From contig CAVTRC010000001.1 in the NCBI GenBank assembly GCA_963737065.1, positions 1,696,001-1,760,000 on the forward strand: a stretch of DNA of 64,000 nucleotides. The letters run 5' to 3'. Position numbers and translations under genes: made by a program. Every line of letters begins with the position of its first letter. Within the stretch, counting starts at the first letter, position 1. Below are positions 1 to 64,000 of the stretch, piece by piece. This DNA comes from Candidatus Eremiobacteria bacterium (GTDB taxonomy: Bacteria > Vulcanimicrobiota > Vulcanimicrobiia > Vulcanimicrobiales > Vulcanimicrobiaceae). A model generated the notes under the pieces. The model made no database searches. It was not told the DNA's origin and saw only the letters and a list, made by a program, of their open reading frames with translations.

Positions 1-1267
1 ACCCACGCTGTCGTTTCGAGGCATCGACAATAAAAGCTATTACCGCCTCGATAACGGGCGATACTACGTCGATTACACGGGATGCGGCAACACGTTGAAT
101 TTGGCGCATCCGCGCACATTGCAGCTCGTGACCGATTCGATGCGCTATTGGGTCAATGAAATGCACGTCGACGGATTCCGTTTCGATCTTGCGCCCGCGC
201 TCGGCCGGCGCGAAGGCAGCTTCGCGCAATCGAGCGCATTTCTCAACGCGGTGCAGCAAGATCCGGTGTTATCGCGCGTCAAATTGATCGCCGAGCCGTG
301 GGACCTTTCGCCGGGCGGATATCAACTCGGCAATTTCCCACCCGGGTGGTCCGAATGGAACGATCGCTATCGCGACTCGGTGCGGCGCTTCTGGCAAGGC
401 AATGACGGCATGATCCCGGAAGTTGCATCGCGCTTGACCGGATCGAGCGACATCTTCGATCACGACGGGCGCCGGCCGCGCTCGAGCATCAACTTCGTCA
501 CCGTGCACGACGGATTTACGCTTAACGATCTTGTCAGTTACAACGAGAAACACAACGAAGCGAATCTGGAAGGTAATCACGACGGCACGTCGGCGAACTA
601 TAGCTGGAACTGCGGCATCGAAGGACCGACCCACGACGTCGCCGTGAGCCACCTTCGCGCGCAGCAGAAACGCAATCTGCTCGCGACGCTCTTGCTCTCG
701 CAAGGTGTGCCGATGCTCCTCGCCGGGGACGAGTTGAGCAACACGCAGTACGGAAATAACAACGCGTACTGCCAAGACAACGAAATCGGCTGGATTTCTT
801 GGACTGACGTTACGTTCGATCCCGAACTCGTCGATTTCGTGCGCGACTTGATCGATCTGCGAAAAATGCATCCCGTCTTCAGGCGGCCGCAGTTCTTCCA
901 CGGAACCGCAACCGGACCGAGCAATCTGAAAGACATCACCTGGATCAATCCTTCCGGTACGGAAATGACCGAAAGCGACTGGCATAACGGTTCCGTTCGG
1001 GTACTGGGCGCGATGCTCGGCGGTGACACCGGCGACCGCTTCGTGAGCCTTCGCGGCTATCCGGAGTTCGACGAAACGTTTTTGCTGCTCATGAACGCGC
1101 ACGATCATGACATCACGTTCACATTGCCCGCTCTTCCGTCGTTTCACGGCTGGAAGCTCTTGATCGACACGACCTGGCCGCTACCCCTCGCGCCCGATAC
1201 GCGGTTTCTTCCAAACGCAGGGTTCTCGCTGCGTTCGCGTACGACCGCACTGCTCGTTGCCGAGTGA
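1..1267 (+). CDS. glgX: Glycogen debranching enzyme GlgX (GH13), 5' end outside window
   Basis: VDGFRFDLA, KLIAEPWD, INFVTVHDGFTL and GNNNAYCQDN motifs; upstream frame continues (DYTGCGNT) towards the window edge. Confidence 0.95.
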   Translation, partial: PTLSFRGIDNKSYYRLDNGRYYVDYTGCGNTLNLAHPRTLQLVTDSMRYWVNEMHVDGFRFDLAPALGRREGSFAQSSAFLNAVQQDPVLSRVKLIAEPWDLSPGGYQLGNFPPGWSEWNDRYRDSVRRFWQGNDGMIPEVASRLTGSSDIFDHDGRRPRSSINFVTVHDGFTLNDLVSYNEKHNEANLEGNHDGTSANYSWNCGIEGPTHDVAVSHLRAQQKRNLLATLLLSQGVPMLLAGDELSNTQYGNNNAYCQDNEIGWISWTDVTFDPELVDFVRDLIDLRKMHPVFRRPQFFHGTATGPSNLKDITWINPSGTEMTESDWHNGSVRVLGAMLGGDTGDRFVSLRGYPEFDETFLLLMNAHDHDITFTLPALPSFHGWKLLIDTTWPLPLAPDTRFLPNAGFSLRSRTTALLVAE

Positions 1268-1270
1268 TCG

Positions 1271-3223
1271 ATGATAAACGAACTGCTCGCGTACGCCGGA
1301 ATCGAAGATGACTACGCTGACGCGTTCGGTCGCCGTGCGAATGTGAGCGTTGAGAGTAAGCTGCTCATTCTCAATGCGCTTGGCTATGCCGTTACCGACG
1401 ATGCGAGCGCGGCTCGCGTTCTGCACGATGCGTGGGTCACGGACCGGCTGCATCCGATCAAGCCCGTCTACGTGGTGCGCGAGCACGATGCTGATTCATG
1501 GCCGCTTCCGCTCCGCGAAGCGCTCGATCCCAAAAGCGCACCCGGATACTACGATCTCGAGATCGCAAAGGAGACGACGCGGGCGATCGTGGCGCCCCGT
1601 CAAGCCTACGTCGCGCCCGGCGTAGAGCGCGCTCGCATCTGGGGTCCGAGCGCGCAACTCTACGCACTGCGCTCCCCGAACAACTGGGGCATCGGCGACT
1701 TCGGCGATCTGCGTTCGCTCGCCACGCTCGCGAAGCGGACCGGCGGGTCGTTGATAGGGATCAGCCCGCTCCATCAACTGCATCTCACGAATCCGGAAGC
1801 GGCCAGTCCTTACGCACCGCTCAGCCGCGGTTACCTCAACGCGCTCTACATCGACGTCGCCGCAGCCGCCGGTGAATTTTCCGTCACCGTCGACGGCTCT
1901 GCCGCCCCAAGACTTCGCGCCGCCGACTTCGTGGATTACGCGGGCGTCGCGCGCGCAAAGCTCGCGGCCCTTCAAACGATCTTCGAAGCGATTGACGTCG
2001 AGCGTGAAATCGACGACTTCGTCGCGCGCGCGCCCGGTGTTCGCGCGATGGCGATCTACGAAGCGATAATGGAAGTGCTGACGCACCGCGATCCGGCGAT
2101 CCGCACTTGGATGCAGTGGCCGGCGGAGTTGCGCGATCGAAATAGCGGCGCGGTTGCAGTCTTCGCGCAGACGCACGAACCGCGCGTGCGTTTTTACCTG
2201 TTTCTGCAGTGGCTCGCGGACCGGCAACTCGCGCGCGCGGCCAGTGAAGCCTCCGGTATGACGATCGGTTTGTACCGCGATCTCGCGGTCGGCGTCGATC
2301 TCGCAAGCGCCGACGTGTGGTCTGAGCCCGATGCGTATGCGTTCGGCCTTTCCGTCGGTGCGCCGCCCGATGCGCTCAATACCTCCGGACAGAACTGGGG
2401 ATTACCGCCGCTGCATCCGCGCGCTCTCGTCGCGCGTGCATACGGACCGTTGATCTCGCTGCTGCGCGCGAACATGCGCCATGCGGGTGCGCTGCGCATC
2501 GATCATGTGATGGGACTCAAGCGCCTGTTTTGTATCCCGCGCGAACGTCCGGCAGGCGGCGGCGCGTACGTGAACTACGATTTCGAAGCGATGCTGGGCA
2601 TCGTGGCGCTCGAATCGCATCTGCAGCGATGCATGGTGATCGGCGAAGACCTTGGGACCGTTCCGCAGGGATTCCGCGAACGGCTCGCGCCCGAACGTAT
2701 TTTTTCTTGCCGCGTGCTGCTTTTCGAGCGCGACGATGAGTCATTTCGTCCACCGGGCGAGTATCCGGCGGACTCCGTTGCGAGCGCCGGAACGCATGAC
2801 TTGCCCACGCTCGCCGGGTGGTGGACCGGTACGGATATCGACACGCGCGAGCGGCTCGGATGGATTGATGCGGGAACCGCACGCGAGGAGCGCGACGAGC
2901 GCGAACGTTCGCGCGCGCAGCTCGTGCGAGCGCTTCGCGACGCCGGCTGTCTCGCAGAGGCACAAGACCCGGACGAGAGCACACTGCTTGCGGCGACACA
3001 CCGCTTTCTTGCGCGCACGGATTCGCGCGTGGTACTCGCGCAACTCGAGGACTTGCTCGGACAGCACGAACAAGTCAACGTCCCGGGAACGACCACTGAA
3101 GAACCGAATTGGAGACGGAAGCTCGCCTTGCCAATCGACGCATTCGAAGGCAACGATACGTTTGCCGACGCCGTGCGCATCATGCGCGAGGAGCGGCCGC
3201 TGAATCGGGAGGTCGTAGCATGA
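1271..3223 (+). CDS. malQ: 4-alpha-glucanotransferase (GH77)
   Basis: [44 protein letters not shown] motifs. Confidence 0.95.
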
Positions 3224-5718
3224 GAGCCGTGGTGATGGCTGGAGGAGAGGGATCGCGCCTGCGACCGCTGACCTCGCGACGTCCGAAGCCGCTTGCACCG
3301 ATCGCCAATCGGCCCGTAATGCATCATATCGTCGAACTGCTCCGCTCGCACGGGATCACGGATATCGTTGCGACCTTGCACTACCTCGCGGACGAGATCG
3401 AGTCGTACTTTGCGGACGGCTCGGCGTTGGGCGTGACCATGCGTTACGTCGTCGAGGACACGCCGCTCGGCACTGCGGGCGCGGTGAAGATGGCCGAGGA
3501 GTTTTTGCGCGGTGAGACGTTCATCATCATCTCGGGCGACGCGATGACCGATCTCGACGTTGCCTCGCTAATCGAAGCGCATCGCGCGGCAAAGAATGAT
3601 GCGACGATTGCACTCTGGCGCGTGAGCAATCCGCTCGAATTCGGCGTCGTGATTACCGACGACGACGGTCAGATTACACGGTTTATGGAGAAACCGTCGT
3701 GGGGCGAAGTCTTCTCCGACACGATCAACACCGGCATCTACGTGCTCGAGCCGGCGATTCTCGACTACATGGAAGCCGGAAAGAATTACGATTTTTCCAA
3801 GGATCTCTTCCCCCGAATGCTTCGCGACGGAAAACGACTCGGCGGTCATATCGTCTCCGACTACTGGGCCGACGTCGGAAACTTGCAGCAATACCAACAA
3901 GCAAATTACGACGCGGTCTCCGGCGTTGTACGAACGCAGCGTCCGCCGTTCGAACTGCGCCCGCAGGTATGGGCCGGTGCCGATTGCCAGATCGATCCGA
4001 CCGCAACGATCGAAGGTCCGGTCGAAATCGGCGACCGCGTGAAGATTGGTCCGGATGTCGCGATCGAAGGGCCGGCATGCATCGGCAATGATGTGATCCT
4101 CGAAACCGGCGCTACCGTGCGCCGTTCGGTGTTGTGGGAAAACGTCTACATCGGCGCGGATGCCGAACTCGAAGACTGCACGATTGCAAACCGCTCGATC
4201 GTCAAGGAACGCGCAAGCATCGGCGAAGGCACCGTCGTCGGCGAACGATGCACGATCGGTGCATCGGCGATCGTTCGTCCGCACCTGAAGCTGTGGCCCG
4301 AGAAAAACGTTAGCTCGGGATCGATCGTGTCGATGTCGCTGATTTACGGAATCAAGTGGCCCGGTTCGCTCTTCGGCGGTGAAGGCGTCACGGGGCTTGC
4401 GAACCTTGAAATCACGCCGGAGTTCGCGCTGAAGCTGGGCCAAGCGTTCGGGTCGTTCTTGCGGCCCGGCGAGAGCGTAATGACGAGCCGCGACACGCAC
4501 CCGTCGAGCCGTATCATGAACCGTTGCGTGATCTCGGGACTGCTGAGCGTCGGCGTCAACGTGGAAGACTTGCGGTCGTTCCCGCTGCCGCTATCGCGGT
4601 TTGCGACGCGCAACGGCGGAGAAGGCTGCGTGCATACGCGCGTTGCGCCGAATGACGATCGCTCGCTTCTCTTCGAATTCTTCGACCGCAGCGGCATCAA
4701 CGTCGACAAAGCCACGGAACGGAAGATCGAAAATTTATTTTTCCGCGAGGATTTCCGCCGCGTGAGCATGGACGATGTCGGCCGGTTGAATTTTCCCGCG
4801 CGAGCGCTTGAAAATTACACGAGTGCGTTTCTCTCCGCACTCGCACCGGCGGCGTTGCAGGACCGTCGCTTCCGCATCGTCGCGGACTACGCGTACGGCA
4901 ATGCGGCGCTCGTGCTCCCCCGGATACTCAGCAACCTGAACATCGATACGATCGCGCTCAACGCGTACTTCGACGACAATCGCGTCGGTACGCCTAACGA
5001 CGATCGCGAGCATCTGCTCGAACGACTGAGCGGCATCGTTTGCACGCTGCGCGCCGATCTCGGTCTGCTGCTCGACCACGACGGTGAAACGTTTGCCGTC
5101 GTTGACGATAAGGGGCGCGTGATCGATCACAACGAGCTCATTGCGTTGCTGACGCTCATGGTCGTGCGCGCGGGCGCTAAGACGATTGCCGTCCCCGTCA
5201 TGGCCCCGACGGCAATCGATGAGATCGCCAGAGAGTACGGCGCGACGGTCATTCGCGCGCGCAGCGACCGGCGCTCGCTGATGGCGCTTGCCGAGTCGCA
5301 GGGAAAGGATCTTGCGTTCGCCGGCAGTGCAAATTATGAAGTGATTTTTCCCGAGATGCACCCGGCGTTCGATGCGTTGTACGGTTCGGCAAAACTGATG
5401 GATCTGCTCGCGCGCGAGGGCCGCCCGCTGAGCGAACTCGTCGATATGTTGCCGTCCTGGCATCTTGCGACGGTCCGCGTACCGTGCCCGTGGGAACACA
5501 AGGGCCGTGTCATGCGAACGCTCATCGCCGAACAGAAACGCAACGAGATCGAACTGTTCGAAGGCCTGCGCGTCAAACGTGACGGCGGCTGGGTGCTCGT
5601 GCTCCCCGATTCAACCGATCCGACGTTCACCGTCTACGCGGAAGCGCCAAGCGACGGCGACGCGACCGCTTACGCGGAACGTATGGGCACCCGCATCGAA
5701 GAACTCGTAAATGCCTAG
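3220..5718 (+). CDS. Mannose-1-phosphate guanylyltransferase-like NTP transferase, hexapeptide repeats and phosphohexomutase-like domain fusion
   Basis: [22 protein letters not shown] motifs, LbH repeats, C-terminal PGM/PMM-like region; ATG 3220 overlaps malQ stop (ATGA). Confidence 0.88.
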
Positions 5719-5733
5719 CCGGCGCGACGAAGA

Positions 5734-7020
5734 TTACGCGCGTTCAGACATGAAGGCGACCTTCGCATCGAGCACGTCGAGAACGTTCGGCCACGAGAAT
5801 TGGCGTGCGGTGACCGGTGCGTTTTCCCGGATTCGGTGTTGGATCGCGGTGTCGTCGAAGAGGCGGTCGAGATAGGTCGCGAGCTCGAGCGGATCGCTCG
5901 TGTCGCAGACGATCGCGTTATCGAACGCGCGCGCGTAATCTTCGCCGGTGGAACCGCACACCGCGATGCCGCCCGCTGCCATGACTTCCAATCCGACGAG
6001 CCCGAAGGGCTCTTTGCCGCTGTTGGCGAGTACCGCGTCAACCGCGCCGTAGAGCGTGTAGAGCATCGTATCGGGAAGGAAGCTGCGCACGTTGACGATG
6101 TCGGCTTTCGATGCAGCGAGGGTATCGCCGATCGCTTCAACGGTCGGCGATTCGAAGGAAACGTCTTCAATCGTCAATCCGCGTTGCGCCGCGCGCTCGA
6201 ATACGACGCCTGCGTATGGTTCTTTTCCGCCGCGCACGACGAGTTGCACGCGGATACCGTCGTCGCGAAGGTCAGCGACCGCGTCGATTGCTTGCAGCCA
6301 TCGTTTGTCCGGGTCGAACCGTCCGACTTTCAGCAGCATATGCCGCCCATCGAAGAGACGCCGGAGATAGGCAACGTCGCTCGCGCGCACTTCATCGAAT
6401 ATCCGTTCCGGAATGCCGTTCGGAATGACGAGCGATTCCGCGCCGCGTAACGCGAGTTCGAATTTCATGTAGCGGCTCACGCACGTGATGTGCGCGGCTT
6501 GGGCAAGCGCCGCAAAGTCGATCCTCTCGAACCCATAGGTGTTGTTCGCATTCCAGACGATCGTCGCCGCTTCACGTAACGCCGCGCGGCGCAGTATCGC
6601 ATCGAGCCCAAGAACGGCAGGCACGACTTGCCAGTCTTCCGCAAGGACGAGCACGCGTTCGTTGCGCGCAACGGCAGGTTCGATCATATTTGCGAGAAGG
6701 TACGGCGGAACGCTGGAACCGTAGTCGTTGATCTTGCCCCACTCGCCGTCATATACGCCTTGCGGGTGGTACGCTGAGATCCACTGCCCCCAGCGGCGCA
6801 ACGTCAGCCGCTCGCGTGTCTGCTCGACCGGCGGTAGCGACGGATCACCGACGTAAATGAGCTCGGTGTCGAAGCCCGCGTCGGCAAGCGCGACCGTGAG
6901 TTCCGATGCCCGTACGCCAAGACCGCCGACCATCGCATAGCGATCCGGTCCTTCAAATGACAGCACGGCGGCGCGTCGCGGTAGATGCGGATAACGTGCC
7001 ATGCGCACGTATCTACCCAT
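5734..7020 (-). CDS. GT4-family glycosyltransferase
   Basis: GGLG N-terminal loop, VIPNGI, VGRFDPDK, EPFGLVGLEVMAAG. Confidence 0.85.
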   Translation of the reverse strand: MGRYVRMARYPHLPRRAAVLSFEGPDRYAMVGGLGVRASELTVALADAGFDTELIYVGDPSLPPVEQTRERLTLRRWGQWISAYHPQGVYDGEWGKINDYGSSVPPYLLANMIEPAVARNERVLVLAEDWQVVPAVLGLDAILRRAALREAATIVWNANNTYGFERIDFAALAQAAHITCVSRYMKFELALRGAESLVIPNGIPERIFDEVRASDVAYLRRLFDGRHMLLKVGRFDPDKRWLQAIDAVADLRDDGIRVQLVVRGGKEPYAGVVFERAAQRGLTIEDVSFESPTVEAIGDTLAASKADIVNVRSFLPDTMLYTLYGAVDAVLANSGKEPFGLVGLEVMAAGGIAVCGSTGEDYARAFDNAIVCDTSDPLELATYLDRLFDDTAIQHRIRENAPVTARQFSWPNVLDVLDAKVAFMSERA

Positions 7021-9655
7021 ACTCCGAACGCTGTTCGATCAGTTTCGCGACGAGCGCAGTCCAGCCGGTTTGATGGCTTGCGCCGAGTCCCTTACCGGTA
7101 TCGCCGTGGAAGTATTCATAGAACGGGATCAGATCGCGCCAATGGGGATCGCGATTGAATTTGTCTACGCCGCCAAACACCGGGCGATTACCGTTGGCAT
7201 CGGGTAGAAAAATGTCGACCATACGCGATGACAGCAACGAGGCGACCTGCCAAAGGTCCATCATTTGTCCGCTTCCCGTCGGACATTCGATTTGCGCCCC
7301 GTCGCCCAGATAATAATGAAAACGCTGCAGCGCTTCGATCAACAAGAAATTCAACGGAAACCATACCGGGCCGCGCCAGTTCGAGTTTCCGCCGAAAACG
7401 CCGCTGGTCGATTCTCCCGGTTCGTAGTCGACGCGATATTGACGACCGTCGAGGCTCAGAACGAACGGATGCGTTGCATGATAACGAGAGAGGCTTCGAA
7501 CGCCGTACGGGCTCAAGAAACCCGACTCATCGAGGACCTTTTGCAAAATTCGCAGCCCTTGATCGCGATCGACGATCGAGAGCAAACGGCGTTCGCCGAC
7601 GCCCGGCTCGGTCATGCTTGCGACGTTCTGGGCGAGCTTCGGACGTTTTGCGATGAACCACTCGAGACGCCGTTTGAACTTCGGCAACGCATCGAGTTGC
7701 TCGGGCTCGACGATTTGTACGGCGAAGAGCGGCAGGATACCGACGACTGAGTAGATCTTCATCGGAATCGTGCGGCCGTCGTCGCACATGAGCATGTCGT
7801 AGTAGAAGCCGTCCTCCTCGTTCCACAAGCCGTGCCCGCCGAGGCGGTTCATCGCATCGGCGATGTAGAGAAAATGCTCGAAGAATTTCGTCGCGATATC
7901 TTCGTAGACGGGATTGTGGAGCGCGAGTTCGATCGCGATGGCGAGCATATTGAGCGTGTAGATTCCCATCCAGCTCGTGCCGTCCGATTGATTGAGAAAT
8001 TCGCCGCCCGGCAACGGCGCGCTCCGATCGAATACACCGATGTTGTCCAAGCCCAGAAAGCCGCCTTGAAAAACGTTGTTGCCCTGCGCGTCTTTGCGAT
8101 TGACCCACCATGTGAAGTTTAGCAACAGTTTCTGGAACATGCGTTCGAGAAATGCAACGTCGCCGTGTCCGCGTTCTTTTTGTTCGATTTGGTATACGCG
8201 AAGCGCGGCCCACGCGTGCACGGGCGGGTTCACGTCGTTGAATGCCCACTCGTACGCCGGCACTTGGCCGTTCGGATGCATGAACCACTCGCGCTTGAGC
8301 AGGATCAGTTGGTTCTTGGCAAACTCCGGATCGATCACCGCAAACGCAACGCAATGAAAGGCGAGGTCCCACGCGGCGAACCACGGGTACTCCCACGTAT
8401 CGGGCATCGACATGACTTCCGCCGCGTCGAAATGCGTCCAGTCGTGGTTGCGTCCCAACAGCCGTTGCGCGGGCGGCTGCGGCTGCATCGGATCGCCGTC
8501 AAGCCATCGCCAAACGTTATAGTGATAGAATTGCTTCGACCAGAGCAATCCCGCAAACGCTTGGCGTTGCACGCGCCGCGCCTCCGCATCGGCGCGAAAG
8601 GGATTGATCCCATCGTAGAATCGGTCGGCATCGTCGATGCGCTTCTCAAAAGCGGCATCGAAGGCAGCATCAAATGGACGATCGCGCGGCGTGTCGCTCA
8701 GCCGCAACTTCACCGTTCGACGTTCGCCGCCGCCGAGCGAAAGCGGATAGTGGGCGCTTACTTTTGTCCCGTGCGCGTCGGGGTTTACCGCATTCGTATC
8801 GCCATGAACGATGAAGCGTTCGATCCCGTCCTTCACATAGGGGCTGCGGTTTGCGATGCCCCACAGCGCTTGAAAATTCGTCTCGTTCTCGGTGAAGAGC
8901 ATCCGCGCGGGCGCGTCCGCGTAAAAATAATAGTCGCCCAGATCGGCGTGGTGCGCGAGGAGATGCGCGCACTCCGTCGTTATGCTGCGTTGCACGATCG
9001 ACGGGCGCTCGATCCCCTCGCGCCACGACCACTCATTGCGAAACCATAGCGTCGGCAACACATGTAAATCGTGCGGCTCGTTCGAGCGGTTCGTCGCCGT
9101 GATACGGATCAAGATGTCGTCCGGCGACGCTTTCGCGTATTCGACTTCAACATCGAAGTAGCGGTCTTCATCGAAAACGCTCGTATCGATCAACTCGTAT
9201 TCCGGATCGAGACGCGTGCGTCGGCGGTTCTCATCCAAGAGCTGACGATACGGAAAGGGCGCGTGCGCATATTTGTAGAGCGCGCGCATGTATGAGTGCG
9301 AGGGCAGGTTATCGAGGAAGAAATAATATTCTTTTACGTCCTCGCCGTGGTTGCCCTGATTGCCGGTGAGCCCGAAGAACCGGTCCTTCAGCCGATCGTC
9401 GGCACCGTTCCACAGCGCGATCGCAAAACACAGATGCTGGCTCGCATCGGAGATGCCGAAGATGCCGTCTTCGCCCCAGCGGTACGCGCGCTTCGATGCC
9501 ATGTCGAACGGGAAGTACTCCCACGCCTCGCCGGTCGCGCTATAGTCCTCGCGCACCGTTCCCCATTGGCGGTCGCTGACGTACGGGCCCCACCGCCACC
9601 ACGGTGCGCTCGTATCGGCGAGCCGCTCGCGTTCCGGATTCTCCGAGTTGTTCAT
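7013..9655 (-). CDS. GH63/MGH1-like glucosidase
   Basis: WGPYVSDRQWGTVREDYS, WEYPWFAAWDLAFH, GNSNWRGPVW, GASHQTGWT. Confidence 0.88.
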   Translation of the reverse strand: MNNSENPERERLADTSAPWWRWGPYVSDRQWGTVREDYSATGEAWEYFPFDMASKRAYRWGEDGIFGISDASQHLCFAIALWNGADDRLKDRFFGLTGNQGNHGEDVKEYYFFLDNLPSHSYMRALYKYAHAPFPYRQLLDENRRRTRLDPEYELIDTSVFDEDRYFDVEVEYAKASPDDILIRITATNRSNEPHDLHVLPTLWFRNEWSWREGIERPSIVQRSITTECAHLLAHHADLGDYYFYADAPARMLFTENETNFQALWGIANRSPYVKDGIERFIVHGDTNAVNPDAHGTKVSAHYPLSLGGGERRTVKLRLSDTPRDRPFDAAFDAAFEKRIDDADRFYDGINPFRADAEARRVQRQAFAGLLWSKQFYHYNVWRWLDGDPMQPQPPAQRLLGRNHDWTHFDAAEVMSMPDTWEYPWFAAWDLAFHCVAFAVIDPEFAKNQLILLKREWFMHPNGQVPAYEWAFNDVNPPVHAWAALRVYQIEQKERGHGDVAFLERMFQKLLLNFTWWVNRKDAQGNNVFQGGFLGLDNIGVFDRSAPLPGGEFLNQSDGTSWMGIYTLNMLAIAIELALHNPVYEDIATKFFEHFLYIADAMNRLGGHGLWNEEDGFYYDMLMCDDGRTIPMKIYSVVGILPLFAVQIVEPEQLDALPKFKRRLEWFIAKRPKLAQNVASMTEPGVGERRLLSIVDRDQGLRILQKVLDESGFLSPYGVRSLSRYHATHPFVLSLDGRQYRVDYEPGESTSGVFGGNSNWRGPVWFPLNFLLIEALQRFHYYLGDGAQIECPTGSGQMMDLWQVASLLSSRMVDIFLPDANGNRPVFGGVDKFNRDPHWRDLIPFYEYFHGDTGKGLGASHQTGWTALVAKLIEQRSEYG

Positions 9656-11607
9656 CCGTGCTCTCCTTGCAATTCATGCCATACACGCAGAATCTCGGCA
9701 ACGCTCCATGCTTGCGCAATTGCGCCGCATTGATCGTACGGCGCATCGCCATCGGTCAATTCTGCAATCGTTCCCACGCCATACGTAGCAACGACGTCCG
9801 CAAACGGTTGCAACCACCGCAACGCGTCGGCGGCATCGGCGCCCGTGTTGTGGCGCGCGCGGAGAAACGTTGCCGTGAGCCACGGCCACGCCGTGCCGCG
9901 ATGATACGCTGCGTCCCGATCGCGCGGAGATCCGCCGTAATGCCCGACGTACGCCGGGTCCGCCGGCGACAACGACCGCACGCTGCACGGCGTGAGCAGC
10001 GTTCGCGCGGCGAGGTCGACGATCGCCGTTTCCTGTTCGGCGCTAAGCGCGCGAAACGGCAAGGCGACGGCGATGAGCGCATTCGGCCTAATCGTCGCAT
10101 CGTTCCCGTCGGGACCGTCGAGCACGTCGAAGAGATACTCCGCCTCATCGTTCCAGAACCGTGCAAACGAACGGTGCACGGACGATGCAAGGTCGCGGTA
10201 ACGCGACGGGTCGCGTGCGACAAGATGCGCGAAGGCCTCCATGGAGCGAAGCGCGTTGTACCAAAGCGCGTTGATTTCAACGGGTTTGCCGATTCGCGGC
10301 GTAACGACCCAATCACCGATTTTTGCGTCCATCCACGTAAGTTGGATGCCCGTCTCGCCCGCGTAGAGCAGTCCGTCGCGTTGATCGACACCAATGTGAT
10401 AGCGGGTACCGCGCGCGTATGAGTTGATGATTTCATCGGCCGCGTCGAAGACCTCGTGCACCAACGATGCGTCCTGCGTTACCGCGTGGTATTGACGCAC
10501 CGCTTCGATGAACCACAACGCCGCATCGACGGCGTTGTACTCGGGTCGTGCACCGCCGTCGGGAAAGCGATTCGGCAGCATGCCGCGATCGATATAGCGC
10601 GCGAACGTCGCCAAAATCGTGCGGCCGATCTCCGGCCTTCCGGTCGTAAGCGTTAGGCCGCCGAGCGCGATCATCGTGTCGCGGCCCCAATCACCGAACC
10701 AGTGATATCCCGCGATCACCGTTTTCCCCGGCGTTCCATCCACGGGCCTGTCGACGATAAATTGATCCGCCGCGAGGACCAACGATTCGATCCATTCGGG
10801 AGCCGTTGAAGCGGAGCGTTGTGTGCGACGCCACCGGTCGAGCAAACCGCTCTCTGATACGCGCGCTTGTGCAAGCTCTGCTTGCGCATCGAACGGCGCG
10901 ACCGCTGCGGTCGAGGCGACGATCGTCAACGATTCACCGGCCGCGAGCGTCGCTTCGATCGTGCACGCATGGTAGTGATCTTCGACGTCGTCTAAACCTC
11001 GTTCCGTTTCACGCGATAACAGAAAGCCGTAATACCACTCGCTCGAGGCCGCAAGCGTGCCGCGATCGATTCGCAGATGCCACGGCACGCCGCCGAGCGC
11101 GACCGTTGCGGTTTGGCCCTCGACCGTCGTCGCATCGCTCACTTCATACGCGCGCGTTAACGAATGATAGTCGCGGTCGTTGGCGTACGCCTTGAGTGAA
11201 ATCGTCACGGGAGTTCGCGCGCGCGCAACGGTGTACCGAACGAAGGTCGTCGATGCACCGCGCATCCAGACGCGCCGTTCGATCAAAGCATCGGCAATGG
11301 CATACGTCCACACCGGTATGCGGCGCTCTAGGCGAAAATCGATGATGAACCGGAAGCCGTCGGGGCCGATGCTGCCGTCATGCCAACGGTTCGCCCCGAG
11401 CGCGATCGCGCAGTTTCCATACTCGATCGATGCATCGAGTTTCGCGAGAAGTACCCGGCGCCCAAGAGGCGGTGCCGTCGCGGCAACGAGCAAACCGTGA
11501 TAACGACGCGTCAGAACGTCCGAAACGGTCCCGGATGCATAGCCTCCGCAACCGTCGGTTACGAGCCACTCGCGGTGTTCCGCGACGTCGAGGTGGCCCC
11601 ACTCCAT
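9652..11607 (-). CDS. Amylo-alpha-1,6-glucosidase (GH133-like debranching enzyme)
   Basis: EWLVTDGCGGYASGT, TRRYHGLL, AGYHWFGDWGRDT, LTWMDAK, QAWSVAE. Confidence 0.88.
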   Translation of the reverse strand: MEWGHLDVAEHREWLVTDGCGGYASGTVSDVLTRRYHGLLVAATAPPLGRRVLLAKLDASIEYGNCAIALGANRWHDGSIGPDGFRFIIDFRLERRIPVWTYAIADALIERRVWMRGASTTFVRYTVARARTPVTISLKAYANDRDYHSLTRAYEVSDATTVEGQTATVALGGVPWHLRIDRGTLAASSEWYYGFLLSRETERGLDDVEDHYHACTIEATLAAGESLTIVASTAAVAPFDAQAELAQARVSESGLLDRWRRTQRSASTAPEWIESLVLAADQFIVDRPVDGTPGKTVIAGYHWFGDWGRDTMIALGGLTLTTGRPEIGRTILATFARYIDRGMLPNRFPDGGARPEYNAVDAALWFIEAVRQYHAVTQDASLVHEVFDAADEIINSYARGTRYHIGVDQRDGLLYAGETGIQLTWMDAKIGDWVVTPRIGKPVEINALWYNALRSMEAFAHLVARDPSRYRDLASSVHRSFARFWNDEAEYLFDVLDGPDGNDATIRPNALIAVALPFRALSAEQETAIVDLAARTLLTPCSVRSLSPADPAYVGHYGGSPRDRDAAYHRGTAWPWLTATFLRARHNTGADAADALRWLQPFADVVATYGVGTIAELTDGDAPYDQCGAIAQAWSVAEILRVWHELQGEHG

Positions 11608-11629
11608 TCGGGAGCGGGTTTTATCGCGC

Positions 11630-12187
11630 TTAGAGCGCTCCCTTCAACGCCGCCACGCCGAGCGATTCGCCGGTTTCGGTGAAGAACGAGTTTGTCATCG
11701 CTTTGAAATTCTTGCTCGCATCGGCGCCGTATTTTACGTCGAGATCGAGCAGCACGTCGCCGGCGATCTCCGGCGGGAACAGCGAAGCAAACAAACGTTC
11801 CACCGTGAACACGTGGCGCTGCGTTCCGGCGGATACGAGCGCGGTTGCGAGTTGCGGTCCGGCTAGATCGGGTGCCTTCGACACCGCGACGTCGGCCTTT
11901 CCGGCCTTCTGCCACGCATCGTCCATCGCAAAATCGAACATCGCGACGAATGCGCCCGTATCCCCGAACTGATCGCGCAAGCGCTGCAACTCATCTTGAA
12001 CGGTTGGTGCTCCGAACATCGAATTGAGCGCGCGAACTGTTGAAAAGCTTCCCGCACCGCCGCCGGCCGCGTAAAACGCGCCGGTAAGTCCGGTCGTATG
12101 TTGCGTCACCGCAAGAGTGGGCAGCGTCGTGGTAACGACGAGAGCGAGAAGGGCGCCGGCGAACGCGACGCCGCGCAAGATTGCCAT
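11630..12187 (-). CDS. Exported hypothetical protein
   Basis: Signal-peptide-like N-terminus MAILRGVAFAGALLALVV; fills the gap between neighbours. Confidence 0.65.
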   Translation of the reverse strand: MAILRGVAFAGALLALVVTTTLPTLAVTQHTTGLTGAFYAAGGGAGSFSTVRALNSMFGAPTVQDELQRLRDQFGDTGAFVAMFDFAMDDAWQKAGKADVAVSKAPDLAGPQLATALVSAGTQRHVFTVERLFASLFPPEIAGDVLLDLDVKYGADASKNFKAMTNSFFTETGESLGVAALKGAL

Positions 12188-12209
12188 GGGTGGATTATTC
12201 CCAAGTCGA

Positions 12210-13460
12210 CTATCGATTCCGGCACGCATCTGCGCGCCGACGCAAAAATTTTTGATCGCGCTCATTAACCGCAAGTGATGCCGCGCGTTCGAATTCCATT
12301 ATCGCGTCGGTGAAACGCGACATTCGTTCAAACAAGTCACCGCGTACGGCAGGTAAGAGGTAATAGCGGTAAAGCGCCGGTTCGTTCGACAGCTCATCGA
12401 CGAGTGGAACGGCTGCTTCCGGCCCAAACGCCATACCGACCGCGACCGCGCGATTGAGACGCACGACCGGTGTCGGCGATCCTTCGACGAGCGCGTCGTA
12501 CAAAGCGACGATGCGCTGCCAATCGGTGTCTGTAAACCGCGATGCGCGCGCGTGGCACGCAGCAACTGCGGCTTGCAAACCATACGGACCAAGAGCGCCA
12601 CATTCGCGTGCGCGTTGGAGTTCGGCGAGACCGCGACGGATCGACGACCGGTCCCATCGCGAGCGGTCCTGATCGGCAAGCAGCACCGGATTGCCATGGG
12701 CGTCGACGCGCGCAGCTGAATGCGAGAATTGTAACTCCATGAGCGCCACCAGGCCATGCACCTCGCTCTCCTCGCCCACGAGGTGCGTCATGACGCGTCC
12801 AAGGCGAAGTGCGTCTTCGCAGAGCGACGGCCGCACCGTGTTCTCACCGGTCGTTGCCGAATAACCTTCATTGAAAATTAAGTAGATGACTTCAAGCACG
12901 CTTGCGACGCGCGAGAGCCGTTCGTGCGCGGTTGGAAGTTCGAACGGAATAGCGGCTTCGCTCAAGGAACGCTTCGCTCGCACAATGCGCTGCGCGATCG
13001 TCGGTTCCGATGTCAGGAACGCCCGCGCGATCTCGGAGGTCGTCAGTCCACCGACAAGGCGAAGCGTCAGCGCGACACGCGCTTCTTTCGACAGCACGGG
13101 ATGGCACGTGATGAACATCAATCGGAGCATCTCATCACCGACGTCTTGATCCAGCATTTCGATCTCGCCTTCGATCGACGCCGATGCCGGCGTCGAGCGC
13201 GCAAGTTCGCCCGTTTTCAACTGCAGCGTTGCTTCGCGGCGGTATCGGTCCGCCGCTCGACGCTTGGCGGTCGTCGTGAGCCACGCGCCGGGATTGATTG
13301 GGATTCCTTGCGCCGGCCATTGCTCCAGGGCGCAGACGAAAGCGTCGTGAGCGATGTCCTCAGCGAGTGCGAGATCGCGCGTGAGCCGCATGAGAGATGC
13401 GATGAGCTGAGGCGACTCGATCCGCCAAATCGTTTCGAGCCGCCGCTCGAAGTCACTCAT
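12210..13460 (-). CDS. ECF sigma factor with C-terminal TPR-like extension (ECF42-like)
   Basis: Sigma2 (AEDIAHDAF..W, PGAWLTTTAK), LMFITCHP, sigma4 (GGLTTSEIARAFL), IYLIFNEGY; downstream of two DGPF genes. Confidence 0.88.
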   Translation of the reverse strand: MSDFERRLETIWRIESPQLIASLMRLTRDLALAEDIAHDAFVCALEQWPAQGIPINPGAWLTTTAKRRAADRYRREATLQLKTGELARSTPASASIEGEIEMLDQDVGDEMLRLMFITCHPVLSKEARVALTLRLVGGLTTSEIARAFLTSEPTIAQRIVRAKRSLSEAAIPFELPTAHERLSRVASVLEVIYLIFNEGYSATTGENTVRPSLCEDALRLGRVMTHLVGEESEVHGLVALMELQFSHSAARVDAHGNPVLLADQDRSRWDRSSIRRGLAELQRARECGALGPYGLQAAVAACHARASRFTDTDWQRIVALYDALVEGSPTPVVRLNRAVAVGMAFGPEAAVPLVDELSNEPALYRYYLLPAVRGDLFERMSRFTDAIMEFERAASLAVNERDQKFLRRRADACRNR

Positions 13461-13463
13461 CGA

Positions 13464-13814
13464 TCAATCGAGAGCGCTGATAACCTCGATCAGCTCGCAC
13501 TCGCCGTGCCCGGTGACGGCGAGAAATTGCTCCGTCAGTTCGAGTGCCCGCTCGCGGGAGGGAACGTTGAACAGCGCATATCCGCCGACGAGCTCCTTGG
13601 TCTCCGCGAACGGTCCGTCCGTGACGCTGAACGTTCCACCGCCGGTCACGCGCACGCGCGCCAGCATCCCGCTCGGCACGACACCGCCCGTGTCCACCAA
13701 CTCGCCGGACGCGATGAATTCTGCGATGAGCTTGCCCATCTTCTCGTGCATGTCCGGCGATGGTCCGCTTTCGAAGTTTTTCGGATCCGTGCGATAGATC
13801 GAAACGATCTTCAT
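13464..13814 (-). CDS. YciI/DGPF-family protein
   Basis: TDGPFAETKELVGGY signature. Confidence 0.88.
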   Translation of the reverse strand: MKIVSIYRTDPKNFESGPSPDMHEKMGKLIAEFIASGELVDTGGVVPSGMLARVRVTGGGTFSVTDGPFAETKELVGGYALFNVPSRERALELTEQFLAVTGHGECELIEVISALD

Positions 13815-14230
13815 TTACCAAGCCCTCCGATTCTCAGAGCCGCTTCTTGTTCGCGAAGCTCCGGCGTGAATGCGTCTCCGAGATCGTCCGCCTCATAGAG
13901 TGCGCGGATCTCGAGCACGTCGCCGTTATCGAAGCACGGTGCCTGCCGAAACCATTCGACGGCTTCTTCAAGCGACTTCATTTGCACGAGCCAGTAGCCC
14001 GCAATGAGCTCTTTGGTCTCGGCAAACGGCCCGTCGATGACGGTTCGTTTATCACCGTCGAACCTGATACGCGCGCCTTGCGAACTGGGCTTGAGCCCGT
14101 CACCCTCCAAGAGGAGGCCGGCCTTTGCGAGTCGCTCGTTGAACGCGCCCATCGCGGTTAGCTCTTCGGTGGTGGGAAGGTCGCCTGACTCGATTTTCGC
14201 GTTCGACCGGACCATGACCATGAACCGCAT
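13811..14230 (-). CDS. YciI/DGPF-family protein
   Basis: IDGPFAETKELIAGYW signature; AAGGAG RBS before ATG 14230. Confidence 0.9.
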   Translation of the reverse strand: MRFMVMVRSNAKIESGDLPTTEELTAMGAFNERLAKAGLLLEGDGLKPSSQGARIRFDGDKRTVIDGPFAETKELIAGYWLVQMKSLEEAVEWFRQAPCFDNGDVLEIRALYEADDLGDAFTPELREQEAALRIGGLGK

Positions 14231-14255
14231 GTGGATCTCCTTATTTGGTGTTGTT

Positions 14256-14921
14256 CTACCAGGAACGTCGAACGGCCGGTGATGGAATCGACACGGGGGT
14301 CGAACTATCTCGCAACCGAGCCCAGCGCTCAACGAAAAAGGTCTTCGCGCCGTCCGGCGCCGTGGTGAGGTAGCCGCGGACAACGATTGAGGCTTGCGGG
14401 GCGGAGGTTAGTGTGCGCGCGAGACGGATCGTCCCAGTCTGATCGCTCAACTGCGCTTTTGCCGCATCGACGGTGCCGGCGATCGTCACTTCGTCGCCTT
14501 CTTTGATTTTCGTTAAGGCGGCGACCGGAACCGCATTGATGAAGCGTATCGGAACCGACGTTTCAGCTTGCGTTGTGATCGTCAACATGCGCGCGCGCAG
14601 CGTATACGCGCCCGGTGCGGGAGCCGCTCCGTCGCTCGCGATGCCGTTCCATATAAACACCGCGAGCACGTTCGGGCCTGGTGCAAACGAACGGGTATGC
14701 GGCGGAAAGCGCACGGTCTCGGGCGTCGGCCGCAACGACGTCCACACCACGTCCGAGCCGTGCAGCAAGTCGAGCTCGTATTGCGCCGGCGATGAAAACG
14801 TTGCGTTCACCGGCATTTTTGCGGAATTGTGCGCAACGACTTCGATGTTCACGGCATCGAGAACGTCAAACGTTGCCCGTTGAAGCTGAAGCGAAAGAGT
14901 CAACGCCGCTGCGAAAAACAT
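14256..14921 (-). CDS. Exported hypothetical protein with BsuPI-like beta-sandwich region
   Basis: Short signal-like start; ATFSSPAQYEL..VVWTS and WNG..APGAYTL patterns. Confidence 0.55.
   Translation of the reverse strand: MFFAAALTLSLQLQRATFDVLDAVNIEVVAHNSAKMPVNATFSSPAQYELDLLHGSDVVWTSLRPTPETVRFPPHTRSFAPGPNVLAVFIWNGIASDGAAPAPGAYTLRARMLTITTQAETSVPIRFINAVPVAALTKIKEGDEVTIAGTVDAAKAQLSDQTGTIRLARTLTSAPQASIVVRGYLTTAPDGAKTFFVERWARLRDSSTPVSIPSPAVRRSW
14267..14293 (-). promoter_or_regulatory. Candidate ECF42-type autoregulatory promoter
   Basis: Minus strand TGTCGA-N17-CGAC upstream of the DGPF-DGPF-sigma operon, resembling the TGTCGA/CG(A/T)C motif reported for ECF42. Confidence 0.6.
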
Positions 14922-16251
14922 GAAGCAGTCCCTTTGATAACGAGATGGGTTGAAGGTACGTTGCCGTGTCGATGAACGCTTCCTCGTCGATGACCACGAG
15001 ATCGGCGATCATTCCTTCGCATATTTGCCCGCGGTCGCGTATAGCGAAGCTCTTCGACGGCAGCGACGTCATGCGGCGCACCGCTTCTTCAAGCGCGAGC
15101 ACCCTTCGCCGGCGCACAAAGCGTCCGAAGATGCGGGGAAACGTGCCGTACGCGCGTGGGTGAATCAAGCCGAAGATTTGTTCGTCGCCGCTATAGCTGG
15201 GCGCCGCCGTTCCGATCGCGCAAAAATCGGCCGAGAGTGCCAGTGCGACATCGTCTTCCTTCAAGCAGAAATGAAATGCGCGCGCAGCATGTCGTTCGCC
15301 GGCGATGAAATCGACGACCGCGCGTGCCGGCGTTCGCCACGTCTGCTTTGCGATCTCATCGAATCGCATCCCGCACCACGCGATGCGCTCTTCGCTGCCC
15401 ACTTCTGCGAGCATCACGTCCTGCCATATATCACCCAGACGCGCCTGCATCTCGATCGTGACAGCAGCGGCTAACGCGTCGTCGCGCAGCATCTCCGGTG
15501 TAACGCCCGGAGGAAGCAACGACGAGAGTTCGATCCACGCCGCGGTGTACGGCGTCACATCGCACGTAATCGACACACCGCGCGTGCGGGCGCGATCGAT
15601 TCGTTCGAGCGTTCGTTCCATTCGCCCGGTCTCGTGCGGATACACGACGTGATGATTGCGGATGTGTACGTGAACCATTGCGCGTTCGGCGAGCGCGATC
15701 GCTTCATCGACGGCATCGATGACGGCGTTGCCGTTGTCGCGAATGCGAACGGAGACGCGCGGCGCTCCGGAACCCGAAGCGGTTTTGGCGAGTGAGACTG
15801 CTGCATCGAGCGGCGTGACCGCCAGGTCGATTGCGACGCCCGCCGCGCCCGCTGCAATCGCGGCCTCGACCGCGCTTTCCGCAAGAAAAGTGCCGTGGGT
15901 CCCGTGCTCCCGGGCGGCCGCTAGGGCAAACAGCTCCTCAATCGGGATGCGTTCGTCCCAATGATCCATCAAGGGAGCGGTGGAAAGCCCTGTTATCTCT
16001 CCGGTGATTCCTTGGCTGCTCTTCGAATTTGCTTGAAAACCGGCGAGCCACTTCCGGCCGGTATGGGAACAAGCATCTATGAAGCCCGGCGCCACAACTT
16101 TTCCTCGGCAATCATAGCGCCGCCGGGCGTCACGGTCGGAGCAATCACCGATGAGCGCAATGCGATCTTCGGCGAGCGCGATGTCCGTTGAAAATCGAGG
16201 TCGCCCCAATCCGTCAACGATTGAGGCGCCCTCTAAAACCGTCGTAATCAC
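14866..16251 (-). CDS. N-acyl-D-amino-acid deacylase-like amidohydrolase (degenerate metal motif)
   Basis: IVDGLG, VVAPGFID, HPRAYGTFPR, EAVRRMTSLP, ADLVV. Confidence 0.75.
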   Translation of the reverse strand: MITTVLEGASIVDGLGRPRFSTDIALAEDRIALIGDCSDRDARRRYDCRGKVVAPGFIDACSHTGRKWLAGFQANSKSSQGITGEITGLSTAPLMDHWDERIPIEELFALAAAREHGTHGTFLAESAVEAAIAAGAAGVAIDLAVTPLDAAVSLAKTASGSGAPRVSVRIRDNGNAVIDAVDEAIALAERAMVHVHIRNHHVVYPHETGRMERTLERIDRARTRGVSITCDVTPYTAAWIELSSLLPPGVTPEMLRDDALAAAVTIEMQARLGDIWQDVMLAEVGSEERIAWCGMRFDEIAKQTWRTPARAVVDFIAGERHAARAFHFCLKEDDVALALSADFCAIGTAAPSYSGDEQIFGLIHPRAYGTFPRIFGRFVRRRRVLALEEAVRRMTSLPSKSFAIRDRGQICEGMIADLVVIDEEAFIDTATYLQPISLSKGLLHVFRSGVDSFASASTGNV

Positions 16252-16267
16252 GCTAGGAAATTCCTTG

Positions 16268-16292
16268 GTTTACCGAGCGGTTGGGCGGGCAA
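16268..16292 (+). promoter_or_regulatory. Possible SigB/SigF-type general stress promoter
   Basis: GTTT-N15-GGGCAA upstream of the KGG genes. Confidence 0.35.
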
Positions 16293-16333
16293 TAAGTACC
16301 TTCGCATACTTCTTTCGAGGTGAATAACAAATA

Positions 16334-16552
16334 ATGGCGATGCAAGAAGACCCGCAGGGCGGTATGAGCGTTCGCGAAGCCGGTCGCCGCGGCGGCGAAC
16401 GAGTCAAAGCCAAGTATGGCACGGAGTTTTACGAAGAGATCGGACGTAAGGGTGGTGAAGCCACCAAGACAAAGTACGGTCCGTCGTTCTACGAAGTCAT
16501 CGGCCAAAAAGGCGGCCAAAAACCGAAGCGCAAGTCTGGTTCTTCGTCTTAG
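16334..16552 (+). CDS. KGG-repeat general stress protein (GsiB/Em-like)
   Basis: MSVREAGRRGG and 22-aa FYEEIGRKGG repeats; GAGGTG RBS. Confidence 0.85.
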   Translation: MAMQEDPQGGMSVREAGRRGGERVKAKYGTEFYEEIGRKGGEATKTKYGPSFYEVIGQKGGQKPKRKSGSSS

Positions 16553-16587
16553 CGCGCATTCATCTCGGGTGACCACGATCGGGAGTT

Positions 16588-16917
16588 ATGGCTGACAAAA
16601 AGGGCGACCCGGACGACCGTAAGGAAATGTCCGTTCGCGAAGCCGGCAAGAAGGGCGGAGATACCGTTCGAGATCGCTACGGTTCGACGTTCTACGAAGA
16701 GATCGGCCGAAAAGGCGGCAAGGCGACGCGAGATCGCCATGGCGTCGAATTTTATGAGTCCATCGGACAAAAAGGCGGGAAGGTCGTTAAGGATAAGTAC
16801 GGACCCGACTTTTACGAAGAAATCGGCCACAAGGGCGGTCAAAAAGTCAAGAAATTGATTGCCGAAGCTAAAAAGAAACTCGAAGAGCCCGGCAGCGAGC
16901 CGGGAACGGAAGAATAA
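16588..16917 (+). CDS. KGG-repeat general stress protein (GsiB/Em-like)
   Basis: MSVREAGKKGG plus three FYE(E/S)IGxKGG repeats; GGGAG RBS. Confidence 0.88.
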   Translation: MADKKGDPDDRKEMSVREAGKKGGDTVRDRYGSTFYEEIGRKGGKATRDRHGVEFYESIGQKGGKVVKDKYGPDFYEEIGHKGGQKVKKLIAEAKKKLEEPGSEPGTEE

Positions 16918-16923
16918 CCGGAA

Positions 16924-17430
16924 TTATTTGCAGGCGCCGGCGGCAATTAGCCGCCGTGCCTCGCTTCCAACCGTCTCGGCCGGCACGCTTCCATCAGGTT
17001 GAAGCGTCATCGCAAGTTTGCCGCGTGTACTCCACGCGACGCCGTCCGGCTTGTAGTGCGCAACCGCACACGGCGCATGCGTGATGTCCTGACCGCGCAA
17101 AAATAGCAAGTCGAAGTTCTGCTTCGGCCACTCGGAAAGCAGCCACGTCATGCGGTTGTTCTCATACTCTATCGCGACGCCGCGGTTCGCCGGCGTATCC
17201 TGGTCGCCTAGCGGCGGAATCACCGCGTACTTCAGAACGTGCGGCTCCGGCGGAATCCACGGCCGGTATGAAATTTTCGTCACCGCCTGTTCTAAGGGCA
17301 TCACGATGCCGCGGTCGTCGATCATCAATGGCGCGGACGACGGAGTTGGCGCGGCCGCTTGCCCGATGTGGCAGCCCGCCGGAGCAAGCACGAGCAGCAC
17401 GCTTATAAGAAGCGAGCGGTGAGGGTGCAT
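16924..17430 (-). CDS. Hypothetical lipoprotein
   Basis: Hydrophobic stretch ending LAPAGC (lipobox-like). Confidence 0.6.
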   Translation of the reverse strand: MHPHRSLLISVLLVLAPAGCHIGQAAAPTPSSAPLMIDDRGIVMPLEQAVTKISYRPWIPPEPHVLKYAVIPPLGDQDTPANRGVAIEYENNRMTWLLSEWPKQNFDLLFLRGQDITHAPCAVAHYKPDGVAWSTRGKLAMTLQPDGSVPAETVGSEARRLIAAGACK

Positions 17431-17489
17431 GCCATCAGTATCGGTTAGGGCAGGCGAGCGCTTCATCCATCGGGGCGGGGAGCGCGAGA

Positions 17490-18047
17490 TTATTTTTCGA
17501 GCTCGAACCCGCCCGAGATGCCGCCGAGATGGATGCTGCCCGTATCGAAGTTAATCGTCACGCTTTGCAGCTTTAGCGTCTGATCGCCCGAGTGGATGTA
17601 ACTCGGATGATCCATGCGCAACATTTTTGCGCCGTTCGTCCAAACAACGAGGTCCGTGTCGAACGTACGATGCTGCGGATCGTCGATCATCACCACGTGT
17701 ACCGTGCCGAGTGCGGTGAAGTTCAATGATTGCGTATCGATGCTGATGTGTTGCGCCGCGACGCGTAGATACGGCTTGCCTTTGCGCAGCACGATGCCGT
17801 TGCGCACGCCGTCCACCGTGCCCGTTGTGCCGTCCGGTGAGAGATGCGCGCTCTTGTAGTCGAAACTCCACGATTTCGTCGAGATGCGATTTCCCTGCAC
17901 GTGGCCGCCGTGCAACGTAATGCCGTTTTGCGTCGTCGGCAGCGGCGGCGTGCCGTGACCCGCGAGAATCACTTCGGTCACGACATACACGAGCACGGCT
18001 GCACCGGCGAGCCATCCGAGGATCTTCCATCCGAATCTAGATCGCAC
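17490..18047 (-). CDS. LptC/OstA-like protein with single TM anchor
   Basis: N-terminal TM helix, beta-rich body (SWSFDYKSA, NFTALGTV, FDTDLVVW); downstream of lnt. Confidence 0.5.
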   Translation of the reverse strand: MRSRFGWKILGWLAGAAVLVYVVTEVILAGHGTPPLPTTQNGITLHGGHVQGNRISTKSWSFDYKSAHLSPDGTTGTVDGVRNGIVLRKGKPYLRVAAQHISIDTQSLNFTALGTVHVVMIDDPQHRTFDTDLVVWTNGAKMLRMDHPSYIHSGDQTLKLQSVTINFDTGSIHLGGISGGFELEK

Positions 18048-19533
18048 CGCGCCTCCCGGGAACGAAAATCAGCAGCAGATACAGCAAGAGCATCGCAACA
18101 CACACACGCGTCGGGCCGATGTGAGCAAAGAATGAACCGGCGGGTTTTCCGACCTTTCCAAAGACGACCTGTTGTGTTTCAAGCGGTGCGCGGGCTTGCC
18201 ACGTGCCGTCGGGCGCGATAATCCCGCTGATGCCCGTCGCCGCGGCACGTACGACGTAGGCGCCGGCTTCGATCGCGCGTAGCTGTGCAATCTGCGCGTG
18301 TTGGTACGGACCCGACGTCGTACCGAACCATGCGTCGTCCGTCGCAACGACGAGGACTTGCGCGCCGTCGCGCACTTCCGCATACGCGAGATCGCCGAAC
18401 GCAGATTCCCAGCAAATCAGCGGACCGATCGTTACGCCCGCCGTCGTCGGAAACACCAAAGCCCCGTCGCCTTGCGCGAAATGTCCGTTCAACTCGCCGA
18501 TGTACGGAAGCCACCACAGCCACTGCTGTGCGGGAAAATGCTCGGCAAACGGAACGAGTTGCCGCTTATCATACGTTCCGCTCAAGCCTTGCGGAGTGAA
18601 GAGAAACAGGCTGTTGTAGAACACGTTGTTGCGTAGATCCAGACTTCCCGCAACGAGTGTCGTGTCGCCCTGCCGCGCGAGATCGGTGAACGCGTTCAAT
18701 AAGTCGGGACGTTGATTCAATCCGCCGTTTGCGATCGCGATAACGGTCTCCGGCCAAACGATCAGCTTCGGATCGCGCGCGAGCGCGCTTTGGGTCATCG
18801 ATTCGTACCGGTCGATTGACTCTTCCAAAGCGCCGCGCTGCCACTTGAGCGATTGCGTAATGTTTCCTTGCACCGCGGCGACCGCAATCGCCGGCGGTGG
18901 AACGCTGCGCGCGGGCCATGCAATCCACGCCACCGCGGCCGCAACGATGATGCTCGCAACGGTAAGTGCGAATGCCCGCCACGATCGTCGCGCGATTGCG
19001 TCGGCGGCATACGCGCCGAACGCGCACAAAACGAACGTGACGCCGCTTGTTCCGATATAGGCTGCTAACGCCCGCAGCGGTGTATCGGCTTGCGTGTAGC
19101 CGAGTTGGGCGAACGGAACGCCGAGCGGGCCGATCGAGCGCGTCCATTCCATAACCGCGAACGCCGCCGCGGTCGCAAGCGGTGCAAGCGCCGGAAGCGC
19201 GCGTTCACGCGCGACCCAACCGAGCAATGCCGCCGCTCCGAACGCGAGCGCCTCGATCGCAGCCGCGACGATGACCGCCGCATAAGCCAGAGGGCCGACT
19301 ATCGTTTGGATTGTCGTGGTCCACCACCAGAAATTGATGGTGAAAAAGATCCATCCGGCGAACCAACCGGTGGCGAACGCGCGTTTCCAGGATGCGCCTT
19401 CCCATGCGAAGAACAGCGCGGCGGCTCCAAGCGGGGCGAAAGCCGCGATCCCGGTTCGCGGGAACGCGAGCGCCAGGAGGATGGCACCCGAAGCCGCAAC
19501 GGCCGCGCTGCGCGCCCGTTCTGAGGAGAGCAT
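18037..19533 (-). CDS. lnt: Apolipoprotein N-acyltransferase
   Basis: Multi-TM N-terminus; VQGNI, VWPET, YDKRQLVPFAE, ICWES nitrilase-type triad; start uncertain. Confidence 0.92.
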   Translation of the reverse strand: MLSSERARSAAVAASGAILLALAFPRTGIAAFAPLGAAALFFAWEGASWKRAFATGWFAGWIFFTINFWWWTTTIQTIVGPLAYAAVIVAAAIEALAFGAAALLGWVARERALPALAPLATAAAFAVMEWTRSIGPLGVPFAQLGYTQADTPLRALAAYIGTSGVTFVLCAFGAYAADAIARRSWRAFALTVASIIVAAAVAWIAWPARSVPPPAIAVAAVQGNITQSLKWQRGALEESIDRYESMTQSALARDPKLIVWPETVIAIANGGLNQRPDLLNAFTDLARQGDTTLVAGSLDLRNNVFYNSLFLFTPQGLSGTYDKRQLVPFAEHFPAQQWLWWLPYIGELNGHFAQGDGALVFPTTAGVTIGPLICWESAFGDLAYAEVRDGAQVLVVATDDAWFGTTSGPYQHAQIAQLRAIEAGAYVVRAAATGISGIIAPDGTWQARAPLETQQVVFGKVGKPAGSFFAHIGPTRVCVAMLLLYLLLIFVPGRRGAI

Positions 19534-20365
19534 GATTCGTAGATTCGGTTTCGTCGTCGTTTTTGTCAGTGCGCTCATCGTAGCCGCGTGCGGACGTCAG
19601 GTAACGCCGAACAGATTCAATGGCCCGGGAGGCAATCTGCCCGCCGGCTTCATGCAAGCCAAGTTCCAGGTCAATCAACCCTTCAACTTCCAAAACTATT
19701 CGTACGTGATCGTTTTCGATACGCAGGGCGACGGCTTCACGCCGGATGCAAACGGCACTCAGACGGCGTATCGCGGCTATAATTTCGCGATCGTCGTGAG
19801 CGGAACGTCGGGCAATGTCACTGCGACCGCGTATTATTTCTATCGTCCGAGCAACAACGCGGCGCCAATTCTCCTCCCGGTACCCGTAGTGGCCGGCCAG
19901 CTGCAGTTCACGCCGAACCTCAACGGACAAGGCACGCAGTTTCAGGTCCTATTCAATCGCGTGATGGCGGGCGCGTATGCAACGGCCACACCCTCGGGAG
20001 GCGCAAGCGCATCACCGACCGCATCGACGAATCCATCGCCGACGGCCAGCGGCGCATCGCCCAGTGCATCGCCGACCGCAACGCCCGTTCCCGGTACGGC
20101 GGCGACGTGGACGTTCAACTATTTCGTCGTCCAAGGTTCGATTCAACAAGGCGTCGCGTTGATCGGCGGCGTCGCGGGCGCATCGGGCGCGGGGTACATC
20201 GTCGACTCGCTGGGATCCGGCGGAGCAAACGACGCAACGTATACCTCACCGAATCTCGATACGACGGCGAGTTTCGATACGGGTGCGTTCTTTCCGCGAG
20301 CCGGTACGCATGCGAGCGATCCAACCGCGCAGATTCAATCAGGCGATATCGCCAACAATCCGTAG
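19532..20365 (+). CDS. Hypothetical lipoprotein with Ser/Pro/Thr linker
   Basis: GAGGAG RBS, MIRRFGFVVVFVSALIVAAC lipobox. Confidence 0.75.
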   Translation: MIRRFGFVVVFVSALIVAACGRQVTPNRFNGPGGNLPAGFMQAKFQVNQPFNFQNYSYVIVFDTQGDGFTPDANGTQTAYRGYNFAIVVSGTSGNVTATAYYFYRPSNNAAPILLPVPVVAGQLQFTPNLNGQGTQFQVLFNRVMAGAYATATPSGGASASPTASTNPSPTASGASPSASPTATPVPGTAATWTFNYFVVQGSIQQGVALIGGVAGASGAGYIVDSLGSGGANDATYTSPNLDTTASFDTGAFFPRAGTHASDPTAQIQSGDIANNP

Positions 20366-20455
20366 CGCGACGCCAAGAGCCGAGGACCGCCTTTTTAGAA
20401 CCGACTGAGCCGGGTTTGATTGGCGGCGCCGCGCTGAGCACGGTACGATGCGCCG

Positions 20456-21273
20456 GTGAAATGCCGACTCGCGCTTGTGCTCGTTCTGCTTGCGGCAACG
20501 CAACCTTCGCGCGGGCGTCGACGCGCGGCTGGAGCGTCGACGACGCGCGTCGCCGTCTGCGTGGTAAAGCAGGCACGTTACTGTCCATTGCGTTCGTGCA
20601 CCCGGGATCGAAATCACCGCAGACGCTGTCGCTCGTCCGCGCGGACGTGAAACCGCCGACGGTATATTTCTCGATGTTGCCTTACGACATTGCGTACATC
20701 TACATCGCGACGTTCGGCGACGATACTGCGCGCGAATTTCATACCGCGGTGCAGCGGAGCGAAGCCGCCGGCGCGCGCGCTTACGTCGTCGACCTGCGCA
20801 ACGACGGAGGCGGTATCGTGGAAACCGCGTTGCAGATCTCGTCGGGATTCGTCTCGAGCGGTCCGCTTGTTTCCATTGAAACGAGCGGCGGCCACATCGA
20901 TACGTTCGATGCTGACGCCGGCGCAATTGCTCCCAAACCGCTTGCGGTGCTGGTGAACGGATATAGCGCCTCGGCCTCGGAAATAACGGCGGCCGCGATT
21001 GCTGAATCGGGCTCGGGCATTTTGGTCGGTACGACGACGTTCGGCAAGGGCGTCGTGCAATCCGTAACGCGATTTGCCGACGGCTCCGCGATCAAGATCA
21101 CGACCGGCCGCTATTTCACGCCGCTGAACCACGACATCAACGGTCGGGGCATCGTGCCGGGCGTTATTGTGCAAGAAAATTCGAAAGCCGTCTTCGGCGA
21201 GCCCGGCCACGATGCGCAACTTGCTCGCGCCGTACAGGTCCTCGAAGAGCGACTACCGCCTCGAGGGGTATAA
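20456..21273 (+). pseudogene. S41 C-terminal processing protease, internally deleted and frameshifted
   Basis: Signal peptide MKCRLALVLVLLAA in one frame; PDZ tail and DLRNDGGG, SASASE, TFGKG in another; junction near 20513. Confidence 0.7.
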
Positions 21274-21280
21274 GCCCCGC

Positions 21281-21469
21281 ATGAGCATCAGTGACGCTAC
21301 GGACGTTCAAGAACTTACCGGCTGTTCGCATGACATTTGCCGCTGTACGTTGATGGGCGCGGTACTCGGGTCGTCGTATTGTGGCGATTATTGCGAGAAC
21401 GCCGATACCGGTTCGATCGAGGGCGAGGCTTGCGGGTGCGGGCATCCGGCATGCGATACGCCGCAATAA
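21281..21469 (+). CDS. Small Cys/His-rich metallothionein-like protein (62 aa)
   Basis: CSHDICRC...YCGDYC...CGCGHPAC; 8 Cys and 2 His. Confidence 0.75.
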   Translation: MSISDATDVQELTGCSHDICRCTLMGAVLGSSYCGDYCENADTGSIEGEACGCGHPACDTPQ

Positions 21470-21674
21470 TCGTTTTCGCGGTGCCGCGGGTCGGCCTTCC
21501 CTTCGGAAAGCGCTGGAAAATCGACGTCGTGTCGATTTTCCGCTTACGCACTTTTTGGGCAGAACGAAGTTTTGTAGATCACATCGTGTGATGGGCCAAA
21601 AAGTTGCAAATTTCCGTAGGGAAGGCCGACCCGCGGCACCGCGAAAACGATCACTGCGGCGTATCGCATGCCGG
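21446..21674. repeat. 64-bp inverted repeat (21446-21509 / 21611-21674) around a 101-bp structured spacer
   Basis: Arms are reverse complements with 3 mismatches by manual comparison. Confidence 0.92.
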
Positions 21675-21975
21675 TCTGATATAAGAAGGATGATGGGAGC
21701 GGTTGAGCGTTGGCGACCGGTGTTGTAGCGCGATACATTTCTCGCTAAGAAAAGCGTGGGAAAATGGACATTACGTGGATCTTGCGCTTGCGCTTTTTGC
21801 GCAGCGAACGGACTTTGTCGATCACGGCGTGTAATGGCGAGAAGACTTGCAGATTTTGGTCGGGAGCGGTGTATTGCACCGCAGAGACCGCGCCGGCTCA
21901 TGCGGCGTATCGGCTCGCGGTGATATAGAAGCATGACGCGACGGTTTGAGCGGTTGGCGGCGGCGATTGCGCGGT
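21507..21975. repeat. Degenerate direct duplication, period about 244 bp
   Basis: 21507-21549 matches 21751-21793 at 32/43 without gaps; similarity continues through gatcac..cgtgt.atgg, ttgca.attt, tgcggcgtatcg and tgatata. Confidence 0.75.
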
Positions 21976-22433
21976 ATTCGTTGGGACGAGCAATTCTTGA
22001 AATCGGTCCCGGAGATGGTGAGCTGGCGCAGATATTGACGGATCAGGGGTACGATTATACCGGAATCGATCGAAAGCCGCGTTTCGAGCATCCGGACGTC
22101 AGTGCAGTCGATTTCATGGAGTTTGAAACCGATCGGCGATTTGATTGCGTCGTGACGCAGTACGTGTTGCATCACGCTCCCGATATGAGCGCCTTTGTCG
22201 ATCGGATGGTGGGGTTTACCAAACCTGCGGGCGTCATCGCCGTTGGTGACTATGGGTGGGAGCGCTGCGATGATCCGGTGTTTCGCGCCGAGCGGGCGGA
22301 TTTGCATACGTCCGCGGCAGTCATCGGCGTGCTGGACGGCATGCTGCAGCGCGTCTTTTATGAAGACGTGCCGTATAAGGACGGCGACGACGCGATCGGG
22401 TTCATTTGGATTGGACGGCGGCGCGCGCGTTGA
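21933..22433 (+). CDS. Class I SAM-dependent methyltransferase
   Basis: ILEIGPGDG, FDCVV...LHH, KPAGVI. Confidence 0.85.
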   Translation: MTRRFERLAAAIARYSLGRAILEIGPGDGELAQILTDQGYDYTGIDRKPRFEHPDVSAVDFMEFETDRRFDCVVTQYVLHHAPDMSAFVDRMVGFTKPAGVIAVGDYGWERCDDPVFRAERADLHTSAAVIGVLDGMLQRVFYEDVPYKDGDDAIGFIWIGRRRAR

Positions 22434-22436
22434 TCG

Positions 22437-25010
22437 CTAGAAATTGAACGTCGTCGGAATGAGCGGGCCGCTCTGTCCGACGTTGAACGTTGCGCTTTGC
22501 GACGGGAACGCCAAGATGTTGAGCGAGATCGTGACGAGCTTCAGCGATTGGTTATAAAGCGCCTGAATCTGGTAACAGCCGCCGATGGTTTTCGTCAGGT
22601 ACAGCACCTTGTCGGTGAGCGCGCCCTTCTGCTTCCAGTTGATATCCGTGACGAACTGCGCGGCGGTGTTCGGGCCGAGCGGAAACGCCACTTGCGCGTT
22701 CGTCGTGTAGAAGCCGTTGCCGGGCCCCGGATTGAACGAGCCCGATAAAAGAACGATGGAGCGCGCGCTCGGCGCGGCCATGAATTGATACGTCACCGGT
22801 TGCGCTTGCCGGTCGAAGTACGTGGAGAAGCCGAGCGAGAGATTATAGTAGTTTCCGTTGAAGAGACGGACGAGGTCCTGCGCGGCTTTCGAGTTTATTG
22901 TCGGTTGCTGGTCGAGGAATTGGAACGGCTCGAACGCGGGGCCGTTGTAGTTTGATTCGTCGTACGTGACACTGTTTACGAAATGCGAGCCGATCGGCGT
23001 ATTGAGCGACATGTTCTGCTGGATCGAAGCCTTCAAATCGCCGGTGCCGTACGCGTATTGGTTCAGATTGAGCGTCGCTTGGAAGTCGCTATTGGCGACT
23101 TTCGCGATCAATGGGCCCATGTTGAGGCCGATGTCGGCGCGCGAGGTTGAAAATGCGTTCGAGGGCTCCGAATATTCGCCGATGACGAAGTTCGCGTTCA
23201 TCGGGAAGTACTTGAAATCCGGGAAAAATTTGTACGGGCGAACCGTGAATTCCGGCAATTTGTTTACACCGTACGGTTGCGCGGCGTACGTCCGGTCGAT
23301 ATCCATCTGATAATCCGCACCGGCGGTGGCGAAATCGGCGAGATCGTTCACGTGTGACGTCGAATTACTCGTGGCGAAGCCGGCGTAGTCCGACGAACTG
23401 CTCGCCAAATTGAAGTTCAGCGAATTGCGTAGCGTCTGCGTGATCTGGCGGCTGTCGGTAACGGAATACGAGGTGCTGTTCGACTGATTGCCGACGGCGC
23501 TGTAGGTGAAGTCGTACGTCTGATTCGAGCGCAGGCCGGTGTGCGCGACATTCGCCGTAAATCCCGTGTTCGCCGGAACGTTCGTGTACGGGCCGAAGTT
23601 CGACACATACGTCAGCCCGAAATTGCCCTTCAACGAGTTCGAGAAGTTTTCGAGCTCGTTGAGCGCGATGTTGTTCTGCCGAGACTGAACGCGCTTGTCG
23701 CTGATCGTATAGAAGCTCAGTGAGGCGCTGCGGTGGCCGCTGTGCGACGTGTAATACCCGGTATAGCCGAGGCCGAGACCGACCTTAGTGTAGTAGTTGA
23801 CGGTGTAGTAACCGTAATAGTACTGGTTCTTGCCGAACGTCATGCGGACTTTGATCCAGTAGCCTTCGTATTCGTCGTATCCGATGTCGGGGAAGTAGCG
23901 CGGACGTTGCGCTTCGCCCTGAACGGTGCGCAGCGGAATGATCACTTTCGGAAGCCAGAATACCGCTGCCGCACCGAGCCACAAGATCGCTTTGTAGATC
24001 ACGATCTTATCGCCCGGGTAGACGTCCATGTTCTTGCCGGTAATGTGGTAGCCGCTGCGCGAGTTCATACACGTCGAGACGCTCGGCGTGAGACCGTGGC
24101 CGACGCCGTCTTGGTCGGTGTGCAAATCCTTCGCATTGAAATGCACGAGCCCGCGTTCGACGCCTTCCGAACTGGTGCCGCGTCCGTTCGAGAGTTTCGC
24201 CGTTTGATCGATCGTGTCGAACGTTATCGCGTCGGCTTCGAGAACGGAATCCTCCGCGCGGTTGATGATGAACGGGTGGCCGGTGATCGTGATCGTGCGC
24301 AGACCGTCGAAGTGCGCGTGGTCGCCGACGATTTCTTCGGCGCCGTAAAGAATGTGCACGTTGCCGTCCGCGTCACCGGGTTGGCCTTGAACGGTATTGC
24401 CGGAAACTGTATCGGCGAGAACCGCAATATGATTCGGCGGGAGTGTCGGCACGCCGGTTGGTGCCGGCGTGGGATTCGGCGGCGATTGACCGGCCGGTGT
24501 GATCGGAGGCGGCGTCGATCCGCCGCGCTGCACGAACACCGGCTGGTTTTGATTCCAAGGATTCGGCGTCGCCGTCGGAATCGGGAGCGGTGACTCGAGC
24601 ACGCCGGGCGAGACGCCCGGTTGCGGAGGCGGCGTGGCATAGAGGGTCGTCGTTGAATTGCTGCGCGGAGCGAAGGTCGCCGATGGTTGCGGTGACGGCG
24701 TCGCGCCGAACGGCGTCGGCGTCGCAAAAGGATTGGGCGTTGTGAACGGCGTCGGCGTTGCGAAGGGGGTCGGCGTAGCGAACGGATTCGGCGTCGGCGG
24801 CGGCGTCGGGAACGTCTGTTGCGCGATGTCGTTTTGCGGTTCGAAGAGCTCGCGATGATCCGCGCAGTTTTGGCCGTTCATCAGCGTCAGCATCCGCAGG
24901 TTTTCATCGCCAACTGCGCTCGCGTTTGCGGCCGGCGCATACGACACGAGCACGGCAAGAATACAGACGATCGCGGTGAGTCCGCGACGCACGCGCCAAG
25001 TCGCCTTCAC
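22437..25010 (-). CDS. lptD: LptD-like outer-membrane protein with Pro/Thr-rich N-terminal insert
   Basis: Signal peptide, OstA-like region (ADGNVHI, STC..YHI..YPGDKIV), beta-barrel-like C-terminus ending FNF; adjacent to an LptF/G gene. Confidence 0.65.
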   Translation of the reverse strand: MKATWRVRRGLTAIVCILAVLVSYAPAANASAVGDENLRMLTLMNGQNCADHRELFEPQNDIAQQTFPTPPPTPNPFATPTPFATPTPFTTPNPFATPTPFGATPSPQPSATFAPRSNSTTTLYATPPPQPGVSPGVLESPLPIPTATPNPWNQNQPVFVQRGGSTPPPITPAGQSPPNPTPAPTGVPTLPPNHIAVLADTVSGNTVQGQPGDADGNVHILYGAEEIVGDHAHFDGLRTITITGHPFIINRAEDSVLEADAITFDTIDQTAKLSNGRGTSSEGVERGLVHFNAKDLHTDQDGVGHGLTPSVSTCMNSRSGYHITGKNMDVYPGDKIVIYKAILWLGAAAVFWLPKVIIPLRTVQGEAQRPRYFPDIGYDEYEGYWIKVRMTFGKNQYYYGYYTVNYYTKVGLGLGYTGYYTSHSGHRSASLSFYTISDKRVQSRQNNIALNELENFSNSLKGNFGLTYVSNFGPYTNVPANTGFTANVAHTGLRSNQTYDFTYSAVGNQSNSTSYSVTDSRQITQTLRNSLNFNLASSSSDYAGFATSNSTSHVNDLADFATAGADYQMDIDRTYAAQPYGVNKLPEFTVRPYKFFPDFKYFPMNANFVIGEYSEPSNAFSTSRADIGLNMGPLIAKVANSDFQATLNLNQYAYGTGDLKASIQQNMSLNTPIGSHFVNSVTYDESNYNGPAFEPFQFLDQQPTINSKAAQDLVRLFNGNYYNLSLGFSTYFDRQAQPVTYQFMAAPSARSIVLLSGSFNPGPGNGFYTTNAQVAFPLGPNTAAQFVTDINWKQKGALTDKVLYLTKTIGGCYQIQALYNQSLKLVTISLNILAFPSQSATFNVGQSGPLIPTTFNF

Positions 25011-25014
25011 GATG

Positions 25015-26169
25015 TCAGCGTTCTTCCAACCAGAGGAGCACGAGACCCGCGGTTCCCATGATGATGTTCGGAAGCCAAGCGGCTAAGTACGGGTTGATCT
25101 GATTGTTCCGGCCGAGCGCGGCGCCGGCCGACGACATCAGGTAATAGACGAAGAACGCAAGAATGGCGAGCGAAATTGCGAGCGTCCTGCCGCGTTTTCC
25201 ATAACGCAGCGCGAGTGGAACGGCGAGCACCACTCCGATGAAGGAGGCGAACGGCCATGCCAGCTTGTTCGCCAGGTTTACTTGAAGCGTGCCGAGCGCC
25301 GTTCCGCTGACGCCTTGCGCTTGCATGGCCTGTACCTGCGTCGCTAACGTTTTACTCGACGTCGTGCTCGCATCCGAATTGATGCTTGTCATGAACTGCG
25401 CCGCCGCCTCGGCCAGCGGCAAGCCGATCAGCGCGTCGTCGATGTGTTGCTGGCTAATGACGAACCCTTCGGCGTTGTAGCGCGTGTCGATCACGTCGTG
25501 CAGATGCAGCGCGCTATGATCGACGCTCGCCGTTTTCGCTTGCAGCGTTTCCGACCACTCGCCGTAGCGCGCAGGCTTATACACCTGAACGCCTTGCATC
25601 GTCTTATGATCCGGAAGAATCTGCGTGATAAAGAAAACGTTTCCGGTGTCGGGATCCTTGCTGAAAAATTGCGGTTCTACGGGCAGTGCGTTCGTGTGAT
25701 AGATGATCTGGTAAAACGTGCGCGTCGAAAGTTCAGCCGATGCGGGAGCGACCCACTCGTCGGTCGCGTACGCGACGAGGAACATCGCGAAACCGAAGAT
25801 GAGCGGCGTGAGCGCGATGCGCCAGATCGGAATGCCGGACGTTCGCATCGCGATCACTTCGTTGTCGCCCATGACCCGTGCCATCGCGAGCAATCCCGCG
25901 AAGAGACTTGCAAACGGAAATGCGAGCGAAACGGCGGGCGGCACGCGGAAAAGCACGAAGCGGAGCACGAGAAAAAACGGCGCATGCTCGTTGATGATGT
26001 AATCCGCGGCCGCGAAGAAGATGTTGAGCGCCCAAAACAGCAAGAACGCCGCGAATGCAAAGATGAATGGCCCCACCATCTCGCGCAGGAGATAGCGATC
26101 CAAAATCGGCAGGCGCCATCCCGATACGGCAACACGAGGCAGCGGCTGACGTTCGGTGAGCGTCGCCAT
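25015..26169 (-). CDS. LptF/LptG-family permease
   Basis: ILDRYLLRE, NEVIAMRTSGI, KLAWPFA, AAWLPNII. Confidence 0.9.
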   Translation of the reverse strand: MATLTERQPLPRVAVSGWRLPILDRYLLREMVGPFIFAFAAFLLFWALNIFFAAADYIINEHAPFFLVLRFVLFRVPPAVSLAFPFASLFAGLLAMARVMGDNEVIAMRTSGIPIWRIALTPLIFGFAMFLVAYATDEWVAPASAELSTRTFYQIIYHTNALPVEPQFFSKDPDTGNVFFITQILPDHKTMQGVQVYKPARYGEWSETLQAKTASVDHSALHLHDVIDTRYNAEGFVISQQHIDDALIGLPLAEAAAQFMTSINSDASTTSSKTLATQVQAMQAQGVSGTALGTLQVNLANKLAWPFASFIGVVLAVPLALRYGKRGRTLAISLAILAFFVYYLMSSAGAALGRNNQINPYLAAWLPNIIMGTAGLVLLWLEER

Positions 26170-26183
26170 GAAAGAAACGGAAA

Positions 26184-26663
26184 CTAGTAGCTCCGGTAGG
26201 CGGTGATCACGCGCATAACGTACGCGCGCGTTTCGGCGTAGGGTGGGACGCCATGATACCGGTCGACGGCTCCCGGTCCGGCGTTATACGCGGCGACCGC
26301 TAAGGTGGTGTTCCCGTGATAGCGATCGAGCAGTCCTTTCAGGTATGCACTGCCGCACTGCACGTTTTCGGTCGCATCGAAGGCGTTCGCGATCCCGCAG
26401 CCCGCAGCGGTTCCGGGCATCAATTGCATGAGCCCTTGCGCTCCGGCAATGCTCACCGCGGACGGATTGCCCGCGGATTCCGCCATCAATACCGCGCGCA
26501 CGAGCCCGGCGGGAACGCCGCTGTTCGCGGATGCTTGATTGACGAGGTCCGAGATTTCATTGGGATCGAGGGCATGCGGCGCATACGGAAGGTAACCTGC
26601 GCTGCCACAACCGTACAGCAGGCTCAGGAGAGCAAAAACTCCGAGCAGTCGTCTCATGTGCAC
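26184..26663 (-). CDS. Lytic transglycosylase (SLT) lipoprotein
   Basis: AES, GAQGLMQLMP, AAYNAGPG, ETRAYV; LYGC lipobox. Confidence 0.9.
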   Translation of the reverse strand: MHMRRLLGVFALLSLLYGCGSAGYLPYAPHALDPNEISDLVNQASANSGVPAGLVRAVLMAESAGNPSAVSIAGAQGLMQLMPGTAAGCGIANAFDATENVQCGSAYLKGLLDRYHGNTTLAVAAYNAGPGAVDRYHGVPPYAETRAYVMRVITAYRSY

Positions 26664-26725
26664 GCCCCATTTTCTCCTATAGGCTGCGGCGGCCTTTCCG
26701 AGGGATTACGAGAAACGTCCGGTTC

Positions 26726-27701
26726 ATGCCGTTCCCGCTTCGCTTGGCCGCTCTAACCTTCGCCCTTCTCATTCTCAACGGAACGAGTCCGGCCGCGGTG
26801 CCGCATTACGACCACATCTTCATTATCGTCGACGAGAACAAGGACCTGAAGCTCGTCATGGGCAGCCCGTACGCCGCGCACATCAGTTCCGCCGCGCGCA
26901 CGTATGGATACGCGAGCCACTACGATGCGGTCGCGCATCCGAGCGAGCCGAACTACGTCGCGATCGTCGGCGGCGACACGTTCGGGATCCGCGATGATGG
27001 CGCGTTTACCAAAAACGCGGTCGACGCGCCGAATCTCGCGACCCAACTCGATGCGGCACACCTCACGTGGAAGGGTTACTACGAAGACATTCCGGCGCCC
27101 GGATCGCTAGCGAGGTACCATGGGTTGTACGCAAGCAAGCATTCCGGCTTCCTAAATTTTCTCGACGTACAGCGCGACCCGCGCCGTCTGGCGCATCTCG
27201 TCGGGTTCGATCAACTCGACCGCGACGCCGCAAACGATCGGCTGCCGAACTTTGCGCTCATCGTACCAAATCTTTGCAATGACATGCACGGCGCGTTCGG
27301 TGCCAGCGTGCCCGCGCGTTGCTGGCCCGGGCGCACCTCGTCGTTGATTGGGCTCGGCGACGCCGCGTTCGCGGACATCGTCGGGCGCTTGACCGCGACG
27401 CCGACGTGGAAAAGCCGGCAGAACGTCGCGATCGTTCTCACGTTCGATGAAGACGATGGTGCGACGAGCTCACCACAGGCTCAAGGAACGGACGGCGCGC
27501 GGCGGCCGCGTATTGTGCGTCGTCATGACGAATCACGGGCTGCGTCATTTCGTTGACGCAACGCCGTACACCCATTACTCCCTGTTGCGCACCATTGAAG
27601 ACGCATTTGGATTCGCGCCGCTCGCGCATGCGCGCGAAGCCCTGCCGATGACGGAATTGTTTTTCTCGCTCGCCGAACGCAACACTCGGGGGGTCCGGTA
27701 A
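26726..27701 (+). pseudogene. Phosphoesterase/acid phosphatase family protein, frameshifted near 27500
   Basis: HIFIIVDEN, HPSEPNY, NDMHG, TFDED; C-terminal GGRV..YTHYSLLRTIEDAFG lies in another frame. Confidence 0.75.
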
Positions 27702-27727
27702 ACACCGGCGCGGTAAAGAGCGCATGG

Positions 27728-29026
27728 ATGGACGAGATCAACCCTGCGCCGGCGCGCACCACGAGCGAGCGCGACTATCTGCGGTTTCTGGTCCACGCGG
27801 AAGAGATGCTCGGGTCGTCACTCGACGTTCGAGAGACGATCATCAATGTGTGCGCGGCGGCGGTCGAGACGGTTGCCGACCTCTGCTACCTCATCATGAA
27901 GGATACCGACGGGGCGCTCGACATCGTCGCGACCGCATCGCGCGACCCCGCACAACTCCCCGACACGACCGCAGCACGAAAATTTCTCCATCCCGACCCT
28001 GGGTATCCCGCGAGCGTTGTCGACGACGTCATTGAGCGCGGGCACACCGTATTCGTGACCGACGTAAGCGAGACGTATATCGCAGAACATGCGACGAGCG
28101 CGGAACATGCCGCGTTCCTTCGCCGCATGGAGTATGCGTCGATCATCATCGTTCCCATCCCGGGGCGGGGCACGGACGTGATAGGTGCGCTGAAGCTCGT
28201 GCGCACCCGCCGATTCGGGGAGCGTTTCGACGAGGATAGCGTCCTCTTCGGGCGAGGCCTTGCGCGCCGCTGCGGCAGTGCGATTTTGCGCGCGCAGGAA
28301 TTCGAATCATCGCAAGACGTTGCCATGCGGTTTCAACGCGCGGCGTTGCCGCGCGTGCTGCCATCGGTTCCCGGCGTTTTGTTCGATGCATACTATGAAG
28401 CGGCCGAAGCGTCTCTCTTGATCGGCGGCGATTGGTACGACGCGTTCGTCTTGCCGGACGGTAAGCTCGGAATGACGATGGGTGACGTCGCCGGTCACGG
28501 CGTCGACGCCGCGGCGCTGATGGGAAACATTCGCAATGCGTTACGAACCGCGCTTTGCGCGGGGCTTGCGATGGACAAAGCACTCGAAGTCGTGGACTTT
28601 CTCGTGCGTAGCGAAGTTCCCGAAGGCGGCTATGCTACGGCGAACGTTGCGACGCTCGATCCGGAGAGCGGGTTGTTTCGTGCGATTGCGGCGGGCCATC
28701 CCGGCCCATTACTTCATTCACCTGATGACTCGGTGCAGGACCCGTTTCGCGAACGGGGATTGCCGCTCGGTCTGCGTGACCTTACGGAGATCCCGCAAGA
28801 CATCGAAGAGCGGACGTTGAAACGAGGGGCGTTTCTCGTGTTCTTTACCGACGGCGTCATCGAATGGCAGCGCGATGAACTCAAAGGATACGAGCAGTTG
28901 GCGGATGCGATGCGCGATCGCAGCGTACGCACCGCCGACCGGCCCGCGCTCGCAGTACGGCGCGCGGTGATTCAAGGCCCGCACGCCGACGACGTGGCTA
29001 TTATGTGCGTGCGATACGAGCGTTGA
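27728..29026 (+). CDS. GAF plus PP2C (SpoIIE/RsbU-type) phosphatase
   Basis: GGDWYD, GDVAGHG, AGHP, FTDGV, DDVA. Confidence 0.9.
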   Translation: MDEINPAPARTTSERDYLRFLVHAEEMLGSSLDVRETIINVCAAAVETVADLCYLIMKDTDGALDIVATASRDPAQLPDTTAARKFLHPDPGYPASVVDDVIERGHTVFVTDVSETYIAEHATSAEHAAFLRRMEYASIIIVPIPGRGTDVIGALKLVRTRRFGERFDEDSVLFGRGLARRCGSAILRAQEFESSQDVAMRFQRAALPRVLPSVPGVLFDAYYEAAEASLLIGGDWYDAFVLPDGKLGMTMGDVAGHGVDAAALMGNIRNALRTALCAGLAMDKALEVVDFLVRSEVPEGGYATANVATLDPESGLFRAIAAGHPGPLLHSPDDSVQDPFRERGLPLGLRDLTEIPQDIEERTLKRGAFLVFFTDGVIEWQRDELKGYEQLADAMRDRSVRTADRPALAVRRAVIQGPHADDVAIMCVRYER

Positions 29027-29058
29027 TCGAGCGCACGAAAAGATTCGTTGCATTTCAC

Positions 29059-29823
29059 TCAGCGATGGACGGGTTCGAGCGGCAGCGTGACCGTCATCAA
29101 ATTGGATCCGTCATCGTCGTGCCGGTCGATGTGCGCTTCGCCGCCGATCGAGCGCAACATTTTGTCGAGAACCGTAACGTTCGAATGCGCGAGATGGTCT
29201 TTGATTTCTACGCGCACGCGCGCGCCGGCGGTGCCGCAACGCACGGCGACGGTACCTCCGGGCGGCGTATAACGGACGGCATTCGCGAGCACGTTCTGCA
29301 GAATTCTTCCGACGTGTGCGCCGTCGCCGCGATACGTCGAGCTCGTCACGTTCGCACTGTCGCACGGCTCATACGTGAGCCGCACGTCTTTCGCGGCCGC
29401 TAAGCGGGCTAGTCCGGCGACGTGTGCCGAAATGAACGAACAGAGATCGAACGTTTCGATCCGCACGACTTTTTCTTCGCCCGTTTGCGCCGGCCGGCGC
29501 AGTTCATCGAGCATGGCCGATGCTGAGCCGAGTGCGGCGAGCAGCGCATTCAAGCGCGCCTCGGTCGGCTCCAAAAGACCGTCGATGATCGCTTCCAAAT
29601 TCGCTTGCGCGATGGAGAGCGCGTTGCCGATCTCGTGACGTATATTGGCGAGCTGAAATACGCGCGCGGCTTCGCGCTCTTCGATATCGGCGAGCAGCAA
29701 GAACAGTCGGTCGGCAATTGGATTATCGATCGATTCGGCAAGCGCCTTCGCTTCGCTCCAGTCGCTCGCCAAAGCAAGGTCGATCGCGTGTAAGAGCCGG
29801 TTGTCGCCTACGTGATCGTTCAT
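29059..29823 (-). CDS. Soluble histidine-kinase-like protein with degenerate ATPase domain
   Basis: H-box RHEIGNAL, N-box NVLANAVRYT; G boxes not recognisable. Confidence 0.75.
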   Translation of the reverse strand: MNDHVGDNRLLHAIDLALASDWSEAKALAESIDNPIADRLFLLLADIEEREAARVFQLANIRHEIGNALSIAQANLEAIIDGLLEPTEARLNALLAALGSASAMLDELRRPAQTGEEKVVRIETFDLCSFISAHVAGLARLAAAKDVRLTYEPCDSANVTSSTYRGDGAHVGRILQNVLANAVRYTPPGGTVAVRCGTAGARVRVEIKDHLAHSNVTVLDKMLRSIGGEAHIDRHDDDGSNLMTVTLPLEPVHR

Positions 29824-30509
29824 GATTTTTTGAATTTGTACCCGACGCCGAAGACGGTCTGAACGTAGATCGGATGCTCGGGATCCGGCTCGATTTTTTT
29901 GCGCAAGTTGTTAATATGGCGATCCAATGTGCGCTCGTACACGGAACCGTCGTCACCGAGCACGTCGAGAAGGTGCGCGCGTGTAAACGCGTGACCCGGT
30001 TGCTTTGCTAATACGGTCAAGATTCGAAATTCCGAGGGTGTGAGGCGTGCCGCTTTTCCGTTTACGCGTACTTCGTGCTCGCCGAGATCGATCTCCAAGC
30101 CGTTCACCTTCAAAAGATCGTCGTTTTCTTCCGGAGATCCGCCACGATGGTCGGAGCGCCTCATTACCGCGCGCACGCGCGCGACGACCTCCCGTGGAGA
30201 GAACGGCTTGGTGATATAGTCGTCGGCGCCGAGTTCGAGGCCGACGATACGATCGAGTTCATCGGCGCGCGCGGTAAGCATGAGCGTCGGAATTTCGCGC
30301 CCTGCGACGCAGCGCAGAATATCGAGTCCACTTCCGTCGGGCAGCGTGATATCGAGCACCATGACGTCCGGCGCATCGGTGTTGATCTCGGCCATCGCTT
30401 CGCGTACGTTGCCTTTCACCGTCGTGGCGAAGCCTTCGCGAGCGAGATAGGCGCTCAACACCTCTCCGATCTGCGGCTCGTCATCGACGATCAAGACGCG
30501 CTTTGCCAT
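29820..30509 (-). CDS. OmpR-family response regulator
   Basis: LIVDDE, LDITLP, GADDYITKPF, winged-helix TVFGVGY. Confidence 0.95.
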   Translation of the reverse strand: MAKRVLIVDDEPQIGEVLSAYLAREGFATTVKGNVREAMAEINTDAPDVMVLDITLPDGSGLDILRCVAGREIPTLMLTARADELDRIVGLELGADDYITKPFSPREVVARVRAVMRRSDHRGGSPEENDDLLKVNGLEIDLGEHEVRVNGKAARLTPSEFRILTVLAKQPGHAFTRAHLLDVLGDDGSVYERTLDRHINNLRKKIEPDPEHPIYVQTVFGVGYKFKKS

Positions 30510-30640
30510 CGTCGTATTCTCGCCCGTTGCAGGGCAGAAGTTATGCACGTCTTGGGAAGGCTGGTTCCTAACCTGGGCTTTGCCTCGTTACCGCACCCGA
30601 TTGCCGAAGGGAACAGCCAGCGAAGACGTACGCGTTTGAT

Positions 30641-31006
30641 TTATTTCTGAGCGACGGAAAGAACGGTAATCGCGCGACTGATGCCGGTGAGTTCGAACAG
30701 ACGGTGTAACCGCGGCGGCGCGAAGGCAACGATCGTTGCAAGCGGATCGCGACCGGCAAGCTGAACGCGACGCCGATACGTCATGATCAAGGCGAGAATC
30801 GACGAGTCCATCGATCCGACGTTGCTGCAGTCGATGACGAGGCGTTCCGTCGTTTCCGGATTAGGAAAAAGCCCCGCGATGCGATCGCGGTCAGCGATCC
30901 CAAGGTCTCCGTCAAGCGTGATAACGTGCGACGTGTCGTTCGGTTCCAAACCGGATGTGAGTATTGAAGGCACGTAGCGCGCGTACCTCCAGATAATTGG
31001 ACTCAT
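30641..31006 (-). CDS. STAS domain anti-anti-sigma factor
   Basis: ITLDGDL, VIDCSNVGSMDSS, RLFELTGI; start uncertain. Confidence 0.75.
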   Translation of the reverse strand: MSPIIWRYARYVPSILTSGLEPNDTSHVITLDGDLGIADRDRIAGLFPNPETTERLVIDCSNVGSMDSSILALIMTYRRRVQLAGRDPLATIVAFAPPRLHRLFELTGISRAITVLSVAQK

Positions 31007-31141
31007 CCGTTTAGACGCCGGACAACGCGCGGTTGCGAAGAGAGCTCACCGAGAACAGTTGCGCGCGAAGGCGCCGTTACGCGTGAGCGCAATAAAAGCG
31101 CTAACTCGTCCGGCGCGTTCGCGCGCTAACCGTTCCGCTAA

Positions 31142-31501
31142 CTACTTCACGTTGATGCGTTTGGGTTGGGCTTCCGGCCGGCGATGCAGCTGTAAGCGCA
31201 GCATGCCGTCGGTGACTTCGGCCGCGATGTTCTCCGGATCGACGTCTTCGGGAATCGTAAACGACTTCGTGAAGGTGCGCCGTTCGTTTTTGCCGTTGAT
31301 GGCAAGCGTACCGTCTTGTAAATAGACCTCGATCTGCGAGCCGTTGAAGCCGGGGACCGGAACTTCGATCTCGTAACCGCTTTCCGTTCGCGTGACGTCG
31401 TAATCGAATTGCCACGCGTTGCGCATCTGCGCGAAGGGATCGAACCCGAGCAGATCGCGAGTCAAGGTGGTACCGCTGTTGCGTGCTAGAGCGCTCGACA
31501 T
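31142..31501 (-). CDS. Small heat shock protein (Hsp20)
   Basis: EVPVPG, FTKSFTIP, DGMLRL, PKRINV; AAGGAGGT RBS. Confidence 0.92.
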   Translation of the reverse strand: MSSALARNSGTTLTRDLLGFDPFAQMRNAWQFDYDVTRTESGYEIEVPVPGFNGSQIEVYLQDGTLAINGKNERRTFTKSFTIPEDVDPENIAAEVTDGMLRLQLHRRPEAQPKRINVK

Positions 31502-31549
31502 GACGTTCAAACCTCCTTTACCGGCGTGCAAAGTCACTCTGCGACTACG

Positions 31550-31584
31550 ATTGTAAAAAAATTGGCACTCTTGTCAAGACACTG

Positions 31585-31588
<4 letters not shown>
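31550..31588 (-). promoter_or_regulatory. hsp20 promoter (TTGACA-N16-TACAAT) overlapped by CIRCE-like operator
   Basis: TTGGCACTC-N9-CACTGCTAA at 31562-31588. Confidence 0.75.
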
Positions 31589-33610
<2,022 letters not shown>

Positions 33611-33623
33611 TTGCGCCGCGCCG

Positions 33624-35709
33624 TTAGCGCAACTTGAATATCGCGACCACATCTCCGTACGCGTACCCCAGCTGAAAATTGCCTCCCGCCGCGACCGCAA
33701 TGTACTGGGTGCCGTTGACTTCGTACGTAACCGGCGGCGCGTTCACGCCAGCGCCCAATTCGTATCTCCATACACGCCGGCCCGTGGTCGCGTTAAAGGC
33801 ATCGAACCATCCGTTGCCTTCGCCCATAAACACGAGGTTGCCGGCCGTTGCAAGTGCGCCGCCGATGAGCGGCTGCGGCGCAGTATATTGCCACGCGATT
33901 TTGCCGGTATCCATGTTGACCGCAACAAACGGCCCGTTCTGAATCCCCTGCTTCGCAACGTTCGTGAACGCGCTGCCCAAGCGGATTTGTCCCGCTGCGG
34001 CGTTCGGTTCTTGCGTCGTAAAGGTCATGAGCTGGTTCATCGCAAGCACGTACATGTTATGCGTCTGCGGCGAGTATGCCGGCGGCGACCACTCCGCGCC
34101 GCCGTTGGCGCCGGGAAGCATGTCCACGCCGGCCTTCGTTGGTTGCGAAAACATGTTCCTCGACATCATGACGTATGGTGCCGATTTGCGGATAAGATTC
34201 CCGGTGCGTCGATCGACGATGAAGATCCACCCCACCTTCCCCGCTTCGCCGGCCGCCGGGATCGTTTGTCCGTTTTCATGCGCGTCGAATAAAATGACGT
34301 TGCTGACCGCATCGTAATCCCAGACGTCGTGCTTGACCTCTTGGTAGTACCATTTCAACGCGCCGGAATTAACGTCGAGCGCGACGATCGAGTCGCTGTA
34401 GAGATTGTCGCCTTGACGCGAGGCGCCGAAGAGATCCGGATTTGGATTTCCGGTCGAGAAAATCAGTAGTCCGAGCGTCGGATCGATTGCCGGCGTGGTC
34501 CACACCATCGCGCCGCCGGTTTTCCACGAATCACCGGAGTATGTTTTTGGATCGGTCGACCACCATTGCCATTTCTTCGCTCCGGTGTTCGCGTCATATG
34601 CCGCGACGAATCCGCGAACCGCCCACTCGCCGCCCGCGCTGCCGACGATCACGTTGCCGCGATAGAGTTGCGGCTGCATCGTTTCGCTGTAGCCCGCGCT
34701 TGCATCGGCAAGGTTGCGCTGCCAAAGCAGCTTGCCGGTCGCGGCATCGAGCGCAAGGAGATTGTCGTCGAGCGTAACGGCGTACACTTTTCCGTATCCG
34801 ATCGGCGACGCCGCGGTTTACCGGACCGCAGCAGATTTGAAACTGCCCCAGGTTATACGTCATCGTCCAATATGTTTCGCCCGTCGCCGCATTGAGTGCG
34901 AAGATTTTCATTTGATTGTTGACGACCGGCGTCGTGATGTACATCACGCCCTTGACGACGATGGGGGTCGTCTCGAAGCTCTCGGGCATTCCGGTTTGCA
35001 CGATCGCTGCGGGCGCAAGCGAAGCGACGTTCGAAGTGGTGATTTCGCGCAACGGCGAATACCGTTCGTTGTCATACGTGCGTCCGCCGAGCAGCCAGTC
35101 TTGCGTGTCGCCGGCGGCGCTTGCCATCATGCCGTCCGACACGTTGACGCTCACCGGCGGTGTCGCAAACGTTACGGTCGTTGGTGCCGCGACGCGAATG
35201 ATTTCGTTTGTATTCGGAAGCGGGCTTCCGTTCTTCGCAAGGCGTTTCGTCGCGTTCTCAAATTCCACGCTCGAAAGCGTCGTTGCATCAAGTGCATGGT
35301 TGCCGCTCGGATATCCGTTTTGCGCAAGAATGTATGCCGTAACGGCGAGATACTGATCTTTGCTGAGCGTGCCCGGCGCGTTCGCCGGCATCTGCTTGCT
35401 GATGAAGTCATAGAGCGGTGCGCCGTTACCATAGCCTTCCAGCGACTTGGCAAAGCGCGTGCCCGTCAATGACGGCGCACTCTGCCCCTGTAATCGCGCG
35501 CCGTGACATTGCGCGCACTTGCCGGAATAGATCGTCGCCCCGGTCGAGGCTTGATCCTCGGTGTAGTAGCCTGCGGCGATCGTTTGCTGTTCGGGCTGCG
35601 ACACGCTTTGGTCTGTCTGTTGTTGTGACGCGCACGACGCAAGAACCGCGAGTAGCACGAAGGCGAGAGCGCGGATTCGCGTCAGCTCTATCCCGTCACG
35701 GTTCTTCAA
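33624..35709 (-). CDS. Lipoprotein cytochrome c plus PQQ-dependent dehydrogenase fusion; apparent 1-nt frameshift near 34803
   Basis: LASC lipobox, CAQCH, RYSPL..I, CCGPVNRG, GNPNP, HDVWDYD; GGAGG RBS before TTG 35709. Confidence 0.8.
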
Positions 35710-35815
35710 CACGTCCTCCAATCTCGCCACGAGAAACATTACGCAACCGAAATCCATCGTCGGAAACGCTCGTCGCCGGCTAGCCCGAGAAGCGTCTCTT
35801 CGTCGATCCGCGCAA

Positions 35816-35876
35816 TTGCCTTTGGGTTTGTCAGGGGGTATAGTGGTGAGAAGTGGTGTTTGGTGGTGCCGTGGGG
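35816..35876 (+). promoter_or_regulatory. dcw promoter with MraZ-binding direct repeats
   Basis: TTGCCT-N17-TATAGT; GTGGTG at 35843, 35853 and 35863 (10-bp period). Confidence 0.75.
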
Positions 35877-35883
35877 AGGATCT

Positions 35884-36327
35884 TTGCAGACGGACCTGCC
35901 GCGCTTTACGGGATCGGTGGAGCACGCCCTAGACGAGAAGGGGCGGCTAATCGTCCCCGCGCGCTTTCGCGAACGGCTAGGAACCGGCTTCGTCATTTCG
36001 ATTGCCGAGCCGGAGCCGTGCCTCGTCCTCTACCCGGCGCCGGCGTGGGCGCAGGTGTGCGCGCGTTTAGAGGAAGCTCCGCGCAAGGACGAGCGATACC
36101 GCCGTCTCGTCCGGCACATCTTCGCCCACACCGAGGAAGTCGCGTGCGACGCGCAAGGCCGCCTGCTGATCCCCGCGGCACTGCGCTCGTACGCCGGCAT
36201 CACTCGTGACGTCGTCTCGGTTGGCTCCCTCACCCGGGTCGAGATCTGGGCGAAGGAACGCTACGCCGAGTATGCCGCCCCTGGAGGCGAGGTTGCGGAC
36301 CTTATGGCCGACCTCGGACTGTACTGA
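35884..36327 (+). CDS. mraZ: Transcriptional regulator MraZ
   Basis: LDEKGRLIVP and DAQGRLLIP AbrB-like repeats. Confidence 0.95.
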   Translation: MQTDLPRFTGSVEHALDEKGRLIVPARFRERLGTGFVISIAEPEPCLVLYPAPAWAQVCARLEEAPRKDERYRRLVRHIFAHTEEVACDAQGRLLIPAALRSYAGITRDVVSVGSLTRVEIWAKERYAEYAAPGGEVADLMADLGLY

Positions 36328-36342
36328 TGTGGTGCGTGCGTA

Positions 36343-37212
36343 GTGCACCAATCGGTTCTGCTCGCCCAATCACTGGAGTCTCTGGCGATCCGGCCGGATG
36401 GGACTTACGTCGATGCAACGTTCGGCGCGGGTGGCCACTCGCGCGCGATTTTGCAACGGTTGCGTGGTGGCCGTCTGATCGCGATCGACGCGGATCCCGA
36501 AGCCGCGGATCGGGCCCGCGCGATCGACGATCGCGCATTTATCTTCGTTCCTGCCAATTTCTCGGAGCTGCGTCGCGTGCTCGACGAGTGTGGAATCGAG
36601 TTAGTCGACGGAGTCCTCTTCGATTTGGGGGTATCGTCGATGCAGCTGGATGACGGGCAACGCGGGTTTTCGTTTCGCGAAAGCGCGCCGCTCGATATGC
36701 GCATGAACCCGTACGTGGGTCGAAACGCCTATGAGATTCTTGCAACGGTTTCCGAACGCGAGCTCGCGGATATTTTCTTCACCTATGGCGAAGAGCGGGC
36801 TGCGCGGCGCATCGCGCACGCGATCGTCGAACGCCGTAACGAAGGGCGGCTTCCGAAAACGACGCTCGAGCTTGCTGCAATCATCTCCGGGGTCGTGCAT
36901 CGCCCAGGCAAACGCGAACGCATTCACCCAGCGACGCGCGTGTTCCAGGCGCTGCGCATTGCGGTCAACGACGAGCTCAACGTGCTGCGCGAAGGGCTCA
37001 GTGCGGCGATCGATCGTTTGTGCACCGCGGGCCGCGTCGTTGCGATCAGCTTCCATTCGCTCGAAGATCGGATCGTCAAACAGACGTTTCGCGACGACGA
37101 GCGCCTCGAGGTTTTAACAAAGAAGCCGGTCGTCGCCGACGATGCGGAAACGGCTGAAAACCCACGAGCGCGCAGCGCAAAGCTGCGCGCCGCCCAACGG
37201 AAGGCAAGCTGA
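36343..37212 (+). CDS. rsmH: 16S rRNA m4C methyltransferase
   Basis: DATFGAGGHS, DLGVSSMQLD, FHSLEDR, NPRARSAKLR. Confidence 0.97.
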   Translation: MHQSVLLAQSLESLAIRPDGTYVDATFGAGGHSRAILQRLRGGRLIAIDADPEAADRARAIDDRAFIFVPANFSELRRVLDECGIELVDGVLFDLGVSSMQLDDGQRGFSFRESAPLDMRMNPYVGRNAYEILATVSERELADIFFTYGEERAARRIAHAIVERRNEGRLPKTTLELAAIISGVVHRPGKRERIHPATRVFQALRIAVNDELNVLREGLSAAIDRLCTAGRVVAISFHSLEDRIVKQTFRDDERLEVLTKKPVVADDAETAENPRARSAKLRAAQRKAS

Positions 37213-37218
37213 GCGACG

Positions 37219-37674
37219 ATGGCACTCGCGCAAACGGCATACGCGCCGCAACAGAAACCACGCATTCCTAATCCGCGTACCGCGCGCAACGCAACTGAAA
37301 AGCGCATCGTGAAAAGCCACCGGGCGCGCTACGCCTCGCTCGTTCGCGTTGCAACCGTGATTGCACTCGTGCTTACGGGCTTAATGGCATACGTTATGCT
37401 GACCTCGAACGTCACGAGCTTGACGTACGCCGTAGCAAAGGCGCATCACGAGCGCGACGCTTTGCAACGGCAAACGGCGCGTTTGGACGATCGCATCGCC
37501 ACCGCGCGTTCAGACGAACGTCTGGCCGTGATGGCGCGCAAGTTGCACATGGGCGATCCGCAGCTCTTTGCGGCCGTTCACTTGCCCGCGCAACAAATCT
37601 CGACGTCCCATCTTGCGGTGATCGACTCAATCGCAAGTTGGTTCACACCCACCTCACGGGTCGAGCCTCATTAA
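37219..37674 (+). CDS. ftsL: FtsL-like cell division protein
   Basis: Single TM plus coiled coil; position between rsmH and the PBP gene. Confidence 0.65.
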   Translation: MALAQTAYAPQQKPRIPNPRTARNATEKRIVKSHRARYASLVRVATVIALVLTGLMAYVMLTSNVTSLTYAVAKAHHERDALQRQTARLDDRIATARSDERLAVMARKLHMGDPQLFAAVHLPAQQISTSHLAVIDSIASWFTPTSRVEPH

Positions 37675-37679
37675 GGAAC

Positions 37680-39449
37680 GTGGCTGCTAAAAGCCTCGGT
37701 CATCAGCGACAGTTCGCGCGCGTCGGGCCGATGCGCGCGAAAGTGTTTTTTTATATCTGCGCGCTGATTGCGCTGTTTCTGGCGTGGCGTCTGTGCAAGG
37801 TACAGGTTTTGGACGGGCCGCAGCTTGCGCGTTTGGCTCTCGCGCAGCGCTCGGACACCGTGGAGGTCTTCGCGCGCCGCGGTACCATCACGGATCGCGA
37901 CGGCAACGTGCTCGTGCGGTCGCTCCCCTCTGAGAGCGTCTATGCCGTGCCGCACGATATCGTCGATACGGACTCGACGATCGTCAAGCTGCAGCGCCTC
38001 TTCGGCAAATTATCGCCCGCGACGGTCGATGCGTTACGCGACAAGAAGTTGTGGTTCGTCTGGATCGCGCGCAAAATTCCAAGTGACGTCGCGGATCGCG
38101 TGCGCGCGCTCGAACTCCCCGGCGTGCAGTTGCAGGAAGAAGACACCGGCAAACGCGTCGACATGGCGGGCAAGACGGCGTCGACGCTGCTCGGATTCGT
38201 CGGAACCGATGAAAACGGGCTCGACGGGCTGGAGTACTCGTTCGATTCAGTTCTCAAAGGCCAATCGGGCCGTGTCACGCTTGAAGCCGATGAATTCGGA
38301 CGGCCGATTCCCTTTGGGCACCAGCACGTCGTCAAAGCGGCGCAACCAGGCCTCAACGTCGAGTTGACGCTCGATCCGTACCTGCAATTCGTCGCAGAAG
38401 AAGCCCTGAGCGAACAGGTAACGAAATATCATGCGCTCGACGGTACGGCGATCGTGATGAATCCGTGGACCGGCGAAATCGTTGCCATGGCGAATGTCCC
38501 CAACTTCGATCCCAACCATTTTTGGAAATACAAACAGAACGATCTGCGCGACCGCGCGGTCACCGATGCCTACGAACCGGGCTCGACGTACAAACTCGTG
38601 ACGGCAGCTGCCGCACTCGAATCCGGAAAGGTAACACTCCAATCGCGCTTCCCGGCGCGCGACGCGATCGAAGTGGGCGGGCACGTCATTCACAACGCCG
38701 ACGACGACATGCCTGCGATCGGCGGGACGGAGACGCTCGAACAAATCATTCAATATTCGCACAATGTCGGTGCCGCGGAAGTCGGCATGGCGATCGGCGC
38801 GCGCACGTTCTATGACATGGAACGCAAGGCGGGATTCGGCGGTCCGACCGATGTCGAGCTTCCGGGAGAGAATCCGGGGATCGTTCCGGATCCGAAGGAT
38901 TGGAGCGATTCATCTCTTGCGACGATGTCCTTCGGCCAAGGCGTGTCGGTCACGCCGATTGCGATGGCGCGCTATTATTGTGCGATCGCAAACGGAGGAG
39001 TGCTGATGCGCCCGCGCGTCGTACGCGCGATCACCGATGCGCAAGGGAAAACGGTCTACACGTATCCGCCGGAAATCGAACATCGCGTCTTTTCGGCGAA
39101 GACGGCCGCCGAATTGCGCGGCTTCCTGCGTGCGGTCGTCTTACACGGTACGGGTGATCCAGCAGCGCAAATTCCCGGTTATTCGACCGCTGGGAAGACG
39201 GGCACGGCCGAGATGGTCGTCAACGGTTTTTACGAGCCCGGTTGGTATGCGGCGTCGTTCATCGGGTTCGTTCCCGCACAACGTCCGCGTTACGTCGTAT
39301 ACGTAAAAGTCGAACATCCGATCGGATCGTATTACGGCGGCGTGGTTGCTGCGCCGGCGTTCACGAAGATTGCGCGTGCGGCAATGCTGCATGACGGTGT
39401 GCTGCCGGCAGCGTCCCCGACGCCAAACGCCGGGCCGCACAAGCCGTGA
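37680..39449 (+). CDS. ftsI: Class B penicillin-binding protein
   Basis: EPGSTYK, SHN, KTGT motifs. Confidence 0.9.
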   Translation: MAAKSLGHQRQFARVGPMRAKVFFYICALIALFLAWRLCKVQVLDGPQLARLALAQRSDTVEVFARRGTITDRDGNVLVRSLPSESVYAVPHDIVDTDSTIVKLQRLFGKLSPATVDALRDKKLWFVWIARKIPSDVADRVRALELPGVQLQEEDTGKRVDMAGKTASTLLGFVGTDENGLDGLEYSFDSVLKGQSGRVTLEADEFGRPIPFGHQHVVKAAQPGLNVELTLDPYLQFVAEEALSEQVTKYHALDGTAIVMNPWTGEIVAMANVPNFDPNHFWKYKQNDLRDRAVTDAYEPGSTYKLVTAAAALESGKVTLQSRFPARDAIEVGGHVIHNADDDMPAIGGTETLEQIIQYSHNVGAAEVGMAIGARTFYDMERKAGFGGPTDVELPGENPGIVPDPKDWSDSSLATMSFGQGVSVTPIAMARYYCAIANGGVLMRPRVVRAITDAQGKTVYTYPPEIEHRVFSAKTAAELRGFLRAVVLHGTGDPAAQIPGYSTAGKTGTAEMVVNGFYEPGWYAASFIGFVPAQRPRYVVYVKVEHPIGSYYGGVVAAPAFTKIARAAMLHDGVLPAASPTPNAGPHKP

Positions 39450-40894
39450 GCGTTGCCTTGAAGATGCTGCTCGATCGTCTTCCGGCCAGCACGCAGGTCG
39501 TCGGCGATCCCGACGTCGCCGTGACGAATCTCGAAATCGATTCTCGCAACGTCCGGCCGGGATCGCTTTTTATCGCCGTACGCGGTGAGCACGTCGACGG
39601 GCATGTTTTTATCCCGGATGCGATTGCAAAGGGCGCCGTTGCAGTCGTTGCGCAGAATCGTGGTATCGCGCGATCCGCCGCGACGCTCGTGTACGTTCCC
39701 GACTCGCGCCGCGCGCTCTCCTCGATCGCGGCGGCATTTTACGGGAATCCGTCGCGCGCGCTCGACGTGATCGGTGTGACCGGGACGAACGGAAAGACGA
39801 CGACGACGCACATGGTAGCTTCCATGTTGAACGCCGCCGATCGGAGTTGCGGGATCATCGGGACGGTCGGTGCGGACTTCGGACGCATGCACTGGCAACT
39901 GTCGAACACGACGCCGCTTCCGCCCGAGTTGCACGAACTGCTCGCGCAGATGCGCGACCGCGGCGCGCGAGCGGTCGCGATGGAGGTGAGCTCGCACGCG
40001 CTCGCACTCGATCGCGTCGAGGACATTCACTTTCGGGTCGGCGTGCTGACGAACGTTACGCGCGACCACCTCGATTTTCATGGGACGCTGGAAGCGTATG
40101 CCGCGGCGAAACGCCGCCTTTTTAGTATGTGCGACGCTGCGGTGATCAACGTCGATGACGAACACGGCGCGCGCTGGGCCGATGAACTGCGGCGCAAGAT
40201 CCCGACGCTGACGTATTCCCTCAAGCGCGGTGCGGATCTCGTTGCAACCGATATTGAAGTGAGCTCGAAGGAGAGCCGCTTCAACGTCGGCGGCAAACCG
40301 ATCACTTTGTTGATTCCCGGGCGCTTCAATGTCGCAAATGCGCTCGCCGCGATCGGCGTTGCGTCTCACCTGGGTATACCCTATGAAACGGTCGAGCGCG
40401 CATTGTGGACGATTGCGAGCGTTCCCGGGCGCATGGAGTATGTCGGCGACAACGTCATCCACGCGATTGTCGATTACGCGCACACGCCGGACGCGCTGTA
40501 TCAAGCGTTGTGGGCGCTGCGCGAAGCGACGAGCGCGGTGTCGGTCGTGTTCGGATGCGGGGGCGATCGCGACAAAGGCAAGCGCGTCGAGATGGGACGG
40601 ATTGCTGCCGAACACGCGCGGCGCGTCTATGTGACGAGCGATAATCCACGCAGCGAAGATCCGATCGCAATCATCGCCGAAATAGAACGTGGTATTGGCG
40701 ATCGCCCGCACGTCATCGAACCCGATAGAAGGCGCGCGATCGAGCGCGCAATCGAGGAGGCCGCGCCGGGCGAAATCGTGTTGATCGCCGGTAAGGGTCA
40801 CGAGAAGTATCAGATCGTCGGCGATCAGACGCTGCCCTTCGATGATGCGGATGTTGCGCGAAGCGCGATTCGTTCGCGGAGATTGCGAAAATGA
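39446..40894 (+). CDS. murE: MurE ligase (meso-DAP type motif)
   Basis: GTNGKTT, MEVSSH, DYAHTPD, DNPR, AGKGHE. Confidence 0.96.
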   Translation: MSVALKMLLDRLPASTQVVGDPDVAVTNLEIDSRNVRPGSLFIAVRGEHVDGHVFIPDAIAKGAVAVVAQNRGIARSAATLVYVPDSRRALSSIAAAFYGNPSRALDVIGVTGTNGKTTTTHMVASMLNAADRSCGIIGTVGADFGRMHWQLSNTTPLPPELHELLAQMRDRGARAVAMEVSSHALALDRVEDIHFRVGVLTNVTRDHLDFHGTLEAYAAAKRRLFSMCDAAVINVDDEHGARWADELRRKIPTLTYSLKRGADLVATDIEVSSKESRFNVGGKPITLLIPGRFNVANALAAIGVASHLGIPYETVERALWTIASVPGRMEYVGDNVIHAIVDYAHTPDALYQALWALREATSAVSVVFGCGGDRDKGKRVEMGRIAAEHARRVYVTSDNPRSEDPIAIIAEIERGIGDRPHVIEPDRRRAIERAIEEAAPGEIVLIAGKGHEKYQIVGDQTLPFDDADVARSAIRSRRLRK

Positions 40895-42273
40895 CGCTGA
40901 CGTTCGGCGCTGCGGTTGACGCGACGCACGCAACGGTGTCCGGCACAGAGCACGCGCCGAACGAGGTTCGCGTCGTCACCGATACGCGGGCAATCGCACC
41001 CGGCGATACGTTTCTTGCGCTTCGCGGCGAACGGTTCGACGGACATCGCTACGTCGGTGAAGCGGTTGCGAACGGCGCGGTTGCGGTCATTATCGACGAC
41101 CCGAGCGTGCGTCCCACGTCGACAACGGCGCTCGTGGTTGCCGATACGTTGAAGGCGTACATGGCGCTCGCACGCGCCGCGCGCAATCGTTTCCGCGGCC
41201 GCGTCCTGGCGATCACCGGCAGCACCGGAAAGACGACGACGAAGTCGTTCGTCGCGCAGCTGCTCGCGCTGCACTATGGCACGCGCGTGCTCGCCGCGCC
41301 GGGAAACGAAAACAATCAGATCGGCGTCAGCAAGTTGCTCCTCAATGCCGATAACCATCGCCACGATGTACTCGTCGTCGAAATGGGCGCGCGTCACTTC
41401 GGAGAGATCGCCCAACTCGTCGAGATCGCGCGTCCGCACCTCGGCATTTTGACGAACGTCGGTGACGCGCATCTCGAGATCATGGGCTCGCGAGAGCGAC
41501 TCGAGGAGACGAAGTGGGCGCTGTTTTCCGCCGGCGCGCAAGCGGTGATCAATGCCCGTGATATCGCGTCGATCACGCGCGCGCCGCGACTCGCGCATCG
41601 GCCGCATTGGTTTTACGCCGGCAGCGACCGTTCCGAGATCCCTACGAGCGGGCGCGTTACGGCGATTTGCGATAACCGCTTGATCGATTTTGATATCGAA
41701 ACGGGGCACGATCGCGACGTTCGTGTCGATATCCGCGTGCCCGGCGCTCACAATCGTGAGAACCTTGCTGCGGCGGTTGCCGCAGCGGTTCACTTCGACG
41801 TCGATCTTGATGCGATAGCGGCTGCCATACCAAAACTCGCAATGCCGGAAGGCCGCTACGAACGGATGCAACTACCGTCCGGAATCACGCTCATTTTTGA
41901 TGCGTACAATGCGAACACCGCCGGGATGATCGCCGCGCTCGACGCATTCGCGCAAGAAGAAGCACGGCGCCGTATTGCTTTGCTTAGCAGCATGGCGGAG
42001 CTTGGTGAATCAGCAAGCGAGCTGCATCTGCGCGTCGGCGCGCACGCTGCCGAAACGCAAGTAGACGTCATGCTGGTAGGCGGCGAGTTCGCAGACGAAC
42101 TGTCGGCTGGAGCCGTGCGCGCGGGTCTTTCATCCGAGCGCATCGTTCCGTTTGCCTCGAACGCACAGGCTGCGCAGTGGGTTCGAACGAATGCGCGCGC
42201 GGGCGATGCGGTTTTACTCAAGGGCTCGCGTAAATATCGTCTTGAAGAGATCGTCGAGGACTTGCGCAAGTGA
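40891..42273 (+). CDS. murF: MurF ligase
   Basis: GSTGKTTTK, NNQIG, EMG, DAYNAN, LLKGSR. Confidence 0.95.
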   Translation: MTLTFGAAVDATHATVSGTEHAPNEVRVVTDTRAIAPGDTFLALRGERFDGHRYVGEAVANGAVAVIIDDPSVRPTSTTALVVADTLKAYMALARAARNRFRGRVLAITGSTGKTTTKSFVAQLLALHYGTRVLAAPGNENNQIGVSKLLLNADNHRHDVLVVEMGARHFGEIAQLVEIARPHLGILTNVGDAHLEIMGSRERLEETKWALFSAGAQAVINARDIASITRAPRLAHRPHWFYAGSDRSEIPTSGRVTAICDNRLIDFDIETGHDRDVRVDIRVPGAHNRENLAAAVAAAVHFDVDLDAIAAAIPKLAMPEGRYERMQLPSGITLIFDAYNANTAGMIAALDAFAQEEARRRIALLSSMAELGESASELHLRVGAHAAETQVDVMLVGGEFADELSAGAVRAGLSSERIVPFASNAQAAQWVRTNARAGDAVLLKGSRKYRLEEIVEDLRK

Positions 42274-42959
42274 CACTAGCCGTAACGCGTAGCGAAGTGC
42301 CGCCCGGCCTGGTTGCGATCCCCGTGCGAACGCGTCTCGTGCGTCCGAACGATGATTTCGTGTCGCTCGTTGCCGAGTGCGTGCGCGGCATTGCGCGTGA
42401 AGGCGACGTGCTTGCCGTTTCGGAGACCGCGGTCGCGATCGCGCAAGGTGAATTCGTCCCGGCCGAATACATTCGTCCCTCGATGCTTGCGCTTGCGCTC
42501 TCACGACGCGCCGGCGCGCTCGCAACGATCAATCAACCGGAGTCGTTGCAACTCGTCATCGACGAAGTTGGCCCGTGGAAGGTCGTGTATGCAGCGCTGA
42601 TGCACGTGCTCGCGCGCGTGCGCGGTAGACGCGGTGCGTTTTACGAAATCATGGGCGATGCAATCACGGCGCTCGACGGATACACCGGTACGCTGCCGCC
42701 GTACGAACGTGCGATCGTCTTTGCGCCGCGCGAGCCCGACGCGTTCAGCGAAGCGGTGTTCGAGCGGGCGGGCGTCGGATGCGCGGTCGTCGATGCAAAC
42801 GACTTGGAGAAAGCCAAGGTTCTCGGTGCGTCGCGCGGCGTGAACCGCCAGACCGTCGAACGGGCGCTGCTCGACAATCCACACGGCAACGGCGACGAGC
42901 AAACGCCGATCGTCGTGCTGAAGTGGCGGGCGGAGGGAGCGAATCCGCTGTGGATCTGA
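42270..42959 (+). CDS. CofE/F420-0 gamma-glutamyl-ligase-like protein of unknown function
   Basis: IPVRTRLV, DVLAVSETAVAIAQG, VVDANDL, DNPHGNGDEQTPIVV. Confidence 0.7.
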   Translation: MTLAVTRSEVPPGLVAIPVRTRLVRPNDDFVSLVAECVRGIAREGDVLAVSETAVAIAQGEFVPAEYIRPSMLALALSRRAGALATINQPESLQLVIDEVGPWKVVYAALMHVLARVRGRRGAFYEIMGDAITALDGYTGTLPPYERAIVFAPREPDAFSEAVFERAGVGCAVVDANDLEKAKVLGASRGVNRQTVERALLDNPHGNGDEQTPIVVLKWRAEGANPLWI

Positions 42960-43912
42960 CGTTCGTCGTGACGCGCGTGCCGGCGGGGTTTGCAATCGTC
43001 GCGCTCGGCGGCCTCGTCGTGTTGCCGCTGCTGCGCGGCTTGCAATTCAAGCAGCACGCGTACGAAGACGCACCGGAAACACATCAGAAGAAAAGCGGTA
43101 CGCCGACGATGGGCGGTGTGCTTTTCGCGCTTGCGATGCTGCCGATGCTCGCGAGTCACGAGGTGCCGTTCGAAGCGGCGCTTTTTACGCTCGTCGTGCT
43201 GTGCGCGCTCATCGGATTCATCGACGACTTTCTGGGCGTCACGCGCGGACGAAACCGCGGCCTCACGGCGCGTACGAAGTTTCTTGCCACGGCGCTCGTC
43301 GCAATCATCTTCTTACGCGCAATTACCGATTCGTACGGGTTCTTTCCGCGCGACGTCATTTTCCATGCCGGGGCGCTCGTGTTGAGCGTTCCCCATTGGC
43401 TGTGGATCGTGCTCGGCATTATCGCGATCACCGGAACGATTCACGCCGTCAACCTGACCGACGGTCTCGATGGGTTAGCGACGGGAACGATCCTGCCGCC
43501 GTTGATCGTGCTTGCGGCAATCGGCATCGCGCTCCCCATGGCGGCGCCTGCGGAAGCCGCGCTCCTCGGTATCGGCGCGTGCCTCGGATTTCTTTTATAC
43601 AATCGGCATCCCGCAAAAATGTTCATGGGCGATACGGGATCGCTCGCGCTCGGAGGGTTGCTCTCCGGGATCGCGATCGTCGAAGGCGAGATGCTGCTGT
43701 TGATTCTTATCGGCGGCGTTTTCGTTGCCGAAGCGCTTTCCGTAATTCTCCAGGTGTGGTACTTCAAGGCGACGGGCGGCAAACGGATCTTCCGCATGTC
43801 GCCGCTGCACCATCACTTCGAACTCGGCGGTTTACCGGAAACCGCCGTCACGTTTCGATTTTGGGCGGCCTCGCTCGTTCTCTCGCTGCTTGGATGGGTT
43901 CTCGTTCGATGA
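42950..43912 (+). CDS. mraY: Phospho-N-acetylmuramoyl-pentapeptide transferase
   Basis: KSGTPTMGG, IGFIDD, NLTDGLDGL, FMGDTG, PLHHHFE. Confidence 0.97.
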   Translation: MDLTFVVTRVPAGFAIVALGGLVVLPLLRGLQFKQHAYEDAPETHQKKSGTPTMGGVLFALAMLPMLASHEVPFEAALFTLVVLCALIGFIDDFLGVTRGRNRGLTARTKFLATALVAIIFLRAITDSYGFFPRDVIFHAGALVLSVPHWLWIVLGIIAITGTIHAVNLTDGLDGLATGTILPPLIVLAAIGIALPMAAPAEAALLGIGACLGFLLYNRHPAKMFMGDTGSLALGGLLSGIAIVEGEMLLLILIGGVFVAEALSVILQVWYFKATGGKRIFRMSPLHHHFELGGLPETAVTFRFWAASLVLSLLGWVLVR

Positions 43913-45303
43913 TGAGCTTTGATGCGCGTGAAACGGCATTGGTAATCGGGCTCGGAAAGAGTGGCCTTGCATGCGTCGACGTGCTACGCGCGCGCGGCGC
44001 AACGGTCTTTGGCACCGATGAAAAGCCATTAACGGAACTGCAACCCGCCATTGCAGCCATCGAATCGGCAGGTGCAACATTCGTTGCGCCCGCCGCGCTA
44101 CCGTCGGCCGTCACGCGCATCACGTCGGCCGTGCTTTCGCCCGGCGTGCCCTTGACATCGCCGCTCGTGCGCGCCGTTCAGCGCAAAAACGTTCCGGTCG
44201 TCGGTGAAATCGAGCTAGCGTACCGGTTGTGCAAAGCGCCGATCATCGCGGTTACGGGAACCAAAGGCAAATCCACGACCACCGCGCTCATCGGGCACCT
44301 GCTGCGCGAGTGCGGCAAAAGCGTGCGCGTGGGTGGAAATATCGGCAACCCGCTCATCAACGAAGTGCTCGACGTTACACCGGACGACTGGGTCGTGGCG
44401 GAAGTGTCGTCGTTCCAGCTCGAGACGATTCGCTCGTTCAAACCGCGCGTGGCGGTGCTGCTCAACATCGCGCCCGACCACCTCGATCGCTACTACTCGA
44501 TGGACGAGTACGCCGAAGCAAAGTTTCGCATCTTCGCAAATCAATCGTCTGACGATTTCTTCGTCGGCAATCTCGATGACGAACGCATCGCGACGCTCGA
44601 AACGGATGCGGGCGAGCCGCGCATGTCGTCGCGGCAGCTTTGGTTCACGCTGCACGACCGTCACGACCGCGCAACGATTTACGTGCACAACGAGTACGTG
44701 ACATACGCGCCGATCGCCGGCGATCCCCGCCCCGTCTCGGTGATCGCGACGAGCGATATTCCGCTCGCAGGTTCGCACAACGTCCAGAACGTGATGGCGG
44801 CGCTGCTTGCTGCATTCGCGGTGGGCTGCGACGCCGCGCAGTTACGTGAAGCGATCAAGACGTTTCGTCCGATGCCGCATCGGCTGCAAGCCGTCGCGGA
44901 AATCGACGGCGTGCTCTACGTCGACGATTCGAAATCGACGAACCCGGGTTCGGTCGTGGCGGCCTTGCGGGCGTACGAGCGGCCCGCGATTTTGATTGCG
45001 GGCGGCAGATCGAAGGGAACGGATTTTGTCGAACTCGGCGTCGCCGTTCGTCAGCGCGCAAAAACCCTCATCGTCATCGGCGAAGCGGCCGACGAGATCG
45101 CGCAGCATGCGCGCGGCGTTCCGACGCTCCACGCCGCGTCGATGGAAGAGGCCGTCGCAAAGGCGCGCGAAACGGCGGCATCGGGTGACGTCGTGTTGTT
45201 GTCGCCCGGCTGCGCGTCGTTCGACATGTTCCGCTCCGCCGAGCATCGCGGCGAAACGTTCGTCGCCGCGGTCGAAGCACTGAGAGAGACGGCCGGTGCT
45301 TAG
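43909..45303 (+). CDS. murD: MurD ligase
   Basis: GLGKSG, GTKGKSTT, EVSSFQL, DDSKSTN, LLSPGCASFD. Confidence 0.96.
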   Translation: MMSFDARETALVIGLGKSGLACVDVLRARGATVFGTDEKPLTELQPAIAAIESAGATFVAPAALPSAVTRITSAVLSPGVPLTSPLVRAVQRKNVPVVGEIELAYRLCKAPIIAVTGTKGKSTTTALIGHLLRECGKSVRVGGNIGNPLINEVLDVTPDDWVVAEVSSFQLETIRSFKPRVAVLLNIAPDHLDRYYSMDEYAEAKFRIFANQSSDDFFVGNLDDERIATLETDAGEPRMSSRQLWFTLHDRHDRATIYVHNEYVTYAPIAGDPRPVSVIATSDIPLAGSHNVQNVMAALLAAFAVGCDAAQLREAIKTFRPMPHRLQAVAEIDGVLYVDDSKSTNPGSVVAALRAYERPAILIAGGRSKGTDFVELGVAVRQRAKTLIVIGEAADEIAQHARGVPTLHAASMEEAVAKARETAASGDVVLLSPGCASFDMFRSAEHRGETFVAAVEALRETAGA

Positions 45304-46480
45304 ACAGGCGTCCGGCGCAGCGCGTCTCGCCGAACGGCCGCGATACGACACGCGCGAACACGCGAGTTTGCGTTCGTATGTTGCGATGCCGCCCGATACG
45401 TTACTCTTTGCCGCGGTTGCGGCCCTCGTGGGCATTGGGCTCGTGATGATATTCTCGGCGTCGAGTGCGACAGCGTATGCGGAGCACCATGATGTCGCGT
45501 TTTATTTGAAACGGCAGTTGCTGTGGCTCGTTGCGGGATTAGTCTGCGCGTATTTTGCCTACCGGATCGACTACCATCGGTTGAAACGGGCTGCGCCGTA
45601 CCTTTTGCTCGGCGCAATCTTGGCGCTCGTTGCCGTGTTGGTGCCGCACGTCGGTATGGTCGTCAACGGCGCGCGCCGGTGGATCGGTATATCCGCGGTC
45701 AGCTTTCAGCCGTCGGAGTTCGCGAAGCTCGCAATGATCGTCTATCTCTCGGCAATGCTTGCGAACCGCGGTGACCGGATCACGTCGCTCGCGAAGGGTC
45801 TCTTTCCGCTGTGCATTCCGGTGTTCTTGATGGCGGTACTCGTGCTGAAAGAGCCGGACATGGGGACGGCGAGTTTGCTGATCCTCATTTCGTTCGCAAT
45901 GTTTTTTGCCGCCGGCGCGCGCGTGCCGCATATGGCGGCGATTGCGCTCGCAACCGTACCGCCCGCGCTGATAACGATCGTCACGAACCAGTATCAGCGT
46001 GCGCGCGTTTTCGCGTTCATCAATCCCTGGCGCGATCCGCAAAACACCGGCTTCCACATCGTGCAGTCGCTGCTCGCGCTCGGAAGCGGCGGCTTGATCG
46101 GCGTCGGCTTGGGCGCATCGCGCGCGAAATTTTTCTACCTCCCCGAACAGTACACGGACTTCATCTTCTCGGTCATCGGCGAGGAACTCGGATTGATGGG
46201 CACGATCGCGGTCGTCGTCCTCTTTCTCGTCTTCGCGTATCGCGCGGTGAAGATTGCGATTGCGGCGCCCGACCGCATGGGGTTCTTTCTTGCGATCGGT
46301 TCGATGGCGTGCATCACGATCCAGGCGTTTATCAATATCGGCGTCGTCACGTCATCGTGGCCGGTGACCGGCGTACCGTTACCGTTCATCTCGTTCGGCG
46401 GAAGCTCGTTGATCGTCAATCTCGTTGCCGTCGCATTCATCATGAACGTCGGGCGCCATCGCCGGCTCTCGCGCCCGTGA
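45296..46480 (+). CDS. ftsW: SEDS protein FtsW
   Basis: GARRWI, QPSEFAK, TDFIF, PFISFGGSS. Confidence 0.95.
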   Translation: MLRQASGAARLAERPRYDTREHASLRSYVAMPPDTLLFAAVAALVGIGLVMIFSASSATAYAEHHDVAFYLKRQLLWLVAGLVCAYFAYRIDYHRLKRAAPYLLLGAILALVAVLVPHVGMVVNGARRWIGISAVSFQPSEFAKLAMIVYLSAMLANRGDRITSLAKGLFPLCIPVFLMAVLVLKEPDMGTASLLILISFAMFFAAGARVPHMAAIALATVPPALITIVTNQYQRARVFAFINPWRDPQNTGFHIVQSLLALGSGGLIGVGLGASRAKFFYLPEQYTDFIFSVIGEELGLMGTIAVVVLFLVFAYRAVKIAIAAPDRMGFFLAIGSMACITIQAFINIGVVTSSWPVTGVPLPFISFGGSSLIVNLVAVAFIMNVGRHRRLSRP

Positions 46481-47574
46481 ACGTCGTCTTCACCGGAGGT
46501 GGAACCGGCGGACACCTCTACCCGGCGATTGCCGTGGCCGACGCGCTTCGCGCGCGCGATGCAAACATTACGTTCATCGGTGCGAAGGACCGGTTGGAAG
46601 CAAAAATCGTGCCGCAAGCCGGATACCGGCTGATCACGGTCGCAAGCGGTCCGCTCGTGCGAAGTTCCGCAGAGCGTATGGTGCGTTCCGGATTCTCGAA
46701 CCTGATCGGCATCTTTCAGTCCGCGCGCGCGCTCGCGCGCATCGAGCCGGATATTATCATCGCGACCGGCGGGTACGTCTGCTTTCCGGTCGTTCTCGCG
46801 GCCGCGCTCTTGCGCAGGCATCCCATTGCGTTGCTCGAGCCGAACGCGCATCCCGGATTGACGAATCGCGTCTTGTCGCCGATCGTCGACGAAGTGTGGG
46901 GCTCGTTCTCGCAAGCCGATAAGCATTTCAACGGGAAGTACGTGCACACGGGAATTCCGGTTCGCGCCGGGTTGCGTGTATTGCCGCTGCGTGAAGACGC
47001 CGTTGCGCGTCTGGGCTTGTCGGCATCGCGCCGCACGATTCTCGCGCTGGGCGGAAGTCAAGGCGCGCGATCGATCAACGATGCTTTGTCATCGCTCGTC
47101 AAAGCGAACGGATTGCCCGAGGGCTGGCAACTCATTCACGTGACCGGCGAAAAAGAATACGACCGGGTTCGCCGCGCCGTCAACGGGACGCACGCGGCGA
47201 CGGCCGTGCGTCCCTATCTGGACGATATGGCCGACGCATATGCGGCTGCCGATCTTGTGCTTGCGCGAGCGGGTGCATCGACGCTCGGCGAGTTGACGGC
47301 AACCGGAAAACCCGCGGTGCTCGTGCCGTATCCGTACGCAGCAGACGATCATCAGCACGCAAACGCCGAAATGGTCGTGCGCGCGGGAGCCGCCGTTGTC
47401 GTCGACGATCACGAACTGCTCGCCGGAAAATTGCGCGCGATCCTTGCCGACGTTACGCAGCCCAGCCGCCTCGAAGGCCTGACGGCCGCAGCCGAGCGCG
47501 CGCGTGCTCTTGACCCGGTCGCGTCGATTCTCGCCCGGGTCGACGCATTGACGCCGAGAAAGACAAGCCCATGA
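46477..47574 (+). CDS. murG: MurG glycosyltransferase
   Basis: GGGTGGHLYP, GGSQGA, RAGAST, HQHANA. Confidence 0.96.
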   Translation: MNVVFTGGGTGGHLYPAIAVADALRARDANITFIGAKDRLEAKIVPQAGYRLITVASGPLVRSSAERMVRSGFSNLIGIFQSARALARIEPDIIIATGGYVCFPVVLAAALLRRHPIALLEPNAHPGLTNRVLSPIVDEVWGSFSQADKHFNGKYVHTGIPVRAGLRVLPLREDAVARLGLSASRRTILALGGSQGARSINDALSSLVKANGLPEGWQLIHVTGEKEYDRVRRAVNGTHAATAVRPYLDDMADAYAAADLVLARAGASTLGELTATGKPAVLVPYPYAADDHQHANAEMVVRAGAAVVVDDHELLAGKLRAILADVTQPSRLEGLTAAAERARALDPVASILARVDALTPRKTSP

Positions 47575-48965
47575 GTACGCGCGAGCGCGAGGGGGAAAAG
47601 GTGCACTTCGTGGGGGTGGGCGGCATCGGAATGAGCGCGATCGCGCGAATTTTGCTTGCGCGCGGCGCGCGGGTCACTGGTTCGGACGTAAAGGAAACCC
47701 CGCTGACCGCGCGCCTTCGCGATGAAGGCGTCAATGTCACGATCGGTCACGATGCTGCAAACCTCGACGGGGCCGAAACGGTCATCGTCAGCTCGGCGAT
47801 CGACCGGCGCAATCCCGAATACGTCGGCGCACAACGTGCCGGCGTGCCGATTCTTCACCGCGGCGAGATGCTGGCGCGATTACTGCGCGAACGGTGCGGC
47901 ATCGCGGTCTGCGGGACGCACGGGAAGACGACGACGACGGCGATGATGCACGCGGCGCTGCGTGCCGGTGGTGTTGACGCGAGTTTGGTCCTTGGCGGCA
48001 TCGACGGTGTGCTCGGAACCAACGCGCACGATGGACGTTCGGAGTGGTTCGTCACCGAAGCGGACGAATCGGACGGTTCGTTCGTATTGCTCGATCCTGC
48101 GATCGCGATCGTGACAAACATCGAAAACGATCATTTGCAAAGCGACGATGAACTGCCCCAGCTCGTGCGCGCGTTTGACGAATTTCTCGGGAAATTGCCG
48201 CGCGACGGTACAGCCGTGATCGGCGTCGACGATCCGCTCGCCGCATCGCTCGAGGAACGCCCACGCGCGGCGAAGACGATTACGTTCGGGTTCGCCCCCC
48301 GCGCGAGCGTTCGCGCGATGAACGTTCGTTGCGAAGGACTCGGCATGAGCTTCGATGTTGTCGCCGGCGGCGTGTGTCTGGGCACGATCGAGCTCACCGT
48401 GCCGGGCGCCATTAACGTCCAGAATGCGCTCGCCGCAATCGCGGCGGCGCGCGAACTCGAGATTCCCTTCGCGCAGATCGCGGAGGGTATGCGCGCGTTT
48501 CGCGGCGTTCGCCGCCGCTTTGAGATTCTGACGCGCAGCGATCGGATGATCGTCGTCGACGATTACGCGCATCATCCAACCGCCGTACGCGCGACGATCG
48601 CCGCTGCGCGCCAGTATCATGGCGGTCCCGTCCTCGTCGCGTTTCAGCCGCACCGCTACTCGCGAACGGCGTACCTTGCGCGCGATTTCGCCGATGCGCT
48701 GCGCGGCGCCGACCACGTGTATCTCGCGCCCGTCTATGCCGCGTCGGAAGCGCCGATTCCGGGCGTCAGCGAACGTTCCATCGGCGAACCGCTTACATCG
48801 GGTGGCGTGCGCGTCAGCTATGCCTCGCATGTCGACGAGCTTGCGGAGCGGATCTTCGATGAAGCGCCGCGCGGCGCGCTCGTGTTGATGCTCGGCGCCG
48901 GGAACATCACGGACGTCGCATTTCGCTTAGCGGCTCGCGTCGAGCAGCATCCCGTACGGGCGTGA
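47571..48965 (+). CDS. murC: MurC ligase
   Basis: GVGGIGMS, GTHGKTTT, EADESD, DDYAHHP, FQPHRYSR. Confidence 0.97.
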   Translation: MSTREREGEKVHFVGVGGIGMSAIARILLARGARVTGSDVKETPLTARLRDEGVNVTIGHDAANLDGAETVIVSSAIDRRNPEYVGAQRAGVPILHRGEMLARLLRERCGIAVCGTHGKTTTTAMMHAALRAGGVDASLVLGGIDGVLGTNAHDGRSEWFVTEADESDGSFVLLDPAIAIVTNIENDHLQSDDELPQLVRAFDEFLGKLPRDGTAVIGVDDPLAASLEERPRAAKTITFGFAPRASVRAMNVRCEGLGMSFDVVAGGVCLGTIELTVPGAINVQNALAAIAAARELEIPFAQIAEGMRAFRGVRRRFEILTRSDRMIVVDDYAHHPTAVRATIAAARQYHGGPVLVAFQPHRYSRTAYLARDFADALRGADHVYLAPVYAASEAPIPGVSERSIGEPLTSGGVRVSYASHVDELAERIFDEAPRGALVLMLGAGNITDVAFRLAARVEQHPVRA

Positions 48966-49918
48966 GTTTGACGACCGGTAAAGCCGTTGCATCGTTGCTG
49001 CGCGACGACGATCGCGCCGTGCTTCGCGATATCTTCGGTGAACGCGTGCGTTTCGACGAGCCGCTCGGAACGTTCACGTCGTGGAGAATCGGCGGACCGG
49101 CCGATGCCTTTGCGGTCGTGGAGCGCGAGGAAGAACTGGCGGCCGCGATGCGCCTCTGTTTCAAACGGCGCCTTCCGTGGTTCGTCATCGGTAGCGGCAG
49201 CAACGTGCTCGTCGGCGATGGCGGCATGCGCGGAATCGTCGTGCGTTTGGGTGGTGCGTTCGCGGAAATCAACGCGCGCGTCGATGCAGATGAGATCATC
49301 GTGGACGCCGGCGCGTCCGCCGGCATGGCGGCCGTTACCGCGAAAGCGGCGACCCTCGGCGGGGTCGGGATCGGTTCCCTCGCCGGAATCCCGGGGACGG
49401 TTGGCGGATCGTTGCGCATGAATGCGGGCACCGATCGCGAGATGGGCGATTTCGTGCGTAACGTGTGGGTCCAATCACCGGTAAAGCCTGATCCGCATGC
49501 GATCAGCGTGCAGTATTTCTATCGTCACACGACGCTCGCGCGCGATGCGGTCGTTTCGCGGGTGACGCTGGCGTTCGAACGCGGCGATCCGAAGACCGTG
49601 CGGGAGGAGATGCAGGCGCGCTTGGTGCGCCGCAAGAGCTCGCAGCCGATCGCGCTGCCGAATGCCGGTTCGTGTTTTCGCAATCCTGAAGGCGACAAGG
49701 CGGCGCGGTTGATCGAAGCCGCCGGCGCTAAGGGATGGCGGGTCGGCGGCGCGGAAGTCTCGCCCCTGCACGCGAACTTCATCAACAATCTCGGCGGTGC
49801 AACCGCGCGCGACGTCGCTACGCTCTTGGCACGCGTACGACGCGCGGTGCACGAGCAATTCGGCGTCGAACTACAGCTGGAAGTGCATCTAGTCGGCGTG
49901 TTTATCGATGAGACGTAG
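48962..49918 (+). CDS. murB: MurB reductase
   Basis: IGGPAD, GSGSN, GIPGTVGG, AGSCFRNP, HANF. Confidence 0.95.
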   Translation: MSLTTGKAVASLLRDDDRAVLRDIFGERVRFDEPLGTFTSWRIGGPADAFAVVEREEELAAAMRLCFKRRLPWFVIGSGSNVLVGDGGMRGIVVRLGGAFAEINARVDADEIIVDAGASAGMAAVTAKAATLGGVGIGSLAGIPGTVGGSLRMNAGTDREMGDFVRNVWVQSPVKPDPHAISVQYFYRHTTLARDAVVSRVTLAFERGDPKTVREEMQARLVRRKSSQPIALPNAGSCFRNPEGDKAARLIEAAGAKGWRVGGAEVSPLHANFINNLGGATARDVATLLARVRRAVHEQFGVELQLEVHLVGVFIDET

Positions 49919-49934
49919 TTAGGGTCACCCTAAA

Positions 49935-50876
49935 ATGACAAAAAGAAACGCGAAAGTCGCCGTCGTCATGGGCGGAAGCAGCACGGAACGCGAGGTTTCG
50001 ATCCAAACGGGGTCGGGCGTGATGCGTGCATTGCAGTCGCTCGGCTACGAAGCGCAGTCTTTCGACTATGATCGCCGGTTCTTAGATGCCGTTCGCGATA
50101 TCGCGCCCGACGTCGTGTTCATAGCGTTGCACGGGCCGGGCGGCGAAGACGGTCATATCCAAGCGCTGCTCGATTTTCTCGGCATCCCGTATCAGGGCAG
50201 CGGCGTCGAAGCATCCGCGCTCGCGATGGACAAGCACATGACGAAGAAGCTGCTTGCCGCCGAAGGGTTACCGACCGCTGCATGGGATCTCTTCGATCTC
50301 TCCGGCGGAACGCTGCCGCTGCTTCCGGGTTCGCTCGATCTCCCGCTCGTCATCAAGCCGCGCTTCGAAGGCAGTGCGCTCGGCGTCAATATCGTGAAGA
50401 CACACGAGCAATGGACGAGCGCAATGCTGACCGCGGCAAAGACGTTCTCGCAAATCATGGCCGAGGAGTATATCGAAGGCCGCGAGTTTACGGTCGGCAT
50501 TCTGGGTGAAGAAGCGCTTCCGGTGATTGAAATCGTGCCGAACGGCGACGAATTCTATACCTACGATGCAAAATACGCGCAAGGCGGAAGCACGCACATC
50601 ATTCCCGCAAAGATCGACGAAGATCTCGCAGCCCGTCTGCAAATGCTTGCGCTCTCGACGCATCGACTGCTCGGCTTACGCGACTGTTCGCGAACCGATT
50701 TCATCGTGAGCAAAGAAGGCCGTCCGCAGATTCTCGAAGTGAACACGCTGCCCGGCCTGACCGCGACGAGTCTTTTACCCGACGCATGCGCGTCGATCGG
50801 CATTTCGTACGAAGCATTGATCGAACGCCTCATCGGCTACGCGCTCGCACGCGCCGAAGTCCGCGACGTCGCCTAA
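49935..50876 (+). CDS. ddl: D-alanine--D-alanine ligase
   Basis: GGSSTEREVS, LHGPGGEDG, YDAKY, LEVNTLPG. Confidence 0.96.
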   Translation: MTKRNAKVAVVMGGSSTEREVSIQTGSGVMRALQSLGYEAQSFDYDRRFLDAVRDIAPDVVFIALHGPGGEDGHIQALLDFLGIPYQGSGVEASALAMDKHMTKKLLAAEGLPTAAWDLFDLSGGTLPLLPGSLDLPLVIKPRFEGSALGVNIVKTHEQWTSAMLTAAKTFSQIMAEEYIEGREFTVGILGEEALPVIEIVPNGDEFYTYDAKYAQGGSTHIIPAKIDEDLAARLQMLALSTHRLLGLRDCSRTDFIVSKEGRPQILEVNTLPGLTATSLLPDACASIGISYEALIERLIGYALARAEVRDVA

Positions 50877-50936
50877 CGCGCGACACCGGAAACGCAATCC
50901 GCCGTAGCGAACCGGCGGACGTGGAGGGTTTCCGTC

Positions 50937-52325
50937 ATGCATCTTCCGGATCCATTCGATTGCCGCTGTCCGCACGGCGGGTTTTCCGACCGCCTGTTTT
51001 ACCAAGCGAAGATCGCACTAAGTCGGCGTTCGTTCATCCTCGGCGCCGCTGCCGCAGGAATTGCGTCAATGCTGCCGTGGCGCGCGCGTGCGTCGGACGC
51101 CGTAACGGTGCTCAAAGCGGCGCGGCTTTTCGACGGCAAGAAGCTGCAGGCGCCTGGCGTGCTCGTTATTCAAGGCGGACGCATCGTATCGATGAACGCG
51201 GGCGATGCGAGCGTCGACGCGCACGTCGTCGATCTCGGCGATGCAACGCTCATGCCGGGGCTCGTCGATTGTCACACGCACGTAGCGGGCTGGGTCGTGC
51301 CGTCGCATTACCTCGCGGCGCCCGGCCGCACGAGCGACAATCCTGAAGAACTTGCGATCTACGGGCTGAAGAACGCGCATGCAATGCTCGCTAACGGATT
51401 CACGACGTTACGCGACGTGGGCGGCGGCTGGGGAATCGATCTTGCGGTTCGCGACGCCATCAATGAAGGTACGGTGATCGGTCCTTCGATCTTTGCGGCG
51501 GGCCCGGCGCTGTCGATTACCGGCGGACACGGCGATTCCAACGATCTACCGGATTTCGTGCACGAAGACGCACCGATCGAATCGGGGGTCTCGTACGGGC
51601 CGTACGGGTTCCGCGAAAAAGTTCGCGAACACGTGAAGCGCCACGTTGATCTCGTGAAGATTCTTGCGACGGGCGGCGTACTGAGTTACGGCGACGTGTG
51701 GGACGTTCCGCAATTGAATCTCGATGAGATTCAAGCGGTCGTGGACGAATCGACCAAATTCGGGCGCAAAGTCGCGGCGCATTGTCACGGTGATAAAGGC
51801 ATTTCAATCGCCGTCGAGGGCGGCGTGCACTCTGTCGAGCATTGCACCGGCGTCAGCGACGCGACGCTGAAGAAAATGGAGCAGCGAAAAACGAGTCTCG
51901 TGCCGACGATCTGGGCGCTCGATTCAATTCTCGTGCCCGGCAATCCGAATCACATTCCGCCCGGTTCCGTGGAGAAAGCAGAATACGCCGCAAAGGTGCG
52001 CAACGAAGGCATGCAACGCGCGCTCGCATCGAGCGTCACGATCGCGTACGGGACCGACGCGGGCGTCTTCGCGCACAAAGAGAACAACAAAGACTTCGCG
52101 TTATTGCAACGCATGGGCATGCATCCGATCGACGTGCTGCGCTCGGCGACGTCAACGGCTGCGGAGTTGATCGGCCTGAACGATCGCGGCGTACTCGCGA
52201 GCGGCAAACGCGCGGACGTCGTCGCGTTCAACGGCGACCCATCGAGGAACATCGCCATTCTGGAGTCGCAGCCTCGATTCGTTATGGTGGGCGGCAAGCG
52301 CATCGACCCTAACCTGTTGGTCTAG
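50937..52325 (+). CDS. Tat-exported amidohydrolase (prolidase-like)
   Basis: SRRSFILG Tat motif, PGLVDCHTH, KILATGG, AHCHG, EH, GTDAG. Confidence 0.85.
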   Translation: MHLPDPFDCRCPHGGFSDRLFYQAKIALSRRSFILGAAAAGIASMLPWRARASDAVTVLKAARLFDGKKLQAPGVLVIQGGRIVSMNAGDASVDAHVVDLGDATLMPGLVDCHTHVAGWVVPSHYLAAPGRTSDNPEELAIYGLKNAHAMLANGFTTLRDVGGGWGIDLAVRDAINEGTVIGPSIFAAGPALSITGGHGDSNDLPDFVHEDAPIESGVSYGPYGFREKVREHVKRHVDLVKILATGGVLSYGDVWDVPQLNLDEIQAVVDESTKFGRKVAAHCHGDKGISIAVEGGVHSVEHCTGVSDATLKKMEQRKTSLVPTIWALDSILVPGNPNHIPPGSVEKAEYAAKVRNEGMQRALASSVTIAYGTDAGVFAHKENNKDFALLQRMGMHPIDVLRSATSTAAELIGLNDRGVLASGKRADVVAFNGDPSRNIAILESQPRFVMVGGKRIDPNLLV

Positions 52326-52534
52326 CGCCTGCTGGTGGGAGCGAGGATACGCGGGAATGCTCGTGCGTTCGCTAGCCGAGGGTACCTTTGCAACGCCGAG
52401 CAGACGATGCGGCATATGAATCTCAATAATGCGTGCCTCGTGTTGGTGTGAAGCGCTCGGTTTTGCGCATCGCGCGGATGTAGCAATGTGTCGCGTTTCG
52501 CGTGCCGGGGAAAGACCGCGTACGGAGGTGCATC

Positions 52535-52942
52535 GTGAAAGCCAGAGACATCATGACTCCGAATGCTGAGTCGGTCGACGAGAACGAGACCATTGAAAAC
52601 ATTGCACGGCGGCTTGCAAGCGAAAATATCGGTGCGATGCCGATCTGTGACGGCGATCATCTGCGCGGCATAGTAACCGATCGCGATATCGTCACCAAAG
52701 TCGTCGCGCAAGGGCGCGATCCCGCGCAAGTGCGCGCAAAGGAATTAGAAACCGGTGATCCGGTCACGATCGGCGCGGACGATTCGATCGAAGAAGCAGC
52801 GCAGACGATGGCGCAGCACAAAGTGCGCCGCCTGCCGGTGATCGATGGTGACAAACTGATCGGGATGGTCAGCCAGGCGGATTTGGTCAAGTCGTTGCCG
52901 CCTGACCGCGCGACGGAAATGTTGCAGGCGATATCGACCTAA
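52535..52942 (+). CDS. CBS-pair protein (Hrp1-like)
   Basis: ARDIMT, GIVTDRDI, VRRLPV; GGAGG RBS. Confidence 0.88.
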   Translation: MKARDIMTPNAESVDENETIENIARRLASENIGAMPICDGDHLRGIVTDRDIVTKVVAQGRDPAQVRAKELETGDPVTIGADDSIEEAAQTMAQHKVRRLPVIDGDKLIGMVSQADLVKSLPPDRATEMLQAIST

Positions 52943-53367
52943 GGACGTTCGGCAAACATCGCGAGGTCGTCGTACTCGAGCATCTTGAGCATCGGCGTCT
53001 CGAGCGGAAGCTCTTTCGCGACCGGATAGCGTTCGAAAAATTTCGGACTGTCGATCCGGTCGCGAATCGTTATCGCGGACAGCGTCGCATTGACGTTATC
53101 GCGCTGTTGTTGCGTTGTTCGTGCAAGGATCCATGTCGCGACGTCGTCATCGCTGTGCGCAAGCGCAACGATGGAAGTGACGTCGTCGAGGTCGATGCCG
53201 AGTCCTGAGAGCACGCGCGTGCTGAATCCCTCGAGTTTATACTCGCCCGGCTCTCCGCCGGGAAGCGTAGCGCGAATTTTATCGACGGTGCGCGCCATAA
53301 AGATTACACCTCCGAGCACATCGGTCGGCTTTCGCGGCGGTGCAAGCGTCAGATTTAACGGTTCCAC
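52939..53367 (-). CDS. DUF5069-like protein
   Basis: LTLAPPR..LGG..MARTVDKIRA..G..GEY pattern. Confidence 0.6.
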   Translation of the reverse strand: MEPLNLTLAPPRKPTDVLGGVIFMARTVDKIRATLPGGEPGEYKLEGFSTRVLSGLGIDLDDVTSIVALAHSDDDVATWILARTTQQQRDNVNATLSAITIRDRIDSPKFFERYPVAKELPLETPMLKMLEYDDLAMFAERP

Positions 53368-53462
53368 GAGGCTCCCTCAAATGTCGCAGGAAGGCGCGTT
53401 TAGCCGCCTCCTCAAACTGTGTATACCCGCCTCGACGAGGCCGGTTTGCGCTGGAGGAATAC

Positions 53463-54641
53463 TTGTCTACCACTGGTTTGGTTGTCGACCGCGGACTCGA
53501 AGGCGTCATCGTCGGGTCCACGGATCTTAGTAATGTCGAAGGGCAGATCGGACGCCTGACGTATCGCGGTTACGATATCGACGACCTCGCGCCGAATGCG
53601 TGTTTCGAAGAAGTCGTAAGTCTGTTGCTCTACGGTCATCTGCCGACAACCGATGAACTGGAATCGCTCAAGCGCGAACTCGCATCGCGCGCATCGTTGC
53701 CTGGACCGCTCGTCACGTCCATGCAAAACGTTCCGAAAACTGCGTGGCCGATGGACGTGCTGCGCACGATCGTGAGCGGACTTGCGCTGTTTTCGCCGGT
53801 GAACAACAAAGGCGAACACGTATCCGACGTGCATACTGCGATCGAATTGATCGCCAAGATGACGACGATCGTCGCCGCGTGGGACCGTATTCGGCGGGGA
53901 CTCGATCCGATCGAACCGCGTTCCGACCTTTCGCATGCTGCAAATTTTTTGTATATGCGCAGCGGGAAGGTGCCGACGGAGGTGGAGCAAGACGCGATGG
54001 ACACGTACATGGTGTTGCTCGCCGATCACTCGTACAACGCATCGACCTTTTCCGCACGCGTTACGGCTTCGACTCGCGCCGATTTGTATGCCGCCGTCAC
54101 GGCTGCCATCGCCACGCTAACCGGCGATCTTCACGGCGGTGCTGCGAGCGCATCATACAACAACCTCGTCGCCATCGGTTCACCGGAAAAAGCGGAGAAG
54201 TTCGTGCGTGACGAGCTTGCGAAAGGTCACCGCATCATGGGCATGGGGCATCGCGAGTATCGCGTACGCGACCCGCGCGCCAAGCATCTGGAAGCAATCG
54301 CGAAGAAGCTCTCGCAGCAACGCGGCGATACGAAATGGTATTTGATTGCGCGCGAGCTCGAGGATCAAAGCCAGCGGATTCTCGCGGAAGAGAAACCCGA
54401 TCGGAGAATCTACGCGAACGTCGATTTCTACAGCGCGCCGTTGATGGCCGATCTCGGCATTCCGGGCGACGAATACACGTGCATTTTTGCGTGCGGACGC
54501 ATCGCCGGCTGGGCCGCGCACGTTCTCGAACAGTTGCACGACAACCGGTTGATTCGCCCTCAGGCGACGTACGTCGGTCCGCCACCAGGGCCGTTCGTCC
54601 CAATCGAAGCGCGTGGCGGCGCCGCGGTGGGCACGGCATGA
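53463..54641 (+). CDS. gltA: Citrate synthase / 2-methylcitrate synthase family
   Basis: GLEGV, DHSYNASTF, LHGGA, MGMGHR, ANVDFY, LIRP. Confidence 0.9.
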   Translation: MSTTGLVVDRGLEGVIVGSTDLSNVEGQIGRLTYRGYDIDDLAPNACFEEVVSLLLYGHLPTTDELESLKRELASRASLPGPLVTSMQNVPKTAWPMDVLRTIVSGLALFSPVNNKGEHVSDVHTAIELIAKMTTIVAAWDRIRRGLDPIEPRSDLSHAANFLYMRSGKVPTEVEQDAMDTYMVLLADHSYNASTFSARVTASTRADLYAAVTAAIATLTGDLHGGAASASYNNLVAIGSPEKAEKFVRDELAKGHRIMGMGHREYRVRDPRAKHLEAIAKKLSQQRGDTKWYLIARELEDQSQRILAEEKPDRRIYANVDFYSAPLMADLGIPGDEYTCIFACGRIAGWAAHVLEQLHDNRLIRPQATYVGPPPGPFVPIEARGGAAVGTA

Positions 54642-55360
54642 TCGTCATTCCCGCGCTCGATATTCGCGGTGGGAAGTGTGTTCGCATGGAACGCGGCGAC
54701 TTGAAGACATCAACGGTCTATTCCGACGATCCCGTCGCGCAAGCGCGCGCTTTCGTCAACGCAGGGGCAGAGAACTTGCACGTCATCGATATCGACGCCG
54801 CATTTGGGCACGGCGATAACATGGTCGTCATTCGCGAGATCTGCAGCGCGGTCTCCGTTGCCGTTCAAGTGGGCGGCGGAATCCGCAACGCCGATCAGGC
54901 ACGCGCGCGTATCGAAGCGGGCGCGGCGGAGATCATTCTCGGCACGGTTCTCGTCGAAGACGAGCGCGTTGCTCGCAATATCATCGGCAAGTACGGCGCG
55001 AAGGTCATCGCTGCGATCGATGCGCGCGGAACGCACGTCGCGACTCGCGGCTGGCTCGAGTCTACGCCCGTCGATCGCGACTCGCTCGTGAAGCGCGTCG
55101 CGCAATGGGGCGTGACGCGCGTCATTTTCACGGAAATTCGTCGCGACGGCATGGGCGAGGGCTACGACATCGATGCGCTGCGCGCAGTCGCCGCCGCAGC
55201 CGACGTGAAGGTGACCGCGAACGGCGGCGCGAGAACGATCCACGACATCAAAATCCTTGTGAATGAGGCGCCGCCGTCGGTCGATTCGTGTATCGTCGGC
55301 AGCGCGATCTACAAGGGAACGATCGGCCTGGCGGAGGCCTTCGAAGCGGCTCGCACGTAA
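54638..55360 (+). CDS. hisA: HisA-family isomerase
   Basis: IPALDI..GKCVR, HVIDID, QVGGGIR, RRDG. Confidence 0.8.
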   Translation: MIVIPALDIRGGKCVRMERGDLKTSTVYSDDPVAQARAFVNAGAENLHVIDIDAAFGHGDNMVVIREICSAVSVAVQVGGGIRNADQARARIEAGAAEIILGTVLVEDERVARNIIGKYGAKVIAAIDARGTHVATRGWLESTPVDRDSLVKRVAQWGVTRVIFTEIRRDGMGEGYDIDALRAVAAAADVKVTANGGARTIHDIKILVNEAPPSVDSCIVGSAIYKGTIGLAEAFEAART

Positions 55361-55370
55361 CCTTAGAACG

Positions 55371-56921
55371 GTGAACAGAATGTTTGCCGTTTTGATGCTT
55401 CTAGCGGTGACGTCGTCACCGGCCGTGGCCGCGCAATCCATCGATCAGATCGCAACGCGGCCCGAACTTCGCGACTCGATTGTCGCGGGCGAAGTCTACG
55501 ATCTCGATTCGCACCGCGTTCTCTATTCGCGCAATCCGTACACGCTGATGGAAGCCGCCTCGACGACGAAACTGGTTACCGAAGGCACGTCGCTCGCGCT
55601 GCTGGGCGCTGATTTCCGCTATACCACACCGGTGTATCGCACGGGCCCGCTCGATGCATCGGGAACGCTCCACGGCGACGTCGTGCTGGTCGCAAGCGGC
55701 GATCCGAATCTCTCGCAGCGCATCAAGCCCGACGGGACGCTCGCCTTCGAGAACGAGGATCATATCTACGGTGGGTCGCTCGACACGCGGGTCGTTCCAG
55801 GTGACCCGCTCGCAGTGTTGCGCGACCTGGCCCAGCAAGTCGTGCACGCGGGCGTCAAGCGAATCGATGGATACGTCCTCGTCGATACGTCGCTCTTCCC
55901 GGATCAGGGTCCGGAAGCGGGAACCGGAACGGTTGTCTCACCGATCGCTGTGAACGACAACGTGGTGGACCTTACGTGGACCGCCGGCGCAAAAGCGGGT
56001 GATCCGGTTCAAATGACCGTTTCGCCGCAAACCTCGTACGTGTCGTTCGTCAACAAAATGACGACGGGCGCGCCGGGTTCGGAATACAAACTGATCCCGA
56101 ACGACGTACCGTCACAGGCTGCGCATACGCACACCGTGACGCTTACGGGCAGCGTTCCCGCCGGGAAGTCCATCGTCGACGCGTATCCCGTGCCCGAACC
56201 CAAATTGTTCGCCCAAGCCGCATTCACGCAGGCGCTGAGCGACGCCGGTGTGTCGGTCGCGTCGCCGACGCCCGACGCATCGCACGCTCCGAATGCCGCG
56301 ATGTACACCGACGCAAACCGGATTGCGCAGCACGTGTCACCGCCGCTTTCCGAGGACGTGTACGTCACGCTGAAGGTTAGCCATAATTTGCACGCCGCGC
56401 TCATGCCCTACATGTGGGCGGTCTACGTTGCGCACGCAAAAACCGATTTTCTCAAAGCCGGCTTCGCGCGGGAACGGCAGTTGCTGACAAACGCGGGGCT
56501 CAACACGTCAAACGCCGTGGAGCAAGATGGACTTGGCGGGTTTGCGTTCTTCACGCCGCAGTTCATGGTTCAGTATCTTGCGTGGGTCGCGAAACAGCCG
56601 TGGTATGCATCGTTTCACCGCGCGTTGCCGATTCTCGGCGTCGATGGGACGCTTTTCAACATTCAAAATGGTTCGCCGGCCGACGGTAAAGTGTTCGCGA
56701 AGACCGGTACGTGGGGCAGCGGCGACGTCTTGAACGATCGCGGCCTCGTCACCAAGGGCCTCGCGGGATTCACAACGACACGAAGCGGCCATCACGTCGC
56801 GTTTGCGTTTTGGATCAATCGTTTGCCCGGCAAACAAAGTATCTACGTGAATCAAGACACCGCGCACCATGCCGGCGAATTGCTCGGTGCGATGGCCGCC
56901 GCAACGTATCTGAATTACTGA
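55371..56921 (+). CDS. dacB: S13 D-Ala-D-Ala carboxypeptidase/endopeptidase (PBP4)
   Basis: ASTTK, SGDP, SHN, AKTGT. Confidence 0.88.
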   Translation: MNRMFAVLMLLAVTSSPAVAAQSIDQIATRPELRDSIVAGEVYDLDSHRVLYSRNPYTLMEAASTTKLVTEGTSLALLGADFRYTTPVYRTGPLDASGTLHGDVVLVASGDPNLSQRIKPDGTLAFENEDHIYGGSLDTRVVPGDPLAVLRDLAQQVVHAGVKRIDGYVLVDTSLFPDQGPEAGTGTVVSPIAVNDNVVDLTWTAGAKAGDPVQMTVSPQTSYVSFVNKMTTGAPGSEYKLIPNDVPSQAAHTHTVTLTGSVPAGKSIVDAYPVPEPKLFAQAAFTQALSDAGVSVASPTPDASHAPNAAMYTDANRIAQHVSPPLSEDVYVTLKVSHNLHAALMPYMWAVYVAHAKTDFLKAGFARERQLLTNAGLNTSNAVEQDGLGGFAFFTPQFMVQYLAWVAKQPWYASFHRALPILGVDGTLFNIQNGSPADGKVFAKTGTWGSGDVLNDRGLVTKGLAGFTTTRSGHHVAFAFWINRLPGKQSIYVNQDTAHHAGELLGAMAAATYLNY

Positions 56922-57805
56922 GGTCGCGGCGTCGGCCGCACCTTGGGGACGATGACGCGCGGACGCGGTTGAGGAGTGTATTTCGCCGGCGGCACCGGCG
57001 CGATGGTCGGCGCGATCGTCGGCGCCATCACCGGTGACGGCGTGCGATGCACGGGGCCCGGTAACGGCACGCGAGTCGGTTGCGGTGCAGCTGTCGGCCG
57101 TACCGCGGAGCGCGGCAGCAACTGAACGAATACGGGGAACGGCGCGTATGTGACCGTACCGTCGGGCCCAACGTACATCGCCGTAACGGGACAATTGATT
57201 GCCGTACCGACGGCCGCCGTCGGAATCAATCCCGTGTAAAACTGCGAGAGCGGCGCCGCGTTGAGCGGAAACTGCCATGCCGACGTGCAGACGAAGGCAA
57301 AAGCCTGTCCGCCGGGCGGCGCCGTCATTTGTACGTTGATCGGCGCGCCGCCGACGAATTGATTTCCCGACACATTGAACATCACCGCCGACTGAAACGG
57401 CGCACCGTATGAGTTGAATGTAGGCGCGCCAGCAGTGTCGGGTTCGGGCGGGGTCGTCGTCTCAAACGACCACGACGTCTGAAACTTCTTGCCGTCGCTA
57501 TCGGTGCCGCTGATCGATACCATGTGCGTTCCCTGCGCCAATCCGTCGCGCGGAATATACGTCACGTATTGACCGGCGTAGCTTGCGTTGGTCGTCACGT
57601 CGACGCTATCGAGTATCAGGTGCAGCGTCGCGATCGACGCGCCGCGCGAAATCGGCAGCCGTGCCGAGATCGTCGGATATGCAGAAGCGATGCGCGCCTC
57701 GGGTGCGGGCTGCTCGTCCTTCAACGGCGCGGCGCTCGGCGCAACGGATGGCGCGGCCGCAACGGCGACCGCCTGCACGGTAATGGCCGGCTGCCCGGTA
57801 ATCAT
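56915..57805 (-). CDS. Pro-rich hypothetical protein with Ig-like region
   Basis: LAQGTHMVSI..SWSFET pattern; Pro/Thr-rich tail. Confidence 0.6.
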   Translation of the reverse strand: MITGQPAITVQAVAVAAAPSVAPSAAPLKDEQPAPEARIASAYPTISARLPISRGASIATLHLILDSVDVTTNASYAGQYVTYIPRDGLAQGTHMVSISGTDSDGKKFQTSWSFETTTPPEPDTAGAPTFNSYGAPFQSAVMFNVSGNQFVGGAPINVQMTAPPGGQAFAFVCTSAWQFPLNAAPLSQFYTGLIPTAAVGTAINCPVTAMYVGPDGTVTYAPFPVFVQLLPRSAVRPTAAPQPTRVPLPGPVHRTPSPVMAPTIAPTIAPVPPAKYTPQPRPRVIVPKVRPTPRPQ

Positions 57806-57890
57806 GTGCCCCTATAACGCATCATGCGAAAGTGTTCGTTGCGATGACGCTGATTTCTTCACCGAACCGGCGAGCCGCGTGGTGCGTATC

Positions 57891-59024
57891 TTAGTTGTCG
57901 GTGTAGACGCGCGGCAACGACTCCGGAATCCGCGTGACGACTTCGTAGTTGATTGAGCCGCTCCACGTGCCCCAGTTTTCTGCCGTGATTTCGTCGTTGC
58001 CGTCGCGACCGATGAGCGTCACGCGCGATCCGCTTCGGGCATTGGAAGCATGCGTCAGATCGATCGCGCACATGTTCATCGCGATGCGGCCCAAAATCGC
58101 ACAACGCGCGCCGTCAACGAGCATCGAACCGACGTTGCCGAGCGCGCGCGGAATGCCGTCGGCATACCCCAGCGGCACGATGCCGATGCGCATCGGGCGT
58201 GGCGCGTGATACGTCGTGCCGTAGCCGATCGCTTCACCGGCCGCGATTTGCCGCGTCGTGACCACTTCAGTAACGTACGTCAAGGCGGGCTCTAACGGCA
58301 ATGTTCCGCCGTTCATTGCTTCGCGCGTCTGCGGCGAAGGCCACAAGCCGTACAACGCGATGCCGATGCGACACATGTCCAGCCGCGTTTGCGGCCACAG
58401 CATCGCCGCGGCCGACGCGGCGATATGACGGATTGGAATCGCGTCGTGTGACGCGAGAACCGGCTCGGACTGCGCGTATGCTTTGGTGAAGCGTTCGAGC
58501 TGATGCAGCGTGTACGGCGAATCGATCTCTTCCGCTGACGCAAGATGCGAAAAAATGCCCGCAATCTCGATGTCCGGCACGCGGCAATAGTCTTCGATGG
58601 CATCCGCGAGTTCTTCCGGTTCGAGCCCCAAGCGGTTCAGGCCAGTGTTCACTTTGACGTGGACCTTGACGCGCTTGTGCGCCTTCTTGGACGCGTTCGC
58701 GAGGGTGCGAACGTATTCGTGCATATCCCACAACGCCATCTCGACGTTGAGCTCGAGCATGTCGTCGAAGACGTCGTGCGGCATCGGGCCCATGACGAGA
58801 ATCGGTACGGTGACGCCGCCCTCGCGCAGCGCTACCGCTTCTTCTATCGAGTATACGCAGAGCTTTTTTGCGAACGGCTCCACGGCAAGGGCTGTTTCGA
58901 TGATGCCATGCCCGTACGCGTTGCCTTTGACGACAAACGCCGCGGCGCTCGGAGCGATGAGATTGCGAAGCGCCTCGGCGTTATGGCGTAACGCCGAGAG
59001 CGAAACGTGGATCGCACCGATCAC
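57891..59024 (-). CDS. alr: Alanine racemase
   Basis: VVKGNAYGHG, KVNTGLNRLG, IGYG, GYADG. Confidence 0.95.
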   Translation of the reverse strand: MIGAIHVSLSALRHNAEALRNLIAPSAAAFVVKGNAYGHGIIETALAVEPFAKKLCVYSIEEAVALREGGVTVPILVMGPMPHDVFDDMLELNVEMALWDMHEYVRTLANASKKAHKRVKVHVKVNTGLNRLGLEPEELADAIEDYCRVPDIEIAGIFSHLASAEEIDSPYTLHQLERFTKAYAQSEPVLASHDAIPIRHIAASAAAMLWPQTRLDMCRIGIALYGLWPSPQTREAMNGGTLPLEPALTYVTEVVTTRQIAAGEAIGYGTTYHAPRPMRIGIVPLGYADGIPRALGNVGSMLVDGARCAILGRIAMNMCAIDLTHASNARSGSRVTLIGRDGNDEITAENWGTWSGSINYEVVTRIPESLPRVYTDN

Positions 59025-59491
59025 GCGTGCTCATCCATACGCGCGACGACGTAAGCGACCGGCAGACCGAAGAAAACGCAGTGCGCGATCAGCGCGTTGA
59101 GCAGCATCGGTGCCGACGATGGCGGCCCCAACTTGCGTGCGCCGAGCAGAAAAATGTCCATGAAGATGTAGACGACGATTCCGTATGCCGGCCCTGAGAT
59201 GTACCAGCGCGCATTCATGAAGCGTTGCCCCTGCGCTAGATATGCGTAGCCGCCCGCCCACGAGATGCTGATGAAAAAGTGGATCAGCAGTCCGAGCCAG
59301 GCATACGCCGGACTCGTGAATGCCACGTCGCCGATAGCGGCGGATGCAATCCATTGCCAGCTTCCGAGTATGCTTGCGTGAACGGGTACGATGGTGGTCG
59401 CAATGAGATACACCTCGAGAAGCACGCCCGCGATAATGCCGGCCGCGAACGCCTGGCGAACGATCGCATTCCAATTCCGTTTTTCCGTCAT
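59021..59491 (-). CDS. Four-TM hypothetical membrane protein
   Basis: Hydrophobic helices, GLLIHF and AHCVFFG; overlaps alr start. Confidence 0.7.
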   Translation of the reverse strand: MTEKRNWNAIVRQAFAAGIIAGVLLEVYLIATTIVPVHASILGSWQWIASAAIGDVAFTSPAYAWLGLLIHFFISISWAGGYAYLAQGQRFMNARWYISGPAYGIVVYIFMDIFLLGARKLGPPSSAPMLLNALIAHCVFFGLPVAYVVARMDEHA

Positions 59492-60587
59492 GAGCCGGTG
59501 CTTTCGCATCGCATCGCTCGCTCTACTCTTTGCCGTTTCTGCGATTGCCGCCGCCGTTTCAGCCGACTATCCGCCGCCCACGAGCGGCACGTATACGATT
59601 CCGTCGTTCAGCTTTGCCGACGGCGAAACGTTAACGAACCTTCGTTTGCATTACGAAACGTTTGGAACGCCGCAGACCGATGCATCCGGGCGAACGACGA
59701 ACGCCGTACTCGTCATTCACGGAACCGGTGGATCGGCACAGCAGTTCATCAGCGATCGCTTTGCGGGCGTGCTCTTCAAGCCGGGCGGCATTCTGGATGC
59801 GAGCAAGTATTTCATCATTCTTCCCGACGAAATCGGCCACGGTCAGTCGAGCAAACCGAGCGACGGAATGCGCGCGAAGTTTCCGCATTACGGTTATCAC
59901 GACATGGTGCGCGCAACGCACGATATGATCGTCAATGGATTGCACGTCAATCGCCTGCGCTTGGTCATGGGTACGTCGATGGGCGGAATGCAAACGTGGA
60001 TGTGGGGCGAGATGTATCCGACGATGATGGATGCGTTGATGCCGCTTGCGAGTCTGCCCGTCCAAATATCCGGGCGCAATCGCATTTGGCGCGACATGGT
60101 GGCCGATCTGATCACGAGTTCGCCGGGTTACGACGGCGGGAATTACACGAAGGAACCGTACGGTATGAGAGGCGCGGCCGATTTACTGTGGATGGTGGGC
60201 AGCGCACCGCTCTACGATCAGAGCATTATGCCGACGCGCGTCGCAGCAGACGCATATTACAAGGACCACGTCGCGACGCTTGCAACGCACTATGATGCTA
60301 ACGATTTGCTGTATCAAATTACGGCCTCGAGCGATTACGATCCCGAACCGCAGCTCGGTTCAATCGTTGCGCCATTGCTGGCAATCAACTCCGCCGACGA
60401 CCAAATCAACCCGCCGGAATTGGGAATTCTTGAGCGAGAAATTACGCGCGTACCGCACGGACGATTCATTATTTTGCCGATAACTAGCCAAACACGCGGA
60501 CACGGCACGCATACGCTGCCCGCGGTGTGGGGCCGGTACCTGGAAGAGTTCTTGCAACAAACCGCTCCGAACCGACCAAGCAAGTAG
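59490..60587 (+). CDS. Exported alpha/beta hydrolase (homoserine acetyltransferase-like)
   Basis: HGTGG, GTSMGG, SADD, GHGTH; signal peptide. Confidence 0.85.
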   Translation: MSRCFRIASLALLFAVSAIAAAVSADYPPPTSGTYTIPSFSFADGETLTNLRLHYETFGTPQTDASGRTTNAVLVIHGTGGSAQQFISDRFAGVLFKPGGILDASKYFIILPDEIGHGQSSKPSDGMRAKFPHYGYHDMVRATHDMIVNGLHVNRLRLVMGTSMGGMQTWMWGEMYPTMMDALMPLASLPVQISGRNRIWRDMVADLITSSPGYDGGNYTKEPYGMRGAADLLWMVGSAPLYDQSIMPTRVAADAYYKDHVATLATHYDANDLLYQITASSDYDPEPQLGSIVAPLLAINSADDQINPPELGILEREITRVPHGRFIILPITSQTRGHGTHTLPAVWGRYLEEFLQQTAPNRPSK

Positions 60588-60716
60588 CAGCCAGAATGCC
60601 AGCCGAGCGGTCGCTCTGTGGCGCAACTGCACGGGTATCCGCGAAGTTGTACGCGGAGCGACAAACCTTTATAGCGCTCTAAGCGATTTGTCAGTTGCTC
60701 GGAGTACGTTGCTACC

Positions 60717-61010
60717 ATGATGGGAAGTCGCCCGGTTCGCGAGCCCAACGAATTCGTGATCTGGAGCGCCAGCACGCTCTTGGGTCTCGTGCTTGGGATC
60801 GGAACCGCATTCATGCTCTGGGTGCAGCTGCATCGGAGCGCCGATCGGGCGGTCCTTGACGGCGCGGTCGTAGCGCTTGCACTCGGCCTTTCACTCGTCG
60901 CCGTCGCGGTTGAGAACCGCACGACCCGGCTCTTCATGTGGTCGTCGGCTGCCGGCCTCGTTGGCGCCTTTTTCGCCGGCGCCGGCGCGTTCGCAAGTCT
61001 CGCTGGCTAG
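60717..61010 (+). CDS. Small membrane protein
   Basis: Three hydrophobic segments; TACGTT 6 nt before ATG. Confidence 0.6.
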   Translation: MMGSRPVREPNEFVIWSASTLLGLVLGIGTAFMLWVQLHRSADRAVLDGAVVALALGLSLVAVAVENRTTRLFMWSSAAGLVGAFFAGAGAFASLAG

Positions 61011-61045
61011 GCGGTTCGCGCGCGATTCGGCGCCATTGCTTGGTT

Positions 61046-61109
61046 CTTGCACTCTCCATCCCGGTCTGCTAAGATTCCATGGCTGGCACTCTTCTGCTGT
61101 GAGTGCCAA
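61046..61109 (+). promoter_or_regulatory. groESL promoter with tandem CIRCE operators
   Basis: TTGCAC-N17-TAAGAT; CTGGCACTC-N9-GAGTGCCAA at 61083-61109; weaker CTTGCACTC-N9-GTCTGCTAA at 61046-61072. Confidence 0.88.
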
Positions 61110-61151
61110 TCCCCATAAGACATTCGTTCATATAGCGTTTTGGAGGTTTAC

Positions 61152-61457
61152 GTGAATCTCAAGCCTTTGGCTGATCGCGTGGTCATTGAGCACGTCGAGC
61201 AGAGCGAGAAGACCAATACCGGTATCTTCTTGCCCGACACTGCAAAGGAAAAACCGCAAGAGGGCGTTGTCCGTGCGGTCGGCACCGGCCGCGTGACGGA
61301 CGACGGCAAAACCCTCGCGATGACCGTCAAGGTCGGCGACCGAGTCATCTATTCGAAGTACTCGGGCTCCGAAGTGAAGATCGACGGTCAAGAGTACCTC
61401 ATTGTTTCCGAAAAAGACGTCCTTGCGATCGTCGACAAAGTTCCGGCTAGCGTTTAA
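61152..61457 (+). CDS. groES: Co-chaperonin GroES
   Basis: [17 protein letters not shown]. Confidence 0.98.
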
Positions 61458-61467
61458 GGAGCACTAG

Positions 61468-63141
<1,674 letters not shown>

Positions 63142-63147
63142 TTTCAA

Positions 63148-63171
63148 GTCACCCTGAGCTTGTCGAAGGAC
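63148..63171. repeat. REP-like element GTCACCCTGAGCTTGTCGAAGG
   Basis: Resembles a dispersed extragenic repeat I recall from other bacteria; only one copy seen here. Confidence 0.4.
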
Positions 63172-63174
63172 GCG

Positions 63175-63206
63175 AAGGGCGCTGCGATGATCGCAGCGCC
63201 CTTTTT
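63175..63206 (+). terminator. Intrinsic terminator after groEL
   Basis: AAGGGCGCTGCGAT-G-ATCGCAGCGCCCTT followed by T run. Confidence 0.9.
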
Positions 63207-63264
63207 GTTGTACGGCAGCGTATGTTGAAAGATTTATCAGTCGCGCACGAGATTGCGCTCGAAT

Positions 63265-64000
63265 TTACCCACTGAGGCCCTTCAACATGTCGCGCAGCGC
63301 GTGAAGAGCTTCCCGACGCAGCCTGTACAGCACGAAATAGCTTTCGCGCCGCCGTTGAAGCACGCCCGCTTCATAGAGCACGCGCAAATGCCGCGAAACG
63401 ACCGGCTCGGATGTCTGCAAGAAGCCGGCCAGTTCTCGCGTCGACAGGTCGCGCTGCGCGAGCAACTCAATGATGCGCAGGCGCGAGCGCTCGCCAAGCG
63501 CGTTAAGCAAACGCGCAGCTGCCGTGCGATTTGGAATGTTTCGCGCAGTTGCCGGCAGTGCAGGGAGCGGATATACAAGGGTACAGTCTACCCCGCCGTT
63601 CTTGCGGCGCAGGAAAAACGATTGGACTTGCGGCCAGGTGAAATACGAGGGGACTAACGTGAACGATGAGCGCTCCGTCAAAATCCGGACCGAATCGGAA
63701 GCTCCGAATCGTATCGTGCAGTGACGCCGATTCTCTCGTCGGACCGTGACGTCCGGTGTGAGCGTTCGCAAGAGCGCAGCGAGACCATGGAGCCGCAGAA
63801 TCCCCGTGCGCATCTCTACATCGCGCCGCAATTGCGCGTCGATCGAGCCCATGAGCGGTTCCATCACGCCGTTGTAGAACGCTTCGAGCGACGCGCACAG
63901 TCGATCCAAGCTCGATCGCGGAGAGGCGACGAATTCTTCGAGCATCGCCCGCGCTTGCGGATGATCTTCGGCGTAGCGGCGCGCTGCGTTTCGATACCAC
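63265..64000 (-). CDS. Regulator with C-terminal ArsR-type HTH, 5' end probably outside window
   Basis: ALGERSRLRIIELL, VVSRHLRVLYEAG, VLYRL; frame open to window edge. Confidence 0.8.
   Translation of the reverse strand, partial: WYRNAARRYAEDHPQARAMLEEFVASPRSSLDRLCASLEAFYNGVMEPLMGSIDAQLRRDVEMRTGILRLHGLAALLRTLTPDVTVRRENRRHCTIRFGASDSVRILTERSSFTLVPSYFTWPQVQSFFLRRKNGGVDCTLVYPLPALPATARNIPNRTAAARLLNALGERSRLRIIELLAQRDLSTRELAGFLQTSEPVVSRHLRVLYEAGVLQRRRESYFVLYRLRREALHALRDMLKGLSG

Follow-up and report, generated by a model that had tools for sequence, protein, structure and literature searches.

The cytoplasmic part of peptidoglycan synthesis, from MurA to MurF and on to MraY, counts as a complete and near-universal set of steps. 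An additional, conserved enzyme gene located between murF and mraY would mean either an added pathway step or an unknown precursor chemistry, and the locus described here raises that question for the Eremiobacterota. In the dcw cluster of a 64-kb window (the whole stretch of DNA analysed) from a member of this phylum, a sequence-only reading had singled out a 229-aa open reading frame, here called X, which was said to start over the murF stop codon and to end over the mraY start, and had suggested that it is a CofE-like amide ligase acting on the stem peptide of a cell wall precursor. Is X a genuine member of this cluster, to which family does it belong, and what might it do there? The features concerned are the following.

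35860..50876, + strand: dcw cluster, in the order mraZ, rsmH, a small ORF (ftsL position), ftsI, murE, murF, X, mraY, murD, ftsW, murG, murC, murB, ddl
40891..42273, + strand: murF (UDP-MurNAc-tripeptide:D-Ala-D-Ala ligase), 460 aa, with Mur_ligase, Mur_ligase_M and Mur_ligase_C domains; TIGR01143 at 360.5 bits, cut-off 288.6
42270..42273, + strand: GTGA junction, in which the X start and the murF stop share 4 nt, a translational-coupling arrangement
42270..42959, + strand: X, CofE-fold protein, 229 aa, GTG start, stop TGA at 42957-42959
42950..42959, + strand: probable 10-nt overlap of X and mraY, with the mraY-frame GTG at 42950
42950..43912, + strand: mraY (phospho-MurNAc-pentapeptide translocase), 320 aa, Glycos_transf_4 and MraY_sig1; TIGR00445 at 256.5 bits, cut-off 192.05

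All genes of the cluster lie on the + strand, murE carries a DNPR motif, and the three-domain Mur_ligase set was found by Pfam in murC, murD, murE and murF of the window. The ORF list, the translation and the nucleotide sequence all confirmed the 229-aa frame and its overlap with murF: the murF TGA (42271-42273) falls within the GTGA at 42270-42273, and a GAGG (42256-42259) lies upstream of the X GTG. The overlap claimed for the other end also held, as a probable 10 nt. We placed the mraY start at GTG 42950 because a GGAGG-like stretch (42933-42940) precedes it, because the ATG of the closest relative, L001, is aligned to it, and because the resulting 320-aa product matches TIGR00445; later GTGs at 42968 and 42977 are also in frame and would leave a gap of 8 or 17 nt after X. 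The GC3 of X (0.73) is similar to that of the neighbouring genes, and 1705 relatives were recovered at E<=1e-3, forming 715 clusters at the 50% identity level. Judged from its reading frame and its relatives, X is a real gene. It has no signal peptide or hydrophobic segment. A tblastn search with X against 72,556 plasmids gave no match, and an Rfam scan of the 64-kb window found nothing.

We then compared related loci, taking the best 80 of 562 X-matching loci, and these 80 were all Eremiobacterota-like. In these 80, mraY was always downstream of X, and murF was upstream in all 78 loci that have upstream DNA, the other two beginning at or inside X; gene order from ftsI to ddl was the same. A 4-nt murF/X overlap was present in 46 of the 78 loci drawn from this set, and a 4-nt overlap of the mraY start with the X stop in 50 of the 78. 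Within the same best 80 of 562, median identity to the window proteins was 68.7% for X, compared to 62.9% for MurD, 61.8% for MraY, and 56.6% for both MurF and MurE, so that X is more conserved than these four proteins in a set whose selection by X match favours high X identity and from which the share of Eremiobacterota dcw clusters without X is not derivable. The neighbourhood survey thus agrees with the suggestion that X is embedded between murF and mraY, a linkage kept in the Eremiobacterota, and its conserved position and co-translation signals mark X, at the level of gene order, as a dcw-cluster gene that is functionally linked to murF and mraY.

The family assignment proposed for X was upheld by both profile and fold. 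X matched PF01996 (F420_ligase) with an E value of 9.5e-13 and 48.6 bits (cut-off 25), although the match covers the N-terminal part only, being confined to residues 19-111, or profile columns 2-89 of 218. In none of the 61 family members scanned did the match extend past column 150 of 218, into the last third of the profile. PF01996 was the sole Pfam family found in X, which contains no Mur_ligase domain. An AF2 model of X was confident (pLDDT 90.9, pTM 0.87), and in a Foldseek search of the PDB its five best matches were all Archaeoglobus fulgidus CofE chains (E 2e-10 to 2.7e-9, probability 1.0, TM 0.53-0.59), led by 2phn_A (E=2e-10, probability 1.0, TM 0.59/0.55 over 261 columns); the next match had an E value of 0.4, with no other fold below that value. 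We conclude that X belongs to the CofE / F420_ligase superfamily (PF01996, COG1478), sharing its fold with CofE and the FbiB N-terminal domain (PDB 2PHN, 2G9I, 7ULD) and being alignable to them in sequence over its N-terminal 90 residues. The likeness has its limits: identity in the structure match is ~19%, and the solved CofE chains have 249-254 aa and a cof-gene context, whereas X has 229 aa and lies in a dcw operon. In the sections that describe its structure, CofE is an intertwined homodimer with its active site at the interface (PMC10861534, section 8; 2021 F420 review). A complex prediction with two copies of X, GTP and Mn, at a score of 0.00 and a mark of 0.42, speaks neither for nor against such a dimer in X.

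Domain fusions place relatives of X in the company of wall enzymes. Two MurF-X fusion proteins, P0126 (736 aa) and P0318 (747 aa; 4 sequences on 2 contigs), have X parts that are 54-55% identical to X and fall inside the dcw clade of the family tree, which is a quick version. Forty Amidase_3-X proteins of at least 500 aa pair the domain with a MurNAc-L-Ala amidase, and none of the 40 has a hydrophobic N-terminus. There were also five AsnB-like-X fusions and one TPR-X-TM-polysaccharide deacetylase protein. The amidase, AsnB-like and deacetylase fusions lie in other clades than X, at ~35-46% identity to it, and a function carried over from them to X is one that we infer. Besides the dcw clade, the tree has three others: one amidase-fused, one membrane-anchored, and one of TPR, AsnB and stand-alone forms. 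The N-terminal parts of amidase-fused and membrane-anchored relatives had no Pfam match at E<=1; the model of a membrane-anchored relative consists of a TM helix, a generic Ig-like beta-sandwich and then the CofE fold. Terrabacterial taxon names occur among family members: Bacillota, Cyanobacteriota, Chloroflexota, Armatimonadetes and Eremiobacterota. As far as protein sequences can tell, these independent fusions support a tie between the CofE-like X family and peptidoglycan enzymes.

Single ORFs joining X to MraY (L002, P0189, P0239, P0269) were set aside as fusion evidence, because X would precede the first transmembrane helix of MraY, at an end that faces the periplasm, and because an error of one base where the genes overlap by 4 nt would be enough to join the two frames.

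Residues conserved across the family and present in X are T21, D46, E52, Q59, G101, G122, F124, G129, D136, P144, P153, D175, N177, D178, N203, P204, G206, T212 and P213. In a set of 408 near-full domains drawn from every architecture, D46, D136, D175, N177, D178, N203 and T212 are 98-100% conserved, and position 210 is occupied by glutamate in 79% and by glutamine in 18% of the family. In the profile alignment, D175 of X (P0001; 'VVDAN') aligns with the D of the CofE 'IITDTN' segment; it is the equivalent of the CofE metal-site residue D150 and the sole metal-site residue aligned by the tool. D136 and E210 are presumably the equivalents of CofE D109 and E208. The CofE 'SKAEGR' segment aligns with 'AIAQGE' in X, its lysine and glutamate being replaced family-wide by I57 and Q59, and at position 61, where arginine is usual in the family, X has glutamate. 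If the lysine and glutamate of 'SKAEGR' serve GTP binding in CofE, nucleotide use in X may differ or be lost.

Such replacements would suit a protein that does no chemistry at all. X could be a non-catalytic adaptor, that is, a scaffold or regulator that passes UDP-MurNAc-pentapeptide from MurF to MraY or controls flux, and the existence of MurF-X fusions is consistent with this idea, as is a passage of PMC10214165 in which Mur enzymes are thought to form complexes. We consider an adaptor unlikely, since a polar and acidic set comprising D46, E52, Q59, D136, D175, N177, D178, N203 and T212 is 94-100% conserved in all architectures. The same acidic and polar residues are retained in all fused relatives, and their retention even next to unrelated partners is what an active site would show, and not a surface for protein-protein contact.

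The amidase partner fits stem-peptide recycling as well as modification, and X might accordingly be a recycling ligase, a functional analogue of Mpl. Its substrates would be UDP-MurNAc, activated at the D-lactyl carboxylate, and a salvaged stem peptide (L-Ala-D-Glu-mDAP, with or without D-Ala), and the ligation product would go to MurF or MraY. Such a reaction would mirror the first reaction of CofE, which in the mechanistic passages of PMC1971073 and PMC10861534 (section 9) takes place on the lactyl carboxylate of F420-0. The 40 amidase fusions without a hydrophobic N-terminus would make a cytoplasmic cut-and-re-use pair, and a location beside murF and mraY is compatible with salvage. We nevertheless regard recycling as improbable: a salvage enzyme should be neither better conserved than MurE and MurF nor strictly bound to the core operon at all 80 loci (best 80 of 562), and the amidase fusions belong to a different clade. 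Moreover, no ampG, ampD, nagZ or ldcA types were present among the 61 window ORFs scanned, and recycling leaves the AsnB-like and deacetylase fusions without an explanation.

Could X simply be a coenzyme F420-0:L-glutamate ligase that happens to be located in the dcw operon? Its fold and its score above the PF01996 gathering cut-off allow this, and public annotation gives close relatives that very name. However, the HMM comparison that had been proposed as a check found X far below the equivalog cut-offs, at 30 bits for TIGR01916 (cut-off 180.65) and 28.2 bits for NF009809 (cut-off 274), so that by profile score X is not an equivalog of the F420 enzyme. TIGR01916 was matched by 23 of 29 diverse family members, with a best E value of just 1.6e-9. 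In the structural account of PMC10861534 (section 8), CofE G153-C155 contacts the isoalloxazine ring, and the pocket is completed by F92, R234 of the partner and a domain-swapped hairpin. X lacks elements of this pocket: G153-R154-C155 aligns, by way of relative P0206, with D178-L179-E180, followed by a 2-residue deletion, with D178 98% conserved, and between residues 187 and 214 the model of X shows no pair of strands. The earlier remark that the window holds no F420 genes was borne out by Pfam scans of its 61 ORF translations (9+46+6), in which X itself was the only member of an F420-related family and no cofC, cofD, cofG or cofH (fbiA/C/D) was present. Relatives of X are instead fused to cell-wall enzymes. 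In the 2021 F420 review, a term search gave no occurrence of Eremiobacterota, WPS-2 or Armatimonadetes, which are also absent from its phylum list of F420 genes; the passages retrieved on Cyanobacteria concern only FO-dependent photolyases. X is therefore very unlikely to be an F420 enzyme.

Hardly credible is a role for X as a folate glutamate ligase of FolC2 type, the CofE-family form of dihydrofolate synthase / folylpolyglutamate synthase. Nine of 29 diverse family members point to it by weak matches to TIGR04132 'putative folate metabolism gamma-glutamate ligase' (best E=1.7e-7), and the chlamydial CofE homologue CT611, reported in the relevant section of PMC1971073 to complement an Escherichia coli folC mutant, offers a precedent. 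Against this, X gave no hit to TIGR04132 at E<=0.01, no folate genes adjoin it, its neighbours are murF (wherever upstream DNA exists) and mraY in every one of the best 80 of 562 loci, and the fusions involve enzymes of the wall and not of folate metabolism.

With moderate confidence, we propose instead that X is a cytoplasmic ligase of CofE fold that was taken over from cofactor tailing into the making of peptidoglycan precursors and would act on the product of MurF or on a related precursor. A cytoplasmic location is suggested by the missing hydrophobic segment and by fusion partners that draw on ATP, glutamine or acetyl-CoA. X would be produced along with MurF and MraY, whose reading frames overlap its own. 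By analogy with CofE, the conserved acidic residues D136, D175, D178 and E210 would serve to hold a nucleoside triphosphate and two divalent cations. X would then phosphorylate a free carboxylate of a soluble precursor, most likely UDP-MurNAc-pentapeptide, and an amine would attack the acyl phosphate to give a new amide bond. The candidate carboxylates are the alpha-carboxylate of D-Glu and the epsilon-carboxylate of meso-DAP. MraY would subsequently transfer the modified precursor to the lipid carrier. A peptidoglycan role, as first suggested, is favoured by the fusions of relatives to wall enzymes and by the murF-mraY position, but lipid I/II, then named as a possible substrate, is the less likely option: the lack of a hydrophobic segment in X and its fusion to MurF in a sister lineage speak for a soluble nucleotide precursor.

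The proposed activity has several partial counterparts. NTP- and metal-dependent formation of an acyl phosphate and then an amide, as in CofE, is probably also the chemistry of X. FolC2 (CT611 of Chlamydia; TIGR04132) is a precedent, as a CofE-family protein with a non-F420 substrate; X, however, lies among wall genes and not folate genes. According to the passage of PMC1971073 on CT611, FolC2 replaces the Mur-ligase-type FolC and was predicted by gene clustering before it was confirmed by complementation. MurC-MurF and Mpl may share both reaction type and pathway with X, namely attack of an amine on the NTP-activated carboxylate of a UDP-MurNAc derivative, and the authors of the CofE structures liken its mechanism strongly to that of MurD (PMC10861534, section 9). 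The fold of the Mur ligases is unrelated to that of X, and the window already holds murC, murD, murE and murF.

MurT/GatD amidates D-iGlu and AsnB1/LtsA amidates mDAP. Both modify free stem-peptide carboxylates at the cytoplasmic face, as is proposed for X, and five X relatives are fused to AsnB-like domains; their folds, Mur-ligase-like plus glutaminase for MurT/GatD and asparagine synthase B type for AsnB1/LtsA, differ from that of X. Neither is known to be encoded between murF and mraY. The addition of cadaverine or putrescine to D-Glu in Negativicutes yields an amide of a stem-peptide carboxylate and an amine, a bond of the type that X might form. Among the present results, none favours cadaverine, putrescine or another particular amine for X, or places its family in Negativicutes or polyamines in Eremiobacterota walls. 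The Negativicutes activity acts on a lipid intermediate, in contrast to the soluble-looking X. In the text of PMC10628300 on Negativicutes, polyamine-modified D-Glu is the ligand of the OmpM tether, and no enzyme is named for the modification.

Among the literature matches listed, we found no published description of a CofE-like gene in a peptidoglycan, murF/mraY or dcw context, and a term search of the isolate paper PMC9758169 returned no description of Eremiobacterota peptidoglycan chemistry. The same paper, in its account of the isolate, presents a cultured member of the phylum, Vulcanimicrobium alpinus, which, if it carries X, makes the function of X directly testable. More tentatively than for X itself, we suggest that all Eremiobacterota may make a non-canonical precursor, in which a fifth cytoplasmic ligase, of CofE and not Mur fold, attaches ammonia, an amino acid or a diamine by an amide link to UDP-MurNAc-pentapeptide, after MurF and before MraY. 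The fused relatives in Bacillota, Cyanobacteriota, Chloroflexota and Armatimonadota would then form an unrecognised wall-precursor-tailoring family, possibly including an unnamed type of enzyme that aminates the D-Glu of the stem peptide. For annotation, the label 'coenzyme F420-0:L-glutamate ligase' on relatives of X can cause F420 biosynthesis to be over-predicted for genomes of Eremiobacterota, Armatimonadota, Bacillota and cyanobacteria. X is probably a CofE relative that has been re-used to modify a cell-wall building block in the Eremiobacterota, a soil-bacterial phylum, and, if this is true, it would be the second CofE-fold enzyme, after FolC2, in a role otherwise held by Mur-ligase-type enzymes.

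The CofE-like gene between murF and mraY (hereafter X; CofE is F420-0:gamma-glutamyl ligase) was recovered by ORF calling and translation exactly as the sequence-only reading had given it: 42270..42959 on the + strand, 229 aa, with a GTG start. Since murF ends at 42273, its stop codon and the X start codon share the four bases GTGA at 42270-42273; 10 nt before the X start there is a GAGG. The X stop codon occupies 42957-42959. The mraY frame has a GTG at 42950, preceded by a GGAGG-like stretch (42933-42940), and the closest relative, locus L001, has an ATG aligned to this GTG. The 320-aa product read from 42950 scored 256.5 bits against TIGR00445 for mraY (cut-off 192.05). With alternative in-frame GTGs at 42968 and 42977, X and mraY overlap by 10 nt or lie at most 17 nt apart, depending on the mraY start. 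The codon-position GC pattern of X is that of its neighbours (GC3 0.73; window GC 60.8%).

Pfam scans of the window ORFs identified a complete division/cell-wall (dcw) cluster around X, all on the + strand, in the order mraZ, rsmH, small ORF, ftsI, murE, murF, X, mraY, murD, ftsW, murG, murC, murB, ddl. Its MurE carries the DNPR motif associated with meso-DAP-type walls. Scanning 61 ORFs of the window gave no match to the FtsQ, FtsA or FtsZ families, and the division genes with which such a cluster often ends are therefore located elsewhere. Features in and beyond the cluster were as follows.

43201-45303, + strand: longest murD ORF, 700 aa, Pfam domain from residue 246
45811-47574, + strand: longest murG ORF, 587 aa, Pfam domain from residue 225
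49935-50876, + strand: ddl, last gene of the dcw cluster
50937-52325: amidohydrolase gene, after ddl
55263-56921, + strand: S13 D-Ala-D-Ala carboxypeptidase gene, wall-related, just beyond the cluster
57891-59024, - strand: alanine racemase gene, wall-related, just beyond the cluster

The longest murD and murG ORFs reach far upstream into the preceding genes, as long open frames typical of GC-rich DNA do; because their Pfam domains begin so late, the true starts must lie much further downstream. Elsewhere in the window, an 869-aa ORF (3109-5718) combines a nucleotidyl transferase, hexapeptide repeats and three phosphoglucomutase/phosphomannomutase domains and clusters with genes for 4-alpha-glucanotransferase, glycogen debranching enzyme and a glycosyltransferase. 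An 857-aa ORF without a Pfam match (22437-25010, - strand) adjoins an LptF/LptG permease gene (25015-26169) and an SLT transglycosylase gene.

The position of X is strongly conserved. The best 120 of 1705 protein hits were 74-100% identical to X, came from sources named Candidatus Eremiobacteraeota, Baltobacteraceae, Aquilonibacter or Vulcanimicrobiaceae, and were called, where named, 'coenzyme F420-0:L-glutamate ligase' or 'hypothetical protein'. A scan of species-representative genomes gave 597 pattern matches and 562 confirmed relatives, from which we kept the best 80 loci (60-91% identity) and annotated them by tblastn with the window dcw proteins as queries. This set was selected on the presence of X and does not speak to the frequency of Eremiobacterota lacking it. 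The linkage to mur genes that had been noticed in the window recurred throughout: mraY lay directly 3' of X in 80/80 loci and murF directly 5' in 78/80, the other two (L050 and L069) starting at or inside X. From ftsI through ddl, gene order was identical as far as the DNA extended, and 4-nt overlaps joined X to the murF stop in 46 and the mraY start to the X stop in 50 of 78 related loci. Median identity to the window protein was 68.7% for X (n=79), 62.9% for MurD, 61.8% for MraY and 56.6% each for MurF and MurE, indicating that the constraint on X is no weaker than that on its essential neighbours, in a comparison that favours X because the loci were picked as its best matches.

Six loci (L014, L048, L061, L065, L075 and L076) had Eremiobacterota gene order and 64-72% X identity despite titles naming Verrucomicrobiia, Limnocylindria, Binatia, Rhodospirillales, Alphaproteobacteria and Janthinobacterium, which looks like binning or labelling error; in L075 and L076 the match covered only residues 14-220/224.

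X scored 48.6 bits against Pfam F420_ligase (PF01996; cut-off 25), with the match confined to residues 19-111 (profile columns 2-89 of 218). Its sequence alone found Archaeoglobus fulgidus CofE in the PDB only weakly (E=0.016, restricted to the N-terminal part). When 29 diverse relatives were combined into a profile, the CofE match improved to E about 3e-7 and gained a second short stretch, aligning 'VVDAN' of X with 'IITDTN' of CofE. The AlphaFold2 model built on the same relatives was confident (mean pLDDT 90.9, pTM 0.87), and its only significant PDB matches were five CofE chains (E 2e-10 to 2.7e-9, probability 1.0, TM 0.53-0.59, about 19% identity), the next match having E=0.4. The CofE-type fold suspected from sequence motifs is thus confirmed at the level of a predicted structure, and model and Pfam score together place X in the CofE superfamily. 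Membership of the Mur ligase group was rejected.

Run exhaustively on 1.84 billion cluster representatives, phmmer returned 715 hits at E<=1e-3, 88 of them at E<=1e-30; to define architectures, 61 of the top 150 hits were scanned with Pfam and two further searches were added. Besides stand-alone forms, the domain occurs behind MurF in P0126 (736 aa) and P0318 (747 aa; 4 sequences on 2 contigs), whose X portions share 54-55% identity with X and whose MurF portions share 39-41% with window MurF. In 40 proteins of at least 500 aa (508-565 aa; e.g. P0148, P0272-P0307), an N-terminal domain without assignment is followed by a MurNAc-L-Ala amidase (Amidase_3) and the CofE-like domain; those named are from Firmicutes/Bacillota MAGs. 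None of the 40 has a hydrophobic N-terminus, which suggests from sequence that some Bacillota may have a cytoplasmic MurNAc-L-Ala amidase. A paralogous form of ~400 aa (P0134, P0138 and relatives) has an N-terminal membrane helix, an Ig-like beta-sandwich without a Pfam match and then the CofE-like domain, with a TM-like segment within the first 60 residues in 117 of 168 proteins. Eremiobacterota, Armatimonadetes and a Pseudanabaenaceae cyanobacterium are among its named sources, so some Eremiobacterota may hold two family members. The domain also follows TPR repeats (6 proteins) or AsnB-like glutamine amidotransferase/asparagine synthase domains (5 proteins), and occurs once each in a TPR-X-TM-polysaccharide deacetylase architecture and with GNAT, adenylate kinase, M20 peptidase or HD domains. 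Because X has no hydrophobic segment and partners of the domain need ATP, glutamine or acetyl-CoA, the domain is predicted to be cytoplasmic.

X and mraY form a single 587-aa ORF in L002 (9899-11662), and three cluster representatives (P0189, P0239, P0269) join an X fragment to MraY domains. These place X ahead of the first MraY transmembrane helix, topologically odd for a cytoplasmic enzyme, and are most simply explained by a single wrong base where the two genes overlap by 4 nt.

A quick maximum-likelihood search on 128 domains, with the tree rooted at its midpoint, grouped X, its close stand-alone relatives and both MurF fusions in a clade of 9 rows. The branch dividing these from the remaining 119 had an SH-aLRT of 100; one clade member, P0208, has a long branch and looks frameshifted. 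Across 408 near-full domains of all architectures, from a non-random sample of 500 proteins, D46, G101, G122, F124, G129, D136, P144, P153, D175, N177, D178, N203, P204, G206, T212 and P213 were 98-100% conserved and T21, E52, Q59 and A74 94-98%; position 210 was E in 79% and Q in 18%. The amidase-fused subset showed the same conservation.

With GTP and two Mn2+ ions bound, CofE transfers a phosphate to the terminal carboxylate of its substrate, and the acyl phosphate is then attacked by the glutamate amine; the authors call this mechanism strongly similar to that of MurD (PMC10861534). X shares the fold and an aspartate aligned to that of CofE 'TDTN'. It is co-translated with MurF, which finishes UDP-MurNAc-pentapeptide, and MraY, which consumes it, and in a sister lineage it is physically joined to MurF. 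The sequence-only reading had X attaching an amine or amino acid to the stem peptide of UDP-MurNAc-pentapeptide or lipid I/II. Inferring catalysis, nucleotide use and the choices of carboxylate and amine from these features, we give an even chance to X being an amide ligase that would use NTP and metal to activate a free carboxylate of a soluble precursor, the amide being formed ahead of the MraY step. Against this, X has I57 and Q59 in place of the lysine and glutamate in CofE 'SKAEGR', only one metal-site residue was aligned by a tool, and the peptidoglycan-enzyme fusions other than MurF fall in other clades.

X might instead be a non-catalytic adaptor from MurF to MraY, but we consider this unlikely, as an invariant polar constellation across unrelated fusion contexts is hard to reconcile with it. 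An Mpl-like recycling ligase, joining stem peptides to the lactyl carboxylate of UDP-MurNAc, would agree with the amidase fusions and with CofE chemistry on a lactyl carboxylate; the fixed place of X in the core operon and its high conservation sit badly with this reading, and we regard it as improbable.

X is probably not the F420 enzyme. It scored 30 and 28 bits against the two NCBIfam equivalogs for coenzyme F420-0:L-glutamate ligase (cut-offs 180.65 and 274), short by a factor of at least 6, which rules out membership of that group; the best TIGR01916 match among the 29 diverse family members had E=1.6e-9, and Pfam F420_ligase columns past 150 of 218 were matched by 0/61 members scanned. 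In CofE with F420-1 and F420-2, the isoalloxazine ring is gripped by G153-C155, F92, R234 of the partner chain and a domain-swapped hairpin (PMC10861534). An alignment of the relative P0206 sets 'vdtndla..advlgass' opposite CofE 'TDTNGRCfrRGVVGFAIG', so that G153-R154-C155 is replaced in X by D178-L179-E180, after which two residues are deleted; D178 shows 98% conservation across the family. The X model lacks the hairpin, forming no pair of strands within residues 187 to 214, and X is shorter (229 aa) than solved CofE chains (249-254 aa). X keeps an invariant acidic/polar cluster, and the parts that hold the F420 ring are replaced. As first noticed, the window contains no F420 genes: biosynthesis families were absent from 9+46+6 ORF translations. 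Searched by term, a 2021 F420 review does not bring up Eremiobacterota, WPS-2 or Armatimonadetes; the passage on bacterial phyla with F420 genes names none of them, and cyanobacteria appear only for FO-dependent photolyases. Scores and the context within the window make a genuine CofE highly improbable, and a FolC2-type folate ligase, disfavoured on the same two grounds, is the least probable of all; X is placed outside the FolC2 group.

We found no description of a CofE-like gene within a dcw cluster or fused to MurF in the literature searched, and 'F420' and 'CofE' do not occur in a Mur-chimera survey (PMC10214165). The first Eremiobacterota isolate has a thin peptidoglycan layer and an outer membrane; diaminopimelic acid, murein and cadaverine were not found by term search of that paper (PMC9758169). 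Polyamine-modified D-Glu occurs in Negativicutes, as the OmpM paper describes without giving the enzyme a name (PMC10628300); none of the present findings points specifically to a polyamine as the group that X would attach. FolC2, a CofE homologue that replaces the Mur-ligase-type FolC, was predicted first from gene clustering and then confirmed by complementation (PMC1971073). It offers an instructive precedent, and on our reading X would be a known fold, with its known chemistry, serving a pathway new to it.
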